Assembly: GCA_963731735.1 (NCBI GenBank)
Contig: CAVSWO010000002.1
Span: forward strand, 692,257 to 756,256
Source: Candidatus Kerfeldbacteria bacterium
Lineage (GTDB): Bacteria; Patescibacteriota; Patescibacteriia; SBBC01; CAIJZX01
DNA: 64,000 nt
Reading direction: 5' to 3'
In this document: in pieces, positions 1-64,000 of the stretch
How the letters are laid out: the number at the start of each line of letters is the position of its first letter
Numbering within the stretch: the stretch's first letter is position 1
Notes under the pieces: generated by a model
Seen by the model: the letters and a program-made list of their open reading frames with translations, nothing else
What the model was told of the DNA's origin: nothing
Databases searched by the model: none
Position numbers and translations under genes: made by a program

Positions 1-2
1 TG

Positions 3-476
3 CCGGATTATTCCAGCTGGACGTTCAAAGACCCGGCTGCGCTCAGTCAGCGCCAAGCACCGACTGCTTCGCAAATCGTGATTGACTACTCTTCATTCAA
101 CTATCAGGTCACCTATAAGTACCACCCGGAATTGAATCGCTATTTCCGATTCCAGGGCGATACCCAGCACGTGACCCGCGACGGTCAGGCAATTTGGGCG
201 ACCAACGTGATTGTCATGAAAGTCCAAACTGGCCTCTTAGCGGGTGACAGCAAACGACTGGACATGAAAAATATCGGCACCGGCGAAGCCACTGTCTTCC
301 GGGACGGACAGGTTATCCAAGGCACCTGGAAAAAAGACTCGGGTCAAGCCCGGACCGAATTCCTCGATGCCGATGGACAGCCGATTCCGCTTGATCGCGG
401 GTCGACCTGGATCTCGGTCATTCCGACCGATCGCGACGTGAGCTACTCAGCGCCACAGGCCGAAACCACGAATTGA
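3..476 (+). CDS. DUF3048-domain (YerB-like) lipoprotein, C-terminal part; ORF is open to the window edge (5' truncated)
   Basis: Frame is open from nt 3 with no upstream stop. The C-terminal region has DUF3048-like sequence (..VFRDGQVIQGTWKKD..). Confidence 0.5.
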   Translation, partial: PDYSSWTFKDPAALSQRQAPTASQIVIDYSSFNYQVTYKYHPELNRYFRFQGDTQHVTRDGQAIWATNVIVMKVQTGLLAGDSKRLDMKNIGTGEATVFRDGQVIQGTWKKDSGQARTEFLDADGQPIPLDRGSTWISVIPTDRDVSYSAPQAETTN

Positions 477-1298
477 TTCGCCGTCGGAAATCGGCACAAT
501 TTCCGCCGCCGGCCAGCGATCACGCAATTGTTGCTCAATCGCTTCGGCTTGCGACGGATCTACTTCAATCACTAAACCCCGCCAGTCATCCCGACTGGCG
601 GCTTGGTTGAATAAGGCTTGATACAGTTGTTGCCCGTCATGTCCGCCGATCAGGGCCTGAGCGGGTTCAGCCGCCAAGCTCGGTTCTTGCATTTGGGCGG
701 GAGTCAGGTAGGGGAGGTTGGCGACAATCACATCAATCGGTGTGGTCTCGACTGGTTCGAGCAGTGAACCGTGACGCCAATCAACACGGCCGGCCAGTTG
801 CAGCCGACGGGCATTGGCGGCCGCCACGCGCAGGGCCGGCAGCGAGGTATCAATCCCAATCGTCGGCCGATGCGGTTGGTGCTGGGCGAGGGCCAGCGCA
901 ATCGCCCCGGAACCAGTCCCGACATCAACGATCGGATCACCCGGCTGATCGCCAAGCCGTTCCAGTAGATGATCAACCAGCAGTTCGGTGGCGGGTCGTG
1001 GTACTAGGACCGCTGACGTTACCAGCAGCGGTAATCGGTAAAATTCCTGCTGCCCCGTCAGGTAGGCGATCGGCTGGCCGTCCAGGCGTTGGCCAAGCAG
1101 CCGTTCAAAGGCGTGGATGTCACTGCGGCCAACCGATTGTTCAGGATGCGCTAGCAGATAGGTGCGGGTGGTGCCGAGTTGATGCGCCAGGAGCACCTCG
1201 GCGTCGAGTTCCGGACTTTGGCTAACGGCCGACAGGACGGCAGCCGCGCTCTGTAGGAGTTCGTCAATCCGGGCGCGCATGGGTAGAAACATCAACAT
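447..1298 (-). CDS. prmC: peptide chain release factor N5-glutamine methyltransferase
   Basis: SAM-binding motif VDVGTGSGAIALALA and NPPY-like NLPY. Sits immediately downstream of prfA in the conserved prfA-prmC order. Start is ambiguous among 1298, 1292 and 1280. Confidence 0.85.
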   Translation of the reverse strand: MLMFLPMRARIDELLQSAAAVLSAVSQSPELDAEVLLAHQLGTTRTYLLAHPEQSVGRSDIHAFERLLGQRLDGQPIAYLTGQQEFYRLPLLVTSAVLVPRPATELLVDHLLERLGDQPGDPIVDVGTGSGAIALALAQHQPHRPTIGIDTSLPALRVAAANARRLQLAGRVDWRHGSLLEPVETTPIDVIVANLPYLTPAQMQEPSLAAEPAQALIGGHDGQQLYQALFNQAASRDDWRGLVIEVDPSQAEAIEQQLRDRWPAAEIVPISDGESIRGFGLWR

Positions 1299-1343
1299 TG
1301 TGCATACGAATAGTATGCCATACTTGCACCAGAAACTCGAATA

Positions 1344-2408
1344 TTAGGCGGTTTGCAGTTGTCGTTCCGCTGCCCGGAGCGGGTCAAGCAGGGGATGAAG
1401 GTGGCCGGCCAGTATTTCGTCGACGTTATGCACGGTCAGCTTAATGCGATGATCCGTTACGCGATCTTGCGGGAAATTATAGGTTCGAATTTTTTCAGAA
1501 CGATCGCCGGAACCAATTTGGCTTTTGCGTAATTCGGATTCACGCTGGCGTCGTTCTTCGGCTTGTTTAGCCAGCAAGCGCGAACGTAAAACCTGCATGG
1601 CCTTCAGTCGATTTTGGGTTTGCGAGCGTTCATCTTGCATCGAAACGGTTATGCCGGTTGGCAGGTGGGTCACCCGGATAGCCGAATAGGTCGTATTGAC
1701 CGATTGACCGCCGGCGCCGGTTGAGGTCGAGGCCACAATTTTTAAATCTTTGGGATCGATCACCAGGTCTTCTTCCTGGGCTTCCGGGACGACCGCCACG
1801 GTCACGGTCGAAGTGTGGACGCGACCGCTTTTTTCGGTGTCCGGCACGCGCTGTACCCGGTGCACACCACTTTCATGTTTCATCCACTGGTACACGCGAT
1901 CACCATTGATAGAAAAAATCACTTCTTTATAGCCGCCAATTTCAGTTCGCGAAGCCGACAAAATTTGGGTTTTCCAACCCTGGTGTTCGGCGAACTTGCT
2001 GTACATGCGAAACAGCTCAGCCGCGAACAGCGCCGCTTCGTCACCGCCGGCGCCGGGACGAATTTCGACAATGATATCGCGCGCGTCCATCGGATCAGTC
2101 GGTTGCAGAGCTTCAGTCAGTTGCTCGGTCAGCTGGGCATGCTGGTGTTCAACGCTCGGGAGCTCTTGTTCAGCCAGTTGCTTGAGATCGGGATCATCGC
2201 TGTTGATGGTTTCTCGTACATCCGCTAGTTGTCGATCAAGCGCCGCCAACTTGTCAGCTTGTTCGAGAATCTGCGTTAACTCAGCGTACCGCTGGGAGAG
2301 CGTTCGCAACGCACGTTGGTCGCTGGCGGTGCTAGCGGCTTGGAGCTGCGTTTCAATTTCGGCATGTTCGCGCCGAAGTTTTTCAATAGTGGCTGGTTGG
2401 ATGGACAT
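1344..2408 (-). CDS. prfA: peptide chain release factor 1
   Basis: GGQ motif (GAGGQSVNTTYSAIRVTHLPTGI) and RF1-type domain order. The track ORF begins with GTG at 2420; the ATG at 2408 (MSIQPATIEKL) is the more likely start. Confidence 0.9.
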   Translation of the reverse strand: MSIQPATIEKLRREHAEIETQLQAASTASDQRALRTLSQRYAELTQILEQADKLAALDRQLADVRETINSDDPDLKQLAEQELPSVEHQHAQLTEQLTEALQPTDPMDARDIIVEIRPGAGGDEAALFAAELFRMYSKFAEHQGWKTQILSASRTEIGGYKEVIFSINGDRVYQWMKHESGVHRVQRVPDTEKSGRVHTSTVTVAVVPEAQEEDLVIDPKDLKIVASTSTGAGGQSVNTTYSAIRVTHLPTGITVSMQDERSQTQNRLKAMQVLRSRLLAKQAEERRQRESELRKSQIGSGDRSEKIRTYNFPQDRVTDHRIKLTVHNVDEILAGHLHPLLDPLRAAERQLQTA

Positions 2409-2462
2409 AGGCAAAAACACCCGGCGGACCCTCGGTCCGGCCGAGAGTCGGCGGACAGATCG

Positions 2463-2762
2463 TTATTCCTCGCTATCTTTTTCAGCCTTGGCGACCTTGC
2501 GGGCTTTTTTGGCTTCCAGCTTGGAACGCTTGCTTCGAACCGGGCGCTTGAGCGAGGCTTTTTTCTCAGACAGTTTTTTGAAACGGTCAACCCGTCCGGC
2601 AGTGTCAACAATGTTCTGTTGGCCGGTGTAAAACGGATGGCAATGCGAACAGACTTCGACTTTCATCTCTTCAAGGGTCGAGCCGGTCGTAAAACTGGTC
2701 CCGCACGAGGTGCAGGTGACCTTGGCAGCATGCGTATATTTTGGGTGAATGCCGTCTTGCAT
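2463..2762 (-). CDS. rpmE: 50S ribosomal protein L31
   Basis: MQDGIHPKY...[11 protein letters not shown]31 signature, followed by a Lys-rich C-terminal tail. Alternative start 2768. Confidence 0.9.
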
Positions 2763-2793
2763 AACCACCAGACTATAAAGGCGAGCGCCCGAC

Positions 2794-2822
2794 TTGTCAA
2801 GGCTGCCCGGCTATGGTAGAGT
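2794..2822 (+). promoter_or_regulatory. candidate sigma70-like promoter for rpsB (TTGTCA-N17-TAGAGT), followed by a GC-rich structured leader of about 140 nt
   Basis: Hexamers read directly from the sequence; the -10 element is weak. The S2 leader is a known autoregulatory region in other bacteria. Confidence 0.3.
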
Positions 2823-2960
2823 AAGCCGCGGTTGGAAAAACAGCCATTTTATCACTCATACACCTGCCCGCGCGGCGCCACGGCCCCCTCCCGGTATCTC
2901 GGGAAGCCCTGGAAACGGTGTAGCGGCGCCGGGGTTCTCCCGGCCACATAAGGAACATCT

Positions 2961-3725
2961 ATGCGCGATCTGACACTCTTGGAAATGTTGCAGCACGGGG
3001 TCCACTTTGGCCACCAGCAAAGCCGGCGGCACCCGAAAATGGACAAGTCGATTTACGACACCCGGAACGGCATTTCGATCATCAATTTAGAATCTACGCG
3101 AACGGCGCTTGGCCAAGCGGCGGCTTTTGCGCGCGACGTGGTCGGCCGCGGCGGCACCATCGTCTTTGTCGGTACTAAGCGGCAAGCCCGATCGATAATC
3201 CAGGCGGCGGCCCAGCAAACCGGCCAACCGTACGTGATTGACCGTTGGATTGGCGGCTTGTTTACCAACTTCGGGCACGTCCGTCAATTGATTGAAAAAC
3301 TCCATCAGCTCAAGGAGGATCGAGCCAATAACGTTTGGAACAAGTACACAAAAAAAGAACAGCTCGATTTACAGAATGAACTGGATCGCTTGGAGCGCCT
3401 GGTTGGCGGATTGGGCAAGATGGAAAAACTCCCGGATGCAATTTTCATTGTTGACTTGAAAGCGGACAAAACCGCCCTGGCCGAAGCCAAGAATGTTGGG
3501 ATGCCGATCATCGCGATGTGCGATACGAACGTCAATCCGGTCGGCGTCCAGTATCCGATTCCGGCCAATGACGACGCGACGAAATCTATTTTACTGATCA
3601 CCAATTATCTCGTCGAGGCCATTCAGGAAGGGCAGCAGCAAAATGAGCAGCGCTTGCGCACCTTGGCACAACAAGCCGCCGAGGCGCCAATGCCGGCCGC
3701 GGCTGAAGAAGGAGCCGCCGCATGA
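2961..3725 (+). CDS. rpsB: 30S ribosomal protein S2
   Basis: N-terminus MRDLTLLEMLQHGVHFGHQQSRRHPKM is typical of S2. ATGA overlap with tsf. Confidence 0.95.
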   Translation: MRDLTLLEMLQHGVHFGHQQSRRHPKMDKSIYDTRNGISIINLESTRTALGQAAAFARDVVGRGGTIVFVGTKRQARSIIQAAAQQTGQPYVIDRWIGGLFTNFGHVRQLIEKLHQLKEDRANNVWNKYTKKEQLDLQNELDRLERLVGGLGKMEKLPDAIFIVDLKADKTALAEAKNVGMPIIAMCDTNVNPVGVQYPIPANDDATKSILLITNYLVEAIQEGQQQNEQRLRTLAQQAAEAPMPAAAEEGAAA

Positions 3726-4309
3726 ACGTTTCAGCCGCTGACATTCAATCCCTCCGCGAACAAACTGGCGCCGGCATGATGGACGCCAAGCGCGCCTTGG
3801 AAGCCGCCGACGGTGACCTGGAGCAAGCCCTGGTTGCGCTTCGCAAAGCCGGTCTCAAATTAGCCGCCAAGAAAAGCGACCGGGCCGTTTCAGAAGGCGC
3901 TATCGGCGTGTACCTGCATTCAAATAAAAAGGTGGCCGCCATGGTGGCCCTGGCCTGTGAAACGGATTTCGTGGCCCGAACTGACGACTTTCAAGCCTTG
4001 GCGAATGAACTGGCTATGCAAGTGGCAGCCATGAATCCGGAATACCTGAAACCGGAAGACATTCCGGCCGAAGTCCGCGATCAGGAAGAGGGGATTTATC
4101 GGGACCAACTCAAGGCCGAAGGCAAACCCGAAGCCATGTGGGATAAAATTCTTCCGGGCAAGCTGCAGCGCTTTTATACCGAACATTGTTTACTGCATCA
4201 GCCCTTCGTCAAGGATGACAGCAAGACCATTCAGGATCTGCTGACCGAAGCGACCACCAAACTCGGGGAGAACATCCAAATCAGCGCGTTTCAGCGCTTG
4301 GCGCTCTAA
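3722..4309 (+). CDS. tsf: elongation factor Ts (short form, 195 aa)
   Basis: N-terminal UBA-like motif LREQTGAGMMDAKRAL. Conserved rpsB-tsf gene order. Confidence 0.9.
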   Translation: MNVSAADIQSLREQTGAGMMDAKRALEAADGDLEQALVALRKAGLKLAAKKSDRAVSEGAIGVYLHSNKKVAAMVALACETDFVARTDDFQALANELAMQVAAMNPEYLKPEDIPAEVRDQEEGIYRDQLKAEGKPEAMWDKILPGKLQRFYTEHCLLHQPFVKDDSKTIQDLLTEATTKLGENIQISAFQRLAL

Positions 4310-4314
4310 CCCCT

Positions 4315-5211
4315 ATGTCGTTCCTTGATATTATCGCCATCGTCGTGCTGGTTCTCAGCCTGATTGGCATCGGTTTCATCGTCTTCCGTAAGTTTCCCCT
4401 CTTGGCTTCGATTGACGTCAAAGCCACCACCAGTCCGACGTCCGAACGAAAAGTCACGATTCTTGAACAGCGGCTGAAGCGAAAATTCCAAACCGCCTTC
4501 ACGAAAGTCGGTAGCGTCAGCCAACCGGTTTGGCAACGGACCGGCGGCCTGATGAAAAAAGCCCAGCATAAATTAGTTGACCTTGAACATGAATACAAGG
4601 CCCGGTCGTTACCGGTCTGGCTGAACCGTCGGCAGCGACAAAAAGTCGCCAACGAAGTCGGCGAACTGCTCGATCAAGCCCGGTTGCTGATTGAAGACGA
4701 GGAATACCGGGCGGCCGAAGAGAAAGCTCTGCAAGCAGTCCGGCTTGATCCGCGTTCGGTACCGGCTTTCGAACTGCTGGGAGAAATTTACATGGAGACG
4801 AAAGAATTTACCCACGCCAAAGAAGTTTATTCATACCTCTTGAAGCTCTCGGGTGATTCCGACGCGATGTATGAAAAAATGGCTGAAGCAGATATGGCCG
4901 ACGGAAACCTGGCGGCCGCCGAAATTGACCTTAAGCAAGCCATCGCTCTCAATAGCTCAAGCATGCTCTATCACTTAGAACTGGCCCAAATTGAACGCCA
5001 GCTTGGCCACTGGGAAGACGCCTTCAGCGCCATTCAAGCCGCGGCCCAGCTTGAACCAAACCACCCCAAGGTGTTAGATGAACTGATTGAAGTTTCCCTC
5101 GGTGCCGGCAAACGAGAGTATGCGAAGGATGCCATCGCCAAAATTAAATCTACGAACCCTGACAATAAAAAAATCCCCGAGTGGGAAGAGCGACTGGCAA
5201 CGCTCAGCTAA
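4315..5211 (+). CDS. tetratricopeptide-repeat protein with N-terminal transmembrane helix
   Basis: Hydrophobic N-terminus LDIIAIVVLVLSLIGIGFIVF. Repeated 34-aa helical Ala/Leu/Glu-rich units in the C-terminal half. Confidence 0.5.
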   Translation: MSFLDIIAIVVLVLSLIGIGFIVFRKFPLLASIDVKATTSPTSERKVTILEQRLKRKFQTAFTKVGSVSQPVWQRTGGLMKKAQHKLVDLEHEYKARSLPVWLNRRQRQKVANEVGELLDQARLLIEDEEYRAAEEKALQAVRLDPRSVPAFELLGEIYMETKEFTHAKEVYSYLLKLSGDSDAMYEKMAEADMADGNLAAAEIDLKQAIALNSSSMLYHLELAQIERQLGHWEDAFSAIQAAAQLEPNHPKVLDELIEVSLGAGKREYAKDAIAKIKSTNPDNKKIPEWEERLATLS

Positions 5212-5217
5212 CATCAC

Positions 5218-5290
5218 GCCCACGTAGCTCAGTTGGCAGAGCGCGTCCATGGTAAGGACGAGGTCCGCGGTTCGATCCCGCGCGTGGGCT
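5218..5290 (+). tRNA. tRNA-Thr (anticodon GGT); CCA encoded at 5291-5293
   Basis: Cloverleaf folded by hand. Acceptor gcccacg/cgtgggc, anticodon loop atGGTaa, T-loop ttcgatc. Confidence 0.85.
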
Positions 5291-5293
5291 CCA

Positions 5294-5332
5294 GGGTCGG
5301 TACCGAAGCGGTCAAACGGGCCTGACTGTAAA
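5294..5332 (+). repeat. exact 39-nt copy of the 5' half of tRNA-Tyr (acceptor through anticodon loop), not followed by a 3' half
   Basis: Identical to 5382-5420. Followed by the 49-nt arm X (5333-5381), whose sequence is approximately the reverse complement of arm Y (5469-5508). Confidence 0.8.
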
Positions 5333-5381
5333 CCCGCCTGCCAAAGCCGTACTTCGACATTTGATAATACTCGACATACTT

Positions 5382-5465
5382 GGGTCGGTACCGAAGCGGT
5401 CAAACGGGCCTGACTGTAAATCAGGCGGCCTCGCGCCTTCGTAGGTTCGAATCCTACCCGGCCCA
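5382..5465 (+). tRNA. tRNA-Tyr (anticodon GTA) with long variable arm; CCA encoded at 5466-5468
   Basis: Acceptor gggtcgg/ccggccc with one G-U pair, anticodon loop ctGTAaa, variable arm cggcctcgcgccttc, T-loop ttcgaat. Confidence 0.85.
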
Positions 5466-5508
5466 CCAAGTATTATCATAATTCGAGTAGCTTTGTTCGG
5501 CGGGCAGG

Positions 5509-5556
5509 TCAGGCGGCCTCGCGCCTTCGTAGGTTCGAATCCTACCCGGCCCACCA
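5509..5556 (+). repeat. exact 48-nt copy of the 3' half of tRNA-Tyr (anticodon stem 3' strand through CCA)
   Basis: Identical to 5421-5468. Preceded by the 40-nt arm Y. Confidence 0.8.
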
Positions 5557-5691
5557 CGGGTCAAACCATGCTGCGGCTTCCGTGTGCTCAAGGACTGAGC
5601 CCACTGCAGCCTCCGCATGACTGCCCCTTACCCCACAAATCCGTGCTCGCTTCGCTGCGCTCCTGATTTGCGGGGGCCCCAGGTAAGCTAC

Positions 5692-5763
5692 GCCAGCGTA
5701 GCTCAGTGGCAGAGCAACTGTTTTGTAAACAGTAGGTCATCGGTTCGAATCCGATCGCTGGCT
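5692..5763 (+). tRNA. tRNA-Thr (anticodon TGT); CCA encoded at 5764-5766
   Basis: Acceptor gccagcg/cgctggc, anticodon loop ttTGTaa, T-loop ttcgaat. Confidence 0.85.
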
Positions 5764-5790
5764 CCAGAAAGATTCATTTACCACACATAT

Positions 5791-5946
5791 ATGTCACAAG
5801 ATAACCTGATCAAGTTGCAATGCACCGAGTGTAAGCACATCAACTATCACTCGAAGCGGAACAAGAAGACGATCAAGACTAAGATCGAGCTGACCAAGTT
5901 CTGTAAGCACTGCAAGAAGCATCAACTTCATAAAGAGGTTAAATAG
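5791..5946 (+). CDS. rpmG: 50S ribosomal protein L33 (51 aa)
   Basis: [43 protein letters not shown] matches the L33 zinc-ribbon pattern. The track ORF 5617..5946 runs through tRNA-Thr; the real start is the internal ATG at 5791. Confidence 0.85.
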
Positions 5947-5965
5947 AATATCGGCCGGTCGTGAT

Positions 5966-6037
5966 GGGGGCGTAGTGAAATGGCTATCACAACGGTCTCC
6001 AAAACCGTTATTCAAGGTTCGAATCCTTGCGCCCCTG
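5966..6037 (+). tRNA. tRNA-Trp (anticodon CCA); CCA end encoded at 6038-6040
   Basis: Acceptor gggggcg/cgcccct with G1-U72, anticodon loop ctCCAaa, T-arm caagg-ttcgaat-ccttg. Classic position after rpmG. Confidence 0.8.
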
Positions 6038-6091
6038 CCACGACCGGCCAGCTGAGAAGTGCCCGGCGGAGCCGGGTCCGGCTTCGCCGGA

Positions 6092-6254
6092 AAATGGCTA
6101 TCACAACGGTCTCCAAAACCGTTATTCTAGGTTCCCCCGGACTGCGATCCGGGGCTAGTGCCCGTGCCACGGGCGGCCGGGTCTCCATCACGTTTGTAGT
6201 CGAGTGAGTGGTTTCAAGCTATTATTCAAGGTTCGAATCCTTGCGCCCCTGCCA
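6092..6254 (+). pseudogene. disrupted second copy of tRNA-Trp: D-loop to variable region (6092-6134) and T-arm plus acceptor 3' end plus CCA (6222-6254), separated by an 87-nt hairpin-rich insert; the 5' acceptor strand is missing
   Basis: Both pieces match the intact copy at 5976-6040 almost exactly. The junctions share ttattc. Confidence 0.7.
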
Positions 6255-6312
6255 AATAAAATCGTCCTAATTCCCATTAGGCCCGGCTTGACATGTTCGC
6301 TATACTACGAGT

Positions 6313-8418
6313 ATGGACGAACACCCACTGTTGTACACATGCCCGATGCACCCGAAGGTAGTGCAGACGCATCCCGGCCTGTGCCCGGAATGCGGGATGC
6401 AACTTGTGCCATCGCATGATAACGGCGCGCACCAACATCACCATGACCACGCGGCCATGGACAAGCACGCTGGCCATTCCACCAATATTTTTAGAACGAA
6501 ATTCTGGGTGAGTTTTGCGCTGTCCCTGCCGATCGTGGCTTGGTCAGCCATTGCCCAAAAGACCCTTAGTTACTCGATTGCGTTTCCCGGACAAACGCTG
6601 CTCACAGTAGTCTTTGCCTCCGTGATTTTCTGGTACGGCGGCTGGATCTTTATCGCTTCAGCCGGTCGCGAACTGAAAGCCAAACTACCGGGCATGATGA
6701 CCCTGATCGGGCTGGCGATTTCCGTGGCCTACGGTTACAGCCTAGCGGTCTCGGTATTCGGCGGGGGAGAAGCGTTGTGGTGGGAACTGTCGACATTAAT
6801 TACCGTGATGTTGCTCGGACACTGGATGGAAATGCGAGCGGTGACCGGCGCCCAGGGTGCGCTCAACGAATTATCAAAACTCCTACCGGATACGGCTGAA
6901 GTTATCCGGGGTGACACGACCCACGTTGTTCCCTTATCCGAACTGAAGGTTGGAGATAGGGTGCTCGTCAAACCCGGCGGGCGGATCCCGGCCGACGGTA
7001 AAGTGCCAGCCGGCAATTCGGACGTCAATGAATCCGTGGTGACCGGAGAATCAAATCCGATAGCGAAGCGGGCAGGGGATCATGTGATTGCCGGGACTAT
7101 CAACGGGGACGGTTCGCTGACCATCATGATTACCCAGCTCGGCGACCAGACCTTCTTGGCCGGGGTCATGCGGCTGGTGGCCGAAGCCCAAGCCTCGAAG
7201 TCGCGGCTGCAAACCTTGTCCGATCGGGCAGCCTTGTGGCTGACAATCATCGCGATTGCCGGTGGGGGCATCACGCTGGTGACCTGGTTGTTCTATGCCG
7301 ACGCGTCATTTGCCATCAACCGAATGGTGGCGGTGCTGGTGATTACTTGCCCGCACGCGCTCGGGCTGGCGATTCCGCTGGTGGCGTCAATCTCAACCTC
7401 AAAGGCCGCTCGTAATGGTTTCCTGGTCAAACAACGCCTGGCGCTCGAAGCGGCTCGCACCATTACCGTCGTTCTGTTCGATAAAACCGGCACCCTGACC
7501 AAAGGCGAATTCGGCGTGGATACGATTGTGTCGAACGGTGAACCAGAAGCAACAGTCTTGCAGTATGCGGCGTCGGTCAACGCCAAGTCCGAACATCCGC
7601 TGGCTCAGGCCATGGTGACTGCCGCCAAACAGCGGCAGATCGAACTCCTCCCGATCAGTGAGTTTCAACGGTTGCCCGGCAAAGGCGTCCGCGCCAAGGT
7701 GAACAACACGGTGATTCAGGTTGGCAGTTTGACCCTGGCTAAAGAAGTTGGGGACGCCCTACCGGAAGCCATGCAAACCTCCGCCGATAAGCTGGCCGGC
7801 CAAGGGAAGACGATCAACGTGGTGATTCGCGAGGGTCATGTCCTCGGGGCGCTGGCCCTGGTCGACAGTATTCGTGACGAATCACGACAGGCGATTACTG
7901 CTTTGAAACAATTAGGAATCCAAACCGCAATGATCACCGGTGATTCGGAAGCGGTCGCGAAATGGGTAGCTGGAGAACTTGGAATCGATCGGTATTTCGC
8001 CCATGTCCTGCCCGACCAAAAGAGCGCCAAGGTCAAAGAACTCCAGGCCGAAGGGAATAATGTGGCCATGGTCGGGGACGGTGTGAATGATGCCCCAGCA
8101 TTAACCCAGGCAGATGTAGGGATTGCCATCGGAGCCGGAACAAACGTGGCGATTGAATCAGCCAGCATCGTGCTGGTCAAAAATGATCCGCGCGATATCA
8201 CGAAGATTATCCGGCTGTCGAAACTGACCTATACGAAAATGATCCAGAACTTATGGTGGGCGACCGGATACAATATCGTGGCCATTCCGCTGGCCGCCGG
8301 CGTTCTGGCCTTTAAAGGCATTATTCTCCAGCCAGCAGTTGGCGCTTTTCTGATGTCGCTTTCGACAGTGATCGTGGCCGTCAACGCGGTAGCGTTGCGG
8401 AGGCAGAAGTTGGATTAA
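6313..8418 (+). CDS. heavy-metal (copper) translocating P1B-type ATPase, CopB-like
   Basis: N-terminal CPMHPKVVQTHPGLCPECGM and a His-rich stretch. Membrane CPH motif (ITCPHALGLAIP), phosphorylation motif DKTGTLT, hinge GDGVNDAPAL. Confidence 0.9.
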   Translation: MDEHPLLYTCPMHPKVVQTHPGLCPECGMQLVPSHDNGAHQHHHDHAAMDKHAGHSTNIFRTKFWVSFALSLPIVAWSAIAQKTLSYSIAFPGQTLLTVVFASVIFWYGGWIFIASAGRELKAKLPGMMTLIGLAISVAYGYSLAVSVFGGGEALWWELSTLITVMLLGHWMEMRAVTGAQGALNELSKLLPDTAEVIRGDTTHVVPLSELKVGDRVLVKPGGRIPADGKVPAGNSDVNESVVTGESNPIAKRAGDHVIAGTINGDGSLTIMITQLGDQTFLAGVMRLVAEAQASKSRLQTLSDRAALWLTIIAIAGGGITLVTWLFYADASFAINRMVAVLVITCPHALGLAIPLVASISTSKAARNGFLVKQRLALEAARTITVVLFDKTGTLTKGEFGVDTIVSNGEPEATVLQYAASVNAKSEHPLAQAMVTAAKQRQIELLPISEFQRLPGKGVRAKVNNTVIQVGSLTLAKEVGDALPEAMQTSADKLAGQGKTINVVIREGHVLGALALVDSIRDESRQAITALKQLGIQTAMITGDSEAVAKWVAGELGIDRYFAHVLPDQKSAKVKELQAEGNNVAMVGDGVNDAPALTQADVGIAIGAGTNVAIESASIVLVKNDPRDITKIIRLSKLTYTKMIQNLWWATGYNIVAIPLAAGVLAFKGIILQPAVGAFLMSLSTVIVAVNAVALRRQKLD

Positions 8419-8785
8419 ACTATTCTAGAAATAATGCTCTTGCGTAAGACTTGGTCTTCGGCTATACTTCGGGTAGTCGTGACCAAGCACACGATTGTAC
8501 CTCGACCGATTTATCCGGCCGTAAGCGGCCCGGACCGACAGACCCAATACCGAAACTTACTAGCTAAGTCAAAGTAGAGAGCCAGCCGTTCCGCTCCTAG
8601 GATATCCTAGGAGTTGTCTTCGTAAAAAATTAATAGATGAGATTCTAGAAAAACCGCTAAAGTTAGCGGCTTCTCTGGGTGCTCATCATGATATGTCGAT
8701 ATACGTCCGTCGGACGGTGGTCGAAAATATCGCTGAAGAGTCTCAACCTCGTTCAACCTATCATAGGAGCACCTATTAATCAATT

Positions 8786-9022
8786 GTGTACAACGCTATG
8801 TCATCCGACATACACATTACACATCGAGCCGATGGTTCTTGGGCGGTTATCCGTGAAGGCGCTGATCGAGCGTCGAGTCTTCATAAGAGTCAGGCGGAAG
8901 CAATCGGCGCTGGACAACAAATTGCCCGGAACAATCACTCGGAACTTGTAATTCACGACCAGGATAACCATATCCGAGAAGCGTTGAGCTACGGGAATGA
9001 TCCCTATCCGCCGAAGGGTTAA
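8786..9022 (+). CDS. DUF2188-family small protein
   Basis: GSWAVIREGADRASS..QAEAI..AR.IAR..HSELVIHDQDNHIREALSYGNDPYPPKG is the typical DUF2188 pattern. Low-GC codon usage. Alternative ATG start at 8798. Confidence 0.6.
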   Translation: MYNAMSSDIHITHRADGSWAVIREGADRASSLHKSQAEAIGAGQQIARNNHSELVIHDQDNHIREALSYGNDPYPPKG

Positions 9023-9032
9023 ATCGGTGAAA

Positions 9033-9056
9033 GCGGGGCCGCAATTGCGGCCCCGC
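9033..9056 (+). terminator. perfect 10-bp-stem hairpin (gcggggccgc-aatt-gcggccccgc) 10 nt after the DUF2188 stop; no U-tract
   Basis: Palindrome read directly from the sequence. Confidence 0.4.
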
Positions 9057-9088
9057 CACTACAAACTTATCAAGTAACTAACGAAAAT

Positions 9089-9502
9089 ATGTTATACAAC
9101 TTCTTTTTCTGGTGGTCTATATTTTCAACGATTATCTCTCTTGGGCTACTGTACTTTGGATTGTGGCAGTACTTGAAGGGCAAGAGCGATGTCGAAAAGA
9201 ACCGATCTCAAATTAAAGTGTGGATGAACGACGCGAATGGAATCAGTAATGGATTAAACAGGATTGTCATAGATAATCTTCAAAAAAGGTATAGTAGTAC
9301 CAATGATGTCTGTAACTCAGTTTGGGCAATTCATGCGGCCGCTTCCTCACTCTATCAGAGTCTTTATGAAGAACGCTGTGTAAGTGAAACTGAATATAAA
9401 GAACGCCAAAAACGCTTCTCAGATATAATCGAAAAACAGCAACTTGCATCAATTGACCAATCGCCTCAGGGTATTACGGCTCCAACTATTGAAGAAAAAT
9501 AG
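9089..9502 (+). CDS. hypothetical membrane protein (one N-terminal TM helix), AT-rich gene
   Basis: ORF only. Hydrophobic N-terminus FFWWSIFSTIISLGLLYFGLW. Low GC relative to flanking DNA. Confidence 0.35.
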   Translation: MLYNFFFWWSIFSTIISLGLLYFGLWQYLKGKSDVEKNRSQIKVWMNDANGISNGLNRIVIDNLQKRYSSTNDVCNSVWAIHAAASSLYQSLYEERCVSETEYKERQKRFSDIIEKQQLASIDQSPQGITAPTIEEK

Positions 9503-9721
9503 TTTATTACTCAATTAGCTACAACATAAACGTCGCCAATAATACAATGGTGGTCACCGTCGCCTTGAAGCGGCAGAGGTTGTAAAGTCCAAAAAAAATT
9601 TTTCCAAACAGGATTGACATAGTATGAAAAATATGCTAGCTTTCTGGCCTGAAAAACAGACATCGTTCTTACGATCTCCAATAACCGATACCACACCGTC
9701 GTTCCGACCAGGGGAGGTGAC

Positions 9722-10156
9722 ATGGCCGAAATTCTGATTAAGGTTCCGCATCGCTTTCCGATCACGGAAGCCTTGACTCGCGTTAAAGCAACACTCAAGC
9801 GCCTGCAGCGGGAGCATAGTCACGAACTGGACCATTTCCATGCAGAGTGGCGGCACAACACCTGTGCCATCAACTTTTCTTCCCACGGCATGGATATCCA
9901 CTGCCACATTGCCATTCAAACCGATCACGTATTGGTTAAGGGCGATGCGCCGTGGCTGGCCCGGGGGCAGGTCGAGGATTTGGTTCGAAACCTTTTGCAG
10001 GAAACCCTGCGAAATCCAAAGCCTACGTCGGTGAACAAATCACAGCGCCAGCCGCCTGCAGCGGAAAAAGTCTATGAAGATGATGACTTGCTTGATTTCT
10101 TCAACCCATTCAAGGTGCTCCAGGAAATGGGCAAAATGATATTCGGTGACTGGTAA
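9722..10156 (+). CDS. polyhydroxyalkanoic-acid-system (PHA granule region, TIGR02610-like) family protein
   Basis: Pattern IxIxxPHxx..EA..RV...L..L......W......F...G..G.I.I..DHVLV...L..L..A.RGQVEDLVRNLL matches this family. Strong RBS ggggaggtga 5 nt upstream of the ATG. Confidence 0.5.
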   Translation: MAEILIKVPHRFPITEALTRVKATLKRLQREHSHELDHFHAEWRHNTCAINFSSHGMDIHCHIAIQTDHVLVKGDAPWLARGQVEDLVRNLLQETLRNPKPTSVNKSQRQPPAAEKVYEDDDLLDFFNPFKVLQEMGKMIFGDW

Positions 10157-10172
10157 CGTTGGACTCGGGATA

Positions 10173-10208
10173 AACCGGGGGATTACACATGATCTCCCGG
10201 TTATTTTT
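10173..10208 (+). terminator. intrinsic terminator: 10-bp stem (aaccggggga / tctcccggtt) with 10-nt loop, followed by ttattttt
   Basis: Read directly. Lies 17 nt after the stop of 9722..10156. Confidence 0.6.
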
Positions 10209-10309
10209 AACTTCAAGACCTCAAGGCTGTCGTTCTACAGCGGCTGAAACTGTCTTGACCTTGAACCCCGACCTGAACCCCTGTACACTCTGGTTACTCC
10301 TTAGATTCT

Positions 10310-10807
10310 ATGATTTCACCACCAACACCGAAAAATGAAGTCGAGCGTTTACAGGCGCTTTGGGGCCTTCATTTACTTGATACCGCTCCGGAAGAGCGAT
10401 TTGACCGGTTAACCAAACAAGCGATCGAACGCCTGCATGTCCCAATTTCAACCGTGACGTTACTCGATCACGACCGCGAATGGTTCAAATCATGCCAGGG
10501 CTTAGCCGTAAAGGAACAACCGCGTACGATTTCGTTTTGCGCGCATGCGGTCGAAGTCAACGAACTTATGATAATTGAAGATACGCTCAAAGATTCGCGG
10601 TTTGCCGATAATCCGCAAGTTGTGAATGCACCGCATATCCGATTTTATGCCGGTGTACCGCTCCGGGATTGGAAAACCAAACAGACGGTGGGGGTTTTTT
10701 GTATTAAAGATACGAAGCCGCGTAAGCTCGAAGCGGAGGAAATGGCCATCCTCTTTGATTTAGCACGGCAGGCCGAAGAAGAGATACAAATCAAACCCGG
10801 CCAGTAA
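10310..10807 (+). CDS. GAF domain-containing protein
   Basis: GAF-like core (..FCAHAV..EDT..D.RFADNP.V.....IRFYAGVPL...). Confidence 0.6.
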   Translation: MISPPTPKNEVERLQALWGLHLLDTAPEERFDRLTKQAIERLHVPISTVTLLDHDREWFKSCQGLAVKEQPRTISFCAHAVEVNELMIIEDTLKDSRFADNPQVVNAPHIRFYAGVPLRDWKTKQTVGVFCIKDTKPRKLEAEEMAILFDLARQAEEEIQIKPGQ

Positions 10808-10873
10808 CCGTCGCGATCCGTCATGCAGAATTCGCGAATCCACCAATCTGACCATTTGTGCTAGGCTTAATCC

Positions 10874-11524
10874 ATGTGCGGCGCATTTTCTATCCGACTC
10901 AGTCCCTCGGAAGTTTTCTTTGTTAAAGACGCGGGTTCGTATAAACATTGGATACCGATGTATAACGCCCGACCCGGGGAGCGGTTACCGATCGTGACCC
11001 AGACCGATCCGCAGAAACTCGTGTCGGCCTGGTGGGGGTTTGTTCCGCACTGGATGGATCCGAAACGGGGGAGAGCGGTCATCAATGCCCGCGGGGAAAC
11101 GCTAACCTCCAAGCCGTATTTTCGTCAGGCGATTAAATCCCAACGCTGCGTCATCCCGGCCGACGGATTTTACGAATGGGAAAAGGGAGGGAAATCGAAA
11201 ATTCCCTATTTTTTTCACCGTCGCGATGACAAACCATTCGCCTTCGCCGGCATCTATGACGCGCTCCCGGGCCAACCTAACCACTACGGCTTCGCGATCA
11301 TTACGACCACTCCAAACAAGACAGTCGGCCGCGTTCATGATCGCATGCCGGCCATGCTACCGGATGATCAGGTGGATGATTGGCTGAATCCCGAAGCCAC
11401 GGCCGACCAGGCCGAAAAACTGATTCGTCCCTACCCGGATTCACTGATGACGTCCTACGAAGTTTCCCGAGCGGTCAATTACGCCAAAAACAAAGGTCCG
11501 GAAGTGGCGGAGCCGATAGAGTAG
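10874..11524 (+). CDS. SOS response-associated peptidase (SRAP/YedK family, abasic-site processing protein)
   Basis: N-terminal MCGAF with catalytic Cys2. SRAP-like length and motifs (WGFVPHW, PADGFYEW). Confidence 0.85.
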   Translation: MCGAFSIRLSPSEVFFVKDAGSYKHWIPMYNARPGERLPIVTQTDPQKLVSAWWGFVPHWMDPKRGRAVINARGETLTSKPYFRQAIKSQRCVIPADGFYEWEKGGKSKIPYFFHRRDDKPFAFAGIYDALPGQPNHYGFAIITTTPNKTVGRVHDRMPAMLPDDQVDDWLNPEATADQAEKLIRPYPDSLMTSYEVSRAVNYAKNKGPEVAEPIE

Positions 11525-11641
11525 TCAAAAAACGACCGGTTTTTCTAATCCCAAAGTCCCCAAGGCCGTCGGCCTGAAGGAGCAGAAGTTGTGAATAAAA
11601 ACCAGAGGTATAAAACGAGATTTGTGCTATATTGAGAATGT

Positions 11642-12556
11642 ATGGCTGAAACGGTTGTCAGTATTAAGAACTTCTCGAAAACCTTTGGAAATAACCAGGT
11701 CGTGAAGGACCTGTCGTTTGACGTTCACCAGGGAGAAACCTTCGCCTTTTTAGGAGCGAACGGTTCGGGTAAGACCACCACGGTTCGCTGCCTGCTTGAT
11801 ATTCTTGAACCGACCAGCGGCGAATTGTCGATCCTTGGCCAAAAGTATTCAGTCGCGTTAGCGAAAAAAGTTGGCTACCTGCCGGAGGAACGGGGACTGT
11901 ATGTTGATTCGAATGTGCTGGAAACGATGGTGTACTTCGGGACACTGAAAGGCGTGCCGGCCGAGCAGGCGACCGCCTGGTCGGTCAGCTACCTGGAACG
12001 CGTCGGCTTGCCGCACGTCCAAGAGCAGAAGATCAAAACCCTGTCGTCGGGACAACAGCAAAAGATCCAACTCGGCATTACAATTATTAATCAGCCGTCG
12101 CTGCTGATTCTCGATGAACCGACCAAGGGCCTTGATCCGGTCAACCGCGAATTGCTCATGGAAACCCTGGACGAGTTACGTCGGGGCGGCGCCACGATTA
12201 TTTTCATTACCCACCAGATGGATGAAGTCGAGAAACTAGCCGACCGGTTAGTCATGATTAAAAATGGCCGACGGGTGCTGTATGGCGGCGTTCAGGAAGT
12301 CCGGGAAGGCTTCGGCGAACGTCGGGTTCATGTCGAGTTTGAGGGCGACTTCCCAGCTAATGAAAAACTGTACCGCGTGGTGACGGCCGAGAATAACTTG
12401 GCCGAGCTTGTACCGAATGACGGCGTTCGGGCGCCTGAAATTTTTACCTACCTGGCCGGTACGAATATTCAAGTCACGAAATTTGAGCGGGCCTTGCCCT
12501 CGCTGCAGGAAATGTTCGTGGCGATTCAGAACCGTTCGGATCAGGAAACCGCCTAA
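11642..12556 (+). CDS. ABC transporter ATP-binding protein (ABC-2 type)
   Basis: Walker A GANGSGKTT, signature LSSGQQQK, Walker B LLILDEPT. Confidence 0.9.
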   Translation: MAETVVSIKNFSKTFGNNQVVKDLSFDVHQGETFAFLGANGSGKTTTVRCLLDILEPTSGELSILGQKYSVALAKKVGYLPEERGLYVDSNVLETMVYFGTLKGVPAEQATAWSVSYLERVGLPHVQEQKIKTLSSGQQQKIQLGITIINQPSLLILDEPTKGLDPVNRELLMETLDELRRGGATIIFITHQMDEVEKLADRLVMIKNGRRVLYGGVQEVREGFGERRVHVEFEGDFPANEKLYRVVTAENNLAELVPNDGVRAPEIFTYLAGTNIQVTKFERALPSLQEMFVAIQNRSDQETA

Positions 12557-12561
12557 CCCAT

Positions 12562-13830
12562 ATGTTACGCAATCTCCTTAAACTCATCGTCCGAAAATTT
12601 TCAACCGGTGGGACGAACAACCCGTTACTGCTGATCGCGCAGCGGGAATATTGGAAAGTGATCCGGAAGAAATCGTTCTGGGTGCTGATTCTGCTCCTGC
12701 CGACGTTCTATATTGTCGTGTCCATTATTTCCGGGTCCTCGGCCAGCACGGTCGAGAAGAAAATTGCCGAACAGGCCAAAGGCGCCAAACGAATTATTAT
12801 CGTCGACCAATCGGGGCTGATCGCGCCGGCGTTGATGCAGCCGCCACTCGAACCGGGGATCGACGCGCAGGCGGCCCAACAAGCGGTGCAACAGGATAAG
12901 GCCGACGCGGCCATTATCTATCCAGCCGACCTGGCTAAGGACCAAACTATTCGGGTGTTCGCCGTTGACACCGGCATTATCAGCCGCGGCCGGTTCGACG
13001 CAATCGGCCAGACCCTGCTCAAGCAAAGCATCCTCGCGACCCTACCGAATCCGGCCGACGCAGGCCTGGTCGCCCAACCGCCGAAAGTCCAAACGACCAT
13101 TTACGCCAACGGCCAAAAGATTGTGACTTCAATTGAAGCCTACATCCTGCCGATTGTGGCGGTGGTGATTTACTTCTTGCTGACCATCACCTCGGTCAGC
13201 TATATGCTGATGGCGATTGCCGAAGAAAAAGAGAACCGGATGATCGAAACTATCCGCTCGATGGTGACGCCGAAACAGTTGATCTGGGGGAAGCTGTTGG
13301 CTATGGTTGGCCTAGCCTTTACCCAGCTGGTGATCCTGGCTATCTATGGAATCATCGCCTATAACGTCTCATCAAAAATCTTGCCGATTAGCATAAACTG
13401 GTCGCTGGTCGACATCGGCGTCTGGCAGGCGATCCTGACCGGATTTTTCATTGTCGGCGGGTTTACCTTCATGGCTTCGCTGATGGTCGGCATCGGGGCG
13501 GCCATGCCGAGCTATCGCGACGCGCAGCAAGCTTCGCCGTTGTTCATTATTACCTCCATTCTCCCGATCTACTTTGCCACCGTACTGCTGGCGGATCCAA
13601 GCGGCATGGTCGCGAAAATTACCAGCTACGTACCGTTAATGTCGCCGCTCGTCCTGACTTTCCGGGCCTCGGTTGGGGCCCTACCGATTTGGGAACAGTT
13701 TTTGGGGATTGCGGCGACTGTGATCTATGTCGCTATCGGCTTGTATCTGGCCTTCAAATTATTTGAACTCGGCAGCCTGGAAACCAGCAAAAAGGTAAAT
13801 ATCAAGAGCTTGCTTCGACGATCGTTATAG
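12562..13830 (+). CDS. ABC-2 family transporter permease
   Basis: N-terminal TM helix, large extracytoplasmic loop, then five TM helices. Adjacent to the ATPase gene. Confidence 0.75.
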   Translation: MLRNLLKLIVRKFSTGGTNNPLLLIAQREYWKVIRKKSFWVLILLLPTFYIVVSIISGSSASTVEKKIAEQAKGAKRIIIVDQSGLIAPALMQPPLEPGIDAQAAQQAVQQDKADAAIIYPADLAKDQTIRVFAVDTGIISRGRFDAIGQTLLKQSILATLPNPADAGLVAQPPKVQTTIYANGQKIVTSIEAYILPIVAVVIYFLLTITSVSYMLMAIAEEKENRMIETIRSMVTPKQLIWGKLLAMVGLAFTQLVILAIYGIIAYNVSSKILPISINWSLVDIGVWQAILTGFFIVGGFTFMASLMVGIGAAMPSYRDAQQASPLFIITSILPIYFATVLLADPSGMVAKITSYVPLMSPLVLTFRASVGALPIWEQFLGIAATVIYVAIGLYLAFKLFELGSLETSKKVNIKSLLRRSL

Positions 13831-13884
13831 CGACGCTGAGAGCCACGCAGTGGGCCTCAGAGAAGAACATGGTATACTTTTTGT

Positions 13885-14382
13885 ATGCAATATCAATATT
13901 GTCCGAAATGCGGATATCATTATGCCCATAGGCAAGCGGATGTACACGCCCTGAAGTGCGATAATTGTGGATTTACCTTCTATCTGAATTCAAAGCCGAC
14001 CGCGAGCGTGCTTGTTGTTCAGAATGATAAGTTGCTTTTAGGGAAAAGACGTATTGAGCCGTCGAAAGGAAAGTGGGATGTGATTGGTGGATTTTTAAAT
14101 TTTGGAGAAGATCCGGTCGATGGCGCGAAGCGAGAAGTTGAGGAGGAAACGGGCCTGAAAATTATACCAAAATCGATTATCGGAATCTTTATGGATATTT
14201 ACGGCCCGGACGGCGACGCAACGCTCAATATTTGTTATTTGGGAGAAGTCATTGGGGGCGATCTGAAGGCCAACGATGACATAGAGTCATTACAATGGTT
14301 TGCGAAAGATGAAATACCTAATGAAATTGCTTTTCAGAATGGCAGGGATATGATCGATGTATGGATGAAAAGTAGCATTTAA
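13885..14382 (+). CDS. NUDIX hydrolase with N-terminal zinc ribbon
   Basis: CPKCGYHY..CDNCGF zinc ribbon plus Nudix box GGFLNFGEDPVDGAKREVEEETGL. AT-rich gene. TGgTATACT lies 6 nt upstream of the ATG. Confidence 0.85.
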   Translation: MQYQYCPKCGYHYAHRQADVHALKCDNCGFTFYLNSKPTASVLVVQNDKLLLGKRRIEPSKGKWDVIGGFLNFGEDPVDGAKREVEEETGLKIIPKSIIGIFMDIYGPDGDATLNICYLGEVIGGDLKANDDIESLQWFAKDEIPNEIAFQNGRDMIDVWMKSSI

Positions 14383-14396
14383 GATCTTGCCTGAAT

Positions 14397-14936
14397 ATGA
14401 ATAATAGAAAAGTAGTATTAAAGTTGGGGGACATTGTTATTCGAAAGTATCAGATGAGCGATCTTATCCCGTTGGCCGAACAATTTTCTCATCCTCAAAT
14501 CCTGAAGAATATTCGAGGTGTAAAGAGTACCTACACCAAGAAAGATGCTCGAGAATTTTTGAAGAAATCCATGAGAAAAAAGATGGCCTCGAGGAGCAGT
14601 ATCGGATATCGGCTCGAATACGCAATTGATATTCGTGGGAAATTTGCTGGAGGTATTGGAGTAACGCTCGATGGCCAGAAGGCAGAGATTGGATACTGGA
14701 TTGGAAGCAATTGGTGGAATCAGGGTTACATGACTAAGATAATTCGGAGTTTTTCCAGATATGTGCTGAAGAAATACAAAATTCAAAGAATTTTTGCTTG
14801 TGTTTTTCCGTTTAACAAAGCTTCGGCGAGAGTTTTAAGAAAAAGCGGATTTCAATTTGAAGGAAGGCTTCGAAAAAATTATCGAGCGGGAAAAAAATAC
14901 CTGGATATTCTTATGTTTTCAAAGATAGCAACTTGA
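14397..14936 (+). CDS. GNAT family N-acetyltransferase (RimJ/RimL-like)
   Basis: GNAT fold motifs (acetyl-CoA-binding region ..ARVLRKSGFQFEG..). AT-rich gene. Confidence 0.7.
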   Translation: MNNRKVVLKLGDIVIRKYQMSDLIPLAEQFSHPQILKNIRGVKSTYTKKDAREFLKKSMRKKMASRSSIGYRLEYAIDIRGKFAGGIGVTLDGQKAEIGYWIGSNWWNQGYMTKIIRSFSRYVLKKYKIQRIFACVFPFNKASARVLRKSGFQFEGRLRKNYRAGKKYLDILMFSKIAT

Positions 14937-15619
14937 ACATTCGCCTTCATAAATTCATCGCCAGTACCGGCGTGGCTTCCCGTCGGAAAGCCGAAGAATT
15001 GATCGCGGCCGGGAAAGTAACCGTCAATGGCGAGGTGGTCACCCAGCTGGGTGTTAGTATTGATCCGAGTCGTGACGAGGTAACGGTCAACCATCAGCGA
15101 TTACAATCAATTGGCACGTTTCGATACCTGGCGCTGAATAAACCGGAGGGTATCATCTGTACGCGCGCCCAACATAAACGCGAGCGGACTGTTTACGACA
15201 TCGTACCGAAGAGCCGAAACTTGGTCATTGCGGGTCGGCTCGATAAAGATTCGGAGGGACTGGTCTTGTTAACGAACGACGGCGCCCTCACCAATCGCCT
15301 GACCCATCCGCGCTATGGTCACCAAAAAGAATATATGGTCTCGACTGCTCATCCGTTGAACGCGGACATGCTCAATCGCTTACGGCGCGGTTTGAAATTT
15401 CCCGAGGGCAAGGCGCGAGTCGATGAGATCAGCGAAGTCGGCACTCAAACCTATCGGGTCATTTTACACCAGGGATGGAAGCGCCAAATCCGGCGGATGC
15501 TGAGTCGGGTCGGTTCCGATGTTACGCGTCTAACCCGGGTGCGGATCGAAAAGTTAACCCTTGGCGAGCTGAATCCAGGGGAGTGGCGTGAAGTCAACCG
15601 GGCCGATATCGTCGGCTAG
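14933..15619 (+). CDS. rRNA pseudouridine synthase (RsuA/RluB family, S4 domain)
   Basis: S4 RNA-binding N-terminus (RLHKFIASTGVASRRKAEELI) and catalytic motif RLDKDSEGLVLLTNDG. Confidence 0.85.
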   Translation: MNIRLHKFIASTGVASRRKAEELIAAGKVTVNGEVVTQLGVSIDPSRDEVTVNHQRLQSIGTFRYLALNKPEGIICTRAQHKRERTVYDIVPKSRNLVIAGRLDKDSEGLVLLTNDGALTNRLTHPRYGHQKEYMVSTAHPLNADMLNRLRRGLKFPEGKARVDEISEVGTQTYRVILHQGWKRQIRRMLSRVGSDVTRLTRVRIEKLTLGELNPGEWREVNRADIVG

Positions 15620-15651
15620 GCCAAAGCTGGCCGGTGTGCTAGGCTGGGGCT

Positions 15652-16050
15652 ATGGATGAGGCAGAAGCCAAGCAAAAACTCACTCCCGAGCAATATAACG
15701 TCTGTTTCCTGAAGGGCACCGAACCGCCCGGCAGCGGTAAGTTTTTGCATACCAAAGCCGCCGGAAAGTATGTCTGCGTGGTCTGCGGACAGGAACTCTT
15801 CAAGTCGGACACTAAGTTCGATTCGAAAACCGGCTGGCCGAGTTTCTGGGATCCGGCCGCCGACGCGAACGTCAAAACACAGGATGATTTTGAACTCGGC
15901 ATGCGCCGGACGGAAGTTTTGTGCTCGCGCTGCGGTTCACACCTCGGGCATGTGTTTGACGACGGACCGCCACCAACCGGCAAACGCTATTGTATCAACT
16001 CTTTGGCACTGGATTTTCAACCGAAGGGGGAACCGGATGACGGAAGCTGA
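15652..16050 (+). CDS. msrB: peptide-methionine (R)-S-oxide reductase
   Basis: Two CxxC pairs (CVVCGQ, CSRCGSH) and the GWPSF and HLGHVFDDGP motifs. Confidence 0.9.
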   Translation: MDEAEAKQKLTPEQYNVCFLKGTEPPGSGKFLHTKAAGKYVCVVCGQELFKSDTKFDSKTGWPSFWDPAADANVKTQDDFELGMRRTEVLCSRCGSHLGHVFDDGPPPTGKRYCINSLALDFQPKGEPDDGS

Positions 16051-16303
16051 GGGTCGAGAACTTTTTCGCCGCGAAGGATTTACCAAAATCAATTCCTGGT
16101 TTGAATCTCCCGAGACGGAGTACGGAGAGCACACCCATTCGCATGACAGCACCTATCTCGTGATCGAAGGCAGCATGACGGTCGGCAGCGATAGCAAAAT
16201 GCAGGTATATCATCCCGGTGATCGGTTTTCGATTGAAGCGAATAAACCGCATACGACTACTTTCGGTCCGGAGGGGTGTTTGTATTTAATCGGGGAAAAA
16301 TAA
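16037..16303 (+). CDS. cupin domain protein (88 aa)
   Basis: Cupin His cluster (EHTHSHDSTYLVIEG..PGD...E...PH). Start overlaps the msrB end by 14 nt. Confidence 0.6.
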   Translation: MTEAEGRELFRREGFTKINSWFESPETEYGEHTHSHDSTYLVIEGSMTVGSDSKMQVYHPGDRFSIEANKPHTTTFGPEGCLYLIGEK

Positions 16304-16536
16304 TGAAAAAACTCAAACCGCTGCCGCGTATCCACCTCGGTCGATACGTGCATTACAAAGGACATCACTATCGGGTACTAGGCATTGTTCGACACAGTGA
16401 AACGCTTGAGCCAATGGTGCTTTACGAACGATTAGGATCGCGGCCATCACGTTGGGTTCGACCATACACAATGTTTACGGGCACGGTCACCGTTCGAGGG
16501 AAACGCCAACCACGTTTTCAATTTATCCATCGCTAA
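16303..16536 (+). CDS. DUF1653 domain protein
   Basis: YVHYKGHHYRVLGIVRHSETLEPMVLYERL...WVRPYTMF is the DUF1653 pattern. TAATG overlaps at both ends. Confidence 0.65.
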   Translation: MKKLKPLPRIHLGRYVHYKGHHYRVLGIVRHSETLEPMVLYERLGSRPSRWVRPYTMFTGTVTVRGKRQPRFQFIHR

Positions 16537-17669
16537 TGCAATTCACCGTCACCAAGCGCTCCGGCCGGAGCCGCGCGCGATTAGGACTTTTGCAAACGTC
16601 CCACGGGGTGGTCGAAACGCCGGCCATCGTTCCGGTCGCTACCCAGGCGACCGTCAAAACCTTGACCATTGACCAGGTCTTGGCCAGTGGCACCCAACTC
16701 CTGATTGCCAATACCTTTCATCTTCACCTGAAGCCGGGAGAGCAATTCGTCAAAAAAGCCGGCGGTCTGCACAAATTTATGCGGTGGCCGAAACCGTTGA
16801 TGACCGATTCGGCCGGTTTTCAGGTCTTCAGCCTCGGCTTTGGCCGCGATTTGGGGTTAGGGAAAATCGTCAAATGGGACGGCGGCCAACGGGTAAAGCA
16901 AGGGAGTCAGCCGCAACATCTAAAAATTACCGATCGTGGTGTACACTTTCGTTCCCCAGTGGATGGCCGCCAACTGTTTATCGGACCGAAAGAATCGATT
17001 ACCATTCAAGCGGCGCTGGGCGCGGATATTGTTCTCGCCTTCGACGAGTGCCCACCGCCGGTGGCCAGCAAGGCTTACGTCAAAGCCTCGCTGGTGCGGA
17101 CGCATGCCTGGGCCGAGCAGTGCCTCAAGGCGCACACATCCAAACAAGCACTGTACGGCATTGTTCAGGGCGGAAAGTTTAAAGATCTCCGCCAGCAGAG
17201 CGCAGATTTTATTGGCGGCTTACCCTTTTCCGGATTTGCGATTGGTGGAGAGTTTGGCAGCGATAAAAAAACCATGGCCAGGATGGTCGGCTGGGTGAAT
17301 GATGTTTTACCGGACACCAAGCCGCGCCACTTGCTCGGGATCGGCCATCCTGAGGATATTCCGCACATTATCAAAGCCGGCGTGGATACGTTTGATTGTA
17401 TCGTGCCGACGCACTATGCGCGGCACGGCACCGCCTTCATCAGCACCGGCCGGCTGGATGTGACCAAGCAAGTGCTGCTGAACGACCGCAAACCGCTCGA
17501 TCCAATGTGCGCGTGCACGGTCTGCGCCACATATACGCGGAGTTATATTTCCCACCTGTTTCGGGCCAAAGAGATTCTCGGGATGGTGCTGGTGACGCAA
17601 CATAACTTATGGTATTTCAACACCTTGGTTGAACAGTATCGCAAACTGATCAAGCAGGGGAAGTTGTGA
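16536..17669 (+). CDS. tgt: queuine tRNA-ribosyltransferase
   Basis: Catalytic D in LAFDE, zinc site CACTVCATYTRSYISHL. The ORF-track start 16452 is upstream; MQFTVTKRSG at 16536 matches the canonical Tgt start. Confidence 0.9.
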   Translation: MQFTVTKRSGRSRARLGLLQTSHGVVETPAIVPVATQATVKTLTIDQVLASGTQLLIANTFHLHLKPGEQFVKKAGGLHKFMRWPKPLMTDSAGFQVFSLGFGRDLGLGKIVKWDGGQRVKQGSQPQHLKITDRGVHFRSPVDGRQLFIGPKESITIQAALGADIVLAFDECPPPVASKAYVKASLVRTHAWAEQCLKAHTSKQALYGIVQGGKFKDLRQQSADFIGGLPFSGFAIGGEFGSDKKTMARMVGWVNDVLPDTKPRHLLGIGHPEDIPHIIKAGVDTFDCIVPTHYARHGTAFISTGRLDVTKQVLLNDRKPLDPMCACTVCATYTRSYISHLFRAKEILGMVLVTQHNLWYFNTLVEQYRKLIKQGKL

Positions 17670-17694
17670 TAATTGTCCTCGGGCCGGACGGGCC

Positions 17695-17726
17695 GGTACT
17701 TTTTCTGCTTGACCAGAAAAAGTACC
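17695..17726. repeat. 32-nt palindrome (ggtactttttctg-cttgac-cagaaaaagtacc) 26 nt after the tgt stop; a long-range hairpin follows at 17740-17802
   Basis: 13-bp perfect inverted repeat read directly. Probable transcription stop or operator element between tgt and queA. Confidence 0.5.
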
Positions 17727-17837
17727 CAAAAAGACTCAAGCGCCCGCTCAAACTCGCGCGTAAAAATTTAACACCCAGTGCGCTCAAACAGTGAGCGGGC
17801 GCAAAGGTTAGTGGTAAACAACATATGTATGTAGGTT

Positions 17838-18896
17838 ATGAATAATACTCGTGGGTTACGGTTATTAGATGCATATGATTACGTGCTTCCGGATTGGCAA
17901 ATCGCCCAACAGCCGGCCAGTCCGCGCGATGCGGCCAAGCTACTAGTCTACGATCGCCAGTCCGGTGAAATGTGTGTTGACACCTTTCGACACCTGACAG
18001 ACTATCTCCCCAAACACGCGGTTCTGGTTTTCAATCAAAGCAAAGTTATTCCCGCCCGCGTGATCGCGAAAAAAGATACCGGTGGGAAAGTTGAACTGCT
18101 GATTTTGCGCTGGCAGGGGAGAAAGGTGACGGCTATTGCCGATCGCCGCCTCGCGCGCGGACAGACAGTCTCCATCGGGCCGAATGCGCTGGTGGTAACC
18201 GGTCAGCACGAAGCGGAATTTTCCTTGCAAATGAAATTTGCTCCGACCAGGTTCATGGCCGTGCTTGATCGCTACGGCGCGGCACCGATTCCGCCCTATA
18301 TCAAACACACGCCGCTGTCGCAGGCTAAACTTAAAAAAGAGTACCAAACAATTTTTGCCAAGCAGCCCGGTTCCGCCGCCGCGCCGACCGCTTCGTTGCA
18401 CTTTACCAACCGCTTACTGCGTCAAATACACGCCGCCGGAGTGGCATCAGCCTTCGTGACGCTCCACGTCGGGCTCGGAACTTTTGCGCCATTGAAATCC
18501 GAAAATCTCCAATCAGGCAAACTGCATGCGGAACAGTTCGAAATCTCGCCGGCGGCCGCGGCCCGCTTGAATCGATACAAGCAACAGGGTCGACCGATCA
18601 TCGCGGTTGGAACGACTGTCGCACGCACATTAGAATCAGCAACGCGCCTGCCTGCCGGACAGGCAGGCCGCGGCCGCCTCAGCCAATTGACTGGCGCCAC
18701 CCAACTCTTCATCCGTCCGGGGTATGGCTGGAAATTCGTTGATGGGTTAATTACCAATTTTCACGTGCCGCGATCGAGTTTGATGATGCTGGTGTCGGCC
18801 ATGACCGGACGTCAGGAATTACTGGCGCTGTACGAATTTGCTAAGCGCAAAAAATTCAGATTTTTCTCGTTCGGGGACGGGATGTTGGTGCGGTAG
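17838..18896 (+). CDS. queA: S-adenosylmethionine:tRNA ribosyltransferase-isomerase
   Basis: LLDAYDYVLPDWQIAQQPASPRD..KLLVY and C-terminal ..TNFHVPRSSLMMLVSA.. are QueA motifs. Confidence 0.9.
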   Translation: MNNTRGLRLLDAYDYVLPDWQIAQQPASPRDAAKLLVYDRQSGEMCVDTFRHLTDYLPKHAVLVFNQSKVIPARVIAKKDTGGKVELLILRWQGRKVTAIADRRLARGQTVSIGPNALVVTGQHEAEFSLQMKFAPTRFMAVLDRYGAAPIPPYIKHTPLSQAKLKKEYQTIFAKQPGSAAAPTASLHFTNRLLRQIHAAGVASAFVTLHVGLGTFAPLKSENLQSGKLHAEQFEISPAAAARLNRYKQQGRPIIAVGTTVARTLESATRLPAGQAGRGRLSQLTGATQLFIRPGYGWKFVDGLITNFHVPRSSLMMLVSAMTGRQELLALYEFAKRKKFRFFSFGDGMLVR

Positions 18897-18928
18897 CAGA
18901 TAATGCGTGTGCGTGATAAACTGCAGCT

Positions 18929-19510
18929 ATGGAGTCACGCAAAGTCTTGGCATTAGCCGGAAGCCTACGCAAAAACTCTTTCAATCGACGGGCCCTACGT
19001 ATCGCGATACGGCTGGCCGAAGCACAGGGAGCTACGGTGACGGAGCTCGACCTCAAGACGCTGGATTTGCCGCTGTATGACCAAGATATTCAAGACGCCG
19101 GTTTGCCGGAGTCGGTGCAGCAACTGAAGCGCATGGTTGAGGCCAGCGAAATGGTGATGATCGCGAGTCCGGAATACAATTATTCAATTCCGGGAGTCCT
19201 AAAAAATGCGCTCGATTGGGGTTCACGGCTGGGGAATAGCTGGAACGGCAAGACTACAGTTCTTTTTGGCGTCTCAAACGGCCGCTATGCGACGGTTCGC
19301 GGACAATTTCATTTACGACAGTCCATTACCGCCCTCAATATGTTAGCGCTTCCGCAGCCGATGGTGCTGGTCCCGAATGGCGATGACGCCTTCACCCCTG
19401 ACGGAGAATTTGTTGACCCGACCTTGACGGAACGGTTGAAAAAATTGATTGCCGCGACGCTAGCCATCACACCGGCTTTTCAGGCCTCACTGACTTTATC
19501 AAAACCCTAG
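18929..19510 (+). CDS. NADPH-dependent FMN reductase family oxidoreductase
   Basis: LALAGSLRKNSFNRRALRIA...MIASPEYNYSIPGVLKNALDW flavodoxin-like pattern. Confidence 0.8.
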   Translation: MESRKVLALAGSLRKNSFNRRALRIAIRLAEAQGATVTELDLKTLDLPLYDQDIQDAGLPESVQQLKRMVEASEMVMIASPEYNYSIPGVLKNALDWGSRLGNSWNGKTTVLFGVSNGRYATVRGQFHLRQSITALNMLALPQPMVLVPNGDDAFTPDGEFVDPTLTERLKKLIAATLAITPAFQASLTLSKP

Positions 19511-19512
19511 GT

Positions 19513-21348
19513 ATGACATCCAGTACAAAAATACGCCAACTCAATCAGCTAATTCGTTACCACCTGATCCGAATGACGACCGCGGCTGGATCGGGGCACT
19601 TGTCGTCATCGCTTTCGGCGGTTGAACTGATGACAGGTCTCATGTACTCCGGCGTCTTCCGGGCCGACCTCAAAAAACCCGACTACCCGAATAACGATCG
19701 GCTGATTTTTTCAAAGGGGCACGCGGCCCCATTACTCTATGCATTGTACGCCGTGGCCGGCGCGCTTCCCACCGCCCAGCTCACAACCCTGCGGAAATTT
19801 GGCAGTCCGCTGGAAGGCCATCCAATGCCTGAATTTCGCTATACCGAGGCTCCGACGGGCTCACTCGGGCAAGGGGTGTCTGTAGCCCTGGGAGAGGCAC
19901 TGGGGGCTAAATTAGGCCGTCTGAGCTACCATGTCTACTGTCTGCTGGGGGACTCGGAAATGGCCGAGGGGAGCGTCTGGGAGGCCATCCAGCTCGCGGG
20001 TTTTCGTCGGGTCGGGAACCTGATTGGGATAATTGATTTTAACCGACTAGGCCAATCCGGCGCGACCATGTACGGCCGGAATGCCCGTGGGTTAGCCAAA
20101 CGCATCCAAGCGTTTGGCTGGGAAGTGCTAGTTATCGACGGCCACGATATCACCCAAGTGCAAGCAGCCTATCGCAGGGCCCAGCAATCGAAATCTCGCC
20201 CGACCATGATCATTGGCCAGACCGTCAAGGGCAAAGGCGTAGCACTAATGGAAAATAAAAATGGTTGGCACGGAAAAGCGCTGACAAAGGAGCAGGCGGC
20301 GCAGGCTTTGGACGAGCTCGGACCGGTGGATCTGCGCCTGCGTGGCACGGTGGCCACGCCCTCGCGCCAACGGATGCATCTGCCTGCTAAAAATCCAGCT
20401 GGCAAAATGCACTACCGACGCGGTCAATCAATTGCGCCTCGCGCCGCGCTCGGGCGCGGCCTGGCCCGGCTAGCTCCGGCCGTTCCGGAACTGGTCGTGC
20501 TGGACGGTGAAGTCAAGAATTCGACCGATACCGAAATATTCGCAAAGAAATTTCCTTCACGCTTTATCGAAGGCTATATTGCCGAGCAAAATCTGGTTGG
20601 TATGTGCGGTGGTTTAGCCAAGCGGGGATGGCGACCGGTCTTCGCGACCTTTGCGGCCTTTTTAACGCGGGCGTATGACCAGTTACGGATGCAATCCTAC
20701 GCCGGAACTGACCAGGTCTATATCGGGACGCACGCTGGAGTCGAGATCGGCCAAGATGGCGTCTCGCAAATGGGTTTGCAGGACCTTGCTATGTTTCGGA
20801 CATTAGAAGACACCACGATACTCTATCCGAGTGACGCGGTGGCGTCGGAAAAATTATTGGAACAAGCACTACGAGCCAAAGGCACTGTTTATCTCCGCAC
20901 GACGCGCGGCGCCTTGCCGGTTCTGTATCCGAACAGCACCGCCTTCCCGGTTGGCGGCAGCCATGTGCTGCGAAAATCACCGAGGGATCGGTGTACAATT
21001 GTGACCGCCGGCGCGACCTTGCACGAAGCGTTGCAAGCCGCCGATGAACTGGCCGAGCAAAAAATCGCGGTTCGGGTGATTGATCTCTACTCGATTAAGC
21101 CGATTGATACCCAAACCCTCACGCGAGCGGTCCGGGACACCGGCCAGCTCTTGGTGGTTGAAGATCACTATCCCGAAGGCGGAATCGCGGAAGCCGTCCG
21201 CAGTGCGCTTGGGAAAAACGCTGGATCGGTTGTTTCGCTGGCAGTTATCAAAACGCCAACCAGCGGATCACCCAACCAACTCTATGCTTACGAAAACTTG
21301 GATGCGCGTTCGATTGCGCGGCGGGTACAACGGCTGATTCGATCATGA
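19513..21348 (+). CDS. transketolase, N- and C-terminal halves fused in one 611-aa ORF
   Basis: TPP-binding N-terminus (GSGHLSSSLSAVELMTGLMY, GDSEMAEGSVWEA). C-terminal pyrimidine-binding and transketolase-C region. Confidence 0.75.
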   Translation: MTSSTKIRQLNQLIRYHLIRMTTAAGSGHLSSSLSAVELMTGLMYSGVFRADLKKPDYPNNDRLIFSKGHAAPLLYALYAVAGALPTAQLTTLRKFGSPLEGHPMPEFRYTEAPTGSLGQGVSVALGEALGAKLGRLSYHVYCLLGDSEMAEGSVWEAIQLAGFRRVGNLIGIIDFNRLGQSGATMYGRNARGLAKRIQAFGWEVLVIDGHDITQVQAAYRRAQQSKSRPTMIIGQTVKGKGVALMENKNGWHGKALTKEQAAQALDELGPVDLRLRGTVATPSRQRMHLPAKNPAGKMHYRRGQSIAPRAALGRGLARLAPAVPELVVLDGEVKNSTDTEIFAKKFPSRFIEGYIAEQNLVGMCGGLAKRGWRPVFATFAAFLTRAYDQLRMQSYAGTDQVYIGTHAGVEIGQDGVSQMGLQDLAMFRTLEDTTILYPSDAVASEKLLEQALRAKGTVYLRTTRGALPVLYPNSTAFPVGGSHVLRKSPRDRCTIVTAGATLHEALQAADELAEQKIAVRVIDLYSIKPIDTQTLTRAVRDTGQLLVVEDHYPEGGIAEAVRSALGKNAGSVVSLAVIKTPTSGSPNQLYAYENLDARSIARRVQRLIRS

Positions 21349-22154
21349 ACCTCTTCCTGGCCGACATCGGAGCTACCAAGAGTCGATTCGCGCGATCTGA
21401 TGGCCGGCGATTGGGAAAAATCGTTACCTATCCGACCCCGCCGACGTGGAAGGCTGGCCGGGCACTGATTGCGCAAGCCGCTGAACAGCTCTTCGGGAAA
21501 CAAAAAATTTCGGCTGGGGTACTGGGGCTGCCCGGTGAACTCAACCCGACTCACACCAAGCTTGTTTCGGCCGGCAACCTCAAAGGCTGGGTGGGTCAGC
21601 CTATTCACGCCTGGGTAGGTTCCCATATCTGCGCCCGGGTGCAATTGGAAAATGATGCGCTCTTGAACGGATTGGGTGAAGCCATCTACGGCGCGGGGCG
21701 AGGGTATGCGATCGTGGGATTCTTGACGGTCAGCACCGGTATCAACGGGATTCGAATAGTCAATCAACGTCCGGACGTGCGCGGGTTTGCCATGGAATTG
21801 CGGCATATGTTGGTGCACCACCACGGCGAAAACTTGACGCTCGGCCAATCTATTTCCGGGCGAGCCATCGCGCTCCGTCACGGCAATCGCCCGGCTGATC
21901 GAATAAAAAATCGAGGGGTGTGGTCGCGAGCGGTCAGTACCTTAGCCACGGCCGTGATCAATTTGGAGTTGGCCTGGACGCCGAACATCATGGTACTGGG
22001 CGGACCGGTGCTTGAATCGTTATCGATGCTCAAACTGCGCCAAGCAATTCGAACCAAATGGCGGCATCACGCGCCCCCGCCGCGGTTAGTGCGGGGGAGT
22101 CTGGGTGATCGTTCGGGACTGTATGGCGCCCTGGCGCTTGCGCGTCAACGCTAA
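21345..22154 (+). CDS. ROK/BadF-type sugar kinase family protein
   Basis: N-terminal ATPase motif LADIGATKSRFA and a second glycine-rich region. Confidence 0.5.
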   Translation: MNLFLADIGATKSRFARSDGRRLGKIVTYPTPPTWKAGRALIAQAAEQLFGKQKISAGVLGLPGELNPTHTKLVSAGNLKGWVGQPIHAWVGSHICARVQLENDALLNGLGEAIYGAGRGYAIVGFLTVSTGINGIRIVNQRPDVRGFAMELRHMLVHHHGENLTLGQSISGRAIALRHGNRPADRIKNRGVWSRAVSTLATAVINLELAWTPNIMVLGGPVLESLSMLKLRQAIRTKWRHHAPPPRLVRGSLGDRSGLYGALALARQR

Positions 22155-22217
22155 TATGCTACCGTAGAAGGACTTCACATGTATCCGGCGCCACCGGCGC
22201 CGAAAGGAGGTGAGGGT

Positions 22218-22319
22218 ATGGAACAATGTCCAATGTGCGGGGCCGAAGTCGAAGACATGGAAAAGCACAAAATGGAGGTCCACCCGGAACACGGGGGCGA
22301 TGACGAAGCCGAAGGCTAA
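22218..22319 (+). CDS. small zinc-ribbon-like protein (33 aa, MEQCPMCGAEVEDMEKHKMEVHPEHGGDDEAEG)
   Basis: Not in the ORF track (under 60 aa). Strong RBS aaaggaggtgag 7 nt upstream. Motif CPMCG...HxxxxH. Confidence 0.4.
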   Translation: MEQCPMCGAEVEDMEKHKMEVHPEHGGDDEAEG

Positions 22320-22418
22320 CGTCGGCAAAGAAGCCTCGACGAATGCACGGGGCTTTTTTGATGGAACAGGCCCTTGTCAGGAAGGAATCAGGGTGGTAGA
22401 GTAGCCCTGCTTTTGTAT

Positions 22419-22667
22419 CGGGGTGTGGCACAGTTTCCCGACGGAAGTCGGGATAAAGTCCGCGCTCAACCTGTCCCGCAAAACTCGATTTTTTTCTGCC
22501 ACCGTGGGCGGGGTGTGGCGCAGTTGGTAGCGCGCATCGTTCGGGACGATGAGGCCGTGGGTTCAAGTCCCGCCACCCCGACCACGGTGGCAAAAGAAAA
22601 CATAGACGTGTTTGATGCGGGATTCGGGACGATGAGGCCGTGGGTTCAAGTCATATTAACCCGACCA
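22419..22667 (+). repeat. partial tRNA-Pro copies flanking the intact gene: 15-nt 5' fragment (22419-22433, 1 mismatch) and a 3' fragment from anticodon loop to T-loop (22623-22652) plus shared cccgacca (22660-22667)
   Basis: Read directly. The 3' fragment diverges only in the T-stem 3' strand (atattaa versus ccgccac). Confidence 0.65.
22509..22581 (+). tRNA. tRNA-Pro (anticodon CGG); CCA encoded at 22582-22584
   Basis: Acceptor cggggtg/caccccg, anticodon loop ttCGGga, T-arm gtggg-ttcaagt-cccgc. The leader gccaccg pairs with the trailer cggtggc. Confidence 0.8.
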
Positions 22668-22909
22668 AACAACTCAACGGGACTTTACAGAATGTAGCCG
22701 ATTTTGTTATACCGAAATCGTTAGGACTTGAAGGGCCGAGGACGGCTGCCGGTGGCAGGCGACCGCAGGCCCGGGCTTGGCCGGAGCGACGAGCGGGAAC
22801 CTCGACGGGGTCGCGAGGAGCAAAGGAAAAGAAGTCTCGCCACCCGACCAAGAACTTGATTTTATTTATCGCACGGCGTAGACTTACGGCTACGCATTTT
22901 TTGCGTTCT

Positions 22910-23602
22910 ATGGTTACTCATCACGGCGTCAAACACCTCGGAATCATCATGGACGGCAACCGCCGGTGGGCGCGTAAACGCGGCCTGCCGACGCTTTTCG
23001 GGCACCAAAAAGGATACGATAATTTTAAGCGCGTCGGCGACTGGTGCCTGGAACGCGGGATTGAAGTCATGACTGTCTTCGCGTTTTCGACCGAAAATTG
23101 GAAGCGCTCCAAACGGGAAGTCAGTTACTTGATGCGACTGTTAGAAATCGCGGTCACCCGGGATTTAGACGAGCTGCATCGCAAGAATATTCGATTATCG
23201 GTTATTGGCCGGGTGTCTGAACTTCCGAAGCGGCTCCAACACCACATCCGCCACGCCATGCAAAAAACCAAGCATAATACCCGCGGCACTCTGCAGCTGG
23301 CTATTAATTACGGCGGACGGGCGGAAATCGTTGATGCCGTCAAAAAAATTTACCGAACCGCCAAATCGGCTTCGCATATTTCCGAAGCTTCAATCAGCCA
23401 AGCGCTGTATACCGCCAATCAACCAGATCCGGATATGATCATCCGGACTTCGGGCGAAATGCGAACCAGCGGCTTTTTGGCCTGGCAGGGCGTTTACAGC
23501 GAACTCTACTTCACCAAAAAAATGTGGCCGGAATTTTCGGAACACGACCTGGATGTCGCCCTCCAAGAGTTTAAAAACCGGCAACGTCGTTTCGGAAAAT
23601 AG
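22910..23602 (+). CDS. uppS: isoprenyl transferase (undecaprenyl diphosphate synthase)
   Basis: HLGIIMDGNRRWA, FAFSTENWKRS and RTSGEMRTSGFLAWQ motifs. The ORF-track start 22640 lies inside a tRNA fragment; the ATG at 22910 (MVTHHGVKHLG) is the real start. Confidence 0.9.
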   Translation: MVTHHGVKHLGIIMDGNRRWARKRGLPTLFGHQKGYDNFKRVGDWCLERGIEVMTVFAFSTENWKRSKREVSYLMRLLEIAVTRDLDELHRKNIRLSVIGRVSELPKRLQHHIRHAMQKTKHNTRGTLQLAINYGGRAEIVDAVKKIYRTAKSASHISEASISQALYTANQPDPDMIIRTSGEMRTSGFLAWQGVYSELYFTKKMWPEFSEHDLDVALQEFKNRQRRFGK

Positions 23603-23687
23603 TCGGGAAGGGACGCACGTCCGGCCCGAATCTTGGGGCCGTTTTTGGTGCCCGGCAAAACCTGAAAATGTGGTATACTATCGGGTG

Positions 23688-24974
23688 ATGGCCGACTTGT
23701 TTACCGCGCAGTTTCAGGAGGATATCGCGAGCCAGGCGCCGCTGGCCGATCGGATGCGACCGAAGACGCTGGCCGACTTTGTGGGGCAGGAGACGGTGGT
23801 TGGAGCCAAGACGTTGTTGCGTCGGGCGATAGAGAACGACGAAATTTTTTCGATGATTTTATGGGGGCCGCCGGGTTCCGGAAAAACCACCTTGGCCAAA
23901 ATCATCGCCGGACTGACCAAATCGCACTTTGTGTTTCTGTCGGGCGTGATGAGCGCCAAAAGCGATTTACTGGCGGCCGTGACCGAGGCCCAAGAACGGC
24001 GCAAGTTGCATCGTCAACGCACAATTTTATTTGTCGACGAAATTCATCGCTGGAATAAAGCCCAGCAGGACGCCTTGCTTCCTTACGTCGAAAACGGGAC
24101 CGTCACCATGATCGGTGCGACCACGGAAAATCCGAGTTTTGAAGTCATCGGCCCATTGCTGTCCCGCAGCAAAGTTTTTGTGCTGGAACGCTTACAGTCG
24201 GAGCACCTGAAAAAAATTCTGACGCAAACCCTGGCCGATGAAAAGCGCGGATACGGCAAAGTGCCGATTACCCTTGAGCCGAAGGCGCTTGAACTGCTGG
24301 CCACGGCGGCCAATGGCGACGCGCGGACGGCCTTGAATACGCTGGAGCTTGCCATCAAATCCACTCCGGCCAAGCAAGGTCGACAAACGGTCACCGCCGC
24401 GACGGTCGCCGAGGCTTTCCAAAAACCACACTTGCTGCATGACAAACACGGCGAGGAGCATTACAATATCATCTCGGCGTACATTAAGTCGATGCGCGGG
24501 TCCGATCCGGATGCAGCCTTGTATTGGTTGGGACGCATGATCGAAGCCGGGGAAGATCCGTTGTTCCTGGCCCGTCGGATGGTCATTTTTGCTTCGGAAG
24601 ACGTCTCGATGGCGGACAGCCAAGCCTTGCCGCTGGCGATGGCCTGTTTTGAAGCCTGTGATCGAATCGGGTTGCCCGAATGCGTCATTCCCTTAGCCCA
24701 TGTGACGGTCTATTTAGCGACCTGCCCAAAATCCAACGAGACGTACGTCGCCTATGGCAAGGCGGTGGCTGATGTGCAGGCCAGTCTGAACGCACCAGTT
24801 CCGCTCCATTTACGTAACGCGCCGACCAAGTTGATGCGGGACCTGGGGTATCATCACGGCTATAAATATTCCCATGACTTTGATCAGGAAACCGGCCAAC
24901 AGCAATATCTTCCGGATGATCTCGCCGACCATACCTACTATACCCCGATCAAAAATCCGTTTCGAAAATCATGA
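23688..24974 (+). CDS. rarA: replication-associated recombination protein A (AAA+ ATPase)
   Basis: Walker A GPPGSGKTT, Walker B LFVDEIHR, MgsA C-terminal domain. TGgTATACT lies 8 nt upstream of the ATG. Confidence 0.9.
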   Translation: MADLFTAQFQEDIASQAPLADRMRPKTLADFVGQETVVGAKTLLRRAIENDEIFSMILWGPPGSGKTTLAKIIAGLTKSHFVFLSGVMSAKSDLLAAVTEAQERRKLHRQRTILFVDEIHRWNKAQQDALLPYVENGTVTMIGATTENPSFEVIGPLLSRSKVFVLERLQSEHLKKILTQTLADEKRGYGKVPITLEPKALELLATAANGDARTALNTLELAIKSTPAKQGRQTVTAATVAEAFQKPHLLHDKHGEEHYNIISAYIKSMRGSDPDAALYWLGRMIEAGEDPLFLARRMVIFASEDVSMADSQALPLAMACFEACDRIGLPECVIPLAHVTVYLATCPKSNETYVAYGKAVADVQASLNAPVPLHLRNAPTKLMRDLGYHHGYKYSHDFDQETGQQQYLPDDLADHTYYTPIKNPFRKS

Positions 24975-25720
24975 TTCACTTCAAACCATTTAAATTTGGT
25001 CGCCCGGAATACATCTTCCTCTCGGTTTTTCTCGGGTTGACGATCCTGACGATCGGGGCAGCTAACATTCCGGCTTTTGCCAACTGGTATCAGCATGTCA
25101 ATGCGGTCTGGAGTGATTGGGCGATTACCTATGGCTACTGGGGGGCCTTTCTGGCGTCGTTTGTGGGCAGCATCACGGTGGTGTTTATATTTCCATATAC
25201 GCTGATTGTTTTTTTTCTGGCCACCCAAGGCTTAGACCTGGCCTGGCTAGGGATTATGATGGGCCTGGGGGCAGCGATTGGCCAAATGTCCGGGTATCTC
25301 ATTGGACTCTGGGGAGCGGGAGCCTTTCAGCGCAGCCGCCCGACCGAATATGATGCGATGGAACGAATCGTAGCCTTTCGCCCGAAATTAGTTTTGTGGC
25401 TGCTGTTCGTGTTCGCGGTCACCCCGTTACCCGATGATGTCCTGTTTATTCCGCTCGGCATGCTCCGCTATCCGTGGTGGAAAGTCTTTTTGCCGACCGT
25501 CGCGGGTAAAGTAATCACGGGCTTTATTGTCACCTACTCCAGTCTGGCTTTCCCGCACCTCTTTTCCTTAGACTCCGCCCCGACCCTGGGCGCTTTGATT
25601 AATCAAATCGGCTCCTACTTTACGATTATCGCGCTGCTGTACCTGATCTTTAAACTTGATTGGACGCGCATGATGCATCGACTATTAGACGGTCATCCGT
25701 CACAAACGCCAACCGCATGA
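24971..25720 (+). CDS. DedA/TVP38 (VTT-domain) family membrane protein
   Basis: Multi-TM protein with a VTT-like re-entrant motif (..FIFPYTLIVFFLATQG.., ..VTPLPDDVLFIPLG..). Confidence 0.5.
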   Translation: MIHFKPFKFGRPEYIFLSVFLGLTILTIGAANIPAFANWYQHVNAVWSDWAITYGYWGAFLASFVGSITVVFIFPYTLIVFFLATQGLDLAWLGIMMGLGAAIGQMSGYLIGLWGAGAFQRSRPTEYDAMERIVAFRPKLVLWLLFVFAVTPLPDDVLFIPLGMLRYPWWKVFLPTVAGKVITGFIVTYSSLAFPHLFSLDSAPTLGALINQIGSYFTIIALLYLIFKLDWTRMMHRLLDGHPSQTPTA

Positions 25721-26040
25721 CCCGCGAACGCTGGGACGAATTTGTCGGTCGAGTCAAGGATAAGTTTACGGTTATCACCCAGGGAACCGAACCGCGCGAC
25801 GAAGGTGAGCCGGGTGGCATCGAATTTCTTGAATTTGAAAGCCCGCTGGGTGTTATTCGCTGTGAATATGAATGGCATCCGAAGATTATCGGGAAACGCG
25901 CCCTCGGCGGGCACAAGGTTGGCGTCGGGGGTCGGGTGAAATATGAATATGATCCCCATGAAACCACCGGCCAATTAACCGTCTTACAAGCGGCTGGCGA
26001 CGAGTGGCAGGAAATTGACGCCGGGATGTTCGCGGGCTAA
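25717..26040 (+). CDS. hypothetical protein (107 aa), no family recognised
   Basis: ORF with ATGA overlap to the upstream gene. Acidic soluble protein. Confidence 0.35.
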   Translation: MTRERWDEFVGRVKDKFTVITQGTEPRDEGEPGGIEFLEFESPLGVIRCEYEWHPKIIGKRALGGHKVGVGGRVKYEYDPHETTGQLTVLQAAGDEWQEIDAGMFAG

Positions 26041-26045
26041 GTCCG

Positions 26046-26912
26046 ATGCCAGAACTGCCTGAAGTCGAAACTATCACCCGCGAGCTGCAGCGCGTCCTGC
26101 CGGGACGGAAAATCCGGCAGGTGACGGTCGGCTTGCCGAAGATTGTTCAACTGCCGCTCGCCAAGTTTCGGAAGCAGCTGCTCGGCGCCCGCATTCGTCG
26201 AGTTCATCGCCGGGCGAAATTAGTGTTGATCGCGTTGTCGAACGGGCAGACGATAATCATCCATTTGAAAATGTCTGGCCAGCTAATCTGGCAAGACTCG
26301 AAAGATCATCAAGTTGTCGGCGGTCATCCAATTCCGGGTGGAACGCTCAACCTTCCGAATCGGTACAGCCACGTGATTCTGCAGCTGCGCGGCGGGACGC
26401 TCTTTTTTAACGATCAGCGGCAATTCGGATTCGTGCGCCTGGTACCGACCCGGGAGCTTGAAGCCTGGCTCGAAGCGCATGGGTACGGACCGGAGCCGTT
26501 AGCAGATGATTTTACCTTGGTGCTCTTCCTGCAGATACTCAAACGGCACCGCGCCAAGCGCATCAAACCGACGCTGATGGATCAAACGGTGATTGCCGGC
26601 ATCGGAAACATTTATGCCGATGAAGCGTGTCATTTCGCCAAAATCCGACCGAGTCGGAGGATCGGCAGCTTATCGGTTCGTGAACGCCGCGCACTCTGGC
26701 AGGGGATTCGTCATGTCCTGCGGCTTTCCATCAAACACCACGGCACATCATCGTCGGACTACCGCCGATCGAACGGACAGCAGGGGAGTATGAACAAATT
26801 TCTGCGCGTCTACGGACGGACGGGGTTGCCGTGTCGTCGGTGTGGACACCTGATCGTGAAAACCGTGCTGGCCCAGCGCGGGACGCACTACTGTCCGCAC
26901 TGTCAGCGCTAG
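26046..26912 (+). CDS. mutM: formamidopyrimidine-DNA glycosylase
   Basis: MPELPEVETI N-terminus (catalytic P2, E3), H2TH region, C-terminal zinc finger CRRCG...CPHCQ. Confidence 0.95.
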   Translation: MPELPEVETITRELQRVLPGRKIRQVTVGLPKIVQLPLAKFRKQLLGARIRRVHRRAKLVLIALSNGQTIIIHLKMSGQLIWQDSKDHQVVGGHPIPGGTLNLPNRYSHVILQLRGGTLFFNDQRQFGFVRLVPTRELEAWLEAHGYGPEPLADDFTLVLFLQILKRHRAKRIKPTLMDQTVIAGIGNIYADEACHFAKIRPSRRIGSLSVRERRALWQGIRHVLRLSIKHHGTSSSDYRRSNGQQGSMNKFLRVYGRTGLPCRRCGHLIVKTVLAQRGTHYCPHCQR

Positions 26913-27352
26913 AACCAGCGGTCCGGTAACCAGTACCACAGGCCCCAGGCCAGGACGAAGCCAATAATGCCGCCGACCAGGGCTTGGAGCGGCGTATGGC
27001 CGATCCGTTCGATCATCTTCGGCTGGTCTTTCAGATCGCTGGGGTGTTCACGCAGGAGGACATTCAGGACTTTGCCGTGCTGGCCGAGAAAACGCCGCAA
27101 CCCGATAGCGTCCCGGATTATCAGCAGCGAGAATATGAATGAAATTGCAAACGCGGGAGACCGCCATCCTTCCGACAGGCCAATCGCGGTTGTCAGGGAA
27201 ACCACAAAGGCGGTGTGGGCGGAGGGCATGCCGCCGTACTCCCGGATCGAGGTCCAGGTAAATTCTCCTTTGACGCCTTCTATGATAAACTTAATCAGTT
27301 GGGCTGAAATCCCGGCAATCAGTGAAATAATGACGAGTTTAGGAATATCCAT
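26909..27352 (-). CDS. divergent PAP2 (DUF212/PF02681) family membrane protein
   Basis: YGGMPSAHTAFVVSL motif and four TM helices. Confidence 0.75.
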   Translation of the reverse strand: MDIPKLVIISLIAGISAQLIKFIIEGVKGEFTWTSIREYGGMPSAHTAFVVSLTTAIGLSEGWRSPAFAISFIFSLLIIRDAIGLRRFLGQHGKVLNVLLREHPSDLKDQPKMIERIGHTPLQALVGGIIGFVLAWGLWYWLPDRWF

Positions 27353-28156
27353 ATGATCACAGAATATATTTGGGCGGTAGTTTTCGGCGCGGTCCAGGGC
27401 CTGACCGAATTTTTACCAATTTCGAGTTCGGGTCATTTAGTAATCCTCCACAGTATAGCAGATTTTTCGTTTGGAGACGCCTTGGCTTTCGATGTGGCCC
27501 TGCATGTCGGGACATTGGTGGCGGTCGTGTGGTATTTTCGGCAGGATATTAGCCGCTTATTCCGAGGCTGGATCCGGACCTTCCAAGGTACCGTGGATGC
27601 CTCGGGGAAGCTTGCTTGGTATATTCTGATGGCCACGGTTCCGGCGGCCATTTTAGGGTATTTGCTCGAATCCACCTTTGAAGAGAAGTTTCGCCGGCCG
27701 GAATTGGTCGGGATTGTATTGGCGCTGGGTGGTATCGCGCTCTGGGCGGCTGATCGCTGGTCGACTTCGCGTCGATCAATAGAACAGGGCGGCTGGGTCA
27801 GCGCTTTGAGCATCGGATTTGGTCAGGCCCTGGCCCTGATTCCCGGTGTTTCACGTTCGGGTGCGACCATCATGGTAGCGCGACTCTTTGGGTTTACCCG
27901 GGATGCGGCGGCTCGCTTTTCTTTTTTGCTGTCGATTCCCATTATCGCCGGCGCCGGTCTGAAAAAAGCCTTGGATGTGCAGGCCGCAACCATTGATTGG
28001 GGTCCATTTGCGGTCGGGATGATCGCTTCAGGTATCGTCGGCTATTGGGCGATTGGTTTTCTGCTGCGTCTTGTCCAGCGCCGGACTTACACGGGATTTG
28101 CGATTTACCGCTTGATCATTGGCGCCCTGGTTTTCGCGCTGTGGTACGGACGATAA
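27353..28156 (+). CDS. uppP: undecaprenyl-diphosphatase
   Basis: GLTEFLPISSSGHLVIL and PGVSRSGATI motifs. Eight TM helices. Confidence 0.95.
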   Translation: MITEYIWAVVFGAVQGLTEFLPISSSGHLVILHSIADFSFGDALAFDVALHVGTLVAVVWYFRQDISRLFRGWIRTFQGTVDASGKLAWYILMATVPAAILGYLLESTFEEKFRRPELVGIVLALGGIALWAADRWSTSRRSIEQGGWVSALSIGFGQALALIPGVSRSGATIMVARLFGFTRDAAARFSFLLSIPIIAGAGLKKALDVQAATIDWGPFAVGMIASGIVGYWAIGFLLRLVQRRTYTGFAIYRLIIGALVFALWYGR

Positions 28157-28159
28157 CAA

Positions 28160-28185
28160 ACAACCCGCCGAAGCGGGCTGTTTGC
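28160..28185. terminator. bidirectional intrinsic terminator between convergent uppP and the surface-protein operon (cccgc-cgaa-gcggg, T-rich on both strands)
   Basis: Hairpin at 28164-28177 with ctgtttg downstream on the plus strand and ttgtttgtta downstream on the minus strand. Confidence 0.55.
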
Positions 28186-28196
28186 GATCAGTCGAG

Positions 28197-29233
28197 TTAG
28201 GATGACTGCGTCGGTGGCGGCGGTGTCGGCAGTTGCCGTAAGGCCAAGACACTCAAGCCGAGGGTGACCAGGGCCAAAACCCAATCCCACCAGAGCAGCT
28301 GTTCGCAACCGGTTGCGCGGTGGACGATAATTAAGGCGATTGCCCCGCCCAGGCCAACGATGGCCGGCCAAATTTTGGTAATCGGAACCAGGGCGTAGAG
28401 AATCGCGACGCCAATCAAGAAGACGATCATAATCACGACCCATAACCAGGTGGCCAAGGTAGTGCAGGCTTCGGTCGACTCTTCGGACATCGAGTTCGCC
28501 GCATTGGTATTACTGGTGTTCAGATTGGTGACCGCATTGGTATTGTCGTTGGCATTGGTGTTGCCATTGGAATTGGAGCTGGCGCTGGTGTTACTCGAGT
28601 TAGTGTCAGTCGCGCCATTCGTATTTGCCGTTTCCCCAACCGGGACTTCTTTGACGACCACGGCGACTTGTCCGGTGATCGATCCGACGGTCGCTTGGAC
28701 TTTCCCGGTCCCGACATTCGTAGCCGTGAAGGTCCCGTCAGCGGCGATCGTTCCGATCTCGCCAATCACTGACCACGTCGGCGTGAAACCGGTAACTTCA
28801 TTGCTTTGCGCGTCAAAACCGCGAGCGGTAAATTTTCGAGCGCTGCCCTGATTAATTAACTCAGGATCCGTGTTCGGGTTGATGGAAAGCTCTTTGAGCG
28901 CACCGGCCGTAACCATGACAGTGGCATCCGCTGTCAGGCTTTCAAAGCTGGCCTGAACTTTCCAGGCTCCGGTTTGACCGGCGAAATATGTCGCACCGGT
29001 CATGCTGCCCAGGGGATCATTGCTGGAAATAAAAGCGGCGCTGGTCACGTCCGTCGTGTTTCCGTCTTTGTCCTTGGCGGTGACCACGAAGGTTTGGTTC
29101 TGGTCCGACGTCAAATGTACGGACGCTGGACTAATCGTCAGCGAAGTGGCCGGTCCGGCGGCCTGAGTGGATGACGCGAGGAGCCCGCCGAACAAGAGTG
29201 CTCCCAGGGTCAGAATTTGTGCAACATGTCGCA
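28197..29233 (-). CDS. cell-surface protein: signal peptide, two Big_2 (bacterial Ig-like) domains, Asn/Thr/Ser-rich low-complexity linker, C-terminal triple-TM anchor
   Basis: Signal peptide MRHVAQILTLGALLFGGLLASSTQAAG; Ig-like repeats (..SVHLTSDQNQTFVVTAKDKDGN..); TNGATDTNSSNTSASSNSNGNTNANDNTNA linker; three hydrophobic helices. The track start 29273 is a TTG; the ATG at 29233 is used here. Confidence 0.6.
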
Positions 29234-29244
29234 TAGCGAATAGG

Positions 29245-29901
29245 TTACGATATAAGATCTCCGAAAAGGACAAGTCGTTGTTTGGTTGAAAAGAGTGGTG
29301 TACAGGTGAAAATCGTCAATTTCGGTTCGGGCGTATTTTGGAGTATATCGACCCGGTCCGGGCTGACAATCTCGCGCCCAGTGATTTTGTAAATGTATTC
29401 TTGGCCCTGCCAGTAGATAATGGCCGGTTGGCCGTTTTCAACCTTATCCAGAAGATACAGGGTCGTGCTGCTGGGTGGCAAGTATTGCCAACGATGGCCA
29501 GACAGTACGATATTACCACCTTTGGTCGGATCCGATGTATTGGGGATGTGCCAGATACCACCTAAGTCAAGCACCTTCTGCGTCGGTCCTTCCAGAATCG
29601 GCATATCGACGCCAATGCTTGGAATCAACAGGCGATTATCTTTTGGCAGCGGTTTATTCTCAACTACCGGTAATTTTGGAAAGGCGGACAGGGAGAGCCC
29701 GCTGTCGTTGACCGTGGTTTGATAGGGCAGGATCGGGGCCGGTTTGAGGAGTGCGTACCGGAGAGCCGGGATAAAGGGGTAGAGTATGACACCCAGGCCT
29801 AGCAGGACGCCCAGAATGGCGACACCGAGCCAAATCCGCCCCGTCGCACGTGAGCGACGGGGCGGTTGGGAAGCTTGTGTCTTAGGCGGAAATTCCGTCA
29901 T
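29245..29901 (-). CDS. sortase (class E-like transpeptidase)
   Basis: N-terminal signal-anchor, His motif GNIVLSGHR, catalytic TLxTC motif LTIFTCTPLFS, and Arg in RLVLFG. Confidence 0.85.
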   Translation of the reverse strand: MTEFPPKTQASQPPRRSRATGRIWLGVAILGVLLGLGVILYPFIPALRYALLKPAPILPYQTTVNDSGLSLSAFPKLPVVENKPLPKDNRLLIPSIGVDMPILEGPTQKVLDLGGIWHIPNTSDPTKGGNIVLSGHRWQYLPPSSTTLYLLDKVENGQPAIIYWQGQEYIYKITGREIVSPDRVDILQNTPEPKLTIFTCTPLFSTKQRLVLFGDLIS

Positions 29902-32900
29902 CTCGGCGACGCAGGCGACCGATCGCGTAGAGGGCCAGGCCCAAGGTCGTCAATCCCATCAAGAAGATCAGATAATCGCGGAGACCGACGCCGGTCGTGG
30001 CCAAGCCCAGCACCCGCGGGACGCGGACTTCGAGGTCGGCTTGAGCGACCAACGGATCGCTGCCATCAGCGGTCAGCACGGCGGTGTTTTGGTAAACACC
30101 AGCTTTGACATCTTTGCTGACCAAGACTTCGTAGTTCATGACCCGTTCGTGGTTCGCTTTGAGCGTACCAATGTTGAAGGTCTTCGTTCGTTCGCCACCT
30201 TCCACGAAGGTCAGGCCTTCCGGTAAGGTATCAGTAACGACCACGTTGGTTGCGTCGGCATTGCCGGAGTTGCGGATCGTCACCGTGTAGACCACGATCT
30301 TGCCCGGATTGGTGATTTTCGGATCAACCGATTTTTCGATTGACAGATCAATTTCCGGAGTCGCACCGAGCACTTGCGGGACGCGGACTTCAACGTTCGA
30401 ATCATCCGTGACTTGCGAGTGGTTATCTGCGTTCGCGTCGGCTACGTTCGTGTAGGTGCCGGCTGCCTGGGTGGCGCTGATAGACGCGTCATAGGTCACC
30501 GTAAAGGTCGCACCCGGCGCCAAATCACCGGCGTTCCAGGTAATCACCTGGCCGACCACCGAGGCCGGAGCGATGCTGGCTGAACCGGTCACGAAGCTGA
30601 AGCCGCTTGGCAGCGTATCAGTGACAATCACATGGTAAGCACTGTCGGTTGCGGCGGCGTCGTTGGTGACGACCAGGGAGTAGGTCACGCTCTTACCCGG
30701 GTTGGTGAAGCCTGAGACGCTGTTGGTCTTGACGATCGAAAGCGTCGGGGCGGATTCAACCGTGGTAGTGGTGGTGTCGTCATCGCAGTGTTCCACAACT
30801 TCTTCCTCGGTTCGAGTAAACGACTGGCCACAAACCGTACCGGTGTTCACCAATTGGGTGCCGTTCTGCAGCGGCGCAGCCGCCACGTCAACCACGAAGG
30901 TAACCGTGCCGGTATCGCCCGGAGTATGGGGGCCCAGATCCCAGGTTACGGTATTCGTGTTGGCATCGTAGGTGCCGCCGTTGTCGGCGCTGACGAATGT
31001 TTCGTTGGCCGGCAGCGGGTCGGTAATAATCAGCGAATCAATCGGCGCGTTGCCACTGGTCGCCCAGTCCAGAGTGTAGGTGAATTGGGCGCCTGGCGTG
31101 GTGGTGGCCGGAGCTGACTTGTCGATGCTAACCGTGAAGTCCGAGTGGACTTTCGTCGTAATCGTATCACAGTCGTGCTGTTGCGCGTCGGCGTCGATAC
31201 AGGCGGTATTTTCGATTGAAGTTCCGTCGGCTAACGGTGAGTCAACCGTGACTTGGTAGGAAACCGTTCCGGTATCGCCGGCTTGGCGGTTACCGAGGTT
31301 CCAGCTCAGGTCGTTGGTGGTATCATCCGGCGTACAGTTTGCTGTGGCATCGCAGGAAATGCTGGCCGGGACGTACGATGTCAGCAACGGAATTGTATCG
31401 GAGATGATCGCATTATCGACGTAGCCATCGCCGGTAATTTCCCAGGTCAAGGTGTAGTCCAGAACGCCACCAGCTTCAACCGGATCCGGGTTGGCAGCCT
31501 TGGTGATGTTCACGCCAGCCTGTTTGTCATTATTCGTAATGACGCAAGCTTTGACGTCACCGGCTTTCAGGCTGATGTTGCCCTTCGTATCACAGTCACC
31601 GCTAATTGTTCCGGCGTAGTTGCTGTCACCGGTCTCGCTGACGACATAATCACCGGCATTGAATCCGTTCTGATCACCGCTGTTGACGGTCGTCGTGTCA
31701 ACGAAGAGCGGGAAATCAGACACCTGCTTGGTACCGCCGTTGTCATTGATGACAATCTTGGTAACCGTCAGGCGGGGTTGGATATCATCGTTCGTAATCG
31801 TGCAGGTAACATCTTCACCTTCATCTAAGGTCATGGTTCCATTGAGGACATCCGGGCACTTGGCATCGCCGGTAATGTCAACGAAGTTGTAATCGCTGCG
31901 ACCAGCTTCGTTCAAGGCGATCGGGGTGTTGGCATCAACGGGAACTGTTTGTCCGGAGTTCACCGCCTTCCCATCGACCGTCAGACCGAAGTCATTCGGA
32001 CCGGCGGTACCGCCGTTGTCGTTAATGACCACTTTATTCAACGTTACGGTTGGGGCAATGTCATCGTTCACAATCGTACAGCTAATGTGTTGGCCTTCGT
32101 CCAAGGTAACCGTACCGTTCAAGACATCCGGGCATTCTTTATCACCCGTGATTTCTTTGAAGGTATATCCGCTCAGACCCGCTTCATTCAAGGCGATCGG
32201 GGTGTTGGAATTCACGTCCAGTGTTTGGCCGGAAGTAACCGGCGTCCCACCAATCGTCAAACCGAAGTCATTCGGAACAGCATCACCGCCGTTGTCATTG
32301 ATGACATCCTTGGTCAGTGTGATCGACGGGGTGATATCGGTGTTGGTAATGACGCAGGTGTGCTGGCCATCTTTGGTAACAGTAATAGTGTTAGTGGCTT
32401 GGCCATCACATTGTATACCGACCTGAGAGTATCCAGCGATCAGATCTTCACTGACGTTATACGTACCGGTTGGTAAGTCGAAATCAGTCCCAGTTTGACT
32501 CCCGGCAAACGGGGAAACAATATTATTTCCACTCTGCTTGACGTATAGCGTGAAGTTGCTGGCGAGGGCGTTACCGCCATGATTGTTATTGACCTGTTTG
32601 ATGACAGTCAGGTGACCAGTATCACGGGTGTTCGTTACCACACATGTATGCGAACCGGTGGTGACGTGCACATAGCCTGGAGCTGGGAAGCTGACAATCG
32701 GGTCCGAAGGAGTTCCAAGACTGCAAGCTCCGGACATGTTGGTCAGAGTGTATCCATCCGGTCCATCGTACTCACGCAATGAATAATCACCCACCGGCAG
32801 GATGGTGGTATCACCGGAAGTCATGCCGCTTGTTCCCCCCGCTTGGAATCGCCAATCAAGCGGATCGGCATTTCCGCCGACCACCTGTTTGATGATGGTG

Positions 32901-35803
32901 ATCTGGCCCATATCACGCTCATTGATAATGGTACAGGTACCGCCCTTGGCCGTGACATTCATGGTGATGGTACCGGTTTGCGCGTCATAGCTACAAATAC
33001 CGGAGGCACCATAGATATGATAATCGGTTACCGCGTTTTCCGTAACGGTATAGGTACCAGTGTCGAAGGTGTTCGAGTCGCCGTTTTGGTAGTCACCATT
33101 ACCATCCACCGCAAAGTGGAAGGCACTCAGGTCCGCCGCGGGGAAGTTTCGAACGATTTTCTCGAACGTGACTTGACCTGTTTGGCGGGTGTTGGTGAAG
33201 ACACAGACAACATCTTGGTCTTTTGCAACATGAACTTCGCCCGTCAGCTGATTCACGGAGACTGGACCGCTATTGTCGGAACAAACTAAGGATGAATCAT
33301 AATTCGTTAAGCCACCGGTCTCAGAGACGAAGTAGTCCCCGGTATCAACCGGGATTTTTCCGGTGGTATCATTTTTTCCGACCACATCGTAGCTGGTAAC
33401 CTGGTCACCATTTTCACTGGTTCCGATCTGCAACGTTGTGGATCCAGCGGTACCGCTCCAGACTTTTTGTAATTCAATAGTGCCCTGATCCCGAACATTG
33501 GTAAAGGTGCAGGTTGTAGTCGTATCTTTCACAACCGTGGCCGTTGAAGGGTTGGCATCGGTACAATTCGCTCCGGAAACCGAGCTGAAGGTGTAATCGA
33601 TTGGTTCAGCTTCTTGAACCGTGTAATCACCTGTGTTCAGTCCGGGAACGGAGATTTCACCGTTTGCATCGGTGGTGTACTCAGTGCCATCGATGGTGAA
33701 TTTTACTCCTTCCATTCGGTTCTGATCCTGGTCGAGTTTAATAACCTTCAGATCGCCCGTGTCTCGGGAAAGGGAGTTATTGGTCGTTACCGTAACACTT
33801 GAACCATCTCCGGCCGGAATGGTAACCGAAGCGGAGGGAGAGAATGTGGGGGTTCCGAAAGTGTACCCTTGAGGTGCTGTCGGAAGATTGGGTTCACTAA
33901 CTGTGCAAGAAGTTCCGGTTGGAATTCCGCTTACAGTTTGTGAAGCGCCGGCCGCCACGGAGACGTCACCAATGAAACTCGTGCCGCATTCATAGTGAAG
34001 ACTGAACGGTCCAGTGTATCCGTTCGGTCCGCCCGTGAGAGCCTTTTCCAGTTTCAGAGATCCGGTATCGCGGGTGTTGGTGAACGAGCATGTCAGCCCC
34101 TTTTCTGTCAGGGAAACTTGGGCCGATTCAACCGCTCCCAAACTCTGCCCATCGCAAGTCAAGTCGGTGACATGGTAACCCGGTTGCTGATCTTCATTGA
34201 TCGTGTAGGTTCCGGTGTCGAGCGTTTGGCTGGTGCCGGTCGCGGTGTTTTGTGGACCTCCTTGAACGTCCCAGGTCCAGTTGGTAGCGTTCGTAATATC
34301 AACTTTACCGTCGCCATCCGTATCAACATTTTTGAGCACTAACAAGTCGCCCGTATTGCGGGTGTTAGTGAAAGTACAGGTGCCGCCCTTCGTCGTAACG
34401 TCAAGCGTTGCTGTTTGGCCTTTCAAGTAGTCACAGATACCAGTGGCGCTGGTCGACGTATAGCCACTCGGTCCAGATTCAGTCACCTGATATTGTCCGG
34501 GAGCTAAATTCACCGTATCGCCGTCATGGAAGATTCCATTGACGCCATCAATCGTAAAGTCCCAATCACTCGGTTGGGCGGTTCCGCCGACCACGATTTT
34601 TTCGAAGGTGACCGTGCCGAGATCTTGGGCGTTGTGAATTTCACAAGATTGGTCCAGGGTGTCGGCTGAGGAACCACTGATAGCCAGGTTTGAGCACGTG
34701 CTGGAAACCTGATGGTATCCGCTAATCTGTGATTCAGAAACTGCGTAGGTGCCAACCGGCAGATGATCAAAGACAACCGTGTCGGTTCCTGGAGCAGGGG
34801 AGATCGGACCGGTTCCGGCCGGATCTGGCGAGATGGTGAATGACCACTGGTCAGGCGTGGCGTTACCCGAGTCGACGATTTTGGTAACGGTTACGCTGCC
34901 GAGCAGAACTGCACCTGGTTGGATTGAGCGGTCTTGGTTCTTATTTCCGCTGTTGTCCAGTTGTTGGGTTCGCATGTGGAATGGCGAACCTGAAATACTG
35001 GCCGCGCCTTTTCCGGCGCCGTGGTCGATGGATGAAGCTAAATGGCCACCCCAAGCGATCAATACTTGGTCGACGCCAGCGCCAACGGTGAAACTCAGCT
35101 CAATGTCTTTGGTGCTGTTACCAGTTAGCGGGCCGCTCAGTGCGTATGTTCCAAGGCTGGCGGAAGACGCGCCATAGACCAAAACGGCTTGGGTATTCGA
35201 CTGGAAGCCTGAATTAGCCGGGTCAACGGGAATAGCAGCACTGGCTGGTGTCGTAGCACAGGTCGTGCTAAAACCCGTTAGACTGTCACACACGTCTGGA
35301 TTTTCAGTCTGGTTCCAATTGGCTAGATAATCGTATGAATAAATACCACCTGAGGTGAAATCATAGTTCAGGTGGATGGTGTGGGTGCCAGCCGACAGGC
35401 CAGTCACCGACAATCGGAACGGCACAACCTCGCCCTCGACATAATGCGAGTTGTTCGAGTTAAGGTTTCCATTTTGCCACTCGGCCGTTCCTGGAGGGGT
35501 CAGTTTGCCGTTGGCATACTGGTCCAGGTTGACGTTGCTGTTGGTGGTGGCAGCGTGAGCAGCCGGAACGCTCCAAGCGCCCACGTAGCTCAAATTAGCT
35601 ACCATAACCAGGCCCACAATAAGATTGAGGCCTTTCCACAGTCGTTCCTTGAACGACTTCTTTTTGATGAAGGTGATTTGCATAGGTCGTCGACTACCTA
35701 ATGAGTAAAAAGTTTCGTGATGTTGGTCTCTTTGTACAAAAAAACCAACAGAAAGCTTAATTACGAAACGTTGCAACGTACCACCACACGACAAAAATGT
35801 CAA
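29882..35803 (-). CDS. giant (1973 aa) repeat-rich cell-wall-anchored adhesin with LAxTG sorting signal
   Basis: Signal peptide. Many prealbumin/Cna-B-like modules (TFEKIVVGG, LKLEKALTGG, TIELQKVWSG). Three 90-aa tandem repeats, DUF11-like modules, and a C-terminal LATTG followed by a hydrophobic helix and an RLRRRDD tail. Confidence 0.85.
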   Translation of the reverse strand: MTFLSCGGTLQRFVIKLSVGFFVQRDQHHETFYSLGSRRPMQITFIKKKSFKERLWKGLNLIVGLVMVANLSYVGAWSVPAAHAATTNSNVNLDQYANGKLTPPGTAEWQNGNLNSNNSHYVEGEVVPFRLSVTGLSAGTHTIHLNYDFTSGGIYSYDYLANWNQTENPDVCDSLTGFSTTCATTPASAAIPVDPANSGFQSNTQAVLVYGASSASLGTYALSGPLTGNSTKDIELSFTVGAGVDQVLIAWGGHLASSIDHGAGKGAASISGSPFHMRTQQLDNSGNKNQDRSIQPGAVLLGSVTVTKIVDSGNATPDQWSFTISPDPAGTGPISPAPGTDTVVFDHLPVGTYAVSESQISGYHQVSSTCSNLAISGSSADTLDQSCEIHNAQDLGTVTFEKIVVGGTAQPSDWDFTIDGVNGIFHDGDTVNLAPGQYQVTESGPSGYTSTSATGICDYLKGQTATLDVTTKGGTCTFTNTRNTGDLLVLKNVDTDGDGKVDITNATNWTWDVQGGPQNTATGTSQTLDTGTYTINEDQQPGYHVTDLTCDGQSLGAVESAQVSLTEKGLTCSFTNTRDTGSLKLEKALTGGPNGYTGPFSLHYECGTSFIGDVSVAAGASQTVSGIPTGTSCTVSEPNLPTAPQGYTFGTPTFSPSASVTIPAGDGSSVTVTTNNSLSRDTGDLKVIKLDQDQNRMEGVKFTIDGTEYTTDANGEISVPGLNTGDYTVQEAEPIDYTFSSVSGANCTDANPSTATVVKDTTTTCTFTNVRDQGTIELQKVWSGTAGSTTLQIGTSENGDQVTSYDVVGKNDTTGKIPVDTGDYFVSETGGLTNYDSSLVCSDNSGPVSVNQLTGEVHVAKDQDVVCVFTNTRQTGQVTFEKIVRNFPAADLSAFHFAVDGNGDYQNGDSNTFDTGTYTVTENAVTDYHIYGASGICSYDAQTGTITMNVTAKGGTCTIINERDMGQITIIKQVVGGNADPLDWRFQAGGTSGMTSGDTTILPVGDYSLREYDGPDGYTLTNMSGACSLGTPSDPIVSFPAPGYVHVTTGSHTCVVTNTRDTGHLTVIKQVNNNHGGNALASNFTLYVKQSGNNIVSPFAGSQTGTDFDLPTGTYNVSEDLIAGYSQVGIQCDGQATNTITVTKDGQHTCVITNTDITPSITLTKDVINDNGGDAVPNDFGLTIGGTPVTSGQTLDVNSNTPIALNEAGLSGYTFKEITGDKECPDVLNGTVTLDEGQHISCTIVNDDIAPTVTLNKVVINDNGGTAGPNDFGLTVDGKAVNSGQTVPVDANTPIALNEAGRSDYNFVDITGDAKCPDVLNGTMTLDEGEDVTCTITNDDIQPRLTVTKIVINDNGGTKQVSDFPLFVDTTTVNSGDQNGFNAGDYVVSETGDSNYAGTISGDCDTKGNISLKAGDVKACVITNNDKQAGVNITKAANPDPVEAGGVLDYTLTWEITGDGYVDNAIISDTIPLLTSYVPASISCDATANCTPDDTTNDLSWNLGNRQAGDTGTVSYQVTVDSPLADGTSIENTACIDADAQQHDCDTITTKVHSDFTVSIDKSAPATTTPGAQFTYTLDWATSGNAPIDSLIITDPLPANETFVSADNGGTYDANTNTVTWDLGPHTPGDTGTVTFVVDVAAAPLQNGTQLVNTGTVCGQSFTRTEEEVVEHCDDDTTTTTVESAPTLSIVKTNSVSGFTNPGKSVTYSLVVTNDAAATDSAYHVIVTDTLPSGFSFVTGSASIAPASVVGQVITWNAGDLAPGATFTVTYDASISATQAAGTYTNVADANADNHSQVTDDSNVEVRVPQVLGATPEIDLSIEKSVDPKITNPGKIVVYTVTIRNSGNADATNVVVTDTLPEGLTFVEGGERTKTFNIGTLKANHERVMNYEVLVSKDVKAGVYQNTAVLTADGSDPLVAQADLEVRVPRVLGLATTGVGLRDYLIFLMGLTTLGLALYAIGRLRRRDDGISA
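31690..32490. repeat. three tandem copies of roughly 270 nt inside the adhesin gene, encoding the repeat VINDNGG..NDFGLT..G..V.SGQT..V..NTPIALNEAG.S.Y.F..ITGD..CPDVLNGT.TLDEG....CTI.NDDI.P
   Basis: Protein-level repeats are visible in the translation. Antisense ORFs also show repeated peptides (PPLSLMT...FTIVQ). Confidence 0.6.
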
Positions 35804-36045
35804 GTGGCATCTCGCTAAAACGTTAAGAATTATGACCTTTTGTTGGATTTTTCGTTTTTATCCTGGGAAAGGGCGATATTCGGAATGTACGAAACCTGGA
35901 AAAATGAGCGATACAAACAGAGAAAATCGAGTGTATATTCCACGATTCCTCCAATATTTGTCAAGTAAAAATCTACCTGACAATATAGCGATTGTACACG
36001 AAAAACGAGGCTTCGTACAAACCCCATTTTTGTTGGTTTTTGCCT
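35735..36045 (-). promoter_or_regulatory. AT-rich (about 38% GC) 5' region of the adhesin operon carrying at least five copies of a GTAC[AG]AAAC-like motif
   Basis: Copies at about 35744, 35763, 35888, 35994 and 36016. The two outermost copies are in inverted orientation. Confidence 0.35.
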
Positions 36046-36049
36046 ACTA

Positions 36050-37102
36050 TTAGAGACCTGTGGATAACTCTATGGGCTTGGGTTGGAGTGATGGTCGAAC
36101 TGGAACTGTCGCCGGGATATTTTTTCGGAGGGTACCGAATAAGACAATGATCAGGAAATCGGCCAGGAACACCGCCAACATAAGCCAAGGCAAATCATGT
36201 TTGAGGGTAAAGTCTGACTGGGTGAGGGGAGATGGGGACTGTGTTGAAGCCCCTTTGACCCGGGGTGAGAAATTTGGAGCCGTTAGATAGTCCGGATTTG
36301 GCTCTGTTAAGCTAAAAGTCAGGTTTGGAGCCGGACGATTCGCGTCAGAAACCAAGCTATGAATCATCGGTTCCGTTGGTACTGAGGTTAGAGCGGGAGG
36401 CGTAGGTTCGGGGGCGGCATGGTTGGTGGATGCAACCGGTACGCCTCGATTCCCGAATAATTGGACCACCACCGTTGAGGTCTGTCCCTCGATGATGCCG
36501 GTCGCTACGCCGACGCCGATATCGGTGTATTTGCTGGCCATAATATTGTCGCGATGAATCGGTGAGGCCATCCAACCCTGGAGTAAACCCGAAACATCAC
36601 TAAAATCCTTCGCCAAATTCTCGCCGGCTTCGGTAAAGGCATAGCCAACCCGATCAAACCAATACCAAGGACTTAACCCAGACGGTGAGGTGTGAGCAAA
36701 ATAGCCGTGGGTGGCCATATCATCGGCTTTCATTTGGGCGGCACGCTGAAGACGGTTATCGGGCGAGAGGACCGGCACACCGGCTGTTTGCCGAACTTGG
36801 TTTGTGGCCTGAATAACATCGGTGGCGTTGAAGGCCAGGGTTGGTAGCGGTAGGAGCAGGAATCCAGCCAGCAACACCGCCATAAAATTCCGGACCCCGG
36901 TTGGGAGCGTCGATGCAGTTTTGTCTGATGCAATGTCTGCAGTATTGATTGGCGGCAGAGATTGGACCACAAAGACACTCTGTCCATCGCGGACAGTGAT
37001 CGTAACTTCACCGGTCGGTCGGTGCACGAATTGTTTTGTTCGATGGCCGGGGAGCCAATCGGGGAATAGATGCATAGGGTGGAGTCGAAACGCGAGCGTC
37101 AT
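36050..37102 (-). CDS. CAP (SCP/PR-1-like) domain secreted or membrane-anchored protein
   Basis: CAP core (..ATNQVRQTAGVPVLSPDNRLQRAAQMKADDMATHGYFAHTSP...GENLA....LQGWMASPIHRDNI....TDIGVG) preceded by an N-terminal hydrophobic helix. Start is either GTG 37138 or ATG 37102. Confidence 0.7.
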   Translation of the reverse strand: MTLAFRLHPMHLFPDWLPGHRTKQFVHRPTGEVTITVRDGQSVFVVQSLPPINTADIASDKTASTLPTGVRNFMAVLLAGFLLLPLPTLAFNATDVIQATNQVRQTAGVPVLSPDNRLQRAAQMKADDMATHGYFAHTSPSGLSPWYWFDRVGYAFTEAGENLAKDFSDVSGLLQGWMASPIHRDNIMASKYTDIGVGVATGIIEGQTSTVVVQLFGNRGVPVASTNHAAPEPTPPALTSVPTEPMIHSLVSDANRPAPNLTFSLTEPNPDYLTAPNFSPRVKGASTQSPSPLTQSDFTLKHDLPWLMLAVFLADFLIIVLFGTLRKNIPATVPVRPSLQPKPIELSTGL

Positions 37103-37111
37103 GCAGAAAGC

Positions 37112-37134
37112 AAAAAACGCGCTCGCGAAGCGCG
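37112..37134 (-). terminator. terminator-like hairpin plus T6 on the minus strand (ggcgcgc-ttcgcga-gcgcg tttttt), 10 nt upstream of the CAP ATG at 37102
   Basis: Read directly. It lies inside the ORF if GTG 37138 is the start; otherwise it is a 5'-UTR attenuator-like element. Confidence 0.3.
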
Positions 37135-37259
37135 CCACCTGTACCTATACGTAGTATAGCATAGTCGGCCGGAAAAATCAAGTTGGCGAGCAACTTTGGA
37201 CCCGTATGCAATCGACTTGCTTTCTCGGCAAAAACAGGAGACAATAGGTCTTCGAGACT

Positions 37260-38375
37260 ATGAACAAACGTACCCACACCTCGAAACGCCAAGTTGCTAT
37301 GCAAATCGTGATCATGGCGGGAGGCGGCGGCACTCGCTTGTGGCCGGTTTCGCGTTTACGAACTCCGAAACAAAGCCAACCGTTTGGCGATCGAGAGACG
37401 CTGCTGCAAAAAACGTTCAAGCGCCTGCGGACCGGCTGGGCGGCCAGTGATATATTTGTTTCCACGAATACCGAACAGTATCCGATTCTCCATCGCCAAC
37501 TGCCAACCCTGGCAAAACGGCAGTATATTCTTGAGCCTTCTCGACGCGAGACCGCGCCGGCGATTGGATTGGCGGCCGCCTATCTGCATAAAAAAAATCC
37601 TCAGGCCATCATGGTCACGGCCAACTCGGATGCGTACATTCGGGAAGTGCCGGAATATGTGGCGATCCTGCGCGCGGCGGGTCAGGCGGTCGCCCGAACG
37701 CCGGACCAGACCGTCTTGATCGGCATCAAACCACGCTACCCGGATACCGGACTCGGGTATATTAAAATGGATTCCCAGGTTGATAACATCGGCCGCCACG
37801 AAATTTTCCGGGTTGAACGATTCGTCGAGAAACCGAACTTGGCCACCGCCAAGCGGTACGCGGCCAGCTGGCAGTACTTATGGAACCCGGCCATGTTTGT
37901 GTTTCGAGTGGATGCCATGCTCGACAAATTCCGGCGCTGGCTCAATCCTTCCTACCGGCTGCTGATGCAGATGCAGGCAGCCATGGGCACGACCCGGGAA
38001 CAAGCCGTGATTCGGCGGCTGTACCCGAAAATGCAGAAAATTTCGATTGACTACGGAATCATGGAGAAGGACCGAGACATGCGCGTGTTACCGGCCGATC
38101 TGACCTGGGCTGATATTGGGAACTGGCGAGCGGTCTATGATGTTTTATCAAATGACCGAAATACCACGGTACTGCGCGGTAAACATATCCAACGTGATTC
38201 GCATGGAAACTTGATCCATACGGATCATCAGAAGATAGTGGCGACCGCCGGTCTCTCGGACATGATCATTATTGATACACCGGATGCGCTGCTGATTGTG
38301 CCGCGCGACCGGGCCCAAGATGTAAAAATGCTGGTGGCTGAACTTGAAGCCAAGCGCCTGACTGACTATCTCTAA
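37260..38375 (+). CDS. mannose-1-phosphate guanylyltransferase
   Basis: VIMAGGGGTRLWPVSR nucleotide-binding motif plus nucleotidyl-transferase and left-handed beta-helix domains. Alternative start at 37299 (MQIVIMAGG). Confidence 0.85.
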   Translation: MNKRTHTSKRQVAMQIVIMAGGGGTRLWPVSRLRTPKQSQPFGDRETLLQKTFKRLRTGWAASDIFVSTNTEQYPILHRQLPTLAKRQYILEPSRRETAPAIGLAAAYLHKKNPQAIMVTANSDAYIREVPEYVAILRAAGQAVARTPDQTVLIGIKPRYPDTGLGYIKMDSQVDNIGRHEIFRVERFVEKPNLATAKRYAASWQYLWNPAMFVFRVDAMLDKFRRWLNPSYRLLMQMQAAMGTTREQAVIRRLYPKMQKISIDYGIMEKDRDMRVLPADLTWADIGNWRAVYDVLSNDRNTTVLRGKHIQRDSHGNLIHTDHQKIVATAGLSDMIIIDTPDALLIVPRDRAQDVKMLVAELEAKRLTDYL

Positions 38376-38380
38376 CAACC

Positions 38381-39403
38381 ATGCGCATTGTGCAATTTTC
38401 ACTCCTCGGTCTGTTGGTGCTGGTGCTCGGGTTTGGCTGGTGGTATCACGGAGTGGTATCGCACGCGCCGGATCAGGCACCGGCCCGCTCGGTGATTCGA
38501 ATCGCTGAAGGCGACGGGGTGCGCGAAGTTGCCGATAAACTTTACGATGCCAAGCTGATAAGTCAACGCTGGCACTGGAATCTCTATGTGGTGTTAACCG
38601 GCCATCGCTCAGACCTGCTGGCCGGTGAATACGTCTTCACCACCGCGCCGTCGATTCGCACCCTGGTCCGTGAATTTACCACACCACCGGAAGGCCAACC
38701 CGAAGTCAGCGTAAAAATACTTGAAGGCTGGACCGCCAAAGATATGTCGACCGTCTTGGAAAAATCCGGCGTGATCGATGCCAAAGACTTTCTGGCGATG
38801 GTAGATACGCCTGACTATGCCGCCATGATTCCGAAAGCAACCTATCCATGGCTGGCCACCATTCCGCAGGGGGCAAGCTTGGAAGGTTTTCTGTTTCCGG
38901 ATACCTATAAATTCTTTGTCCCGTCCACTCCCGGCCAGGTGGTTGGGAAAATGCTGGCCAACTTCGATCAAAAATATTCCAGTAGCCTGCGTACATCGTT
39001 AACCGATTCCGGTCGCTCACTTTATCAGGCGGTAATTTTAGCTTCGATTGTCGAGCGAGAATTGCAATCCGATAGTGATCGGGCGAAAGGGGCAGATTTG
39101 TTTTTGCGACGGATTGCAGCCGGGATCCCGCTGCAATCAGATGCGACGGTCAATTATGTGACCGGCAAAAGCGCCACTCAACCCACCTTGGATGACTTGG
39201 CCGTCGACTCACCCTATAACACCTATAAGTATCAGGGACTGCCGCCCGGGCCGATCGGAAACCCCGGATTATCGTCCTTACGAGCCGCCATTAACCCCGA
39301 GCCCAACCCGTATTATTACTTCTTGCATGACCCCCAGGGCGTCACGCATTTCTCCAAAACCCTGGAGGAACATAATGCCAATAAAGCCAAGTATTTGCCG
39401 TAG
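38381..39403 (+). CDS. mltG: endolytic murein transglycosylase (YceG-like)
   Basis: N-terminal TM helix, YceG domain with catalytic-region pattern ..LQSDATVNY.. and ..PYNTYKYQGLPPGPI... Confidence 0.85.
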   Translation: MRIVQFSLLGLLVLVLGFGWWYHGVVSHAPDQAPARSVIRIAEGDGVREVADKLYDAKLISQRWHWNLYVVLTGHRSDLLAGEYVFTTAPSIRTLVREFTTPPEGQPEVSVKILEGWTAKDMSTVLEKSGVIDAKDFLAMVDTPDYAAMIPKATYPWLATIPQGASLEGFLFPDTYKFFVPSTPGQVVGKMLANFDQKYSSSLRTSLTDSGRSLYQAVILASIVERELQSDSDRAKGADLFLRRIAAGIPLQSDATVNYVTGKSATQPTLDDLAVDSPYNTYKYQGLPPGPIGNPGLSSLRAAINPEPNPYYYFLHDPQGVTHFSKTLEEHNANKAKYLP

Positions 39404-39405
39404 CC

Positions 39406-39434
39406 TTGACAGGCACCGGGGTATCAGCTAAACT
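39406..39434 (+). promoter_or_regulatory. candidate promoter for rplJ-rplL (TTGACA-N17-TAAACT)
   Basis: Hexamers read directly; 118 nt upstream of rplJ. Confidence 0.4.
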
Positions 39435-39520
39435 CCCAACGCTTCCAAAGACCACTGGTGTCCCACAGACAAGGGACGTAAATCCAGTGCAGGAAATAAC
39501 CCCAGCTCGGGGTATTCTGC

Positions 39521-39546
39521 CTACGGAAGCACCGTAGATTTTTTAC
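39521..39546 (+). promoter_or_regulatory. rplJ leader attenuator-like hairpin (ctacgg-aagca-ccgtag) followed by attttttac, ending 7 nt before the rplJ ATG
   Basis: Read directly. L10(L12)4-mediated leader attenuation is known in other bacteria. Confidence 0.4.
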
Positions 39547-39552
39547 GCGTAT

Positions 39553-40080
39553 ATGGCTAAGACTCGACAACAAAAAGAGGATAGCGTTCAGCAACTGGTT
39601 GATCGCTTAGGGCGAATGAAATCGGTGGTTTTCACCAGTTTCTCCGGTCTGACCGTGGCGGATGCAACCATGCTGCGCAAGTCTTTGCGTGACAGTCAGA
39701 TTGATTACGTCGTGACCAAGAAATCACTCCTCCGTCGCGGTTTGAAAGATCTGCAACTTGATCCGGCCATTGCCGATTCATTTGCAGGGGCGGCGGCGCT
39801 GGCATTCGGTTACGAAGACGAAGTCATGCCGGCCAAATTATTGGCCAAATTCGCCAAGTCAAACGAAGCAGTTTCGTTACTGGGGGGAATCGTCAACGGT
39901 ACCTATCTTGATCAAAAACAGATTGTCGCTTTGGCGGCCTTACCGGGCAAAGAAGAAATGATTGCCAAGACCGTCTGGACGATCAAAGCGCCGCTGACTG
40001 GTTTCGTGAACGTCCTGGCTGGTAATCTCCGCGGATTGGTAACTGTGCTGCAGGCCATCCGTGACGCCAAACCCGCATAA
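39553..40080 (+). CDS. rplJ: 50S ribosomal protein L10
   Basis: MAKTRQQKEDSVQQLVDRL...VVFTSFSGLTVADATMLRKSLR is L10. Confidence 0.9.
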   Translation: MAKTRQQKEDSVQQLVDRLGRMKSVVFTSFSGLTVADATMLRKSLRDSQIDYVVTKKSLLRRGLKDLQLDPAIADSFAGAAALAFGYEDEVMPAKLLAKFAKSNEAVSLLGGIVNGTYLDQKQIVALAALPGKEEMIAKTVWTIKAPLTGFVNVLAGNLRGLVTVLQAIRDAKPA

Positions 40081-40114
40081 ATTTATATTTCACTAAGTAA
40101 CAAGGGTAATTCCT

Positions 40115-40528
40115 ATGTCCGAAGAACAGAAGCAGCCCGTCGAGGTGCCAGAGAAGTTCAAGGCCCTGGTCGAGCAAATTGAAAAGTTGTCAGTCCTGGA
40201 TTTGGCGGAACTCGTCAAAGTACTGGAAGACAAATTCGGTGTCAGCGCCGCTGCACCGATGATGGTTGCCGCGGGTGGCGCCGCCGCCGGTGGCGAAGCT
40301 GGTGCGGCGGAAGAACAAACCGCCTTTAATGTCGAGCTGGCTGCCGCCGGATCGAATAAAATCGCGGTCATCAAAGTCGTTCGCGAAGCGACCGGCAAAG
40401 GCTTGAAAGAAGCCAAAGATATGGTGGACGGAGCGCCTAAAGTGATTAAAGAAGGCGCCACCAAAGAAGAGGCCGAGGCTTTAAAGAAGCAGCTGGAAGA
40501 AGCCGGCGCTCAAGTCAACCTCAAGTAA
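40115..40528 (+). CDS. rplL: 50S ribosomal protein L7/L12
   Basis: Ala-rich hinge and C-terminal domain ..[46 protein letters not shown]. Confidence 0.95.
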
Positions 40529-40542
40529 ATTACGTCAAATCA

Positions 40543-40568
40543 GCCGCCGCCCATTCGGGCGGCGGTTT
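40543..40568. terminator. intrinsic terminator (gccgccgccc-attc-gggcggcggt + tttcgg) after rplL, also closing the convergent minus-strand gene
   Basis: 9-10 bp GC stem read directly. Confidence 0.6.
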
Positions 40569-40571
40569 CGG

Positions 40572-42791
40572 TTACGGTAAGCTGACTGAATAGAGACTGG
40601 TACCGGCCAAAACGTAGGCGGTCTTGTTTGCCTCGTCAACGGAAAAGTCTCGTAGGGTGGTCCAGGTGGGCGACTGAAATTGGGCGAGTAATTTGCCTTC
40701 CTTCGTAAAGACCAGCAGCCGTTGGGAAGCCGGTTCAAGCACATACAGATACGTACTATTTTCATCGGTCCAAAGTTTGGTTGGTTGAGTCAGTGCCGGA
40801 TCAACCGTATCCAGGGCGAAGGTGGCCGGCCGCCCACCAAATAATTTTTCAATCCGACCGTCACGGTGCAGTACATAAATTGATCCATCGACGGCCAAAT
40901 CAATACCGTCACGAAGATCAAGGCTGACGGTTTGCCAATTGCTGCCGGCCCCCAAGCTGGTAGCACTGCGGCTAAAACGCAGGATCGATTGATTGGCCGT
41001 GTCCAAGGCATACAGACGGGATTGGAAATTCGCAATCGCGACTAGCGTGGGATTTTGCTTCGGCAATTGGGCATCCAACGGCGTCCAGGTTTTCTTGGCT
41101 GGGTTGAATGCGACAACGGTATCGCGTTCCGTCAGAAATAAAATGTCTTGTCCGGAAACAGTCCCGGCCACCAACGCTCCGGTATCGAGTGAATTAGTAC
41201 TGGAGGTGGTATCACTGGGCGTAGTGGCGCTAGCAATCACCGCGGTTGCTCGCCGGTCATCGACCACGATAAATTTACCATTGAGGAAAAACGTTTCGGT
41301 GGGGCTAAGCTCAGGATATTCAGCGGCAATATTCAGGACTGGACTCGGATCAGTCAGAGTCGTCAACTTGGTGAGCTGCTGGGTAACTTTGGCCAGGTGA
41401 GCGGCCAAGGGTTTACGGGTAGCCTTATCTTGTTTGGTCCGGTCAGGGAGTTGATCAAATAATTTTTGGGCGGCCGCCAGATGTTGCTTGGCCAGATCAT
41501 CCCCGCCGAAAAGCAAGGCCGCATCGGCTTGCCCTAAGCGCTCTTCGATTTGTGCCACCGTGGCTTCGACGTTAGCGGTTTGCTGGCTTGGCAGCAAACC
41601 GCCCGTCCGCGCGAGGGAAGTGCTGAAAAATAGTACCACCGCCAGCATGCCGATCACGCTCCAGCGCTGCGAAGGCGCTAGTCGTCGAAACCAGCGAACC
41701 AGCGAATCCAAAGCGGCGCTTATCCCAAAGCGACGTGGGGCACGAAGAGACGGTGCAGAAATCTGCAGCGATTGTGGCTTTGGCATCGGGAAGGCTTGCC
41801 GCATGCGTTGCCAGGCGTTGGTCAAACGGCCGGTACCGGTTCCCGCTGACGGTCGGGCGGCTGGTTGCGGGGCCAACGGTTGATCAGGAATCGAACGGCG
41901 TGGTGGTCGGCGGGAGGCTTGACGGACAAGACTGGACAGGCGTAGTTTCAGTCGCGAGCCGAACTGATGGATGGAGGGCCAGACCGAGGGTGATAATATA
42001 CTTTCGGTCCGTTGTTCCTGACTCCGGAGTTGATCCATCGACAATTGCGGTGAGATTCGATTGGACGGCAGGGTCGAAGTCGGCAGTGGATGCGACGCTG
42101 CCACCGGATCTTCCTCCGGCATCAACTGCATCAGGAGGGCCGCGAAAGCCACCCGAGCTTCGGTGCCGAGCAGCGTGGTTTCTAATTCGCGGGCGGCTTG
42201 GGCTGGCGGGTAATCAAGCACCGTCCGCCGTAACTTTTCCATCGAGAAATAGTCGAGCAATGCCGGGGTACAAAAAAGTAGCCGATCACCAGCCTCAAGG
42301 CGTCCGCTAATCACTTGATCAAATAACCGGAGCGGGTTGGCTTTCTGACCGGATGGTTGCCCGAGGATGTCGTGGAGCCGTTCGCGCCGAACAAGAAATC
42401 CATGCATCGTACCCAGGCAAGAAAGATACAGCTGCTCTCGCCATTGGACTCCAATCACCATGTGGGCGTGGTCCACCCACTGGCCAACTCCCTGTAATAT
42501 CAATTGATGCAAGCGTTGATTGGTGCGTTGGAGCGCCACTTCAAAAGTGGCCTCAACATTTTCATCATGGCCTTGATAGTATTGATGCTTCAATTCCTCC
42601 TGGAGCACATTCAGCACCTCGTGATTGCTGCGACTTTTGGTATCAATCCCGCTGACCAAAAAAAGTGTTCCCAGCTGTTGTTCTTCGCTGGGGGTTGGGT
42701 GCGCAACCCAAACGTTGACGGTCGAGGCGGACCGATCAGGGTCATAGACAATCAGGGAGTCGAGCTGGTGCTTAAGAGTCATCGTAGGCAA
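40572..42791 (-). CDS. membrane protein: N-terminal degenerate PP2C/SpoIIE-like domain, Pro-rich linker, one TM helix, C-terminal beta-propeller-like repeat domain
   Basis: N-terminal region follows the PPM fold pattern (..MVIGVQW...G..H..LV.....D...........L...GDRLLFCTPALL..) but lacks the metal-binding DG motifs. The C-terminus has repeated YALD/YVLH/YVLE beta-strand motifs. Confidence 0.35.
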   Translation of the reverse strand: MPTMTLKHQLDSLIVYDPDRSASTVNVWVAHPTPSEEQQLGTLFLVSGIDTKSRSNHEVLNVLQEELKHQYYQGHDENVEATFEVALQRTNQRLHQLILQGVGQWVDHAHMVIGVQWREQLYLSCLGTMHGFLVRRERLHDILGQPSGQKANPLRLFDQVISGRLEAGDRLLFCTPALLDYFSMEKLRRTVLDYPPAQAARELETTLLGTEARVAFAALLMQLMPEEDPVAASHPLPTSTLPSNRISPQLSMDQLRSQEQRTESILSPSVWPSIHQFGSRLKLRLSSLVRQASRRPPRRSIPDQPLAPQPAARPSAGTGTGRLTNAWQRMRQAFPMPKPQSLQISAPSLRAPRRFGISAALDSLVRWFRRLAPSQRWSVIGMLAVVLFFSTSLARTGGLLPSQQTANVEATVAQIEERLGQADAALLFGGDDLAKQHLAAAQKLFDQLPDRTKQDKATRKPLAAHLAKVTQQLTKLTTLTDPSPVLNIAAEYPELSPTETFFLNGKFIVVDDRRATAVIASATTPSDTTSSTNSLDTGALVAGTVSGQDILFLTERDTVVAFNPAKKTWTPLDAQLPKQNPTLVAIANFQSRLYALDTANQSILRFSRSATSLGAGSNWQTVSLDLRDGIDLAVDGSIYVLHRDGRIEKLFGGRPATFALDTVDPALTQPTKLWTDENSTYLYVLEPASQRLLVFTKEGKLLAQFQSPTWTTLRDFSVDEANKTAYVLAGTSLYSVSLP

Positions 42792-42819
42792 AAACAGACC
42801 TTTTTAGTATACTAGAAAA

Positions 42820-43410
42820 ATGGCTCCCTCGCGACAGATGCTTGAACAACTGCTTGGATCCCGGACTCGGGCCAAAGTTTTGCGGCTTTTATTGACCAAT
42901 CCGGACAAGGAGTACTTTGTCCGTGAAATTAGCCGTAAAATAAAGGAACATATGAACTCGGTCCGGCGCGAGCTCCAATTTTTGTCGGGCGTCGGGATCA
43001 TCGTAGCCGAAGGCGAAGGACAAAAACGCTATTATACGGTTGATGTCGAATATCCATTATTTCCAGAGCTCAAGGCCCTGGTCTTCAAAGCGCAAGTGAT
43101 GGAGCAACAGAAACTCTTACAGGCTATCCAAACTAGCGGACGAATTTATTTGTTGGTACTGACCGGATTTTTCGTTGGTCTGCCGGAAATAAAAACGGAC
43201 ATCTTGGTGGTTGGATCGGTCAACCGCAATCGTTTAGATCGACTGATCCATACCTTTCAACAGCATTTTGATCGAGACATCCACTATACCATCATGTCGC
43301 GCGCCGAATTTGATTATCGACATAACCTGACAGACCGTTTTCTGTATCACATTCTGTCGCAACCGATGATTACGGTGATCGATAAACGCAAACCGCCGGC
43401 CGCCACGTGA
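42820..43410 (+). CDS. winged-helix DNA-binding protein with C-terminal nucleotidyltransferase-like region (tentative)
   Basis: N-terminal wHTH pattern (LLGSRTRAKVLRLL..EYFVREISRKI...SVRRELQFLSGVGII). Divergent from the PP2C-like membrane protein gene. Confidence 0.35.
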   Translation: MAPSRQMLEQLLGSRTRAKVLRLLLTNPDKEYFVREISRKIKEHMNSVRRELQFLSGVGIIVAEGEGQKRYYTVDVEYPLFPELKALVFKAQVMEQQKLLQAIQTSGRIYLLVLTGFFVGLPEIKTDILVVGSVNRNRLDRLIHTFQQHFDRDIHYTIMSRAEFDYRHNLTDRFLYHILSQPMITVIDKRKPPAAT

Positions 43411-43811
43411 AGGTAATACTCCAGACTAATCTCCCTGGTCAATTACTCATTTGGGTAGCTGACCATAAGAATCAACGGCAAGTATTCGTCCGCCAAAGAG
43501 TCCGGTATCACGGTTCTGAAATATTACTTTCACTTGTTGATCGCGCACTCAAACAAGCCAAGGTGCAATTATCCAGCCTGCAGGCGATCGCGGTGGTCCG
43601 CGGACCAGGCGGGTTTACCGCTGTGCGAACTGGCATCGTGGTAGCGAACACTCTGGCCTACGCCTTACGGGTGCCGGTGCTTGGGATAGTTCGAAAACGG
43701 ATGTTGGAACCAGTTGATTTCCCGCGCCTGAGATGGACAGTCTCCTCCGCCTCCGTTAAACCGTATTACGGTCGGGCCCCGAATATTTCGAAACCCAAGC
43801 GGCAGCTTTAG
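43407..43811 (+). CDS. tsaB: TsaB-like N-terminal domain protein (t6A biosynthesis, short form)
   Basis: ..LQAIAVVRGPGGFTAVRTGIVVANTLAYALRVPVLGI.. matches the TsaB/YeaZ dimerisation-subunit core. Only 134 aa. Confidence 0.55.
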   Translation: MKVILQTNLPGQLLIWVADHKNQRQVFVRQRVRYHGSEILLSLVDRALKQAKVQLSSLQAIAVVRGPGGFTAVRTGIVVANTLAYALRVPVLGIVRKRMLEPVDFPRLRWTVSSASVKPYYGRAPNISKPKRQL

Positions 43812-44317
43812 GCGAGGGCTTGCCGTCGTGGCTCAACCGCACGCGGGTCAAGACCGCGAGCGAATTGCTGCAAAATTAATCCGGAAACTCCAAACCATTC
43901 TTTTAGGGTTTGGCCGGATAGTTGGCGGAAGGCCGCAAAGGTTGTGACCCCATGACGAGAAAGAAAACGAGTCGTTCGTTGTCCTAAGCCTGGCAGTAGC
44001 TGAATTGGCAGTTGGGCCAAAAAGGCGTCGGCTGATTCGGGAGTTACGATAGTGCAATGCGGAACGCCCCGATATAGCGCGGCAGCCCGAGCGGTGGTTT
44101 TTTGTCCGGCGGCGCCAAAGCGAATACGAGTGCCGAACGTACCCCGCAAAGCTTGATACAGATCACGGGCACCGCGGGAACGCATCCAGGGCTCAAGTTG
44201 CAGATAGGCACTGCGCGGTGAATCAACCTCCCAAGCGAAAACGCCTTGCAGCTTTAAAAATATATCCAACTTATCTGTCAAAATATGCGGACGGGGGAGT
44301 TGCAGGTAAGCGATCAT
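43808..44317 (-). pseudogene. DinB (DNA polymerase IV)-like fragment covering only the central part (end of palm plus HhH thumb); N-terminal catalytic region and C-terminal little finger absent
   Basis: LPIQLLPGLGQRTTRFLSRHGVTTFAAFRQL is the DinB HhH. The aligned catalytic DE (SLDEAYLD) reads SPRSAYLQ. Only 80 nt separate this ORF from lexA, so no upstream coding space exists. Confidence 0.5.
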
Positions 44318-44397
44318 ACGGGCGATAGGTTAGTTAGTTGAATGTGATAGAGAAATTACGAAGCCGAAGAAATACCGAAGTTGGGCAGCAAAATTTT

Positions 44398-45021
44398 TTA
44401 CGCGTACTGACGAATAACACCCAGGACCTTCCCTTGGATGACCACGCTTTTTACATCAAAGGGTTGGTAATTCTTATTGGCCGGTTGGAGACGGATAAAG
44501 TTTCGTTTTTTGAACATCTTTTTGAGGGTCGCGGTACCGTCATCAAGCAACGCTACAATCGTATCTCCATCTCGCGCGAAATCAGTTTTTTCGACAACCA
44601 CATAATCCCCGTCGGCAATAAAACTTTCGATCATGGAATCTCCGCGGACCTTGAGGACATACGCATTCTTACCGCGAACTAATTCTTCCGGAACGGCCAT
44701 GGTTTGATCTTTTTGTTCCAAAGCTTCAATTGGCGCGCCGGCCGCGATTGCCCCGACCACCGGCAGGGCCACGCTTCGGGCCAGCGCCGCACCCATTTGC
44801 TGCAGCTTACTGGTTAGGACAATGCCGCGTTCTTCACCCTCACTTCGTTCGATAAATCCACGCTCTTCAAGAAACTGCAAATGCTCATGCACTGTAGACA
44901 GGGCTGAGACCTTTAAATACTTCGCAATTTCGGTTAAGGTCGGCGCGTACCCGTGCTCGGCAATGTAGTCTTTAAGAAATTGCAGGACCTTTTGCTTTGT
45001 TTTGGGAAGAATGTGGGCCAT
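44398..45021 (-). CDS. lexA: LexA repressor
   Basis: N-terminal wHTH (YAPTLTEIAKYLKVSALSTVHEHLQFLEERGFI), Ala-Gly cleavage site, S24 peptidase Ser/Lys dyad (VRGDSM...GDYVVVEKT...K). Confidence 0.9.
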   Translation of the reverse strand: MAHILPKTKQKVLQFLKDYIAEHGYAPTLTEIAKYLKVSALSTVHEHLQFLEERGFIERSEGEERGIVLTSKLQQMGAALARSVALPVVGAIAAGAPIEALEQKDQTMAVPEELVRGKNAYVLKVRGDSMIESFIADGDYVVVEKTDFARDGDTIVALLDDGTATLKKMFKKRNFIRLQPANKNYQPFDVKSVVIQGKVLGVIRQYA

Positions 45022-45201
45022 AGATGTTGCTTGACGGCGGGCGAGGGGAGAGGGTTACGGGAGTTGCCTCATCCGATTGCCGAGTCCGCTCACCCGCCGG
45101 GTGTTCATGCACAAGCATCGTATACCGAATAAAAACCGAAGTCAAGAATACTTATCCACAAGGCCGGACAAACGGCCTGGCGAATGCATTGTTCGTAAAC
45201 C

Positions 45202-46413
45202 TTAGCGTTGCTGTTCCTTCAGATGACCCCAGGCAGTCAGTACCATAGCTCCTAATGCCCAAACCGTTAGACCGAGCCGGATCAGGCCGAAGAGACCGGC
45301 CAGGATTGCGGGGGTGCCGCGAAAAACCAGGCCAAAGGCAAAGTCGAAGACAACCGACAGCAATACAATCCCGAGCAAGGTGGCCCAGATAATAACGGAC
45401 TTCCGTTGCCCGGGGAATGCCACACCGCGTCGGATCCAATGCAGCACCAACCAGCCCAGCCAAAAGCCGAGCGCGACCTGGGTCAGGTACAGGGTAATGG
45501 CGTAGATACCGGCCAACACTAACGCTAACTGCAGACCAACCAGAGTAATCATGAGCATGGCCAGGGCGGCCGGAATGACCAAGAAGAATAAAACGCCAAA
45601 GCCGAGCGTGGCGCCGAACCGAGTGGTCATATGATGATGTACATTGCGAAGCGTTTTGGGGAAGAACAGGCTGAACAGCAAGCCGACCAAAATCATCGAT
45701 AGCAAGCTCCAGAGGCGGATGCCCTGTAGGAAGGCCTGCCAGGATTTCGTGGAGACGACGACTTCAACCGCGTGTTTCTGCACACCGCCAGCAATCACTG
45801 CCTGGTCGGAGACGGTCGCAGTTTGCGAAGCCCAGTAGTTGAGTGCACCGTCGAGTTGGGCAGACGAGCCGACCACCACACACACGCTCCGGCCACAATC
45901 ATTTCCGGTGTGCAAATTTACATCCGCTTGGCTGTGCCCGTTGACGATAAACGATCCGCCCCAGGCAGTAACCGCGCCGACGGTCGTGCCGTTCAAGGTG
46001 ACCGTTCCGCCGAACAGCATCGTCTCGCCGGTTATCAGGCTGTCGGTATCAAGGGTCAGGCTGCCGCCGAAAATCATGAGATTGCCGCCAACTGATCCGC
46101 TGATATCAATCGTTCCGCCGCCGGCGTGCAGATTGCCATTGACGGTGCCGGAAACACGAATGGTACCGCCGCTTGCAAATACATCCCCGTCAATCGTTCC
46201 GCTGATGGTGACCGTTCCACCGGCGATGTACACATCATTTTGATACGTGCCGGCCAGATCAACCGTGCCGCCACCCACCATGTACACATCGGAAACGGTT
46301 TGATCGGATCCGGAAAATACCGAATCGCCGTGCTTGGTGGTGAGCGCCTGGGAAGCGCTCGGAATAGCCAAAAGCAATACCCCAACCAGGCTGGTGAGAA
46401 TGAAGTTTCGCAT
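45202..46413 (-). CDS. membrane protein with N-terminal bactofilin/CcmA-like beta-helical repeat domain and C-terminal polytopic TM domain
   Basis: Signal-like MRNFILTSLVGVLLLAIPSASQA. GT[IV]x[IV]xG-type repeats (GTVTISGTIDGDVFASGGTIRVSGTVNGNL...). At least six hydrophobic helices. The track start 46545 would overlap rmlC; the ATG at 46413 is used. Confidence 0.4.
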   Translation of the reverse strand: MRNFILTSLVGVLLLAIPSASQALTTKHGDSVFSGSDQTVSDVYMVGGGTVDLAGTYQNDVYIAGGTVTISGTIDGDVFASGGTIRVSGTVNGNLHAGGGTIDISGSVGGNLMIFGGSLTLDTDSLITGETMLFGGTVTLNGTTVGAVTAWGGSFIVNGHSQADVNLHTGNDCGRSVCVVVGSSAQLDGALNYWASQTATVSDQAVIAGGVQKHAVEVVVSTKSWQAFLQGIRLWSLLSMILVGLLFSLFFPKTLRNVHHHMTTRFGATLGFGVLFFLVIPAALAMLMITLVGLQLALVLAGIYAITLYLTQVALGFWLGWLVLHWIRRGVAFPGQRKSVIIWATLLGIVLLSVVFDFAFGLVFRGTPAILAGLFGLIRLGLTVWALGAMVLTAWGHLKEQQR

Positions 46414-46479
46414 ACGCGTAACGATTAATGATTGGTTCAAGTATAGCAAAAAGGCCATAAACATGCCATCATACGAGCG

Positions 46480-47031
46480 ATGGCTGAACTTCGGGTCTCC
46501 GAAACAGAACTCAAGGGTTTGTTCGTGATTGACCTCGCGGTGCATGGCGACGCGCGCGGCAGTTTTCGCGAAGCCTACCAGGCCGAAAAAATGGAAGCCC
46601 GGGGGTTACCGAAACTCGGTCCGGTCCAGTGGAATATATCCGAAAACCTGCGGCCGGGAATCATTCGTGGGATTCACGCTGAACCTTGGGATAAATATAT
46701 TCATGTTCCGGCTGGGCGAGTGTTTTCTGCGGTGGCCGATCTCCGACCAGATTCGCCGACCTTCGGCCGACACTTGACCTTTGAGCTCAACCATACGAAC
46801 GCGATTTTCATTTCACGGGGCTTCGGAAACGCGTTTCAAACCCTCGAACCGAATACGGTGTATTGCTACCTGGTGAATGCGCATTGGACCGCGGGCCTCA
46901 AATACCCAGCCATTCATTATGCCGACCCGGATCTGGGAATCAAGTGGCCAATCCAACCGGGATCGGATGATGTGTCGGACAAGGACAAAAAGAATCCGAG
47001 CCTGCGGGAATCGTTTCCGGAAAAGTTCTGA
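46480..47031 (+). CDS. rfbC: dTDP-4-dehydrorhamnose 3,5-epimerase
   Basis: LKGLFVIDLAVHGDARGSFRE...GIHAEPWDKYIHVPAGRVFSAVADLR is the RmlC cupin. Confidence 0.85.
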   Translation: MAELRVSETELKGLFVIDLAVHGDARGSFREAYQAEKMEARGLPKLGPVQWNISENLRPGIIRGIHAEPWDKYIHVPAGRVFSAVADLRPDSPTFGRHLTFELNHTNAIFISRGFGNAFQTLEPNTVYCYLVNAHWTAGLKYPAIHYADPDLGIKWPIQPGSDDVSDKDKKNPSLRESFPEKF

Positions 47032-47049
47032 GCTTGACTTTCTCTTTTT

Positions 47050-49203
47050 TTGCTTGCTTGCTACACTTTCCCCGTGGCCACGAAATACGTTATCCGCAAG
47101 TCCTTCGATCCGAAGAACTTCCGGGTTGATTATCAAAAAGAGCTAAATCAAGAACAACTCAACGTCGTCTTGCACGGCGATGGGCCGTGTTTAGTGCTGG
47201 CCGGTGCCGGCTCGGGGAAGACTCGGACGATTGTCTACCGGGTGGCGTATTTGATTGAAAAGGGCATTCGACCGGAGAATATTCTGCTGGTGACCTTTAC
47301 CAACAAAGCGGCTAAGGAAATGCTGTCCCGGGTGGAAGAGCTGCTTGGAACATTTCCGAAATCGCTGCACGGCGGAACCTTTCACCATGAGGCCAATCGT
47401 TTATTGCGCAAGTACGCGCCGAAACTCGGCTTCAATCACAACTTTACGATTCTGGATGAAGAGGACAGCAAGGACTTACTGAGCGTCTGTATCAAATCAC
47501 TCGGGATTGAAACGACGAAGTCACGTTTTCCGAGCACCCGCGTGATTAGCGCGCTGATTTCGCTGGCCAAAAATACCGGGCTCGCGCTGGATGAACTGAT
47601 TGCCGAAGGCAAAGTCGAATTCATGAAAATTTTACCGGACCTGGTACGCGTCTTCGAAGAATACGAACGGCGAAAATTGCGGAATAACGCGATGGATTTT
47701 GATGATTTGCTGACCAACCTGCTGAAACTGCTTCGCGACCAGGCTGACGTCCGGCGCCATTTAAGCCAACAATTTCAATACATCCTGGTGGACGAATATC
47801 AGGACACCAACCACTTACAGGCTGAAATTGTCCGATTACTGGCCGAGGTGCATCATAATCTACTGGTGGTTGGCGACGACGCACAGTCTATTTATTCTTT
47901 CCGCGGCGCGGATATCAGCAACATTCTCGATTTCCCCAAACGCTGGCCGGATTGCACAACCTTTAAACTCGAAACCAACTACCGCTCAACCCAGCCGATC
48001 TTGGATGTTGCCAATGAGGTGATTCAACACAACACGGCGCAATTTCAAAAAAAATTGCAGCATGTCCGAACGGATGGGATGAAACCGGTAGTGGTGCCGG
48101 CTGTGTCGGACGAACAGGAGGCTGAATTCATTAGCCAGCGGATTCTTGAGTTACGGGACGAAGGCGTGCCGCTCAAAGAGATGGCAGTCCTATTTCGCGC
48201 CGCCTATCACTCGCAAGCACTAGAATTTGAACTGACCCGGCGGGATATTCCGTATGAATACCGCGGAGGGATTCGCTTTTTTGATCGAGCCCATATTAAG
48301 GATACGCTGGCGCATTTGAAAATTGTCACCAATCCGAGCGATGAGGTCGGATTTTTACGGGTCATGCGACTGCAAGTAGGGATCGGTCAGCAAACCGCCG
48401 CCAAAATATTCGATGGCTTGCAACAGTATCGATCGGACGACGAGCGTCATCCGTATGAACTCGCCTTCGAACGGTACCAGCCGCCCAGCCGGGCCGAGAA
48501 AGGCTGGCGGGCGTTCCAAAATACCATCGGCGCCTTGTTAAGTGAACGCGACGGCAGCCCGGAAACGCTGATCCAGCTCGTGATGGACAGCGAGTACCGC
48601 GACTATTTGAAAAACCAATACCCGGATGCCAATGATCGGCTGCAAGACCTTGAACAACTGGCGTTGTTTGCCGGCAAGTATGAGAATTTGGACACCTTCC
48701 TGTCCGAAGTTTCACTCCAAGAATCGTTCGGCGTGGCCGGCGGAGAATCGGGTGACGGGAAGAGCGCCGAACGGATTGTACTCTCGACAATTCACCAAGC
48801 CAAGGGGCTGGAGTGGCGGGCGGTCTTCGTGATGCACCTGGCGGAACAGTATTTTCCGAACCCGCGGGCGCTGAGCGAAGAGGGAGGCGTTGAGGAGGAG
48901 CGCCGGTTATTTTATGTAGCGATTACACGAGCCAAAGATGAAGTGTATTTGACCTATAGCTTAGCGAGCGGGTATCGGACGATGTCGATGCAACTGAACG
49001 CGCCCTCACCGTTCGTCAAGGAAATTCCAACCCGTCTGCTCGAACCGTACGAACTCGAAGAATCGGTGGCCCAGGCCGAAGATGCATTGATTGATCCGGA
49101 CCAGGTGATTGATTTAGATGATGACGAAAAACCTCGGGGTTTGCTCGATCGGGTAATGCAATCGAATCGGGATAAAAGGCAGCGAAAACGCCACCGAGGT
49201 TGA
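47050..49203 (+). CDS. ATP-dependent DNA helicase, UvrD/PcrA family
   Basis: Walker A AGAGSGKT, motif II VDEYQDTN, motif VI region, UvrD C-terminal domain. Confidence 0.85.
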   Translation: MLACYTFPVATKYVIRKSFDPKNFRVDYQKELNQEQLNVVLHGDGPCLVLAGAGSGKTRTIVYRVAYLIEKGIRPENILLVTFTNKAAKEMLSRVEELLGTFPKSLHGGTFHHEANRLLRKYAPKLGFNHNFTILDEEDSKDLLSVCIKSLGIETTKSRFPSTRVISALISLAKNTGLALDELIAEGKVEFMKILPDLVRVFEEYERRKLRNNAMDFDDLLTNLLKLLRDQADVRRHLSQQFQYILVDEYQDTNHLQAEIVRLLAEVHHNLLVVGDDAQSIYSFRGADISNILDFPKRWPDCTTFKLETNYRSTQPILDVANEVIQHNTAQFQKKLQHVRTDGMKPVVVPAVSDEQEAEFISQRILELRDEGVPLKEMAVLFRAAYHSQALEFELTRRDIPYEYRGGIRFFDRAHIKDTLAHLKIVTNPSDEVGFLRVMRLQVGIGQQTAAKIFDGLQQYRSDDERHPYELAFERYQPPSRAEKGWRAFQNTIGALLSERDGSPETLIQLVMDSEYRDYLKNQYPDANDRLQDLEQLALFAGKYENLDTFLSEVSLQESFGVAGGESGDGKSAERIVLSTIHQAKGLEWRAVFVMHLAEQYFPNPRALSEEGGVEEERRLFYVAITRAKDEVYLTYSLASGYRTMSMQLNAPSPFVKEIPTRLLEPYELEESVAQAEDALIDPDQVIDLDDDEKPRGLLDRVMQSNRDKRQRKRHRG

Positions 49204-49664
49204 ACGGAATGAATCGCGAACTCGTTCTCTTAGCCCATAACATCCGTTCCGCCTATAACGTCGGATCATTTTTTCGAACCGCCGATGGAGCGGGCGTAAG
49301 CAGAATTGTCCTCAGCGGGTACTCCGCGCGGCCGCCGCATCCGGGCGTGAAAAAAACCGCCCTGGGAGCTGAAGAGATTGTGCCATGGGAATCGATCGCG
49401 CAGCCGGGCCCGTGGTTACGGCGGATGCGGCGGCGGGGATACCACATCGTCGCCTTGGAACAGACGCCGAACAGCCAAACGATCTTTACCTGGAAACCGA
49501 AATGGCCGTTGATTCTGATAGTTGGGAATGAGGTCAGGGGAGTTAGTCCGGGGCTTTTGAAATATGCTCAGACGAAACTTGAGATTCCAATGCGCGGCCA
49601 AAAGGAGTCGCTGAATGTGGCCAGCGCCATGGCGGTTGGGGTATACTCAATTCTGAATCCATGA
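49200..49664 (+). CDS. SpoU/TrmH-family RNA 2'-O-methyltransferase (minimal 154-aa form)
   Basis: SPOUT motifs (NIRSAYNVGSFFRTADGAGV, IVGNEVRGVS, IPMRGQKESLNVASAMAV). Confidence 0.8.
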   Translation: MNGMNRELVLLAHNIRSAYNVGSFFRTADGAGVSRIVLSGYSARPPHPGVKKTALGAEEIVPWESIAQPGPWLRRMRRRGYHIVALEQTPNSQTIFTWKPKWPLILIVGNEVRGVSPGLLKYAQTKLEIPMRGQKESLNVASAMAVGVYSILNP

Positions 49665-50551
49665 CGCCTAAAATATCCATCGTCATTGTCAACTATAAAT
49701 CCGAGGACGCCCTCGAACATTGTTTGCGTTCATTGCACGTGGCCACGCAGGAAACCGTCGAGGTTATTCTAGTTGATAATTCTCCGCTCAGTCGCGACCA
49801 TCAACCGCTGAACAATAAAAGCGCCGAGCGCGTTCTGCAAGATAGTGGCCTGCCGGGATTTTATTTTCCGCAATCGCGGAACACCGGCTATACGCTAGCC
49901 GCGAATCTCGGCGCCCGACACGCGCATGGAGAATATTTGTGTTTTCTCAATCCGGATACGGTTTGGGAACAGCATGGGCTGGGTCGCCTGGTTGCATGGG
50001 TGGCTCATCATCCGCGATCCGTGGCCGGTCCGCGGGAGTTGGATCCGGCGGGGAAGATTACCACCTCGGCCTTTCCGTTCGTGACGCGCCGACAAATTTG
50101 GAATAACACCCTGCTCTATAAACTGCCGTGGCCGCGCGCCTGCCAAGTCGCACTGGGTTGGCTGGTGCCGGCTTTTCGGTATGCTCACCTGTGCCGGCAT
50201 GCCAAAGCTCCGACGCGTGTTCCGGTGCTGAGTGGCAGTTGCATCCTGATGCGGCGCGCGGTCTGGGCAGAGATCGGGGAGTGGCATCCGGAGCTCTCAC
50301 ATTTCGGCTTGGAGTCAGAATGGTTTGAACGGGCACAAGCATCCGGGGTGACGGCCTGGTACATTCCGGGGGCGGTCATCTTGCATGAACACGGTTTAAG
50401 CATTCGTCGAGGTGAAGGTTGGCGAGTGCGAGAAGCGGCCGATCACAATCGGCGTTGGCACGCCGCTCAAAAGGGAATGCTCACCGTCGGTATATTACTG
50501 CTGATACTTTGGATCGAACGGCAGCTGCGCAACGCCCGCCGCGCCGGCTGA
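49661..50551 (+). CDS. glycosyltransferase family 2
   Basis: N-terminal SIVIVNYKSEDAL and a DxD-like region. Confidence 0.8.
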   Translation: MTPKISIVIVNYKSEDALEHCLRSLHVATQETVEVILVDNSPLSRDHQPLNNKSAERVLQDSGLPGFYFPQSRNTGYTLAANLGARHAHGEYLCFLNPDTVWEQHGLGRLVAWVAHHPRSVAGPRELDPAGKITTSAFPFVTRRQIWNNTLLYKLPWPRACQVALGWLVPAFRYAHLCRHAKAPTRVPVLSGSCILMRRAVWAEIGEWHPELSHFGLESEWFERAQASGVTAWYIPGAVILHEHGLSIRRGEGWRVREAADHNRRWHAAQKGMLTVGILLLILWIERQLRNARRAG

Positions 50552-50625
50552 CTTGACAATCACGACAGAAGGGCCGTAGGCTGCAGCCACCAGTTGATCT
50601 TTTCATGTTCCCAGGGAGGTGGAAG

Positions 50626-51147
50626 ATGGATATGAAGGTAGATGGGAGATGCAAGCTGTGTGATTTTCCTAAATTTCGGAAATTGCCGGCACCCAAGCAT
50701 GTATTGATTGCTGGGATGTACTACTTTCTCAACGCCTATGGTGCGGCTGTTCCGATGAAGGCATTTTCCCCTTATTCGACAGAGGCAATCCTGGGGGCAC
50801 ATCACAATATTGTGCATGGGCGTCTCTCCTGGTTGATTGCACGCATTTCTCTTGTTTACCACTTCGATCCGGTCAACCTGCGGTCGCTTGATATTCAGCG
50901 GATGTTTTCCACGCAAAATCAGTTCAGCTTCATGTTTCGCGGGAGAACAGATCGACCGGTTCGGCCATATCAGGTGAGCGTCTATAAGAGCCCACGTCGA
51001 ATTCCGCCTTTTCAAACGGAGGCCCCATCGGAGATTGAGGCCCTCCGAACTTTCATGGATATGATGACCCATTCGAACACCTGGACTGACGATGAACTCA
51101 AAGAGTTTGCGGGAACAATGCACCTGAGAGTTCGGGCAGTTGCCTGA
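50626..51147 (+). CDS. hypothetical protein (173 aa) in lower-GC DNA
   Basis: RBS gggaggtg 5 nt upstream of ATG 50626 and an intrinsic terminator directly downstream. The overlapping minus ORF 50560..51372 is Cys/Trp/His-rich and was judged spurious. Confidence 0.5.
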   Translation: MDMKVDGRCKLCDFPKFRKLPAPKHVLIAGMYYFLNAYGAAVPMKAFSPYSTEAILGAHHNIVHGRLSWLIARISLVYHFDPVNLRSLDIQRMFSTQNQFSFMFRGRTDRPVRPYQVSVYKSPRRIPPFQTEAPSEIEALRTFMDMMTHSNTWTDDELKEFAGTMHLRVRAVA

Positions 51148-51160
51148 GCCCCAGCCTCCA

Positions 51161-51187
51161 ACACCCACTCCGGTGGGTGTTTTTTCT
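51161..51187 (+). terminator. intrinsic terminator (acaccca-ctccgg-tgggtgt + tttttc)
   Basis: Read directly, 14 nt after the stop at 51147. Confidence 0.65.
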
Positions 51188-51269
51188 TGCGGAACAATGT
51201 TTCCACACCAACGCAAATATGGCCTAATTGACCCAGCACTACAGTCCTTCCGCGTCTGGTTGTGCTGGA

Positions 51270-51333
51270 TTGACGCGTGGTAACAATGTGGTGTAAAATG
51301 GAATAGAAGGGTGAGAAGTGGAAAAAAGTGGGG
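51270..51333 (+). promoter_or_regulatory. mraZ promoter (TTGACG-N18-TAAAAT) followed by GTG[AG]G direct repeats (gtgag/gtgga/gtggg) resembling MraZ operator repeats
   Basis: Read directly. MraZ binding to GTGGG direct repeats in its own promoter region is established in E. coli and Bacillus. Confidence 0.45.
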
Positions 51334-51374
51334 ATAACCCCGTTCCTTGGTGGATAAGCCCTTTACACACACCT

Positions 51375-51806
51375 ATGTTTATTGGCGAATATCACCACGC
51401 ACTCGACGACAAGGGTCGCGTTCAGGTGCCAGTCAAATTCCGGAAGGACCTCCAAACCGGCGCCGTGGTAACTCGGGGCCTGGATCGGTGTTTGTTTGTC
51501 TATACCGCGAAAGAGTGGAGTCAGCTGGCTGAAAAACTTGCCTCCTTGCCGATTGCGAAAGCGAACTCGCGGGCCTTCGCCCGATTGATGCTGGCGGGCG
51601 CGATGGAACTCGAGATTGATCGCCAAGGCCGGGTCGTCCTGCCGGAATATCTGCGGCAGTACGCCGGCCTCAAAAAAAGCGTGGTGGTGGCCGGTCTCTA
51701 CAATCGATTAGAACTCTGGGATAAGGACGCTTGGAAGCGGTACCGGACCGGAACGGAAAAGCAGAGCGGGGATATCGCTGAAGCTTTAGGTGAGCTCGGC
51801 GTCTAG
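51375..51806 (+). CDS. mraZ: transcriptional regulator MraZ
   Basis: MFIGEYHHALDDKGRVQVPVKFRK and a second DxxxR-type repeat. The ORF-track start 51318 is upstream; MFIGEY is the canonical start. Confidence 0.9.
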   Translation: MFIGEYHHALDDKGRVQVPVKFRKDLQTGAVVTRGLDRCLFVYTAKEWSQLAEKLASLPIAKANSRAFARLMLAGAMELEIDRQGRVVLPEYLRQYAGLKKSVVVAGLYNRLELWDKDAWKRYRTGTEKQSGDIAEALGELGV

Positions 51807-52697
51807 ATGCCCACGCCTGATTCCGTTCATGTTCCGGTGCTCCTTCCAGATGTTCTCTCCAATCTGAACCTTCAGCCTGGCGACACGGTGATAGACGCCA
51901 CCCTCGGTGGCGGCGGTCATACGCGCGCTTTGCTTGAAGCCATCGCTCCCGACGGCCGGGTCCTAGCCCTTGAGGCCGACCCGCGCACGCTGGCCGACAC
52001 GCAAGCGAAACTGGCCGACGCCGGATCGCGGTTAGTGATCGTCCAGAAAAATTTTCGCGAGCTGCAAACGGTCGCCAAGGCGCATGGCTTTCATGGCGTG
52101 GCGGCGGTCCTGTTTGACCTCGGTCTGTCATCCATCGGCTTGGCCGATGCCAGCCGAGGCTTCTCGTTCCAAGTGGACGGTCCGCTCGACATGCGCTTTG
52201 ATCCCGCCCAGGATCTGACCGCGGCTGAGATCGTGAATACCTGGTCACGCGATGACCTGCTCCACATCCTGCGCGAGTATGGCGAAGAGCGACAGGCTGA
52301 ACGGATCGTTGACCAACTGATCCTCCAGCGTCAAACCGCGCCGTTCCAAACGACCCTGGCCCTGGCGGAGGCCATCATGACGGTCAAACCGCGACGCGGA
52401 CGTCTGCATCCGGCCACTCAAACCTTTCAAGCGCTTCGCATGGCGGTTAACGATGAATTGGCTGCGCTGGAAGAAGCCTTACCGCAAGCCTTTGACTGTT
52501 TGCGTTCCGGCGGGCGCCTGGCGGTTATCACCTTTCACTCAATTGAAGATCGGGTGGTCAAACATTGGACCCATCAATTGGCAGATCGCGGCCTGGCTGA
52601 GCTCGTCAATAAACATGTCATTCAGGCCAGCTACCAAGCCGCCAAGGAAAATCCACGCGCGCGTAGCGCCAAACTCCGCATCATCCAAAAAAAATAA
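51807..52697 (+). CDS. rsmH: 16S rRNA (cytosine1402-N4)-methyltransferase
   Basis: HVPVLL...DATLGGGGHT...FDLGLSS motifs. Confidence 0.9.
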   Translation: MPTPDSVHVPVLLPDVLSNLNLQPGDTVIDATLGGGGHTRALLEAIAPDGRVLALEADPRTLADTQAKLADAGSRLVIVQKNFRELQTVAKAHGFHGVAAVLFDLGLSSIGLADASRGFSFQVDGPLDMRFDPAQDLTAAEIVNTWSRDDLLHILREYGEERQAERIVDQLILQRQTAPFQTTLALAEAIMTVKPRRGRLHPATQTFQALRMAVNDELAALEEALPQAFDCLRSGGRLAVITFHSIEDRVVKHWTHQLADRGLAELVNKHVIQASYQAAKENPRARSAKLRIIQKK

Positions 52698-52715
52698 TTT
52701 ATCAAAAACAAAACT

Positions 52716-53066
52716 ATGTCCCGCACACGACGCATGCAAGACCCGCTCCGTTCCACCGCCCACTGGTGGCACCGCTTTAAAGTCTCGACGCAAAAGTTCG
52801 CGATCTTCCTGACCCTGATGGCGGTCGGTTTAGGGTTTACCTATGTCTGGCTGACCAACCGGACAGCCACGCACGGTTTTGCGATTGAAAAGCTACAGTC
52901 ACAAATTGCGGAACTTCGGACCTCGAATGAAAAACTGGAATTACAAGCGGCCGATCTGCGCGCCTTGAGTACGGTGGCGCTGTCTTCGGAAACCGAAGGT
53001 TTGCAGCCAACTGATACTTTTGAAGTGCTGAGTACCGGCACCGGCGCAGTGGCCCTGCAGCCGTAA
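52716..53066 (+). CDS. FtsL-like cell division protein (single TM plus coiled coil)
   Basis: Position between rsmH and the PBP gene. TM helix FAIFLTLMAVGLGFTYVWL then a heptad-rich region. Confidence 0.5.
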   Translation: MSRTRRMQDPLRSTAHWWHRFKVSTQKFAIFLTLMAVGLGFTYVWLTNRTATHGFAIEKLQSQIAELRTSNEKLELQAADLRALSTVALSSETEGLQPTDTFEVLSTGTGAVALQP

Positions 53067-53074
53067 TCCACGTC

Positions 53075-54808
53075 ATGGTTCGCGCTCGTCGCAAGTCTGA
53101 ACCCTGGTATCAGAACCGGTTAGGTGTGCTCCGGTTCGGTTTTGGTGTTTTCGCGGCCATATTGATCGGTCGATTATTTATCTTGCAGATCGTTCACCAT
53201 ACGTTCTACGAAGCGCTGGCGCAGGACCAACATCAATTTAGCCAGCAACTCTATCCCGAGCGCGGTGATATTTTAGTCCACGATCAACAATCCTCAACCG
53301 GAAATTATCCCTTGGCCACCAATCGGACGCTTAATTTACTGTACGCCGTTCCGAAAGATATCACTGACCCGCAAGCGGTGGCTGATAAACTGCAAGGGTT
53401 GGTCAATCTTGACCCCGAGACGTTGCTGGCGCGCTTAGACAAGCCTAATGATTTGTACGAACCGATCCAGCACTCCATGACGGATGAACAGCGCCAACAG
53501 ATCGAAGCCTTGAAGATTGACGGATTAAAATTTGACGACGAATCAACGCGTTACTATCCGGAAAAAAATATCGGCGCGCAAATGATCGGATTTCTTGGGA
53601 ATGACGGCGAACAAAAGGTTGGACAGTATGGCATTGAAGGCGCCTTCGAAGATACCTTAGCCGGACAACGGGGTGAAATCACGGCCGAGAAAGATGCCTC
53701 GGGGCAATTGATTGCGACGGCCGCGCAAGTTTGGCAACCGGCCATCGACGGTTCAAATGTCTTGCTGACCATTGATCGCACCATTCAATTTGAAGCCTGT
53801 CGGAAACTGGATGAAGCGGTTAAGAAGCACGGCGCCGATAGCGGGGCGGTTATTATTATGAACCCGAAGACCGGCGCGATCCTGGCGATGTGCAGCGCGC
53901 CGGATTATGACCCCAACAATTACGGTTCGGTCAAAGACTCATCCGTCTATTTGAATCAAGCTACCCAAGTTCCGTACGAACCGGGTTCGGTCTTCAAGCC
54001 GATCACCATGACGGCGGCCTTAAATGAAGGCGCAATTACGCCGGAGACCACCTATCAAGATTCCGGTGAAGTCAAAATCGACAGTTACACGATTCGGAAT
54101 TCCGATTTAAAGGCGCACGGTCTCCAGAGCATGACCGAGGTCTTGGAGAAATCGCTCAACACCGGCGCTATTTTCGCCATGCGCCAAGTTGGCCCCTCGA
54201 CCTTTGAACGCTACCTGCAAGCCTTTGGTTTCGGCCAATTGTCCGGCATTGAAGTTGATGAACGGGCCGGGAATATTTCAACCCTGAGTACCGGCCGGGA
54301 AATTTACGCGGCCACTGCCTCCTACGGGCAGGGAATTACGGTCACGCCGCTGCAGCTGATTGACGCCTACGCGGCGATGGCGAACGGCGGCAAGCTGATG
54401 CGACCCTATCTGGTTGATCGGGTGATCCACCCTGATGGCACGGAAGAGGTGACCGCGCCGCGTACGATTCGGACCGTTATGACGCCGCAAACTTCCGCCA
54501 CGGTCAGCGCCATGATGGTCCGGGTGGTCCAAAATGGGCACGGTAAGGCGGCCGGCGTTCCGGGCTATTTCATCGCCGGAAAAACCGGAACGGCGCAAAT
54601 TCCGGATCCAAAAACCGGCGGGTATGATCCGCACTATACGATTGGAACCTTCGCCGGCTTCGGGCCGGTTGAAGATCCGCAGTTTGTGATGGTGACAAAA
54701 CTGGTCCGGCCGCGTGATGTGCAATTTGCTGAAAGTACGGCTGCGCCGCTTTTTGGCGAACTGGCAAAATTCGTTCTGCTGCACTTGGGCGTGGCGCCGA
54801 GTCAATAA
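53075..54808 (+). CDS. penicillin-binding protein (class B transpeptidase, FtsI/PBP2-like)
   Basis: N-terminal TM, dimerisation domain, transpeptidase motifs SVFK (STFK-like), SLN, KTGTA. Confidence 0.9.
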   Translation: MVRARRKSEPWYQNRLGVLRFGFGVFAAILIGRLFILQIVHHTFYEALAQDQHQFSQQLYPERGDILVHDQQSSTGNYPLATNRTLNLLYAVPKDITDPQAVADKLQGLVNLDPETLLARLDKPNDLYEPIQHSMTDEQRQQIEALKIDGLKFDDESTRYYPEKNIGAQMIGFLGNDGEQKVGQYGIEGAFEDTLAGQRGEITAEKDASGQLIATAAQVWQPAIDGSNVLLTIDRTIQFEACRKLDEAVKKHGADSGAVIIMNPKTGAILAMCSAPDYDPNNYGSVKDSSVYLNQATQVPYEPGSVFKPITMTAALNEGAITPETTYQDSGEVKIDSYTIRNSDLKAHGLQSMTEVLEKSLNTGAIFAMRQVGPSTFERYLQAFGFGQLSGIEVDERAGNISTLSTGREIYAATASYGQGITVTPLQLIDAYAAMANGGKLMRPYLVDRVIHPDGTEEVTAPRTIRTVMTPQTSATVSAMMVRVVQNGHGKAAGVPGYFIAGKTGTAQIPDPKTGGYDPHYTIGTFAGFGPVEDPQFVMVTKLVRPRDVQFAESTAAPLFGELAKFVLLHLGVAPSQ

Positions 54809-54827
54809 ACTCGATATACTAGCGGAC

Positions 54828-56096
54828 ATGAAAGGCATCGTTCGCTTCGTGTTTCGCGCCCTGGCCGGGTTGACCCTCCGCCGGTATCGGCCGGTGGTGA
54901 TTGGCATCGCCGGATCAATTGGCAAAACCGCCAGCAAGGAGGCGATTGCCGCTGCCTTGAGCGCCAAGCAGCGCTATGTTCGCAAAACAGTCGGGAGCTT
55001 CAACGGAGAAATTGGTGTGCCGCTGACAATTTTAACCGGCCAAGCGGCCCCCAGTGGATGGTGGTCGTGGCTGATGGCGCTGGGACGAAGTGTTGGGGTG
55101 GCGCTGGGACGGAAACGAGCGTACCCGGAGTATCTGGTGCTTGAATTAGGCGCGGACAAACCCGGAGATTTAGCTATGTTGATGCACATCGCGAAACCGC
55201 AGATTGGCGTGCTGACGGCCATCACGCCCGAGCACCTGGAATTTTTTGGTGACATGCAAGCGGTGGTGAATGAAGAATCGGCGGTGGTCCTTGATTTGCC
55301 GGCCGATGGGCAGGCGGTCATCAATATCGACGAACCCAACGCGGCCGCGGTCGCTAAGCAAGTGCCAGAACGGGTGATCGCCTACGGTTGGTCGCCGCGG
55401 GCCACCATTCGGGCCGTGCGTTCAACGGCGCCGCTCAGTGATCGGGGCTTACCGACCGGTATGCAGGTCAGTATTCGAATGGATAACCAGGAACAGCAAA
55501 TCAGCTTACCCGGGGTGTTTGGCCAACATTCAGTCTATCCAGTTTTGGCGGCCCTGGCCGTCGGCCAGATTGTCGGGATTTCGACGCCCGAGCTGGTCGA
55601 GGGGTTGCAAGACTACCAGCCGCCACCCGGCCGGATGCGATTATTGGAAGGACTCGAGGGGACGCTGCTCATTGATGACAGTTATAACGCATCACCGGCG
55701 GCCATGCAGGCCGGACTCGACGCGGTGGCGGGCATGCAGTTGCCGGGACGGACCTTCGCCATCCTGGGACAAATGTCGGAGCTCGGTTCGGACGCGGCAC
55801 TCTGGCACGATCGGATTGGCCGGAAACTGACCCCGGATCGAATTTACGGCCTGATTACCGTTGGCCCATTGGCGGAACGGATTGGCGCGGCGGCGAAGAA
55901 GAAAGGTTTACCGGAAGATCGGATTTGGAACGTGCCAAACGCGGAAGCGGCCGCCTTGCTAATTCGGCCGATGTTACAGAGTGGCGACGCGATTTACGTC
56001 AAAGGTTCACGCTATGCTAGCCGGCTGGAACGAACCGTCAGGCTGCTGCTGCATAACCCGGCTCGCGATCTCTCGAAGCTGGTGCCGTCCGCCTAA
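54828..56096 (+). CDS. murF: UDP-N-acetylmuramoyl-tripeptide--D-alanyl-D-alanine ligase
   Basis: Mur ligase motifs GIAGSIGKT, DDSYNASP. TATACT lies 7 nt upstream of the ATG. The ORF-track start 54714 overlaps the PBP gene. Confidence 0.85.
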   Translation: MKGIVRFVFRALAGLTLRRYRPVVIGIAGSIGKTASKEAIAAALSAKQRYVRKTVGSFNGEIGVPLTILTGQAAPSGWWSWLMALGRSVGVALGRKRAYPEYLVLELGADKPGDLAMLMHIAKPQIGVLTAITPEHLEFFGDMQAVVNEESAVVLDLPADGQAVINIDEPNAAAVAKQVPERVIAYGWSPRATIRAVRSTAPLSDRGLPTGMQVSIRMDNQEQQISLPGVFGQHSVYPVLAALAVGQIVGISTPELVEGLQDYQPPPGRMRLLEGLEGTLLIDDSYNASPAAMQAGLDAVAGMQLPGRTFAILGQMSELGSDAALWHDRIGRKLTPDRIYGLITVGPLAERIGAAAKKKGLPEDRIWNVPNAEAAALLIRPMLQSGDAIYVKGSRYASRLERTVRLLLHNPARDLSKLVPSA

Positions 56097-56268
56097 AATC
56101 AAGGGTGCTTTGACCTGGCTCGGAATTTCTGGCAGGCAGCTGGTTGTGGAGTATTCCAACGCTTCATTCGTTTCGGCTGTGGCTTGACGGCGAGTATATA
56201 CTATGCTAGGTTTCGGCGTTGATCTTTTTGATTTGACGCGAAGGTAGTATCCCTTCAAGGAGGTGCCA

Positions 56269-56793
56269 GTGATTGGCATCATTGCTTACAGCTTTGCTTG
56301 GCGTCGGGAAGGCCACAGTCCGTGCAATCAACGGCTGGCCCTGACGACTGCAAGAATCGCTTATGCTTCATCTCTGGGGATGACGCCGGGCACCAAACTT
56401 TTTGGTCCAGGGATCGAGATCGTTGCTCAGCGCACGATTGCAGACATCTTGGCGGAAGAATGTATCCCATGCCATCGAGTCCCAAAAACACCAGGGTATG
56501 AAGGATCCGAGCAAGTAACGGAATTCGCAGATCAGGTATTCCGCCGGGCTGGAGTGACCTACGTCATTCCAATCGCCCAACCGATTTTTCAACTAACCAA
56601 GTGTTTGCACCTTATCCGATCTGCCGGCTACACGACACCGTCTTTTGGGCGATTGGCCAGGGAGATTGGATGGGTCGGGTTCGATCAGCAATCGGTCCAG
56701 CCGGCTACGCGTAGCCTCATGCACCTGGCTTTCTACACCCTCCGACAGATGCTGACGGGCTACCGCCCGCCGACCGCGCAGTCTGAACCTTAG
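56269..56793 (+). CDS. hypothetical protein (174 aa)
   Basis: RBS aaggagg with 5-nt spacer to GTG 56269. Strong intrinsic terminator immediately after the stop. Confidence 0.45.
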   Translation: MIGIIAYSFAWRREGHSPCNQRLALTTARIAYASSLGMTPGTKLFGPGIEIVAQRTIADILAEECIPCHRVPKTPGYEGSEQVTEFADQVFRRAGVTYVIPIAQPIFQLTKCLHLIRSAGYTTPSFGRLAREIGWVGFDQQSVQPATRSLMHLAFYTLRQMLTGYRPPTAQSEP

Positions 56794-56824
56794 CGCTTGG
56801 AGAATTCTCCAAGCGCTTTTTCCT
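56792..56824 (+). terminator. intrinsic terminator (agcgcttggag-aatt-ctccaagcgct + ttttt)
   Basis: Perfect 11-bp stem read directly. Confidence 0.7.
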
Positions 56825-56863
56825 TTGACGCCCATGCAATTTTCTGGCAGACTAGGTGCAGCT

Positions 56864-58123
56864 ATGCGTCAATCTGCACTGTTTACCAAGACCCGCAAAG
56901 AAGTCCCGAAGGATGAGGTTTCAAAAAGCGCGCAGTTATTGCTGCGGGCCGGTTTCGTGCACAAAGAATTAGCCGGAGTGTACGCTTTTTTGCCGTTGGG
57001 GTTGCGGGTATTGAATAACCTGGTCGGCATCATTCGTGAAGAAATGAACAGTATCGGGGGCCAGGAAGTTTCGTTGACCGCTTTGCAAGACCCGGAGATT
57101 TGGAAGCAGAGCGATCGTTGGGATGACGCCAAGGTCGATGCTTGGTTCAAAACCCAGCTGAAAAATAAAACTGAACTCGGTTTGGGTTTAACCCATGAGG
57201 AGCCCTTGGCCCGGATTATGAAAAATTACGTCGGGTCGTATCGAGACCTGCCGAAATTTGTCTACCAATTCCAGGTCAAGTTCCGGAACGAACTGCGGGC
57301 CAAGAGCGGCTTGTTGCGCGGTCGAGAATTTTTAATGAAGGACCTGTATTCATTTACCGCCACCGCCGAACAACTTGATACGTTTTACGAGCAGGCGGCT
57401 GACGCCTACGAACGCATTTTTGCCCGAATTGGCATTGGTCAGGTTACCCATAAGACTTTCGCCAGCGGCGGCATGTTCACCAAATTCTCGCATGAATACC
57501 AAACCCTGACGGAGGCTGGCGAGGATACGATCTATCTGACGAAAGACAAACGTTTGTCGATCAACAAAGAGGTCTTTACCGATGAGGTACTGGCTATGTT
57601 CAAAAAAACCAAACAGGATTTTACACCCCACCGGGCGATTGAAGTCGGCAATATTTTTAAACTCGGTACCCGCTACGCGGAGGCGGTCGGATTACGCTAT
57701 GCCGATGAATCCGGTACCAGCCATCCGGTGGTGATGGGCTGTTACGGGATCGGCGTTCCGCGTTTATTAGCCACGGTGGTCGAAGTCTTGTCGGATGACC
57801 ACGGGATGATTTGGCCGGCCTCGATCGCGCCCTTTGCCGTTCATCTGGTTGAACTGAACCCGAAGCAGGACAAGCAGGTATCGCAGGCGGCGACCGGACT
57901 GATCAAGCAATTGGCTGCCCAAGGGATTGAGGTGCTGCATGATGATCGTCCGGATATTTCGGCCGGCCAGAAATTTGCCGATTCAGATTTACTTGGCATC
58001 CCGACCCGGGTGGTGGTCAGCCACAAGACGGTGGCGGCCAACAAATTCGAAGTCAAAGATCGAACCAAGCCAGCCGCGCAGCATCTTGGGGCCGCGGCCG
58101 TGCTGAAACACGTCAGGCAATAA
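56864..58123 (+). CDS. proS: proline--tRNA ligase (short bacterial type without editing insertion)
   Basis: Class II motif 2 FRNELRAKSGLLRGREFLMKD, motif 3 region VMGCYGIGVPRLLA, C-terminal anticodon-binding domain. SD-like aggtg 6 nt upstream of ATG 56864. Confidence 0.7.
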   Translation: MRQSALFTKTRKEVPKDEVSKSAQLLLRAGFVHKELAGVYAFLPLGLRVLNNLVGIIREEMNSIGGQEVSLTALQDPEIWKQSDRWDDAKVDAWFKTQLKNKTELGLGLTHEEPLARIMKNYVGSYRDLPKFVYQFQVKFRNELRAKSGLLRGREFLMKDLYSFTATAEQLDTFYEQAADAYERIFARIGIGQVTHKTFASGGMFTKFSHEYQTLTEAGEDTIYLTKDKRLSINKEVFTDEVLAMFKKTKQDFTPHRAIEVGNIFKLGTRYAEAVGLRYADESGTSHPVVMGCYGIGVPRLLATVVEVLSDDHGMIWPASIAPFAVHLVELNPKQDKQVSQAATGLIKQLAAQGIEVLHDDRPDISAGQKFADSDLLGIPTRVVVSHKTVAANKFEVKDRTKPAAQHLGAAAVLKHVRQ

Positions 58124-58126
58124 AAA

Positions 58127-58145
58127 GACTCCGCGGAGCGGAGTC
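58127..58145 (-). terminator. hairpin gactccgc-gga-gcggagtc followed by ttttta on the minus strand
   Basis: Read directly. A U-tract is present only on the minus strand. Confidence 0.45.
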
Positions 58146-58512
58146 AGGCAGTGGTGATCGAGTCACCGGAAGGTTGGAGCGGGTGATAGGTCCCACAGCG
58201 CCGAACGAAAAGTTCGGTGACTTGGTAGCGACCATGAAGGCAATCGAGATACCCGTGACAGACCAATGGCTGGAGCGGATGTTTGACGCTGCCAGGCAGC
58301 GGTTCGGAGCGAAGAACAAAATGAATGAATTCATCTTGGACGAAGGATTGCCAGCCAAGCCGGCGATCTTGTGCGAGCTGGACGACCTGCTGGGCCGTTT
58401 TGGCGATGGCCTGATCATCGAAGGCGCGGGACAGCGGTTGACTGGCGTCGATCTGACTGGGTTGGAAAGCGAATCCGGACATGCATCCTCCTTGGGTATC
58501 CGGAGAAGCCAT
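58144..58512 (-). CDS. hypothetical protein (122 aa); best-supported of three overlapping ORFs here
   Basis: Only ORF whose stop abuts the minus-strand terminator. No family recognised. Confidence 0.25.
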   Translation of the reverse strand: MASPDTQGGCMSGFAFQPSQIDASQPLSRAFDDQAIAKTAQQVVQLAQDRRLGWQSFVQDEFIHFVLRSEPLPGSVKHPLQPLVCHGYLDCLHGRYQVTELFVRRCGTYHPLQPSGDSITTA

Positions 58513-58613
58513 ACGAAAAGAACCAGCGTAGCGTACGGATTGTCGGGGCCGTCGTCAAGCGATTTTTTCCACACGCGTAATCGGCTGGACGGTTTTAGCC
58601 TGGAACTGCTACC

Positions 58614-59150
58614 ATGCAGCACATGATGTTTCATCACGGCTCCCGTCCCAGCCCCCGCCTGGCTGCCAGCGTGATTGTGGTCTTGCTGGCCGGACTCGGG
58701 ATTTTAGCCTGGCAAACTTCCTCGAAGACTGAACCGGAGTACCACGTGCACGCCGCCTTTGACGTATATGTCGATGGGCAACTGCAGGACTACTCCGATT
58801 TGCAATACATGCACGTTGAACCCTGTACCGTCGCGCACAATGACCAACCAGAAGATGATCAGATCGAAAAGGCGCATCTGCATGACGGCGTCGGTGATAT
58901 CGTGCATTCCCATCGAGCCAACGCCACCTGGGGCGATTTGTTTCAGAACATTAAGGTGACTTTGCCGCCGCCCGTGAGCGGCTATAGCAACGGCCAGGCC
59001 GTCAAGGATATTTTATCGCAGCCGATCAAAGCCTACGATCGGGTCTTGATTACGGCCGGGACGGCGCCGGAAAATCTCCAAGCCGCCCTCGACCAGGTCC
59101 CCAGCGTCGACTATATACGTCAGCAAGAGCAAGCTATCGAGAGCTGCTAA
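58614..59150 (+). CDS. hypothetical signal-anchored protein with His-rich motifs (HVHAAFDVYVDG, HLHDGVGDIVHSH)
   Basis: N-terminal TM helix VIVVLLAGLGILAW and His clusters suggestive of metal binding. No family recognised. Confidence 0.35.
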   Translation: MQHMMFHHGSRPSPRLAASVIVVLLAGLGILAWQTSSKTEPEYHVHAAFDVYVDGQLQDYSDLQYMHVEPCTVAHNDQPEDDQIEKAHLHDGVGDIVHSHRANATWGDLFQNIKVTLPPPVSGYSNGQAVKDILSQPIKAYDRVLITAGTAPENLQAALDQVPSVDYIRQQEQAIESC

Positions 59151-60637
59151 GTCGCGTCTGCAATCCGCGCGAAATAATATAGCTGATCCTGGTGCAGCCG
59201 AAGTTCCCAATCCGGGTCGGTTTCCAGGTCCGTTATCGTTTGCCGGAGCTCCGCCTGACTGCCGGCTTCGACCCGCCCGCCCAGCAGCACGATCGCGCGA
59301 TCGGCGTTTTTGAGATTCAGCGGAAAGGACCAGGTCCATTCACGCTGGGTAAAATGCGGAGCCAAACTGTTGGAGACGGATACTCGGTCGGCGGGCCGGA
59401 TATCAGCTTGGATGGCGCGGACGGCGGAGCGATAGGGTGAAGCCTTGAAGACGTCAGTGGCGCTGGTGTGGTGGAGCGTCAACGGCAGCGGGGACAGGAC
59501 CATCGTGGAACTCACCCAACTGAGTCCGATAAAAACAGCCAGTCCGCGGCGAAGATTGACCCCGCCACCGGTTTGCCGAATTACCCAGCGCAGCCCGTAC
59601 CCAGTGGCAACGATCACGAACGGGGCGATGGCAGCCGCATAGTGAAAAAAGATCGCCCGTAAATTATCGTTCGTACTTAACAAGTTAATGCCCAGATCCG
59701 GTAAGGCCGGTAGTAAAAAAAGCCAACCAAACAACGGCGCCAACCAACCAACCGGCCAGAGCAAGACGTTGAGATACCCGGCGGTTGAACCTTGAAAAAT
59801 GTCTTGGAACAAGACGCCGGGTTTGGTCAGCAAACCGGTAAAGACTTGACCGGGGGTGGAACCGAAATCCGAAAAATAGGAGAGGGCAAAATGGCTGCCG
59901 CTGACCCGGGCGGCCGGAATCACCCAGCCCAGCATGGCCGCCGTCCAGCCGACGCCGATTACCATCGTCGCCAGACTAATCCACGGTTGGCGTTTTTGAA
60001 AAAAGAAAACTAATCCCAGCAACCCAACCATCAATCCGATCTCTTCCTTGGCTAGCAGGGCTAAAAAAATCAGGCTGGCGTATAGCCAATACCGTCGTTG
60101 CGCCATGGCCCAAATTGCCCACGGCATGATTCCAGCCACCAACGTTACGGCATGGAAATCAAAAATAACTGCCCACAGGAGTAACGGATAGCCCAGGAAC
60201 AACCCGGCCAGACCGGCGCCCCAACGCGGCCCGAGCCACTGGCGACCAAGCAAAAATATCGGGATCGCTCCGGATGCCACTACCGCGATCTGCAACCACA
60301 TCAGCATCCGAGGATCGCTCCAAATCCAATACAGCGGCACCCCGGCCAGCAGTAAGAAATCCGCGTGGACCGCCTGGCGCGGTTCCTGTATCAGCTGGGT
60401 CGGGTCGGTCAGGACAAAAAATTTCCCGTGCAGGGTGTGCCAGACCACCGAATCCATATTGCCCAAGTCAAACTGGGCGGTAAAAAAATTGACGTGCCGG
60501 AACCAGGCCGAGACACCAAACCAGAGACAGAAGACCGTGATCATCAATCCAACCCAGACCGCCGGTCGGCGGAGCCATGTCCGTACATCCATGCCTATAG
60601 CATACCCAGTTTTTGTTAGGCAGGCAATCGGCCGCAT
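59147..60637 (-). CDS. DUF2079-family polytopic membrane protein (GT-C-like)
   Basis: About 12 TM helices. N-terminal FDLGNMDSVVWHTLHG pattern typical of DUF2079. Confidence 0.5.
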   Translation of the reverse strand: MRPIACLTKTGYAIGMDVRTWLRRPAVWVGLMITVFCLWFGVSAWFRHVNFFTAQFDLGNMDSVVWHTLHGKFFVLTDPTQLIQEPRQAVHADFLLLAGVPLYWIWSDPRMLMWLQIAVVASGAIPIFLLGRQWLGPRWGAGLAGLFLGYPLLLWAVIFDFHAVTLVAGIMPWAIWAMAQRRYWLYASLIFLALLAKEEIGLMVGLLGLVFFFQKRQPWISLATMVIGVGWTAAMLGWVIPAARVSGSHFALSYFSDFGSTPGQVFTGLLTKPGVLFQDIFQGSTAGYLNVLLWPVGWLAPLFGWLFLLPALPDLGINLLSTNDNLRAIFFHYAAAIAPFVIVATGYGLRWVIRQTGGGVNLRRGLAVFIGLSWVSSTMVLSPLPLTLHHTSATDVFKASPYRSAVRAIQADIRPADRVSVSNSLAPHFTQREWTWSFPLNLKNADRAIVLLGGRVEAGSQAELRQTITDLETDPDWELRLHQDQLYYFARIADAT

Positions 60638-60651
60638 GCTATACTGGCGAC

Positions 60652-61017
60652 ATGCGAATACCTACCTGGATCGGTTACATCGTGGCGGTCACGCTCGGAC
60701 TCGGGTTGGGATTTTTTTTGGTCTTGAACGTTCTGTTCTCGGATGTCAGCTCAACCGTTGAACGGGTCCAGGCAGTTGCCATGGTGCTCGGAACCTATGC
60801 AGTGATCAGTTTCTTGTTGGCCCGGCTGTGGCCGAGTCACCGGCGGAGTTGGGTCCTCTGGTTGATTGTCCCGCCCGGAATTTTCGCGACCCTGTACCTG
60901 GTTGGAGAACAACTTTTTAATTGGTATACCTCGGCGGTGTTCCTGGCCTTCATCGGCGGCAGCTTATTGGGGGCCGGGTATCTGTGGTCGCCTCGATCGA
61001 AGCCTCCGGCGGCTTGA
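60652..61017 (+). CDS. hypothetical small membrane protein (four TM helices)
   Basis: ORF plus hydrophobicity only. Confidence 0.3.
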   Translation: MRIPTWIGYIVAVTLGLGLGFFLVLNVLFSDVSSTVERVQAVAMVLGTYAVISFLLARLWPSHRRSWVLWLIVPPGIFATLYLVGEQLFNWYTSAVFLAFIGGSLLGAGYLWSPRSKPPAA

Positions 61018-61049
61018 ACATATCGCGTCCATCAGGTACACTGCTCGGC

Positions 61050-61613
61050 ATGCATTTGACTGCGCAACGATTTCGTATTCCTGACCGGATCTTTTGGATC
61101 TTGGCGGTGGTGGTGCTGACCGTGACGGTCGTGTTTTTAGTTGTGGCCTATCCGTTGCTCCCGCCGCATTTTCCCGGCCACCTTGGTCCGGATGGGCAGG
61201 TTGATCGATGGACTGACCGGACCTGGTGGTCGGTTTTTTTTCCGAGTTTCATGCAGGCAATCGCCATCTTGGGCCTGGGCTGGCTGTATCGTCATCCGCG
61301 ATTTTCGAATATCCCGGGATCGGCCCTAATTGACTTGGCACCCGAACCCATTCGCGGCATCCTGTTTCGGGTATTGCGGCACCTGATCGTCATGACGGTC
61401 GTGATGCTGAACCTGATTTTCGCGTATATCGCGCTGCTGATGGTGGCCACGGCCTTTGGGATCGACCGACCGGTCAATGCTTGGATTTTAGGCAGTCTGA
61501 TTGGGTTGATGATCTGTATCACCATCGTTTACACGATTTGGCTCTACCGCATCGCGCGCTCGGCCCGAATCCAACTGGCCAACCAACACTCATTGTCGAC
61601 GCACCATGGCTAA
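61050..61613 (+). CDS. membrane protein, DUF1648/SdpI-like (tentative)
   Basis: N-terminal TM followed by PxHFxGxxGxDGxxDRW pattern and further TM helices. Confidence 0.35.
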   Translation: MHLTAQRFRIPDRIFWILAVVVLTVTVVFLVVAYPLLPPHFPGHLGPDGQVDRWTDRTWWSVFFPSFMQAIAILGLGWLYRHPRFSNIPGSALIDLAPEPIRGILFRVLRHLIVMTVVMLNLIFAYIALLMVATAFGIDRPVNAWILGSLIGLMICITIVYTIWLYRIARSARIQLANQHSLSTHHG

Positions 61614-63405
61614 CTCCACCACCCACCCACTCAAGTTTTTGTGGCGCTTTCTGCGACCTGACAAAAAGGTAGTTTTTGGGATCAGCGCCCTGCTGATCAT
61701 CAATAACGGTTTTTCGCTGGTTGAGCCGTATTTGTTCAAGCTGGTGATCGATAACTTCCTGACTAAAATCGGTGACCAAACCGCCTTCCCGACCCAAGCC
61801 GATTTCATTCATGGATTGTCGATACTGCTGATCATTTGGATTGCGGTGGCTTTCATTTCCCGGGTGGCCAAGAATTTCCAAGATTACTTTACCACCATGG
61901 TATCCGACCGGGCCGGTATCCGGGTTTTTGATTTTGCGCTCGATCACGTGCTGGGTCTGTCGATGGACTATCATGAAAATAAACGGACCGGCGAAGTCCT
62001 GCGAAAACTGACCAAGGCTCGGGAAGACATCACCAAACTCCTGAAAACCCTGAGTGACAAGATTCTGCAAAACGGCGCCACCATCTTGTTCGTGGTGGGG
62101 TTTTCCCTGATCAAGCAGTGGCAAATGGGCCTGTTGATTGCCGGCTCGATCCCGATTTTTGTGATTACCACCAGCCTAATCGCCAAAAAAATAAAAAAAT
62201 TAGCACATGAAATTAACGAGCAGCAGGAACACCTGCAAGGCTCGGCCGTTCAGGCCCTCGACAACGTGGCGGTGGTCAAGGCTTTTCAAACCGAAAGCAT
62301 CGAGCGCCAACGCACCACCGACCGCAACTGGCTGGGTAACAAACTGCTGGGTACCCAAACCCGCTATTGGCGGACCCTGCTGTTTGTGCAGGGGACGCTG
62401 ATTAACGCCTTCCGGACGGCCATCGTCGGTTACGGAACCTACCTGGCCTTTACCGGGGTGATGACCGCCGGTGATGTGGTCTTCTTTACCTTTTACGCGG
62501 TGGGGATTTTCCAGCCGTTGTATGAATTATCGGATGTCTTTACCGCCTACCAAGACGGGATTGCATCGACCGAACGCTTACGGGAGATTTTGGAACTCCA
62601 TCCGAGCGTGGTGGCGCCGGCGGCCGGTTATCAACCGACCCGACCGGGTTTGGAATTTGTGTTCAACCATGTCGACTTCGCCTACGCGCCCGAGCGGCCA
62701 ATCCTCCGCGATATTAATTTCCGGTTGGAACCAGGTAGAACGGTGGCGATTGTCGGCGGTTCCGGCGGCGGTAAATCAACGATTACGAAATTAGTCATGC
62801 GGTATTATGACGTGACCGGCGGCGATATTCTGGTCAACGGCCACTCAATCAAAGACTGGGACTTAGTGGCCCTGCGCCAGCGGATCAGCGTCGTTTTCCA
62901 GGACAACATTTTGATTAACGACACGATCGCGGCCAATATCGCGTACGGGCACCCTAACAGCTCCCAAGCCGAAATTGAAACCGCCGCCAAACTTGCCAAC
63001 GCGCATGAATTTATCTTGCGGCTGCCGCAAGGCTACCAAACGGTGGTCGGGGAGCGGGGAATTAAATTGTCGGGCGGCGAACGCCAGCGGGTGGCGATTG
63101 CCCGGGCGGTGATACGCAAACCCGAGCTCTACATTTTTGATGAGGCAACGTCATCGCTGGATTCCCAAAGTGAAGCCAGCGTCCGGGACGCGATTGAACA
63201 CGTTTCGGCCCAGGCCGGCAGCCTGATTATCGCGCACCGGTTGTCGACGATTATTCACGCCGACGAGATCATCGTCTTGCACCAAGGGCAAATCGTCGAA
63301 CGCGGCACCCACGATCAGCTGCTCGGGCAGCAAGGTGAATACGCCAAACTCTACACCACCCAGCGCCGCGAAAAACGGCCGACCGAGGCGCCGGCCGCGG
63401 CCTAA
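61606..63405 (+). CDS. ABC transporter permease/ATP-binding fusion protein (exporter, MsbA-like)
   Basis: Six-TM domain then NBD with Walker A GGSGGGKST, signature LSGGERQR, Walker B IFDEATS. Confidence 0.9.
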   Translation: MANSTTHPLKFLWRFLRPDKKVVFGISALLIINNGFSLVEPYLFKLVIDNFLTKIGDQTAFPTQADFIHGLSILLIIWIAVAFISRVAKNFQDYFTTMVSDRAGIRVFDFALDHVLGLSMDYHENKRTGEVLRKLTKAREDITKLLKTLSDKILQNGATILFVVGFSLIKQWQMGLLIAGSIPIFVITTSLIAKKIKKLAHEINEQQEHLQGSAVQALDNVAVVKAFQTESIERQRTTDRNWLGNKLLGTQTRYWRTLLFVQGTLINAFRTAIVGYGTYLAFTGVMTAGDVVFFTFYAVGIFQPLYELSDVFTAYQDGIASTERLREILELHPSVVAPAAGYQPTRPGLEFVFNHVDFAYAPERPILRDINFRLEPGRTVAIVGGSGGGKSTITKLVMRYYDVTGGDILVNGHSIKDWDLVALRQRISVVFQDNILINDTIAANIAYGHPNSSQAEIETAAKLANAHEFILRLPQGYQTVVGERGIKLSGGERQRVAIARAVIRKPELYIFDEATSSLDSQSEASVRDAIEHVSAQAGSLIIAHRLSTIIHADEIIVLHQGQIVERGTHDQLLGQQGEYAKLYTTQRREKRPTEAPAAA

Positions 63406-63483
63406 CGATTGACGAATCGGGGTCGGCGTGGTATGCCTACTACGCCGTCTTACGATAGAGCGACGGCGCTAGTATTCCTGGTT

Positions 63484-64000
63484 ATGGCGAAACACACCCG
63501 CGCACGCATCGCAATCTTTTTTCTGGGCGGCTCAGTCATCGACAGCCGCGGCCGGCGGGGTGACGTGGTGTCCAAAGCCAGTCAGGTTGAACCCTGGATG
63601 GCCAATATGTCGGAAATGGATATCATCGCGGATACCGAAGGTTTTTTTGTGGCTTCCGGCCACCAAGCGATCGGACTGAAAGAATGGTCGCAGTTAGCCC
63701 ATCTGATCGAACGGTCTTACGCTTCGTTCGACGGCTTTGTTGTGGTGCATGATTTGCAAACCATTGCCCCGGCCGCCGTCATGCTGGCGTTGATGACCAC
63801 CGGGTTAGAAAAACCGATTGTTCTGGTCGGGTCGCCGCTGACCGTCAGAGGCCAACGCAGCGCGCCCAGCCTGACCGGTGGCCAAGATTTTGGGGCCAAA
63901 GCCAGCATGATCAACGCCGTCCAAGTCGCCACCTCGGATATTGCCGAAGTCGCGGTTGTCCTGGGTAGCACGATTTTCCGCGGCGCCTCGGTTTCGGTCG
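63484..64000 (+). CDS. L-asparaginase family protein, N-terminal domain (3' truncated by window end)
   Basis: ORF open to the window edge. Asparaginase pattern ..IFFLGGS......HDLQTIAPAAVMLALM....KPIVLVGS..........GQDFGAKASMINAVQVA. Confidence 0.5.
   Translation, partial: MAKHTRARIAIFFLGGSVIDSRGRRGDVVSKASQVEPWMANMSEMDIIADTEGFFVASGHQAIGLKEWSQLAHLIERSYASFDGFVVVHDLQTIAPAAVMLALMTTGLEKPIVLVGSPLTVRGQRSAPSLTGGQDFGAKASMINAVQVATSDIAEVAVVLGSTIFRGASVSV

Follow-up and report, generated by a model that had tools for sequence, protein, structure and literature searches.

A 176-bp foldback cassette appears to have split a tRNA-Tyr(GUA) gene of Candidatus Kerfeldbacteria between nucleotides 38 and 39, acting at the DNA level and replacing the gene that it disrupted; we assign this reading a probability of about 0.6. 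The insertion is precise, and both the design of the cassette and its terminal module are found again in further genomes and in different tRNA genes. This "Russian-doll" replacement of tRNA genes in this lineage apparently has no earlier description. Full-text literature searches returned no description of nested tRNA genes or of hairpin-bounded tRNA cassettes in bacteria, in agreement with the original prediction, which had called the arrangement undescribed for bacterial tRNA-Tyr genes.

The nested tRNA-Tyr locus and its empty site

The window analysed here is a 64-kb stretch of DNA, and all parts of the locus lie on its + strand. The upstream neighbour tRNA-Thr(GGU) (5218..5293), detected by ARAGORN and Rfam, directly adjoins, with a spacer of 0 nt, the outer 5' half of the resident tRNA-Tyr(GUA) at 5294..5332. 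This half covers nucleotides 1-38, ends in CUGUAAA and is probably a relic of the disrupted gene. The left cassette arm, X, comes next; only its part at 5333..5371 pairs with the right arm, starting from the GC-clamp terminus CCCGCCTGCC and becoming A/T-rich inward. The last 10 nt before the inner tRNA, CGACATACTT (5372..5381), form a leader that is unpaired in the minimum free energy (MFE) structure. The inner tRNA-Tyr(GUA) at 5382..5468 is complete, has a long variable arm and an encoded CCA, and is presumed to be the working gene. It is the sole tRNA-Tyr called by ARAGORN, and Rfam agrees (59.2 bits). The right arm, Y (5469..5508), identified by its pairing with X, follows flush after this CCA and ends in the terminus GGCGGGCAGG. 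The outer 3' half (5509..5556), probably also a relic, runs from nucleotide 39 to the CCA. The original prediction had proposed this five-segment layout, and every segment was found where it had been placed.

The 39-nt 5' half is 100% identical to positions 5382-5420 and the 48-nt 3' half is 100% identical to positions 5421-5468, so both repeats are as exact as predicted and their origin by chance is impossible. The predicted split after nucleotide 38 also holds, since the anticodon stem CCUGA/UCAGG and the loop CUGUAAA in the Rfam alignment place the break between nucleotides 38 and 39. The 176-bp insert (5333-5508) consists of an 87-bp tRNA and the two arms. Its junctions read ...CTGTAAA/CCCGCC and GGCAGG/TCAGG, and when the flanks are joined they give exactly an intact tRNA. 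Neither a target-site duplication (TSD) nor a deletion of target bases was found at the junctions of this nest; a TSD is likewise absent in clean nests at position 35/36 of tRNA-Thr(UGU). The insert and its surroundings contain no plausible protein-coding gene, the listed ORFs only running antisense through tRNA sequences. A simple sigma-70 scan of the + strand gave no promoter of its own in X. GATAAT at 5363-5368 is a weak promoter candidate only. In the Thr(UGU) cassettes, the small hairpin carries a TATAGT box.

The empty site is present in relatives, as the comparison of orthologous loci showed: tRNA-Thr(GGU) is followed 1-23 nt downstream by a simple, uninterrupted tRNA-Tyr. In L041, the closest relative with sequence there, whose neighbouring TPR (tetratricopeptide-repeat) protein is 70% identical, tRNA-Thr(GGU) is followed by 4 nt and then by a tRNA-Tyr without interruption, with 1 nt of difference across the 75 nt that could be compared. 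The same uninterrupted arrangement was found in four further relatives. Since an intact tRNA-Tyr stands at the same position in these relatives, the 176 bp are an insertion between nucleotides 38 and 39. The flank downstream of the outer 3' half, CGGGTCAA..., shares homology with the flank that natively follows tRNA-Tyr in L010. Most related loci with tRNA calls keep the gene order Thr(GGU)-Tyr-Thr(UGU)-(rpmG)-Trp, and the two Thr genes are swapped in L019 and L021-L023. A doubled 5' half in L004 was left out, because it flanks a run of N and is uninformative.

X and Y had been described as imperfect reverse complements, and their pairing is strong (RNAduplex, -36.1 kcal/mol, z = -5.6 against shuffled Y), with an arm complementarity of about 75-80%. 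The helix is shorter than originally thought: about 40 bp had been claimed, and about 29 bp with several bulges were computed. The 10-nt termini CCCGCCTGCC and GGCGGGCAGG pair flush; this pairing includes a single C.A mismatch and a single U.G pair. With arms pairing over about 29 bp and flush termini, the insert has the terminal inverted repeats of a MITE or foldback transposon. The X:Y helix also encloses the inner tRNA and sets the NCCA opposite the short leader, as a leader-trailer processing stem of the rRNA-operon or IVS type does. When the whole 263 nt are folded as RNA, the structure is nested, as had been suspected (MFE -110.1 kcal/mol, z = -4.4).

Recurrence of the cassettes and decay of the outer copies

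At least 12 nests in four isoacceptors (Tyr, Pro, Thr-GGU and Thr-UGU) were found in at least nine genomes, and some of them are three layers deep. Their recurrent design is an intact tRNA within GC-clamped inverted arms, placed inside pieces of the cognate tRNA. The window itself holds further nests of tRNA-Pro (22420-22667) and tRNA-Trp (5953-6255). L021 has a Tyr nest and a three-layered Thr(UGU) nest, these loci (L021-L023) coming from three independent JGI assemblies, and L002 has nests in both Thr(GGU) and Thr(UGU). In the Tyr nest of L005, which has perfect 20-bp arms, outer nucleotides 1-21 and 67-87 come from a different allele. The same architecture is also present in L026, L034 and L018. 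The nests share common rules: the cargo is cognate and on the same strand, Y is flush with the CCA, the termini are GC clamps and there is no TSD. The leader between the arm and the inner tRNA measures 0-10 nt across the cassettes.

The terminal module of the window cassette, CCCGCCTGCC and GGCGGGCAGG, bounds the Thr(GGU) cassettes of L042 and L002 in inverted orientation. Reverse complementation of the X terminus CCCGCCTGCC gives the Y-type terminus GGCAGGCGGG that the L002 Thr(GGU) cassette has, and the Y terminus GGCGGGCAGG corresponds in the same way to the X terminus CCTGCCCGCC found on the Thr(GGU) cassettes of L042 and L002. No homolog of the window arms was found elsewhere in the window, whose 64 kb belong to an 823-kb contig and make up about 8% of the genome, or in 44 fetched loci, and therefore the mobility of the window cassette is argued by analogy. 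No transposase, enzyme or autonomous copy was seen in the window and the fetched loci, and a viral origin was rejected, an IMG/VR search with a degenerate Thr(UGU) cassette-arm pattern having given no match. A genome-wide repeat of the REP or uptake-sequence type was considered and rejected, X being unique in the window. CCCGCC and TCCCGC words are not visibly over-represented as judged from raw counts only, CCCG...CGGG hairpins are mildly above expectation (26 versus 15 in shuffled sequence), and in the pooled loci the density of YCC...GGR hairpins is about 5 times higher within tRNA clusters than outside them. Cargo-free mini-hairpins with the same type of terminus (TCCCGAC-GGAA-GTCGGGA and similar) litter dead tRNA copies.

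Many outer copies carry such damage as deletions of 10-45 nt, U33C, G35A, a lost CCA or extra hairpins in the D and T loops. The outer tRNA-Tyr of L005 lacks nucleotides 22-66, the outer copy of the tRNA-Pro nest in the window is degenerate, the outer Thr of L002 has U33C and a CCA shortened to CA, and the outer Thr(UGU) of L005 has G35A. In L006, Y and the outer 3' half are gone through a deletion between two GGCTCCA ends, and an X-like leader is retained without Y. Inner and outer alleles often differ, and they can stem from different lineages. L007 has a single Thr(UGU) gene, which the inner Thr(UGU) of L026 matches at 100% identity, although the TPR proteins are only 60% identical, and the outer Thr(UGU) allele of L026 resembles single genes of other lineages. 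Among the homologous Thr(UGU) nests that L005, L021 and L026 carry, conservation of the outer halves equals that of the inner gene (76-86%), and 7/7 acceptor pairs are kept with compensatory changes in these deeply diverged genomes. This conservation may reflect independent invasions of resident genes that had already diverged; a functional outer gene would fit too.

Origin of the nested arrangement

The reading that we favour corresponds to one of those offered originally, a tRNA gene interrupted by a mini-element that is bounded by terminal inverted repeats and brings its own tRNA-Tyr. The empty site, the L010 flank, the shared termini and the homologous designs all point to it. The cassette probably arrived as DNA. 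Insertion into a single-copy essential gene would be tolerated because the cassette supplies the tRNA that it destroys, and survivors would be limited to cognate insertions on the same strand. The inner gene would then be the functional tRNA-Tyr, and RNase P acting at the single-stranded leader, together with 3' trimming to the encoded CCA, may release it from the operon transcript. The outer halves would be a dead relic that cannot be rejoined. Repetition of the process could yield Russian-doll genes, and relics may later be removed by deletion between the repeated tRNA ends. As to the manner of insertion, the first candidate is recombinational homing: the conserved halves of the tRNA would serve a nested allele as homology arms, and a nuclease specific for tRNA genes may have made a break beforehand; GIY-YIG genes are present in the same clusters of relatives. 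The second candidate is an insertion that depends on the hairpin, is structure-specific and targets loop regions within tRNA genes. Since the halves are 100% identical and the arms only about 75-80% complementary, the cassette reading requires that a cassette already old was inserted very recently or that gene conversion took place. A functional outer gene under selection would equally give the identical halves of the window, and this counts against the cassette.

That outer gene would be functional if the locus were spliced as RNA. The whole 263 nt would be transcribed, X:Y would align the outer halves, RNase P and 3' processing would excise the inner tRNA, and a putative bacterial pathway would remove the arms and ligate the exons, each of the two copies giving a tRNA-Tyr. 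We judge such splicing of the outer gene at the RNA level to be unlikely. Several features do favour it: the MFE structure is the nested fold with intact outer acceptor and anticodon stems, the outer halves of the window are 100% intact, and in many nests the helix is flush with the exon ends. The Thr(UGU) nests fit this scheme as well: their X:Y-type helices retain pairing through at least four double compensatory changes, and their outer cloverleaves are nearly perfect in genomes that share only about 60% identity between their TPR proteins. Against it, many outer copies are clearly dead, having suffered deletions, U33C, G35A, loss of the CCA or extra hairpins, and in L006 the outer copy has been lost altogether. 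The spliced product would have the sequence of the inner tRNA and thus would add nothing but dosage. The fold also lacks the junctions of a split tRNA. No bulge-helix-bulge (BHB) geometry, which the original prediction had suggested looking for, occurs at either junction: the 3' junction lies inside a continuous helix in which Y 39-40 and positions 1-6 of the outer 3' half pair with positions 27-34 of the outer 5' half, and the 5' junction comes after a bulge of 5-7 nt in the MFE structure. A BHB or split-tRNA junction was accordingly dismissed. A group I intron was rejected likewise, because an Rfam E-value scan of 4800-6400 gave only tRNAs and two chance matches; gathering-threshold scans of 10 related loci and an E-value scan of L033 returned tRNAs only. 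The 5' exon ends in A38 and not in the U that the group I end rule demands, and the insert does end in G. We know of no protein-based tRNA splicing pathway and of no splicing endonuclease in bacteria. The intron-like reading, in which X:Y rebuilds a second functional tRNA-Tyr, thus lost its support, having no group I signal, no BHB and degenerate older outer copies. A true bacterial tRNA intron that contains a tRNA, with a Patescibacteria pathway ligating the exons and one locus giving two tRNAs, is quite doubtful. If it were true, the near-perfect, compensated outer Thr(UGU) cloverleaves of three deeply diverged genomes would mean selection on the outer gene.

A local, non-mobile origin is rather unlikely. 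The nest would have been made in place by aberrant repair or replication, no element moving between sites or genomes; for example, the 3' end of the tRNA could fold back and prime on its own leader, making Y an inverted copy of X, and the product could be captured in a break of the anticodon loop. In its favour, Y always begins at the CCA end and the pairing of X stops a few nucleotides before nucleotide 1, which fits a folded-back extension of the 3' end. The identity of inner and outer sequences in the window, the restriction of the arms to this locus and the X-like leader without Y in L006 are also in line with it. However, neither leader nor arms show any relation to tRNA-Thr(GGU), the sequence natively found upstream, and the arms are imperfect with indels despite the identical halves. 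The 10-nt terminal module is common to cassettes in a different tRNA of other genomes. Elsewhere, inner and outer copies differ by many compensated substitutions, and the inner ones match single genes of distant lineages. The original prediction had also raised an integration or excision scar, here one left by an integrase acting on one or two islands with an attachment site in tRNA-Tyr, and this we consider very improbable. Attachment sites classically lie in tRNA genes, where integration leaves partial copies of the tRNA behind (PMC9897764), and simple 3' fragments lie downstream of the intact tRNA in L016, L036, L009 and L012. At the present locus the 5' half lies upstream and the 3' half downstream without overlap (nucleotides 1-38 and 39-CCA), no direct repeat of the tRNA 3' segment forms an att core, and the 176-bp insert has inverted arms, no ORF and no tyrosine or serine integrase gene. 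An assembly artefact from a mis-joined repeat is the least credible of all. The window nest is covered by one assembly only, and the tRNA cluster is where short-read contigs end, both in the same population and in related ones; searches for exact matches to the L33 protein (two coordinate sets) and to the ATPase encoded downstream gave no independent assembly of the window junctions, and a Logan contig with the TPR gene ends inside tRNA-Thr(GGU). But a mis-join would not make two unique, imperfectly complementary, indel-bearing arms that are symmetric around a tRNA, and the same architecture occurs twice more in the window and in independent projects (NCBI MAGs L002, L005 and L042 and the three JGI metagenomes L021-L023). 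Contigs of close relatives end inside the tRNA cluster, as expected from the repeats there.

Relation to known insertions and implications

MITEs, Rickettsia palindromic elements, GC clusters of yeast mitochondria and double-hairpin elements of fungal mtDNA are small palindromic or foldback insertions. Like them, the cassettes are short, lack ORFs, form hairpins from inverted repeats with GC-rich termini and lie within genes, including RNA genes. Unlike them, the cassettes have no TSD, conserve the structure of the arms rather than the sequence, carry as cargo a complete gene cognate with the target and have so far been seen only in tRNA clusters; to our knowledge, they also have no transposase partner. 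Phage T4 SegB is a free-standing GIY-YIG homing endonuclease gene in a tRNA cluster. In L005, L006 and L026, a 91-aa GIY-YIG ORF separates an intact tRNA-Tyr from a displaced tRNA-Tyr 3' part, and a related ORF lies upstream of the intact tRNA-Tyr in L019. The 91-aa ORF is another self-rescuing insertion, at position 34/35 of tRNA-Tyr. The window cassette has no ORF, and no homolog of the 91-aa family was found in the 64 kb.

Integrative elements such as prophages, ICEs and genomic islands are described as inserting into tRNA genes and carrying a copy of the displaced segment (Reiter 1989, Williams 2002, via PMC9897764). The window insert resembles them in lying inside a tRNA gene, often at the anticodon loop in their case, in restoring an intact gene with imported tRNA sequence so that the host stays viable, and in leaving partial tRNA copies, of which successive events produce several. 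Such elements, however, measure kilobases, encode an integrase, carry only the 3' part of the tRNA and are bounded by a direct repeat (attL/attR), whereas the insert is 176 bp, has no ORF, carries a whole tRNA with a leader and has inverted arms and non-overlapping halves. Group I introns occur in anticodon loops of Patescibacteria tRNAs, including Tyr, Thr(UGU) and Thr(GGU) (PMC13011429). They share the phylum and the target with the cassettes, and annotation tools miss the interrupted gene (PMC13011429). In the same cluster, inserts of about 190 nt are present at position 36/37 of Thr(GGU) in L033 and L044. In contrast to the introns, the window insert has no ribozyme core, 87 of its 176 nt are tRNA, its 5' exon ends in A, and function would be restored by the replacement gene and not by self-splicing. 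In archaea, disrupted tRNAs have BHB introns at many positions, and split halves of Nanoarchaeum are joined via complementary leaders (PMC4033280, PMC3218864, PMC4390854). A long helix at the anticodon-loop break could likewise unite the halves of the window, and small hairpin inserts are present here in the D, anticodon and T loops of several tRNAs, which recalls the mobile introns of Thermoproteales. The present host, however, is bacterial (L33, a CCA encoded in the gene, tRNA-Tyr with its long variable arm), a BHB is absent, a complete tRNA lies inside the insert and the outer copies decay.

In the tiny genomes of Patescibacteria most tRNA genes are single-copy, and yet the tRNA clusters harbour selfish insertions of several kinds: self-splicing introns, hairpin cassettes with a whole spare tRNA, and a GIY-YIG gene with a spare 3' half. 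Standard tRNA finders report the innermost gene only and miss the history around it, and the nesting accounts for the breaks that assemblies of these genomes show at tRNA clusters. Nests with differing inner and outer alleles provide a direct experimental test of protein-dependent tRNA intron splicing in bacteria. If confirmed, the cassettes would represent a new minimal way into an essential gene without killing the host and a route for the exchange of tRNA alleles between distant lineages.

Structure and origin of the nested tRNA-Tyr

The tRNA-Tyr locus at 5294-5556 is built of five segments, all on the + strand, and the sequence confirms the layout and positions of the original prediction. 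A 39-nt copy of the 5' part (nt 1-38; 5294-5332) abuts the upstream tRNA-Thr(GGU) (5218-5293, + strand) with zero spacer. It is followed by the left arm X (49 nt, 5333-5381), a complete inner tRNA-Tyr(GUA) with a long variable arm and an encoded CCA (5382-5468; ARAGORN, Rfam), the right arm Y (40 nt, 5469-5508), which begins flush after the CCA, and a 48-nt copy of the 3' part (nt 39 to CCA; 5509-5556). Each partial copy matches the inner gene at 100% identity; within the locus, ARAGORN and Rfam detect only that inner gene. X and Y had been described as imperfect reverse complements that would form a helix of about 40 bp. They are complementary (RNAduplex, -36.1 kcal/mol, z = -5.6), but their helix is interrupted by bulges and counts about 29 pairs, and the final 10 nt of X form an unpaired leader rather than part of the pairing arm. 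The terminal 10-mers of the cassette, CCCGCCTGCC and GGCGGGCAGG, pair flush. Folding of the 263 nt gave the nested structure, in which the outer acceptor and anticodon stems are joined by the X:Y helix and the inner cloverleaf (MFE -110.1 kcal/mol, z = -4.4).

Interruption of a tRNA gene was among the explanations first offered for this arrangement, and comparison of orthologous loci for presence or absence of the insert supports it. We compared related loci (numbered with the prefix L) from genome and metagenome collections, using identity of the tetratricopeptide-repeat (TPR) membrane protein encoded beside the cluster as a measure of relatedness. In L041 (70% TPR identity), the closest relative having sequence at the Tyr position, a 4-nt spacer separates tRNA-Thr(GGU) from an uninterrupted tRNA-Tyr, which differs from that of the window at one base over the 75 nt before the contig end. 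L006, L007, L008 and L009 likewise have Thr(GGU) and then an uninterrupted tRNA-Tyr, with spacers of 1-23 nt. The sequence 3' of the outer 3' half in the window, CGGGTCAA..., is homologous to that following tRNA-Tyr in L010. Because tRNA-Tyr is uninterrupted in relatives and the L010 flank is homologous, the outer halves are, judged by sequence, the resident tRNA-Tyr, and 5333-5508 is 176 bp inserted exactly between nt 38 and 39. Target bases were neither duplicated nor lost at this site, and the insert has no ORF, no target-site duplication and no integrase-type repeat.

The window's source contig is 822,872 bp long, and homologs of its TPR protein are labelled Candidatus Kerfeldbacteria or Patescibacteria. 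Upstream of the nest lie prmC, prfA, rpmE, rpsB, tsf and the TPR gene, and downstream tRNA-Thr(UGU), rpmG (L33, Pfam) and tRNA-Trp. Most of the related loci in which tRNAs were called share one gene order (TPR, Thr(GGU), Tyr, Thr(UGU), (rpmG), Trp); the two Thr genes are swapped in L019 and L021-L023. Many contigs of related populations (L001, L003, L017, L024, L038 and L040-L045) terminate within the tRNA cluster, often 35-160 nt past the TPR gene, an indication that nested or repeated tRNA pieces are a routine cause of breaks when these genomes are assembled from short reads.

Recurrence and common design of the nests

All loci were scanned for tRNA fragments and for inverted repeats around intact tRNAs. 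The Tyr nest of the window, an intact tRNA within inverted arms within pieces of a cognate tRNA, is one instance of a lineage-wide pattern. At the orthologous site of L005, an intact tRNA-Tyr lies between perfect 20-bp arms (TCCCGCACCACTTTCCTTCA / TGAAGGAAAGTGGTGCGGGA), enclosed by nt 1-21 and 67-87 of another tRNA-Tyr allele. L021, identically assembled in three JGI metagenomes, has a tRNA-Tyr cassette with homologous arms within an outer tRNA-Tyr interrupted four times, and L026 is arranged similarly. Nested tRNA-Thr(GGU) genes occur in L002 and L042, and additional nests in L002, L034 and L018. Triple-layer nests were found for Thr(UGU) in L021 (3392-3800; also in L022 and L023) and L026 (3600-3975) and for Thr(GGU) in L002 (4940-5235); each layer has a separate pair of inverted arms, and decay grows from inside to outside.

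The window contains two further examples. In the tRNA-Pro nest (22420-22667), an inner tRNA-Pro(CGG) (22509-22584) lies between a left arm, TCCCGC...CACCG (22474-22504), with a 4-nt leader, and a right arm, CGGTG...GCGGGA (22585-22622), flush with the CCA. Its degenerate outer copy consists of a 5' part (22420-22435), followed in the D loop by the mini-hairpin TCCCGACGGAAGTCGGGA (22436-22453), and a 3' part beginning at nt 32 (22623-22667). In the tRNA-Trp region (5953-6255), a 9-bp inverted repeat (GGCCGGTCG / CGACCGGCC) flanks tRNA-Trp (5966-6040), and downstream are two tandem mini-hairpins (6062-6076 and 6077-6091), a Trp fragment covering nt 13-55 (6092-6134), whose T loop contains a hairpin (6135-6154), and a 3' Trp fragment (6222-6254). 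In L044 (3936-4118) and L033 (2033-2227), tRNA-Thr(GGU) carries a conserved insert of about 190 nt at 36/37. The inserts have no Rfam match; their position and size agree with Patescibacteria group I introns (PMC13011429). The insert-bearing gene of L033 is itself nested between outer pieces of nt 1-38 and 56-76.

In the nests, the inner gene agrees with the outer one in isoacceptor and strand, the right arm begins 0-2 nt past the encoded CCA, and the paired portion of the left arm ends 0-10 nt ahead of nt 1. Arm termini form a GC clamp, TCCCGC.../...GCGGGA or (CCYG)2CC. Target-site duplications were absent from the nests compared across loci. Old nests carry deletions, whereas the young ones (Tyr 38/39, Thr-UGU 35/36, Thr-GGU 34/35) are clean. 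The Thr(GGU) cassettes of L042 and L002 (X CCTGCCCGCC, Y GGCAGGCGGG) share the terminal module of the window's Tyr cassette, in opposite orientation with respect to the tRNA; this sequence likeness ties the window's otherwise unique arms to the cassette family. The arms behave like hairpin sites, with structure and clamp conserved and sequence variable. Cargo-free mini-hairpins of the arm type pile up in dead tRNA copies, as in the Pro D loop of the window and the Tyr D arm of L019 (TCCCGACAAGTCGGGA), with a density of 2.2 per kb in tRNA clusters versus 0.43 per kb elsewhere.

The copy taken to be functional

Older outer copies are plainly dead: the outer Tyr of L005 is missing nt 22-66, the outer Pro of the window is without its D/anticodon 5' region and some of the T arm, the outer Thr(GGU) of L002 has U33C and a damaged CCA, the outer Thr(UGU) of L005 has G35A, and third-layer copies are full of additional hairpins. 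The insert shows no ribozyme resemblance, and the fold has no bulge-helix-bulge, the splice-junction structure of archaeal-type tRNA introns, at the insert junctions. For these reasons, we take the inner gene as functional and the outer halves as a relic. L006 (73% TPR identity to L005) keeps an inner-type Thr(UGU) and an X-like leader; Y and the outer 3' half are absent, a state that fits deletion between two GGCTCCA ends.

Homology between the Thr(UGU) nests of L005, L021 and L026 runs from end to end, with identities of 76-86% for the outer halves, 71-85% for the arms, 68-82% for the small hairpin and 80-85% for the inner gene, in deeply diverged genomes (TPR protein 60-62%, gene DNA 64-67%). 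Pairing of the X:Y helix is maintained through at least four double changes, and in an alignment read by eye the outer acceptor stems keep 7 of 7 pairs, with compensatory changes at 4:69 and 6:67. The small hairpin at the left junction (L021 3519-3556; L026 3675-3707; L005 5980-6013) conserves TATAGT in its loop, with TTGTCC or TTATCC 16-17 nt (L026, L005) or 21 nt (L021) upstream, a stretch running across the outer anticodon loop and the end of the element. These motifs are a plausible candidate promoter for the inner gene, whose expression would explain the conservation of the nest in part. In our reading, the outer halves are conserved since related cassettes independently invaded resident genes that had already diverged. 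Selection on a functional, spliced outer gene would also conserve them, and this seems to us quite unlikely. The window's own Tyr nest combines imperfect arms with outer halves that match the inner gene exactly, and is equally ambiguous between these two readings.

Proposed movement of cassettes and relation to known systems

In relatives, tRNA-Tyr carries a second self-rescuing insertion, a 91-aa GIY-YIG ORF (Pfam PF01541, E = 1e-12; L005 5514-5786, L006 2089-2361, L026 4257-4529, L019 923-1162) at 34/35. In L005, L006 and L026 the ORF brings a spare copy of nt 35-87, by which an intact tRNA-Tyr is restored on the upstream side; the original 3' part is pushed downstream. The ORF ends in ...LLTATAxGGVPPxAA, its stop codon being the anticodon-loop TAA (UAA), and 35-nt ORF-less remnants occur in L011, L019 and L026. 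We propose that a GIY-YIG-like nuclease may cut naive tRNA genes, which would be repaired from the nested allele via the conserved tRNA halves; such homing, if repeated, would yield Russian-doll nests. Hairpin-specific insertion into single-stranded loops is an alternative proposal.

Inner and outer alleles are usually several compensated substitutions apart, and inner Thr(UGU) alleles are diverse. A GCCAGYG-type Thr(UGU) allele is the single gene in the window, L008, L010 and L016; in L021 and L026 it forms the outer copy. The inner Thr(UGU) of L026 (3732-3806) is 100% identical over 75 nt to the sole Thr(UGU) of L007 (2994-3068) despite only 60% identity between their TPR proteins, which hints at horizontal exchange of tRNA alleles. 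Between the inner Thr(UGU) of L005 and the single gene in L006, identity is 96%. These relationships fit a history in which incoming cassettes repeatedly replaced resident genes and the relics were later lost.

The known systems that come nearest are integrase islands that rebuild the tRNA into which they insert, palindromic mini-elements, the group I introns of Patescibacteria tRNAs listed in a recent catalogue (PMC13011429), and archaeal disrupted tRNA genes. Each has some features in common with the nests, but at least one defining feature of each is missing here. The literature searched contained no account of a tRNA nested in its cognate gene via hairpin-bounded cassettes. The nests would belong to the self-rescuing insertions in tRNA genes, a general kind already known, and the pattern is notable because it is recurrent, clean and open to experimental test.

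Follow-up and report, generated by a model that had tools for sequence, protein, structure and literature searches.

A probable sortase-dependent surface-display module of Candidatus Kerfeldbacteria with two putative sortase-associated membrane proteins

Main finding

The locus described here, located within a 64-kb stretch of DNA (hereafter, the window) of Candidatus Kerfeldbacteria (Patescibacteria/CPR), is probably a sortase-dependent surface-display module in which a CAP protein and a membrane protein with Ig-like domains, here termed Ig-TM, act as sortase-associated factors. The analysis supports its interpretation as a module of sortase and sorting-signal adhesin in a small-genome CPR organism, and at its core the locus resembles any ordinary system of sortase and fibrillar adhesin. 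The conserved trio formed by sortase, CAP and Ig-TM, on the other hand, appears to be new to description, and comparison of sequences points to Ig-TM and CAP as a putative, previously undescribed accessory pair of the sortase. The sortase gene is carried on an 822,872-bp contig, and the homologs of its product also bear the name Candidatus Kerfeldbacteria. All four minus-strand ORFs reported in a preliminary description of this DNA were found in the window (Table 1), and the HMM searches suggested there for sortase, CAP, DUF11 and SpaA-type domains yielded Pfam matches above cut-off for sortase, DUF11 and CAP.

Table 1. Features of the locus, in coordinates of the window
Feature	Coordinates	Strand	Basis
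Hairpin between convergent Ig-TM and BacA genes, candidate bidirectional terminator	28156..28185		Fold energy
Ig-TM protein, 345 aa, ATG 29234	28197..29234	-	Ig-like domains, stalk, 3 TM helices
Sortase, 218 aa	29245..29901	-	PF04203
Giant fibrillar adhesin gene	29882..35683	-	1933 aa from ATG 35683; listed ORF begins at TTG 35803
Sorting signal: LATTG (29990-30004), hydrophobic helix, RLRRRDDGISA, stop	29882..30004	-	Sequence
Stalk part 2, four DUF11/CLIPPER (CnaA-like) domains	30044..31513	-	DUF11, TIGR01451
Stalk part 1, 11 CnaB/SpaA-type (prealbumin-like) modules	31514..34903	-	SpaA_2, SpaA, DUF5979, SpaA_4 and Cna_B matches
Head domain, ~216 aa, beta-sandwich	34904..35551	-	AF2 model
Signal peptide MQITFIKKKSFKERLWKGLNLIVGLVMVANLSYVGAWSVPAAHA	35552..35683	-	Motif ERxWKxLNxxVG...LNxS
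CAP/giant intergenic region	35684..36049	-	Hairpin and U-tract 36001-36031, TTGACA-containing promoter-like sequence
CAP (PR-1/YkwD-like) membrane protein, 362 aa as listed, start codon uncertain	36050..37138	-	PF00188

The giant adhesin

The giant gene had been listed as an ORF of 1973 aa encoding a signal peptide. The signal peptide stands but the length probably does not, since the conserved signal peptide of related proteins begins at codon 41 of the listed ORF, making the ATG at this position the most likely start. The motif of this signal peptide is common to the large substrates of related loci. Downstream of it, the AF2 model of the head domain is all-beta (pLDDT 68.7, pTM 0.73), with zero matches in Pfam or by phmmer against the PDB and a best Foldseek E-value of 3.6e-3; its 734 homologs are chiefly Chloroflexota surface proteins of ~360 aa.

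The Cna-B/prealbumin-like and DUF11-like modules previously proposed for the rest of the protein were recovered as the two consecutive parts of a stalk. Pfam searches of the giant ORF returned SpaA_2 in seven stretches (E=1.3e-47) and DUF11 in four (1.2e-39), together with matches to DUF5979, SpaA and DUF7927. Many of the CnaB-type modules present a Lys in the first strand, an E-box-like GxYxVxE...Y and a last strand of the form C-x-[FIVH]-x-N, and the corresponding counts in this part of the stalk are eight for the Lys, nine for the E-box and 11 for C-x-x-x-N. Such a layout is that of isopeptide-forming CnaB domains, and the bonds themselves may accordingly be predicted from the sequence. The second part matches DUF11 (PF01345) with 135.6 bits against a cut-off of 24.6 in four stretches (per-segment E-values of 1.9e-19 to 1.9e-27) and TIGR01451 also in four, and it is the most conserved portion of the giant protein among relatives (40-52% identity).

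The ORF ends in ...VLGLATTG-VGLRDYLIFLMGLTTLGLALYAIG-RLRRRDDGISA, in agreement with the earlier reading of a LATTG motif followed by a hydrophobic helix and RLRRRDD. The giant protein thus combines the signal peptide with the motif, helix and basic tail by which LPXTG-type surface proteins are recognized, and it is the only ORF in the window with a sorting signal. The VLGLATTG sequence, the transmembrane segment and the basic tail are kept in all close loci. The earlier proposal of a dedicated sortase with a single giant substrate is left unsupported, as relatives carry two to three adjacent substrates. The head differs among relatives, being a beta-sandwich in the giant protein and VWA elsewhere, while the stalk base and the anchor are kept; a variable head on a constant stalk base and anchor is the pattern of an adhesin with a changing target. 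Fibrillar adhesins with CnaB/CnaA (CLIPPER/DUF11) stalks have been described (PMC12617251), and the giant protein shares with them the signal peptide, the N-terminal head, the tandem stalk domains of isopeptide fold and the C-terminal sorting signal. It departs from them in a head without classified relative, in its CPR host and in its own conserved signal-peptide motif. On grounds of architecture only, a role of the adhesin in host attachment may be proposed.

The sortase and its class

Identification of the sortase is straightforward, with scores of 86.6 bits for PF04203 (E=1.5e-24; cut-off 26.6) and 59.6 for TIGR01076 (cut-off 39.35). An N-terminal membrane anchor at residues ~19-48 is the sole hydrophobic segment, and it is joined by a conserved linker (YPFxPxxxYAxxKPxPxxPY) to a catalytic domain that forms the C-terminal end of the protein. 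The catalytic motifs noted previously were confirmed as His136, Cys200 (in LTIFTC) and Arg209, which are invariant in 19 homologs and align with the catalytic residues of SrtE1, and so was the 20-nt overlap with the giant gene, as the sortase ATG lies at 29901 and the giant stop at 29882.

Class E ('housekeeping') sortases, among which are SrtE1 and SrtE2 of Streptomyces coelicolor and SrtA of Actinomyces oris, have been described with LAxTG as their motif (PMC5148588). Like these enzymes, the Kerfeldbacteria sortase has an N-terminal membrane anchor, a His-Cys-Arg catalytic domain and neighboring substrates with LAxTG, helix and basic tail, and PGAP labels its close homologs 'class E sortase'. 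By genomic association, LATTG, LAATG or LAETG adjoin the sortase in all close loci, and conservation of LAxTG next to sortases of this clade extends to more than 25 loci; LPETG substrates adjoin more distant sortases of the same CPR clade. The original reference to class E holds for the sorting signal, but curated class membership is not supported: NF033747 yields 68.1 bits where 160 would be required, and the model for class C scores just as high. Compared with SrtE1, the beta6/beta7 loop is shorter and Tyr229, which lies in the beta3/beta4 loop and has been proposed as the class E specificity residue, aligns with Ile119 in an alignment that may be one residue off; in the Kerfeldbacteria enzyme this loop reads G-G-I-W-H-I-P, with Ile119 adjoining the invariant Trp117 and His118.

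A different reading of these data is that of a sortase-assembled pilus, in which the giant protein, or the pilins of its relatives, would be polymerised into a covalent fibre with Ig-TM as its membrane base. The SpaA-type and RrgB-like isopeptide domain matches are congruent with it, as are a top NCBIfam score for class C (NF033745, 71.2 bits), a best PDB match to a class C enzyme and the presence, in loci L004, L014 and L016, of two large substrates and a small one (216-227 aa, LAATG/LAETG) before a single sortase, in a tip/shaft/base-like arrangement. Yet the class C score falls far below its cut-off of 160, the sortase has neither the DP[FWY] lid motif nor a C-terminal membrane helix, and the YPK pilin motif (YPKN-type Lys) is absent from the giant protein, which is the single substrate at the locus and far larger than known pilins. 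Assignment to the class C (pilus) sortases was consequently rejected, and assembly of a pilus is judged improbable. In a similar vein, pilus loci of Gram-positive bacteria contain an accessory protein, the signal-peptidase-like chaperone SipA/LepA (PMC4049620), which resembles Ig-TM and CAP as a gene that encodes neither sortase nor substrate and is kept inside sortase loci; its fold, however, is unrelated, and evidence of a pilus is absent at the Kerfeldbacteria locus.

The Ig-TM and CAP proteins

The Ig-TM gene starts 10 nt after the sortase gene, rather than the 12 nt given previously. In its product, a signal peptide precedes two Big_2-like Ig domains (nt 28650-29150), which are followed by a disordered stalk rich in Asn, Thr and Ser (28467-28634) and by a three-helix membrane domain (28197-28466). 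The earlier designation as a Big_2/Ig-like protein is sustained as regards the fold and less clearly so as regards the Pfam family. AF2 models two beta-sandwiches (pLDDT >95) plus three helices, the top Foldseek match is LigA (8gyr, 8e-15) and phmmer searches of the PDB return teneurin-like proteins (1.6e-11) and LigA (1e-3), so that fold and PDB sequence matches point to the Big_2 domains of LigA. Big_2 (PF02368) has no match at E<=0.01 on this protein, and a Big-like model reaches only 16.7 bits (cut-off 27); PF02368 is recorded for one homolog (P0128). The membrane domain forms a family so narrow that 1.84 billion proteins contain 12 representatives of it, and it retains even in a distant clade its two invariant Cys, predicted to be exoplasmic, and its WWxW motif, in the form WW[PAD]W. 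Immediately downstream, where a bidirectional terminator had been placed at 28164-28177, there is a real hairpin with a 13-bp stem and a UUCG loop, the folding energy of which is -25.8 kcal/mol on the minus strand (z -6.2) and -18.9 on the plus strand (z -3.4).

The CAP protein matches PF00188 with 70.1 bits (E=3.9e-19; cut-off 21.1), whereas two NCBIfam models remain below cut-off (TIGR02909, YkwD-type, 98.5 against 171, and a second one 53 against 200). An alignment of 23 sequences, comprising sortase-linked homologs and the window protein, shows H149, E173 and H195 conserved in 22-23 of them. The CAP domain (nt 36497-36811) is accompanied by a Pro-rich linker and by hydrophobic segments at residues ~84-106 and, C-terminally, at ~314-339, so that the domain would lie outside the membrane, with a tether at either end. 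DalA, a divisome-associated lipoprotein of the CAP/YkwD type (PMC10470522), likewise combines a CAP domain with conserved His/Glu/His and an envelope location, but the double membrane tether and the linkage to a sortase gene set the window protein apart from it, and we found no description in the literature of a CAP protein linked to a sortase gene.

Linkage of the sortase, CAP and Ig-TM genes

The CAP gene is on the same strand as the giant gene, as first described, but not immediately upstream, the two being separated by 366 nt that contain a hairpin (-13 to -15 kcal/mol, z -2.1), weaker than that downstream of Ig-TM, and a promoter-like sequence with TTGACA. These features, together with the lack of an upstream CAP gene in loci L011 and L014, leave the proposal of a single four-gene transcription unit unsupported.

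Across ~90 related loci, the sortase gene is directly followed by that of Ig-TM in 21 of the 23 close loci that could be evaluated and in 14 of 19 intermediate ones, and a CAP gene is found within 10 kb in 7/11 and 10/13, respectively, the fractions being somewhat inflated because they include loci counted as evaluable on the strength of the gene having been found. Exceptions are L005 and L032, with a sortase and no Ig-TM gene, and L004, with no CAP gene detected within the 10 kb covered. At least 13 of 21 Ig-TM homologs have a longest listed contig equal in length to the one listed for a sortase homolog, an indication that they share the same contigs. Broad synteny extends over the close loci (BacA, DUF212, Fpg, YceG) and by itself accounts for part of the conservation within the close clade. 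The order CAP-substrate-sortase-IgTM, however, changes to sortase-CAP-IgTM in a more distant clade (L041, L043-L048 and L089), and the linkage of the three genes in two orders goes beyond mere synteny. No description of this association, which recurs across Patescibacteria, was found in the literature, which agrees with the initial view that the combination of LAxTG adhesin, Big_2 protein and CAP protein is not a characterised module.

These data also bear on whether the functional unit might comprise only adhesin, sortase and Ig-TM, with CAP as an unrelated neighbor kept by local synteny. The gap with its hairpin and promoter-like sequence, the two loci with no upstream CAP gene, the equal conservation of flanking housekeeping genes in the close clade and the existence of other envelope roles for CAP proteins, such as that of DalA, would all fit this reading. 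We nonetheless consider it unlikely, for CAP directly follows the sortase, in the other gene order, in L005, L018, L041, L043-L048 and L089, loci L062, L073 and L077 have it next to sortases of greater distance, and the window contains just one CAP gene.

A plausible precedent for a sortase-associated factor is SafA of the Actinobacteria, a 52-aa protein with one helix and PGP/FPW motifs that stabilises or positions the class E sortase or its substrate (PMC9282373). The small SafA gene that commonly accompanies class E sortases in Actinobacteria is absent downstream of the Kerfeldbacteria sortase, its place being taken by the Ig-TM gene. As with SafA, the gene directly downstream of a LAxTG-type sortase encodes a membrane protein and is conserved with it, and an aromatic/Trp motif lies at the exoplasmic face of a helix (FPW in SafA, WW[PAD]W in Ig-TM). 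The differences are nevertheless substantial. Ig-TM has a signal peptide, two Ig domains and a stalk, and its motif precedes an outside-to-inside helix, whereas that of SafA follows an inside-to-outside helix. With 345 aa, three helices, no PGP/FPW and no detected sequence relation, Ig-TM was rejected as a SafA protein, and a role as signal-peptidase antagonist would be speculative.

A model for display of the giant adhesin

The sequence shows an adhesin with a Sec-type signal peptide, a head of unclassified specificity, a stalk and an anchor. We propose that, as the mechanism of the sortase family suggests, its tail would keep it in the membrane upon export. The sortase would then cut LATTG between Thr and Gly with Cys200, aided by His136 and Arg209, and transfer the adhesin to the amino group of a peptidoglycan precursor, the assumed acceptor, covalently fixing a fibre that, with ~16 domains, may measure tens of nanometres. 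Ig-TM (two Ig domains, a flexible stalk and a three-helix base) and the doubly tethered CAP belong with this sortase family by comparative genomics. They would most likely serve as a platform in the membrane for stabilising or positioning the sortase or its giant substrate and, less likely, as co-displayed surface parts of the same attachment apparatus. As a tentative extension, the three proteins might constitute a Patescibacteria-specific complex needed for giant-adhesin display on host-attaching cells, with the conserved three-helix domain of Ig-TM (two exoplasmic Cys, WWxW) holding or guiding sortase or substrate and CAP acting on the envelope or the substrate. If true, it would represent the first sortase machinery made of several proteins and would supply a set of markers for the attachment systems of uncultivated CPR bacteria.

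The assumed acceptor admits one further variant, namely that the adhesin is joined not to peptidoglycan but to a lipid or to the amino group of Ig-TM, the trio then forming a membrane anchoring complex complete in itself. The tight linkage of sortase and Ig-TM, kept irrespective of gene order, and the narrowness of the Ig-TM membrane domain family could be understood in this way, and the predicted mature N-termini of Ig-TM proteins carry a small residue after AxA, mostly followed by Gly-Pro. This variant is nonetheless highly improbable: such an acceptor is without precedent, Gly is not a conserved residue of the mature N-terminus, the sortases of L005 and L032 occur in loci with no Ig-TM gene, and genes of the peptidoglycan machinery (class B PBP, BacA and YceG) are present within the window.

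Organization of the locus and its giant adhesin

The preliminary description had reported four minus-strand genes encoding a giant LAxTG adhesin, a sortase, an Ig-like membrane protein and a CAP (PR-1/YkwD-like) protein, and the ORF listing, which places four minus-strand ORFs at 28197-37138, bears this out together with Pfam after small corrections to starts and spacing. The HMM check it had suggested gave Pfam matches for the sortase (PF04203, E=1.5e-24), for the CAP protein (PF00188, E=3.9e-19, with a YkwD-type NCBIfam match below the model cut-off) and for the adhesin, which contains SpaA_2 (seven stretches), DUF11 (four stretches, a DUF11 repeat model being also matched in NCBIfam), DUF5979, SpaA and DUF7927. 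A hairpin (dG -25.8, z -6.2), missed by a consensus promoter and terminator scan and confirmed by folding, lies between the gene for the Ig-like membrane protein (here termed Ig-TM) and the convergent BacA gene. The 3' end of the adhesin gene overlaps the sortase ATG by 20 nt, the Ig-TM gene starts 10 nt past the sortase stop, and a 366-nt gap containing a weaker hairpin (z -2.1) and a promoter-like sequence separates the CAP gene from the adhesin gene. Given this spacing, the adhesin, sortase and Ig-TM genes look translationally coupled and the CAP gene may be transcribed on its own. An Rfam scan of the window returned four tRNAs only, with no match within the module region. Several plus-strand ORFs of 150-190 aa run antisense to the adhesin gene; they are probably not genes but a side effect of its coding sequence, which is repetitive and rich in Thr, Gly and Val.

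The adhesin gene probably begins at ATG 35683 and not at a TTG 120 nt upstream, because the signal peptide common to its relatives begins there. The signal peptides of the large substrates share the motif K/R-E-R-x-W-K-x-L-N-x-x-V-G-x-x-T-x-L-N-V-S despite differing heads, which recalls the specialised YSIRK-type signal peptides found on surface proteins in Firmicutes. By segment-wise scan, the stalk comprises some 11 CnaB/SpaA-type modules (residues ~301-1430), among which the Lys, E-box and C-x-x-x-N pattern of isopeptide-forming CnaB domains is seen, and four DUF11 (CnaA-like, CLIPPER) domains (~1431-1920). The C-terminus reads VLGLATTG, a hydrophobic helix and RLRRRDDGISA, and a sorting-signal pattern search found such a tail in no other ORF of the 64-kb window. 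The head has no relative in Pfam, in the PDB or by fold; its AF2 model is all-beta and of moderate confidence (pLDDT 68.7, pTM 0.73). Its 734 homologs (~45% identity) are mostly Chloroflexota surface proteins of ~360 aa, which are closer to it than other Patescibacteria proteins are and end in a Pro-rich linker, a helix and an Arg-rich tail of their own; this suggests either inter-phylum domain exchange or a surface domain that is widespread but unclassified. In relatives of the giant protein a VWA head takes its place, and good conservation among them is confined to the CLIPPER region and anchor (40-52% identity).

Features of the window and of loci around sortase relatives (L handles; positions in those loci are local)
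Feature	Position	Strand	Remarks
Ig-TM gene	28197-29234	-	345 aa; ORF as listed 28197-29273
Sortase gene	29245-29901	-
Sortase loop GGIWHIPNTS	29533-29562	-	residues 114-123; compared across L001-L101 sortases
Adhesin gene	29882-35683	-	1933 aa
LATTG	29990-30004	-
Adhesin head	34904-35551	-	residues 85-300
Signal-peptide motif	35552-35683	-	also large-substrate N-termini of L001, L003, L004, L007, L009, L011-L014
CAP gene	36050-37138	-
Hairpin	28156-28185
Antisense ORF	31253-32476	+
Envelope genes around module: DUF212, BacA (undecaprenyl-diphosphatase), YceG/MltG, class B penicillin-binding protein	26909-28156, 38381-39403, 53075-54808		the last, class B penicillin-binding protein
Large ORF	40572-42791	-	739 aa; no Pfam family at E<=1e-5
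Large ORF	45202-46545	-	447 aa; no Pfam family at E<=1e-5
tRNA cluster (three genes)	5382-6037
Fourth tRNA	22509-22581
Small single-CLIPPER LAATG/LAETG proteins (216-227 aa)	L004 9278-9943, L014 9288-9938, L016 2492-3175, L038, L040		directly before sortase; sister clade
Long CAP proteins	L005 10677-12299, L018 10957-12456, L041, L043-L048, L089
Tandem sortase genes	L097/L098 9174-10384		behind IPKTS-ending ORF

A sortase outside the curated classes

All 117 homologs of the sortase belong to Patescibacteria, the named ones being Candidatus Kerfeldbacteria. NCBIfam models score it at 71 (class C), 68 (class E) and 60 bits (class D), all far short of the cut-offs of 140-165, and its top PDB matches are a class C enzyme (1.9e-14), the Streptomyces coelicolor class E sortase SrtE1 (5.5e-12) and the Bacillus enzyme 2kw8 (5.8e-12). 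Class C is unlikely, because the sequence contains neither a lid motif nor a C-terminal helix. These same absences, together with the lack of a pilin motif in the giant protein, make it quite improbable that this is a pilus locus, the class C matches notwithstanding. The Pam pili, presented as a "novel pilus system in CPR" (2026 preprint), assemble by donor-strand exchange and have no relation to sortase.

The class E assignment of the preliminary description did not stand: 68 bits is far below the cut-off, and Tyr229 of SrtE1, proposed to handle the Ala at P3 (PMC5148588), aligns with Ile119 here. By curated criteria the sortase is not a class E enzyme; with the motif of the neighbouring substrates as a guide, it may nevertheless act like one. 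Among the relatives, the loop position that follows the invariant Trp holds His or Ala beside LAxTG neighbours and Arg in nine of ten LPxTG loci, counts uncorrected for kinship and with exceptions in L025, L038, L071, L018 and L041, so that this apparent covariation with the motif is a lead only.

Following established sortase biochemistry, the giant protein would be exported by Sec, retained by its tail, cleaved between Thr and Gly and transferred to a wall precursor. An acceptor other than peptidoglycan seems very hard to credit; the window encodes peptidoglycan machinery, namely a class B penicillin-binding protein, BacA and YceG.

The Ig-TM protein

Ig-TM was first described as a Big_2/Ig-like protein, and its Ig-like fold and three membrane helices are upheld by PDB search, AF2 and Foldseek; Pfam assigns no family, Big-like being only a weak match (16.7 bits versus a cut-off of 27). 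PDB sequence searches retrieve the Ig region of teneurin-like proteins (1.6e-11) and LigA (1e-3). The AF2 model, built with 21 homologs, presents two beta-sandwiches (pLDDT >95), for which the LigA Big_2 domains are the top Foldseek match (8e-15), a disordered Asn/Thr/Ser stalk (201-256) and helices at 262-282, 289-307 and 315-333. Two Cys, before helix 1 and in the loop between helices 2 and 3, are invariant, as is a WWxW motif, and both Cys are predicted to face outward, with the Ig domains taken as extracellular. Searched as a profile, the membrane domain has only 12 representatives in 1.84 billion proteins, always at the C-terminal end of proteins of ~330-355 aa; in this library-wide search the distant-clade homologs fall below significance, and they were recognised solely by locus-level HMMs (25-34 bits) and the common Cys and WWxW motifs.

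SafA is a membrane protein of 52 aa whose gene comes right behind class E sortase genes in Actinobacteria; it attaches to the anchor of the sortase and shields the sortase from signal peptidase (PMC9282373). Size, topology and motifs rule out Ig-TM as its homolog, and Ig-TM shares with it only position and a Trp-rich exoplasmic motif; SafA may still offer the closest functional analogy for the role of Ig-TM and CAP.

Recurrence of the module in Patescibacteria

The neighbourhoods of sortase relatives were compared in 14 genome loci, 80 metagenome loci and a further seven obtained by exact look-up, with readable flanks of 10 kb; every ORF in them was searched with HMMs derived from the locus homologs and with the sorting-signal pattern. 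Close-clade loci carry, in this order, CAP, the giant LATTG protein, the overlapping sortase and Ig-TM, flanked by the same housekeeping genes (YceG and NTP-transferase; BacA, DUF212 and Fpg). Among the evaluable loci of this clade, 21 of 23 have Ig-TM after the sortase and 7 of 11 have CAP no more than 10 kb away (none upstream in L011 and L014), counts that are uncorrected for kinship and include some loci evaluable solely because the gene was found. BacA, DUF212 and Fpg also remain next to the module in relatives, as a CAP gene that is a mere neighbour would. In the intermediate clade, however, where the sortase is 39-47% identical, the order becomes LPETG substrates, sortase, long CAP (470-530 aa) and an Ig-TM-like protein (359-456 aa) that has three Ig domains, both of these Cys residues and an LWWPW motif (L041, L043-L048, L089); NCBI names the products in one such locus sortase, CAP domain-containing protein and Ig-like domain-containing protein. 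Since the trio survives this change of gene order, its linkage exceeds inherited synteny, and we regard CAP as an unlikely bystander. L005 and L018 have only the sortase followed by long CAP, and still more distant sortases adjoin a CAP gene in L062, L073 and L077.

Much of bacterial diversity belongs to the CPR/Patescibacteria, and those in culture grow attached to other microbes. To our knowledge, attachment factors are known for few Saccharibacteria only, mainly type IV pili, and we know of no description of the displayed substrates and helpers of CPR sortases. A sortase is already known from over half of CPR genomes (PMC6744442). The present locus supplies a defined substrate in the form of a 1933-aa fibre whose head can be exchanged, together with a sortase clade outside the curated classes that apparently uses LAxTG or LPETG and two partner families that stay with the sortase in two gene orders; the module can serve to search metagenomes for putative attachment loci. 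The preliminary interpretation is partly supported: the sortase/adhesin core is sound, if ordinary in kind, while a single four-gene transcript, a single substrate and host attachment would be conjectural parts of it. Were the partners irrelevant, the locus would be an ordinary sortase/adhesin pair. The novelty lies in the recurrent association of sortase, CAP and Ig-TM in Patescibacteria, for which literature searches found no description, nor anything relevant on any sortase-CAP link.

The somewhat more distant L004, L014 and L016 carry two or three substrates, one of them a small LAATG or LAETG protein of a kind that has no counterpart in the window. The long CAP proteins beside distant sortases have an extra domain between CAP and anchor, two C-terminal helices and a His-rich cytoplasmic motif (HWFIPHEGNxHxPHALRP). 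On the opposite strand, 3' of distant sortases in L070, L075, L080, L082 and L083, LAATG proteins of ~250 aa with a conserved start (CDL..K.VSVNGG.F.DAN) may constitute another small substrate family.
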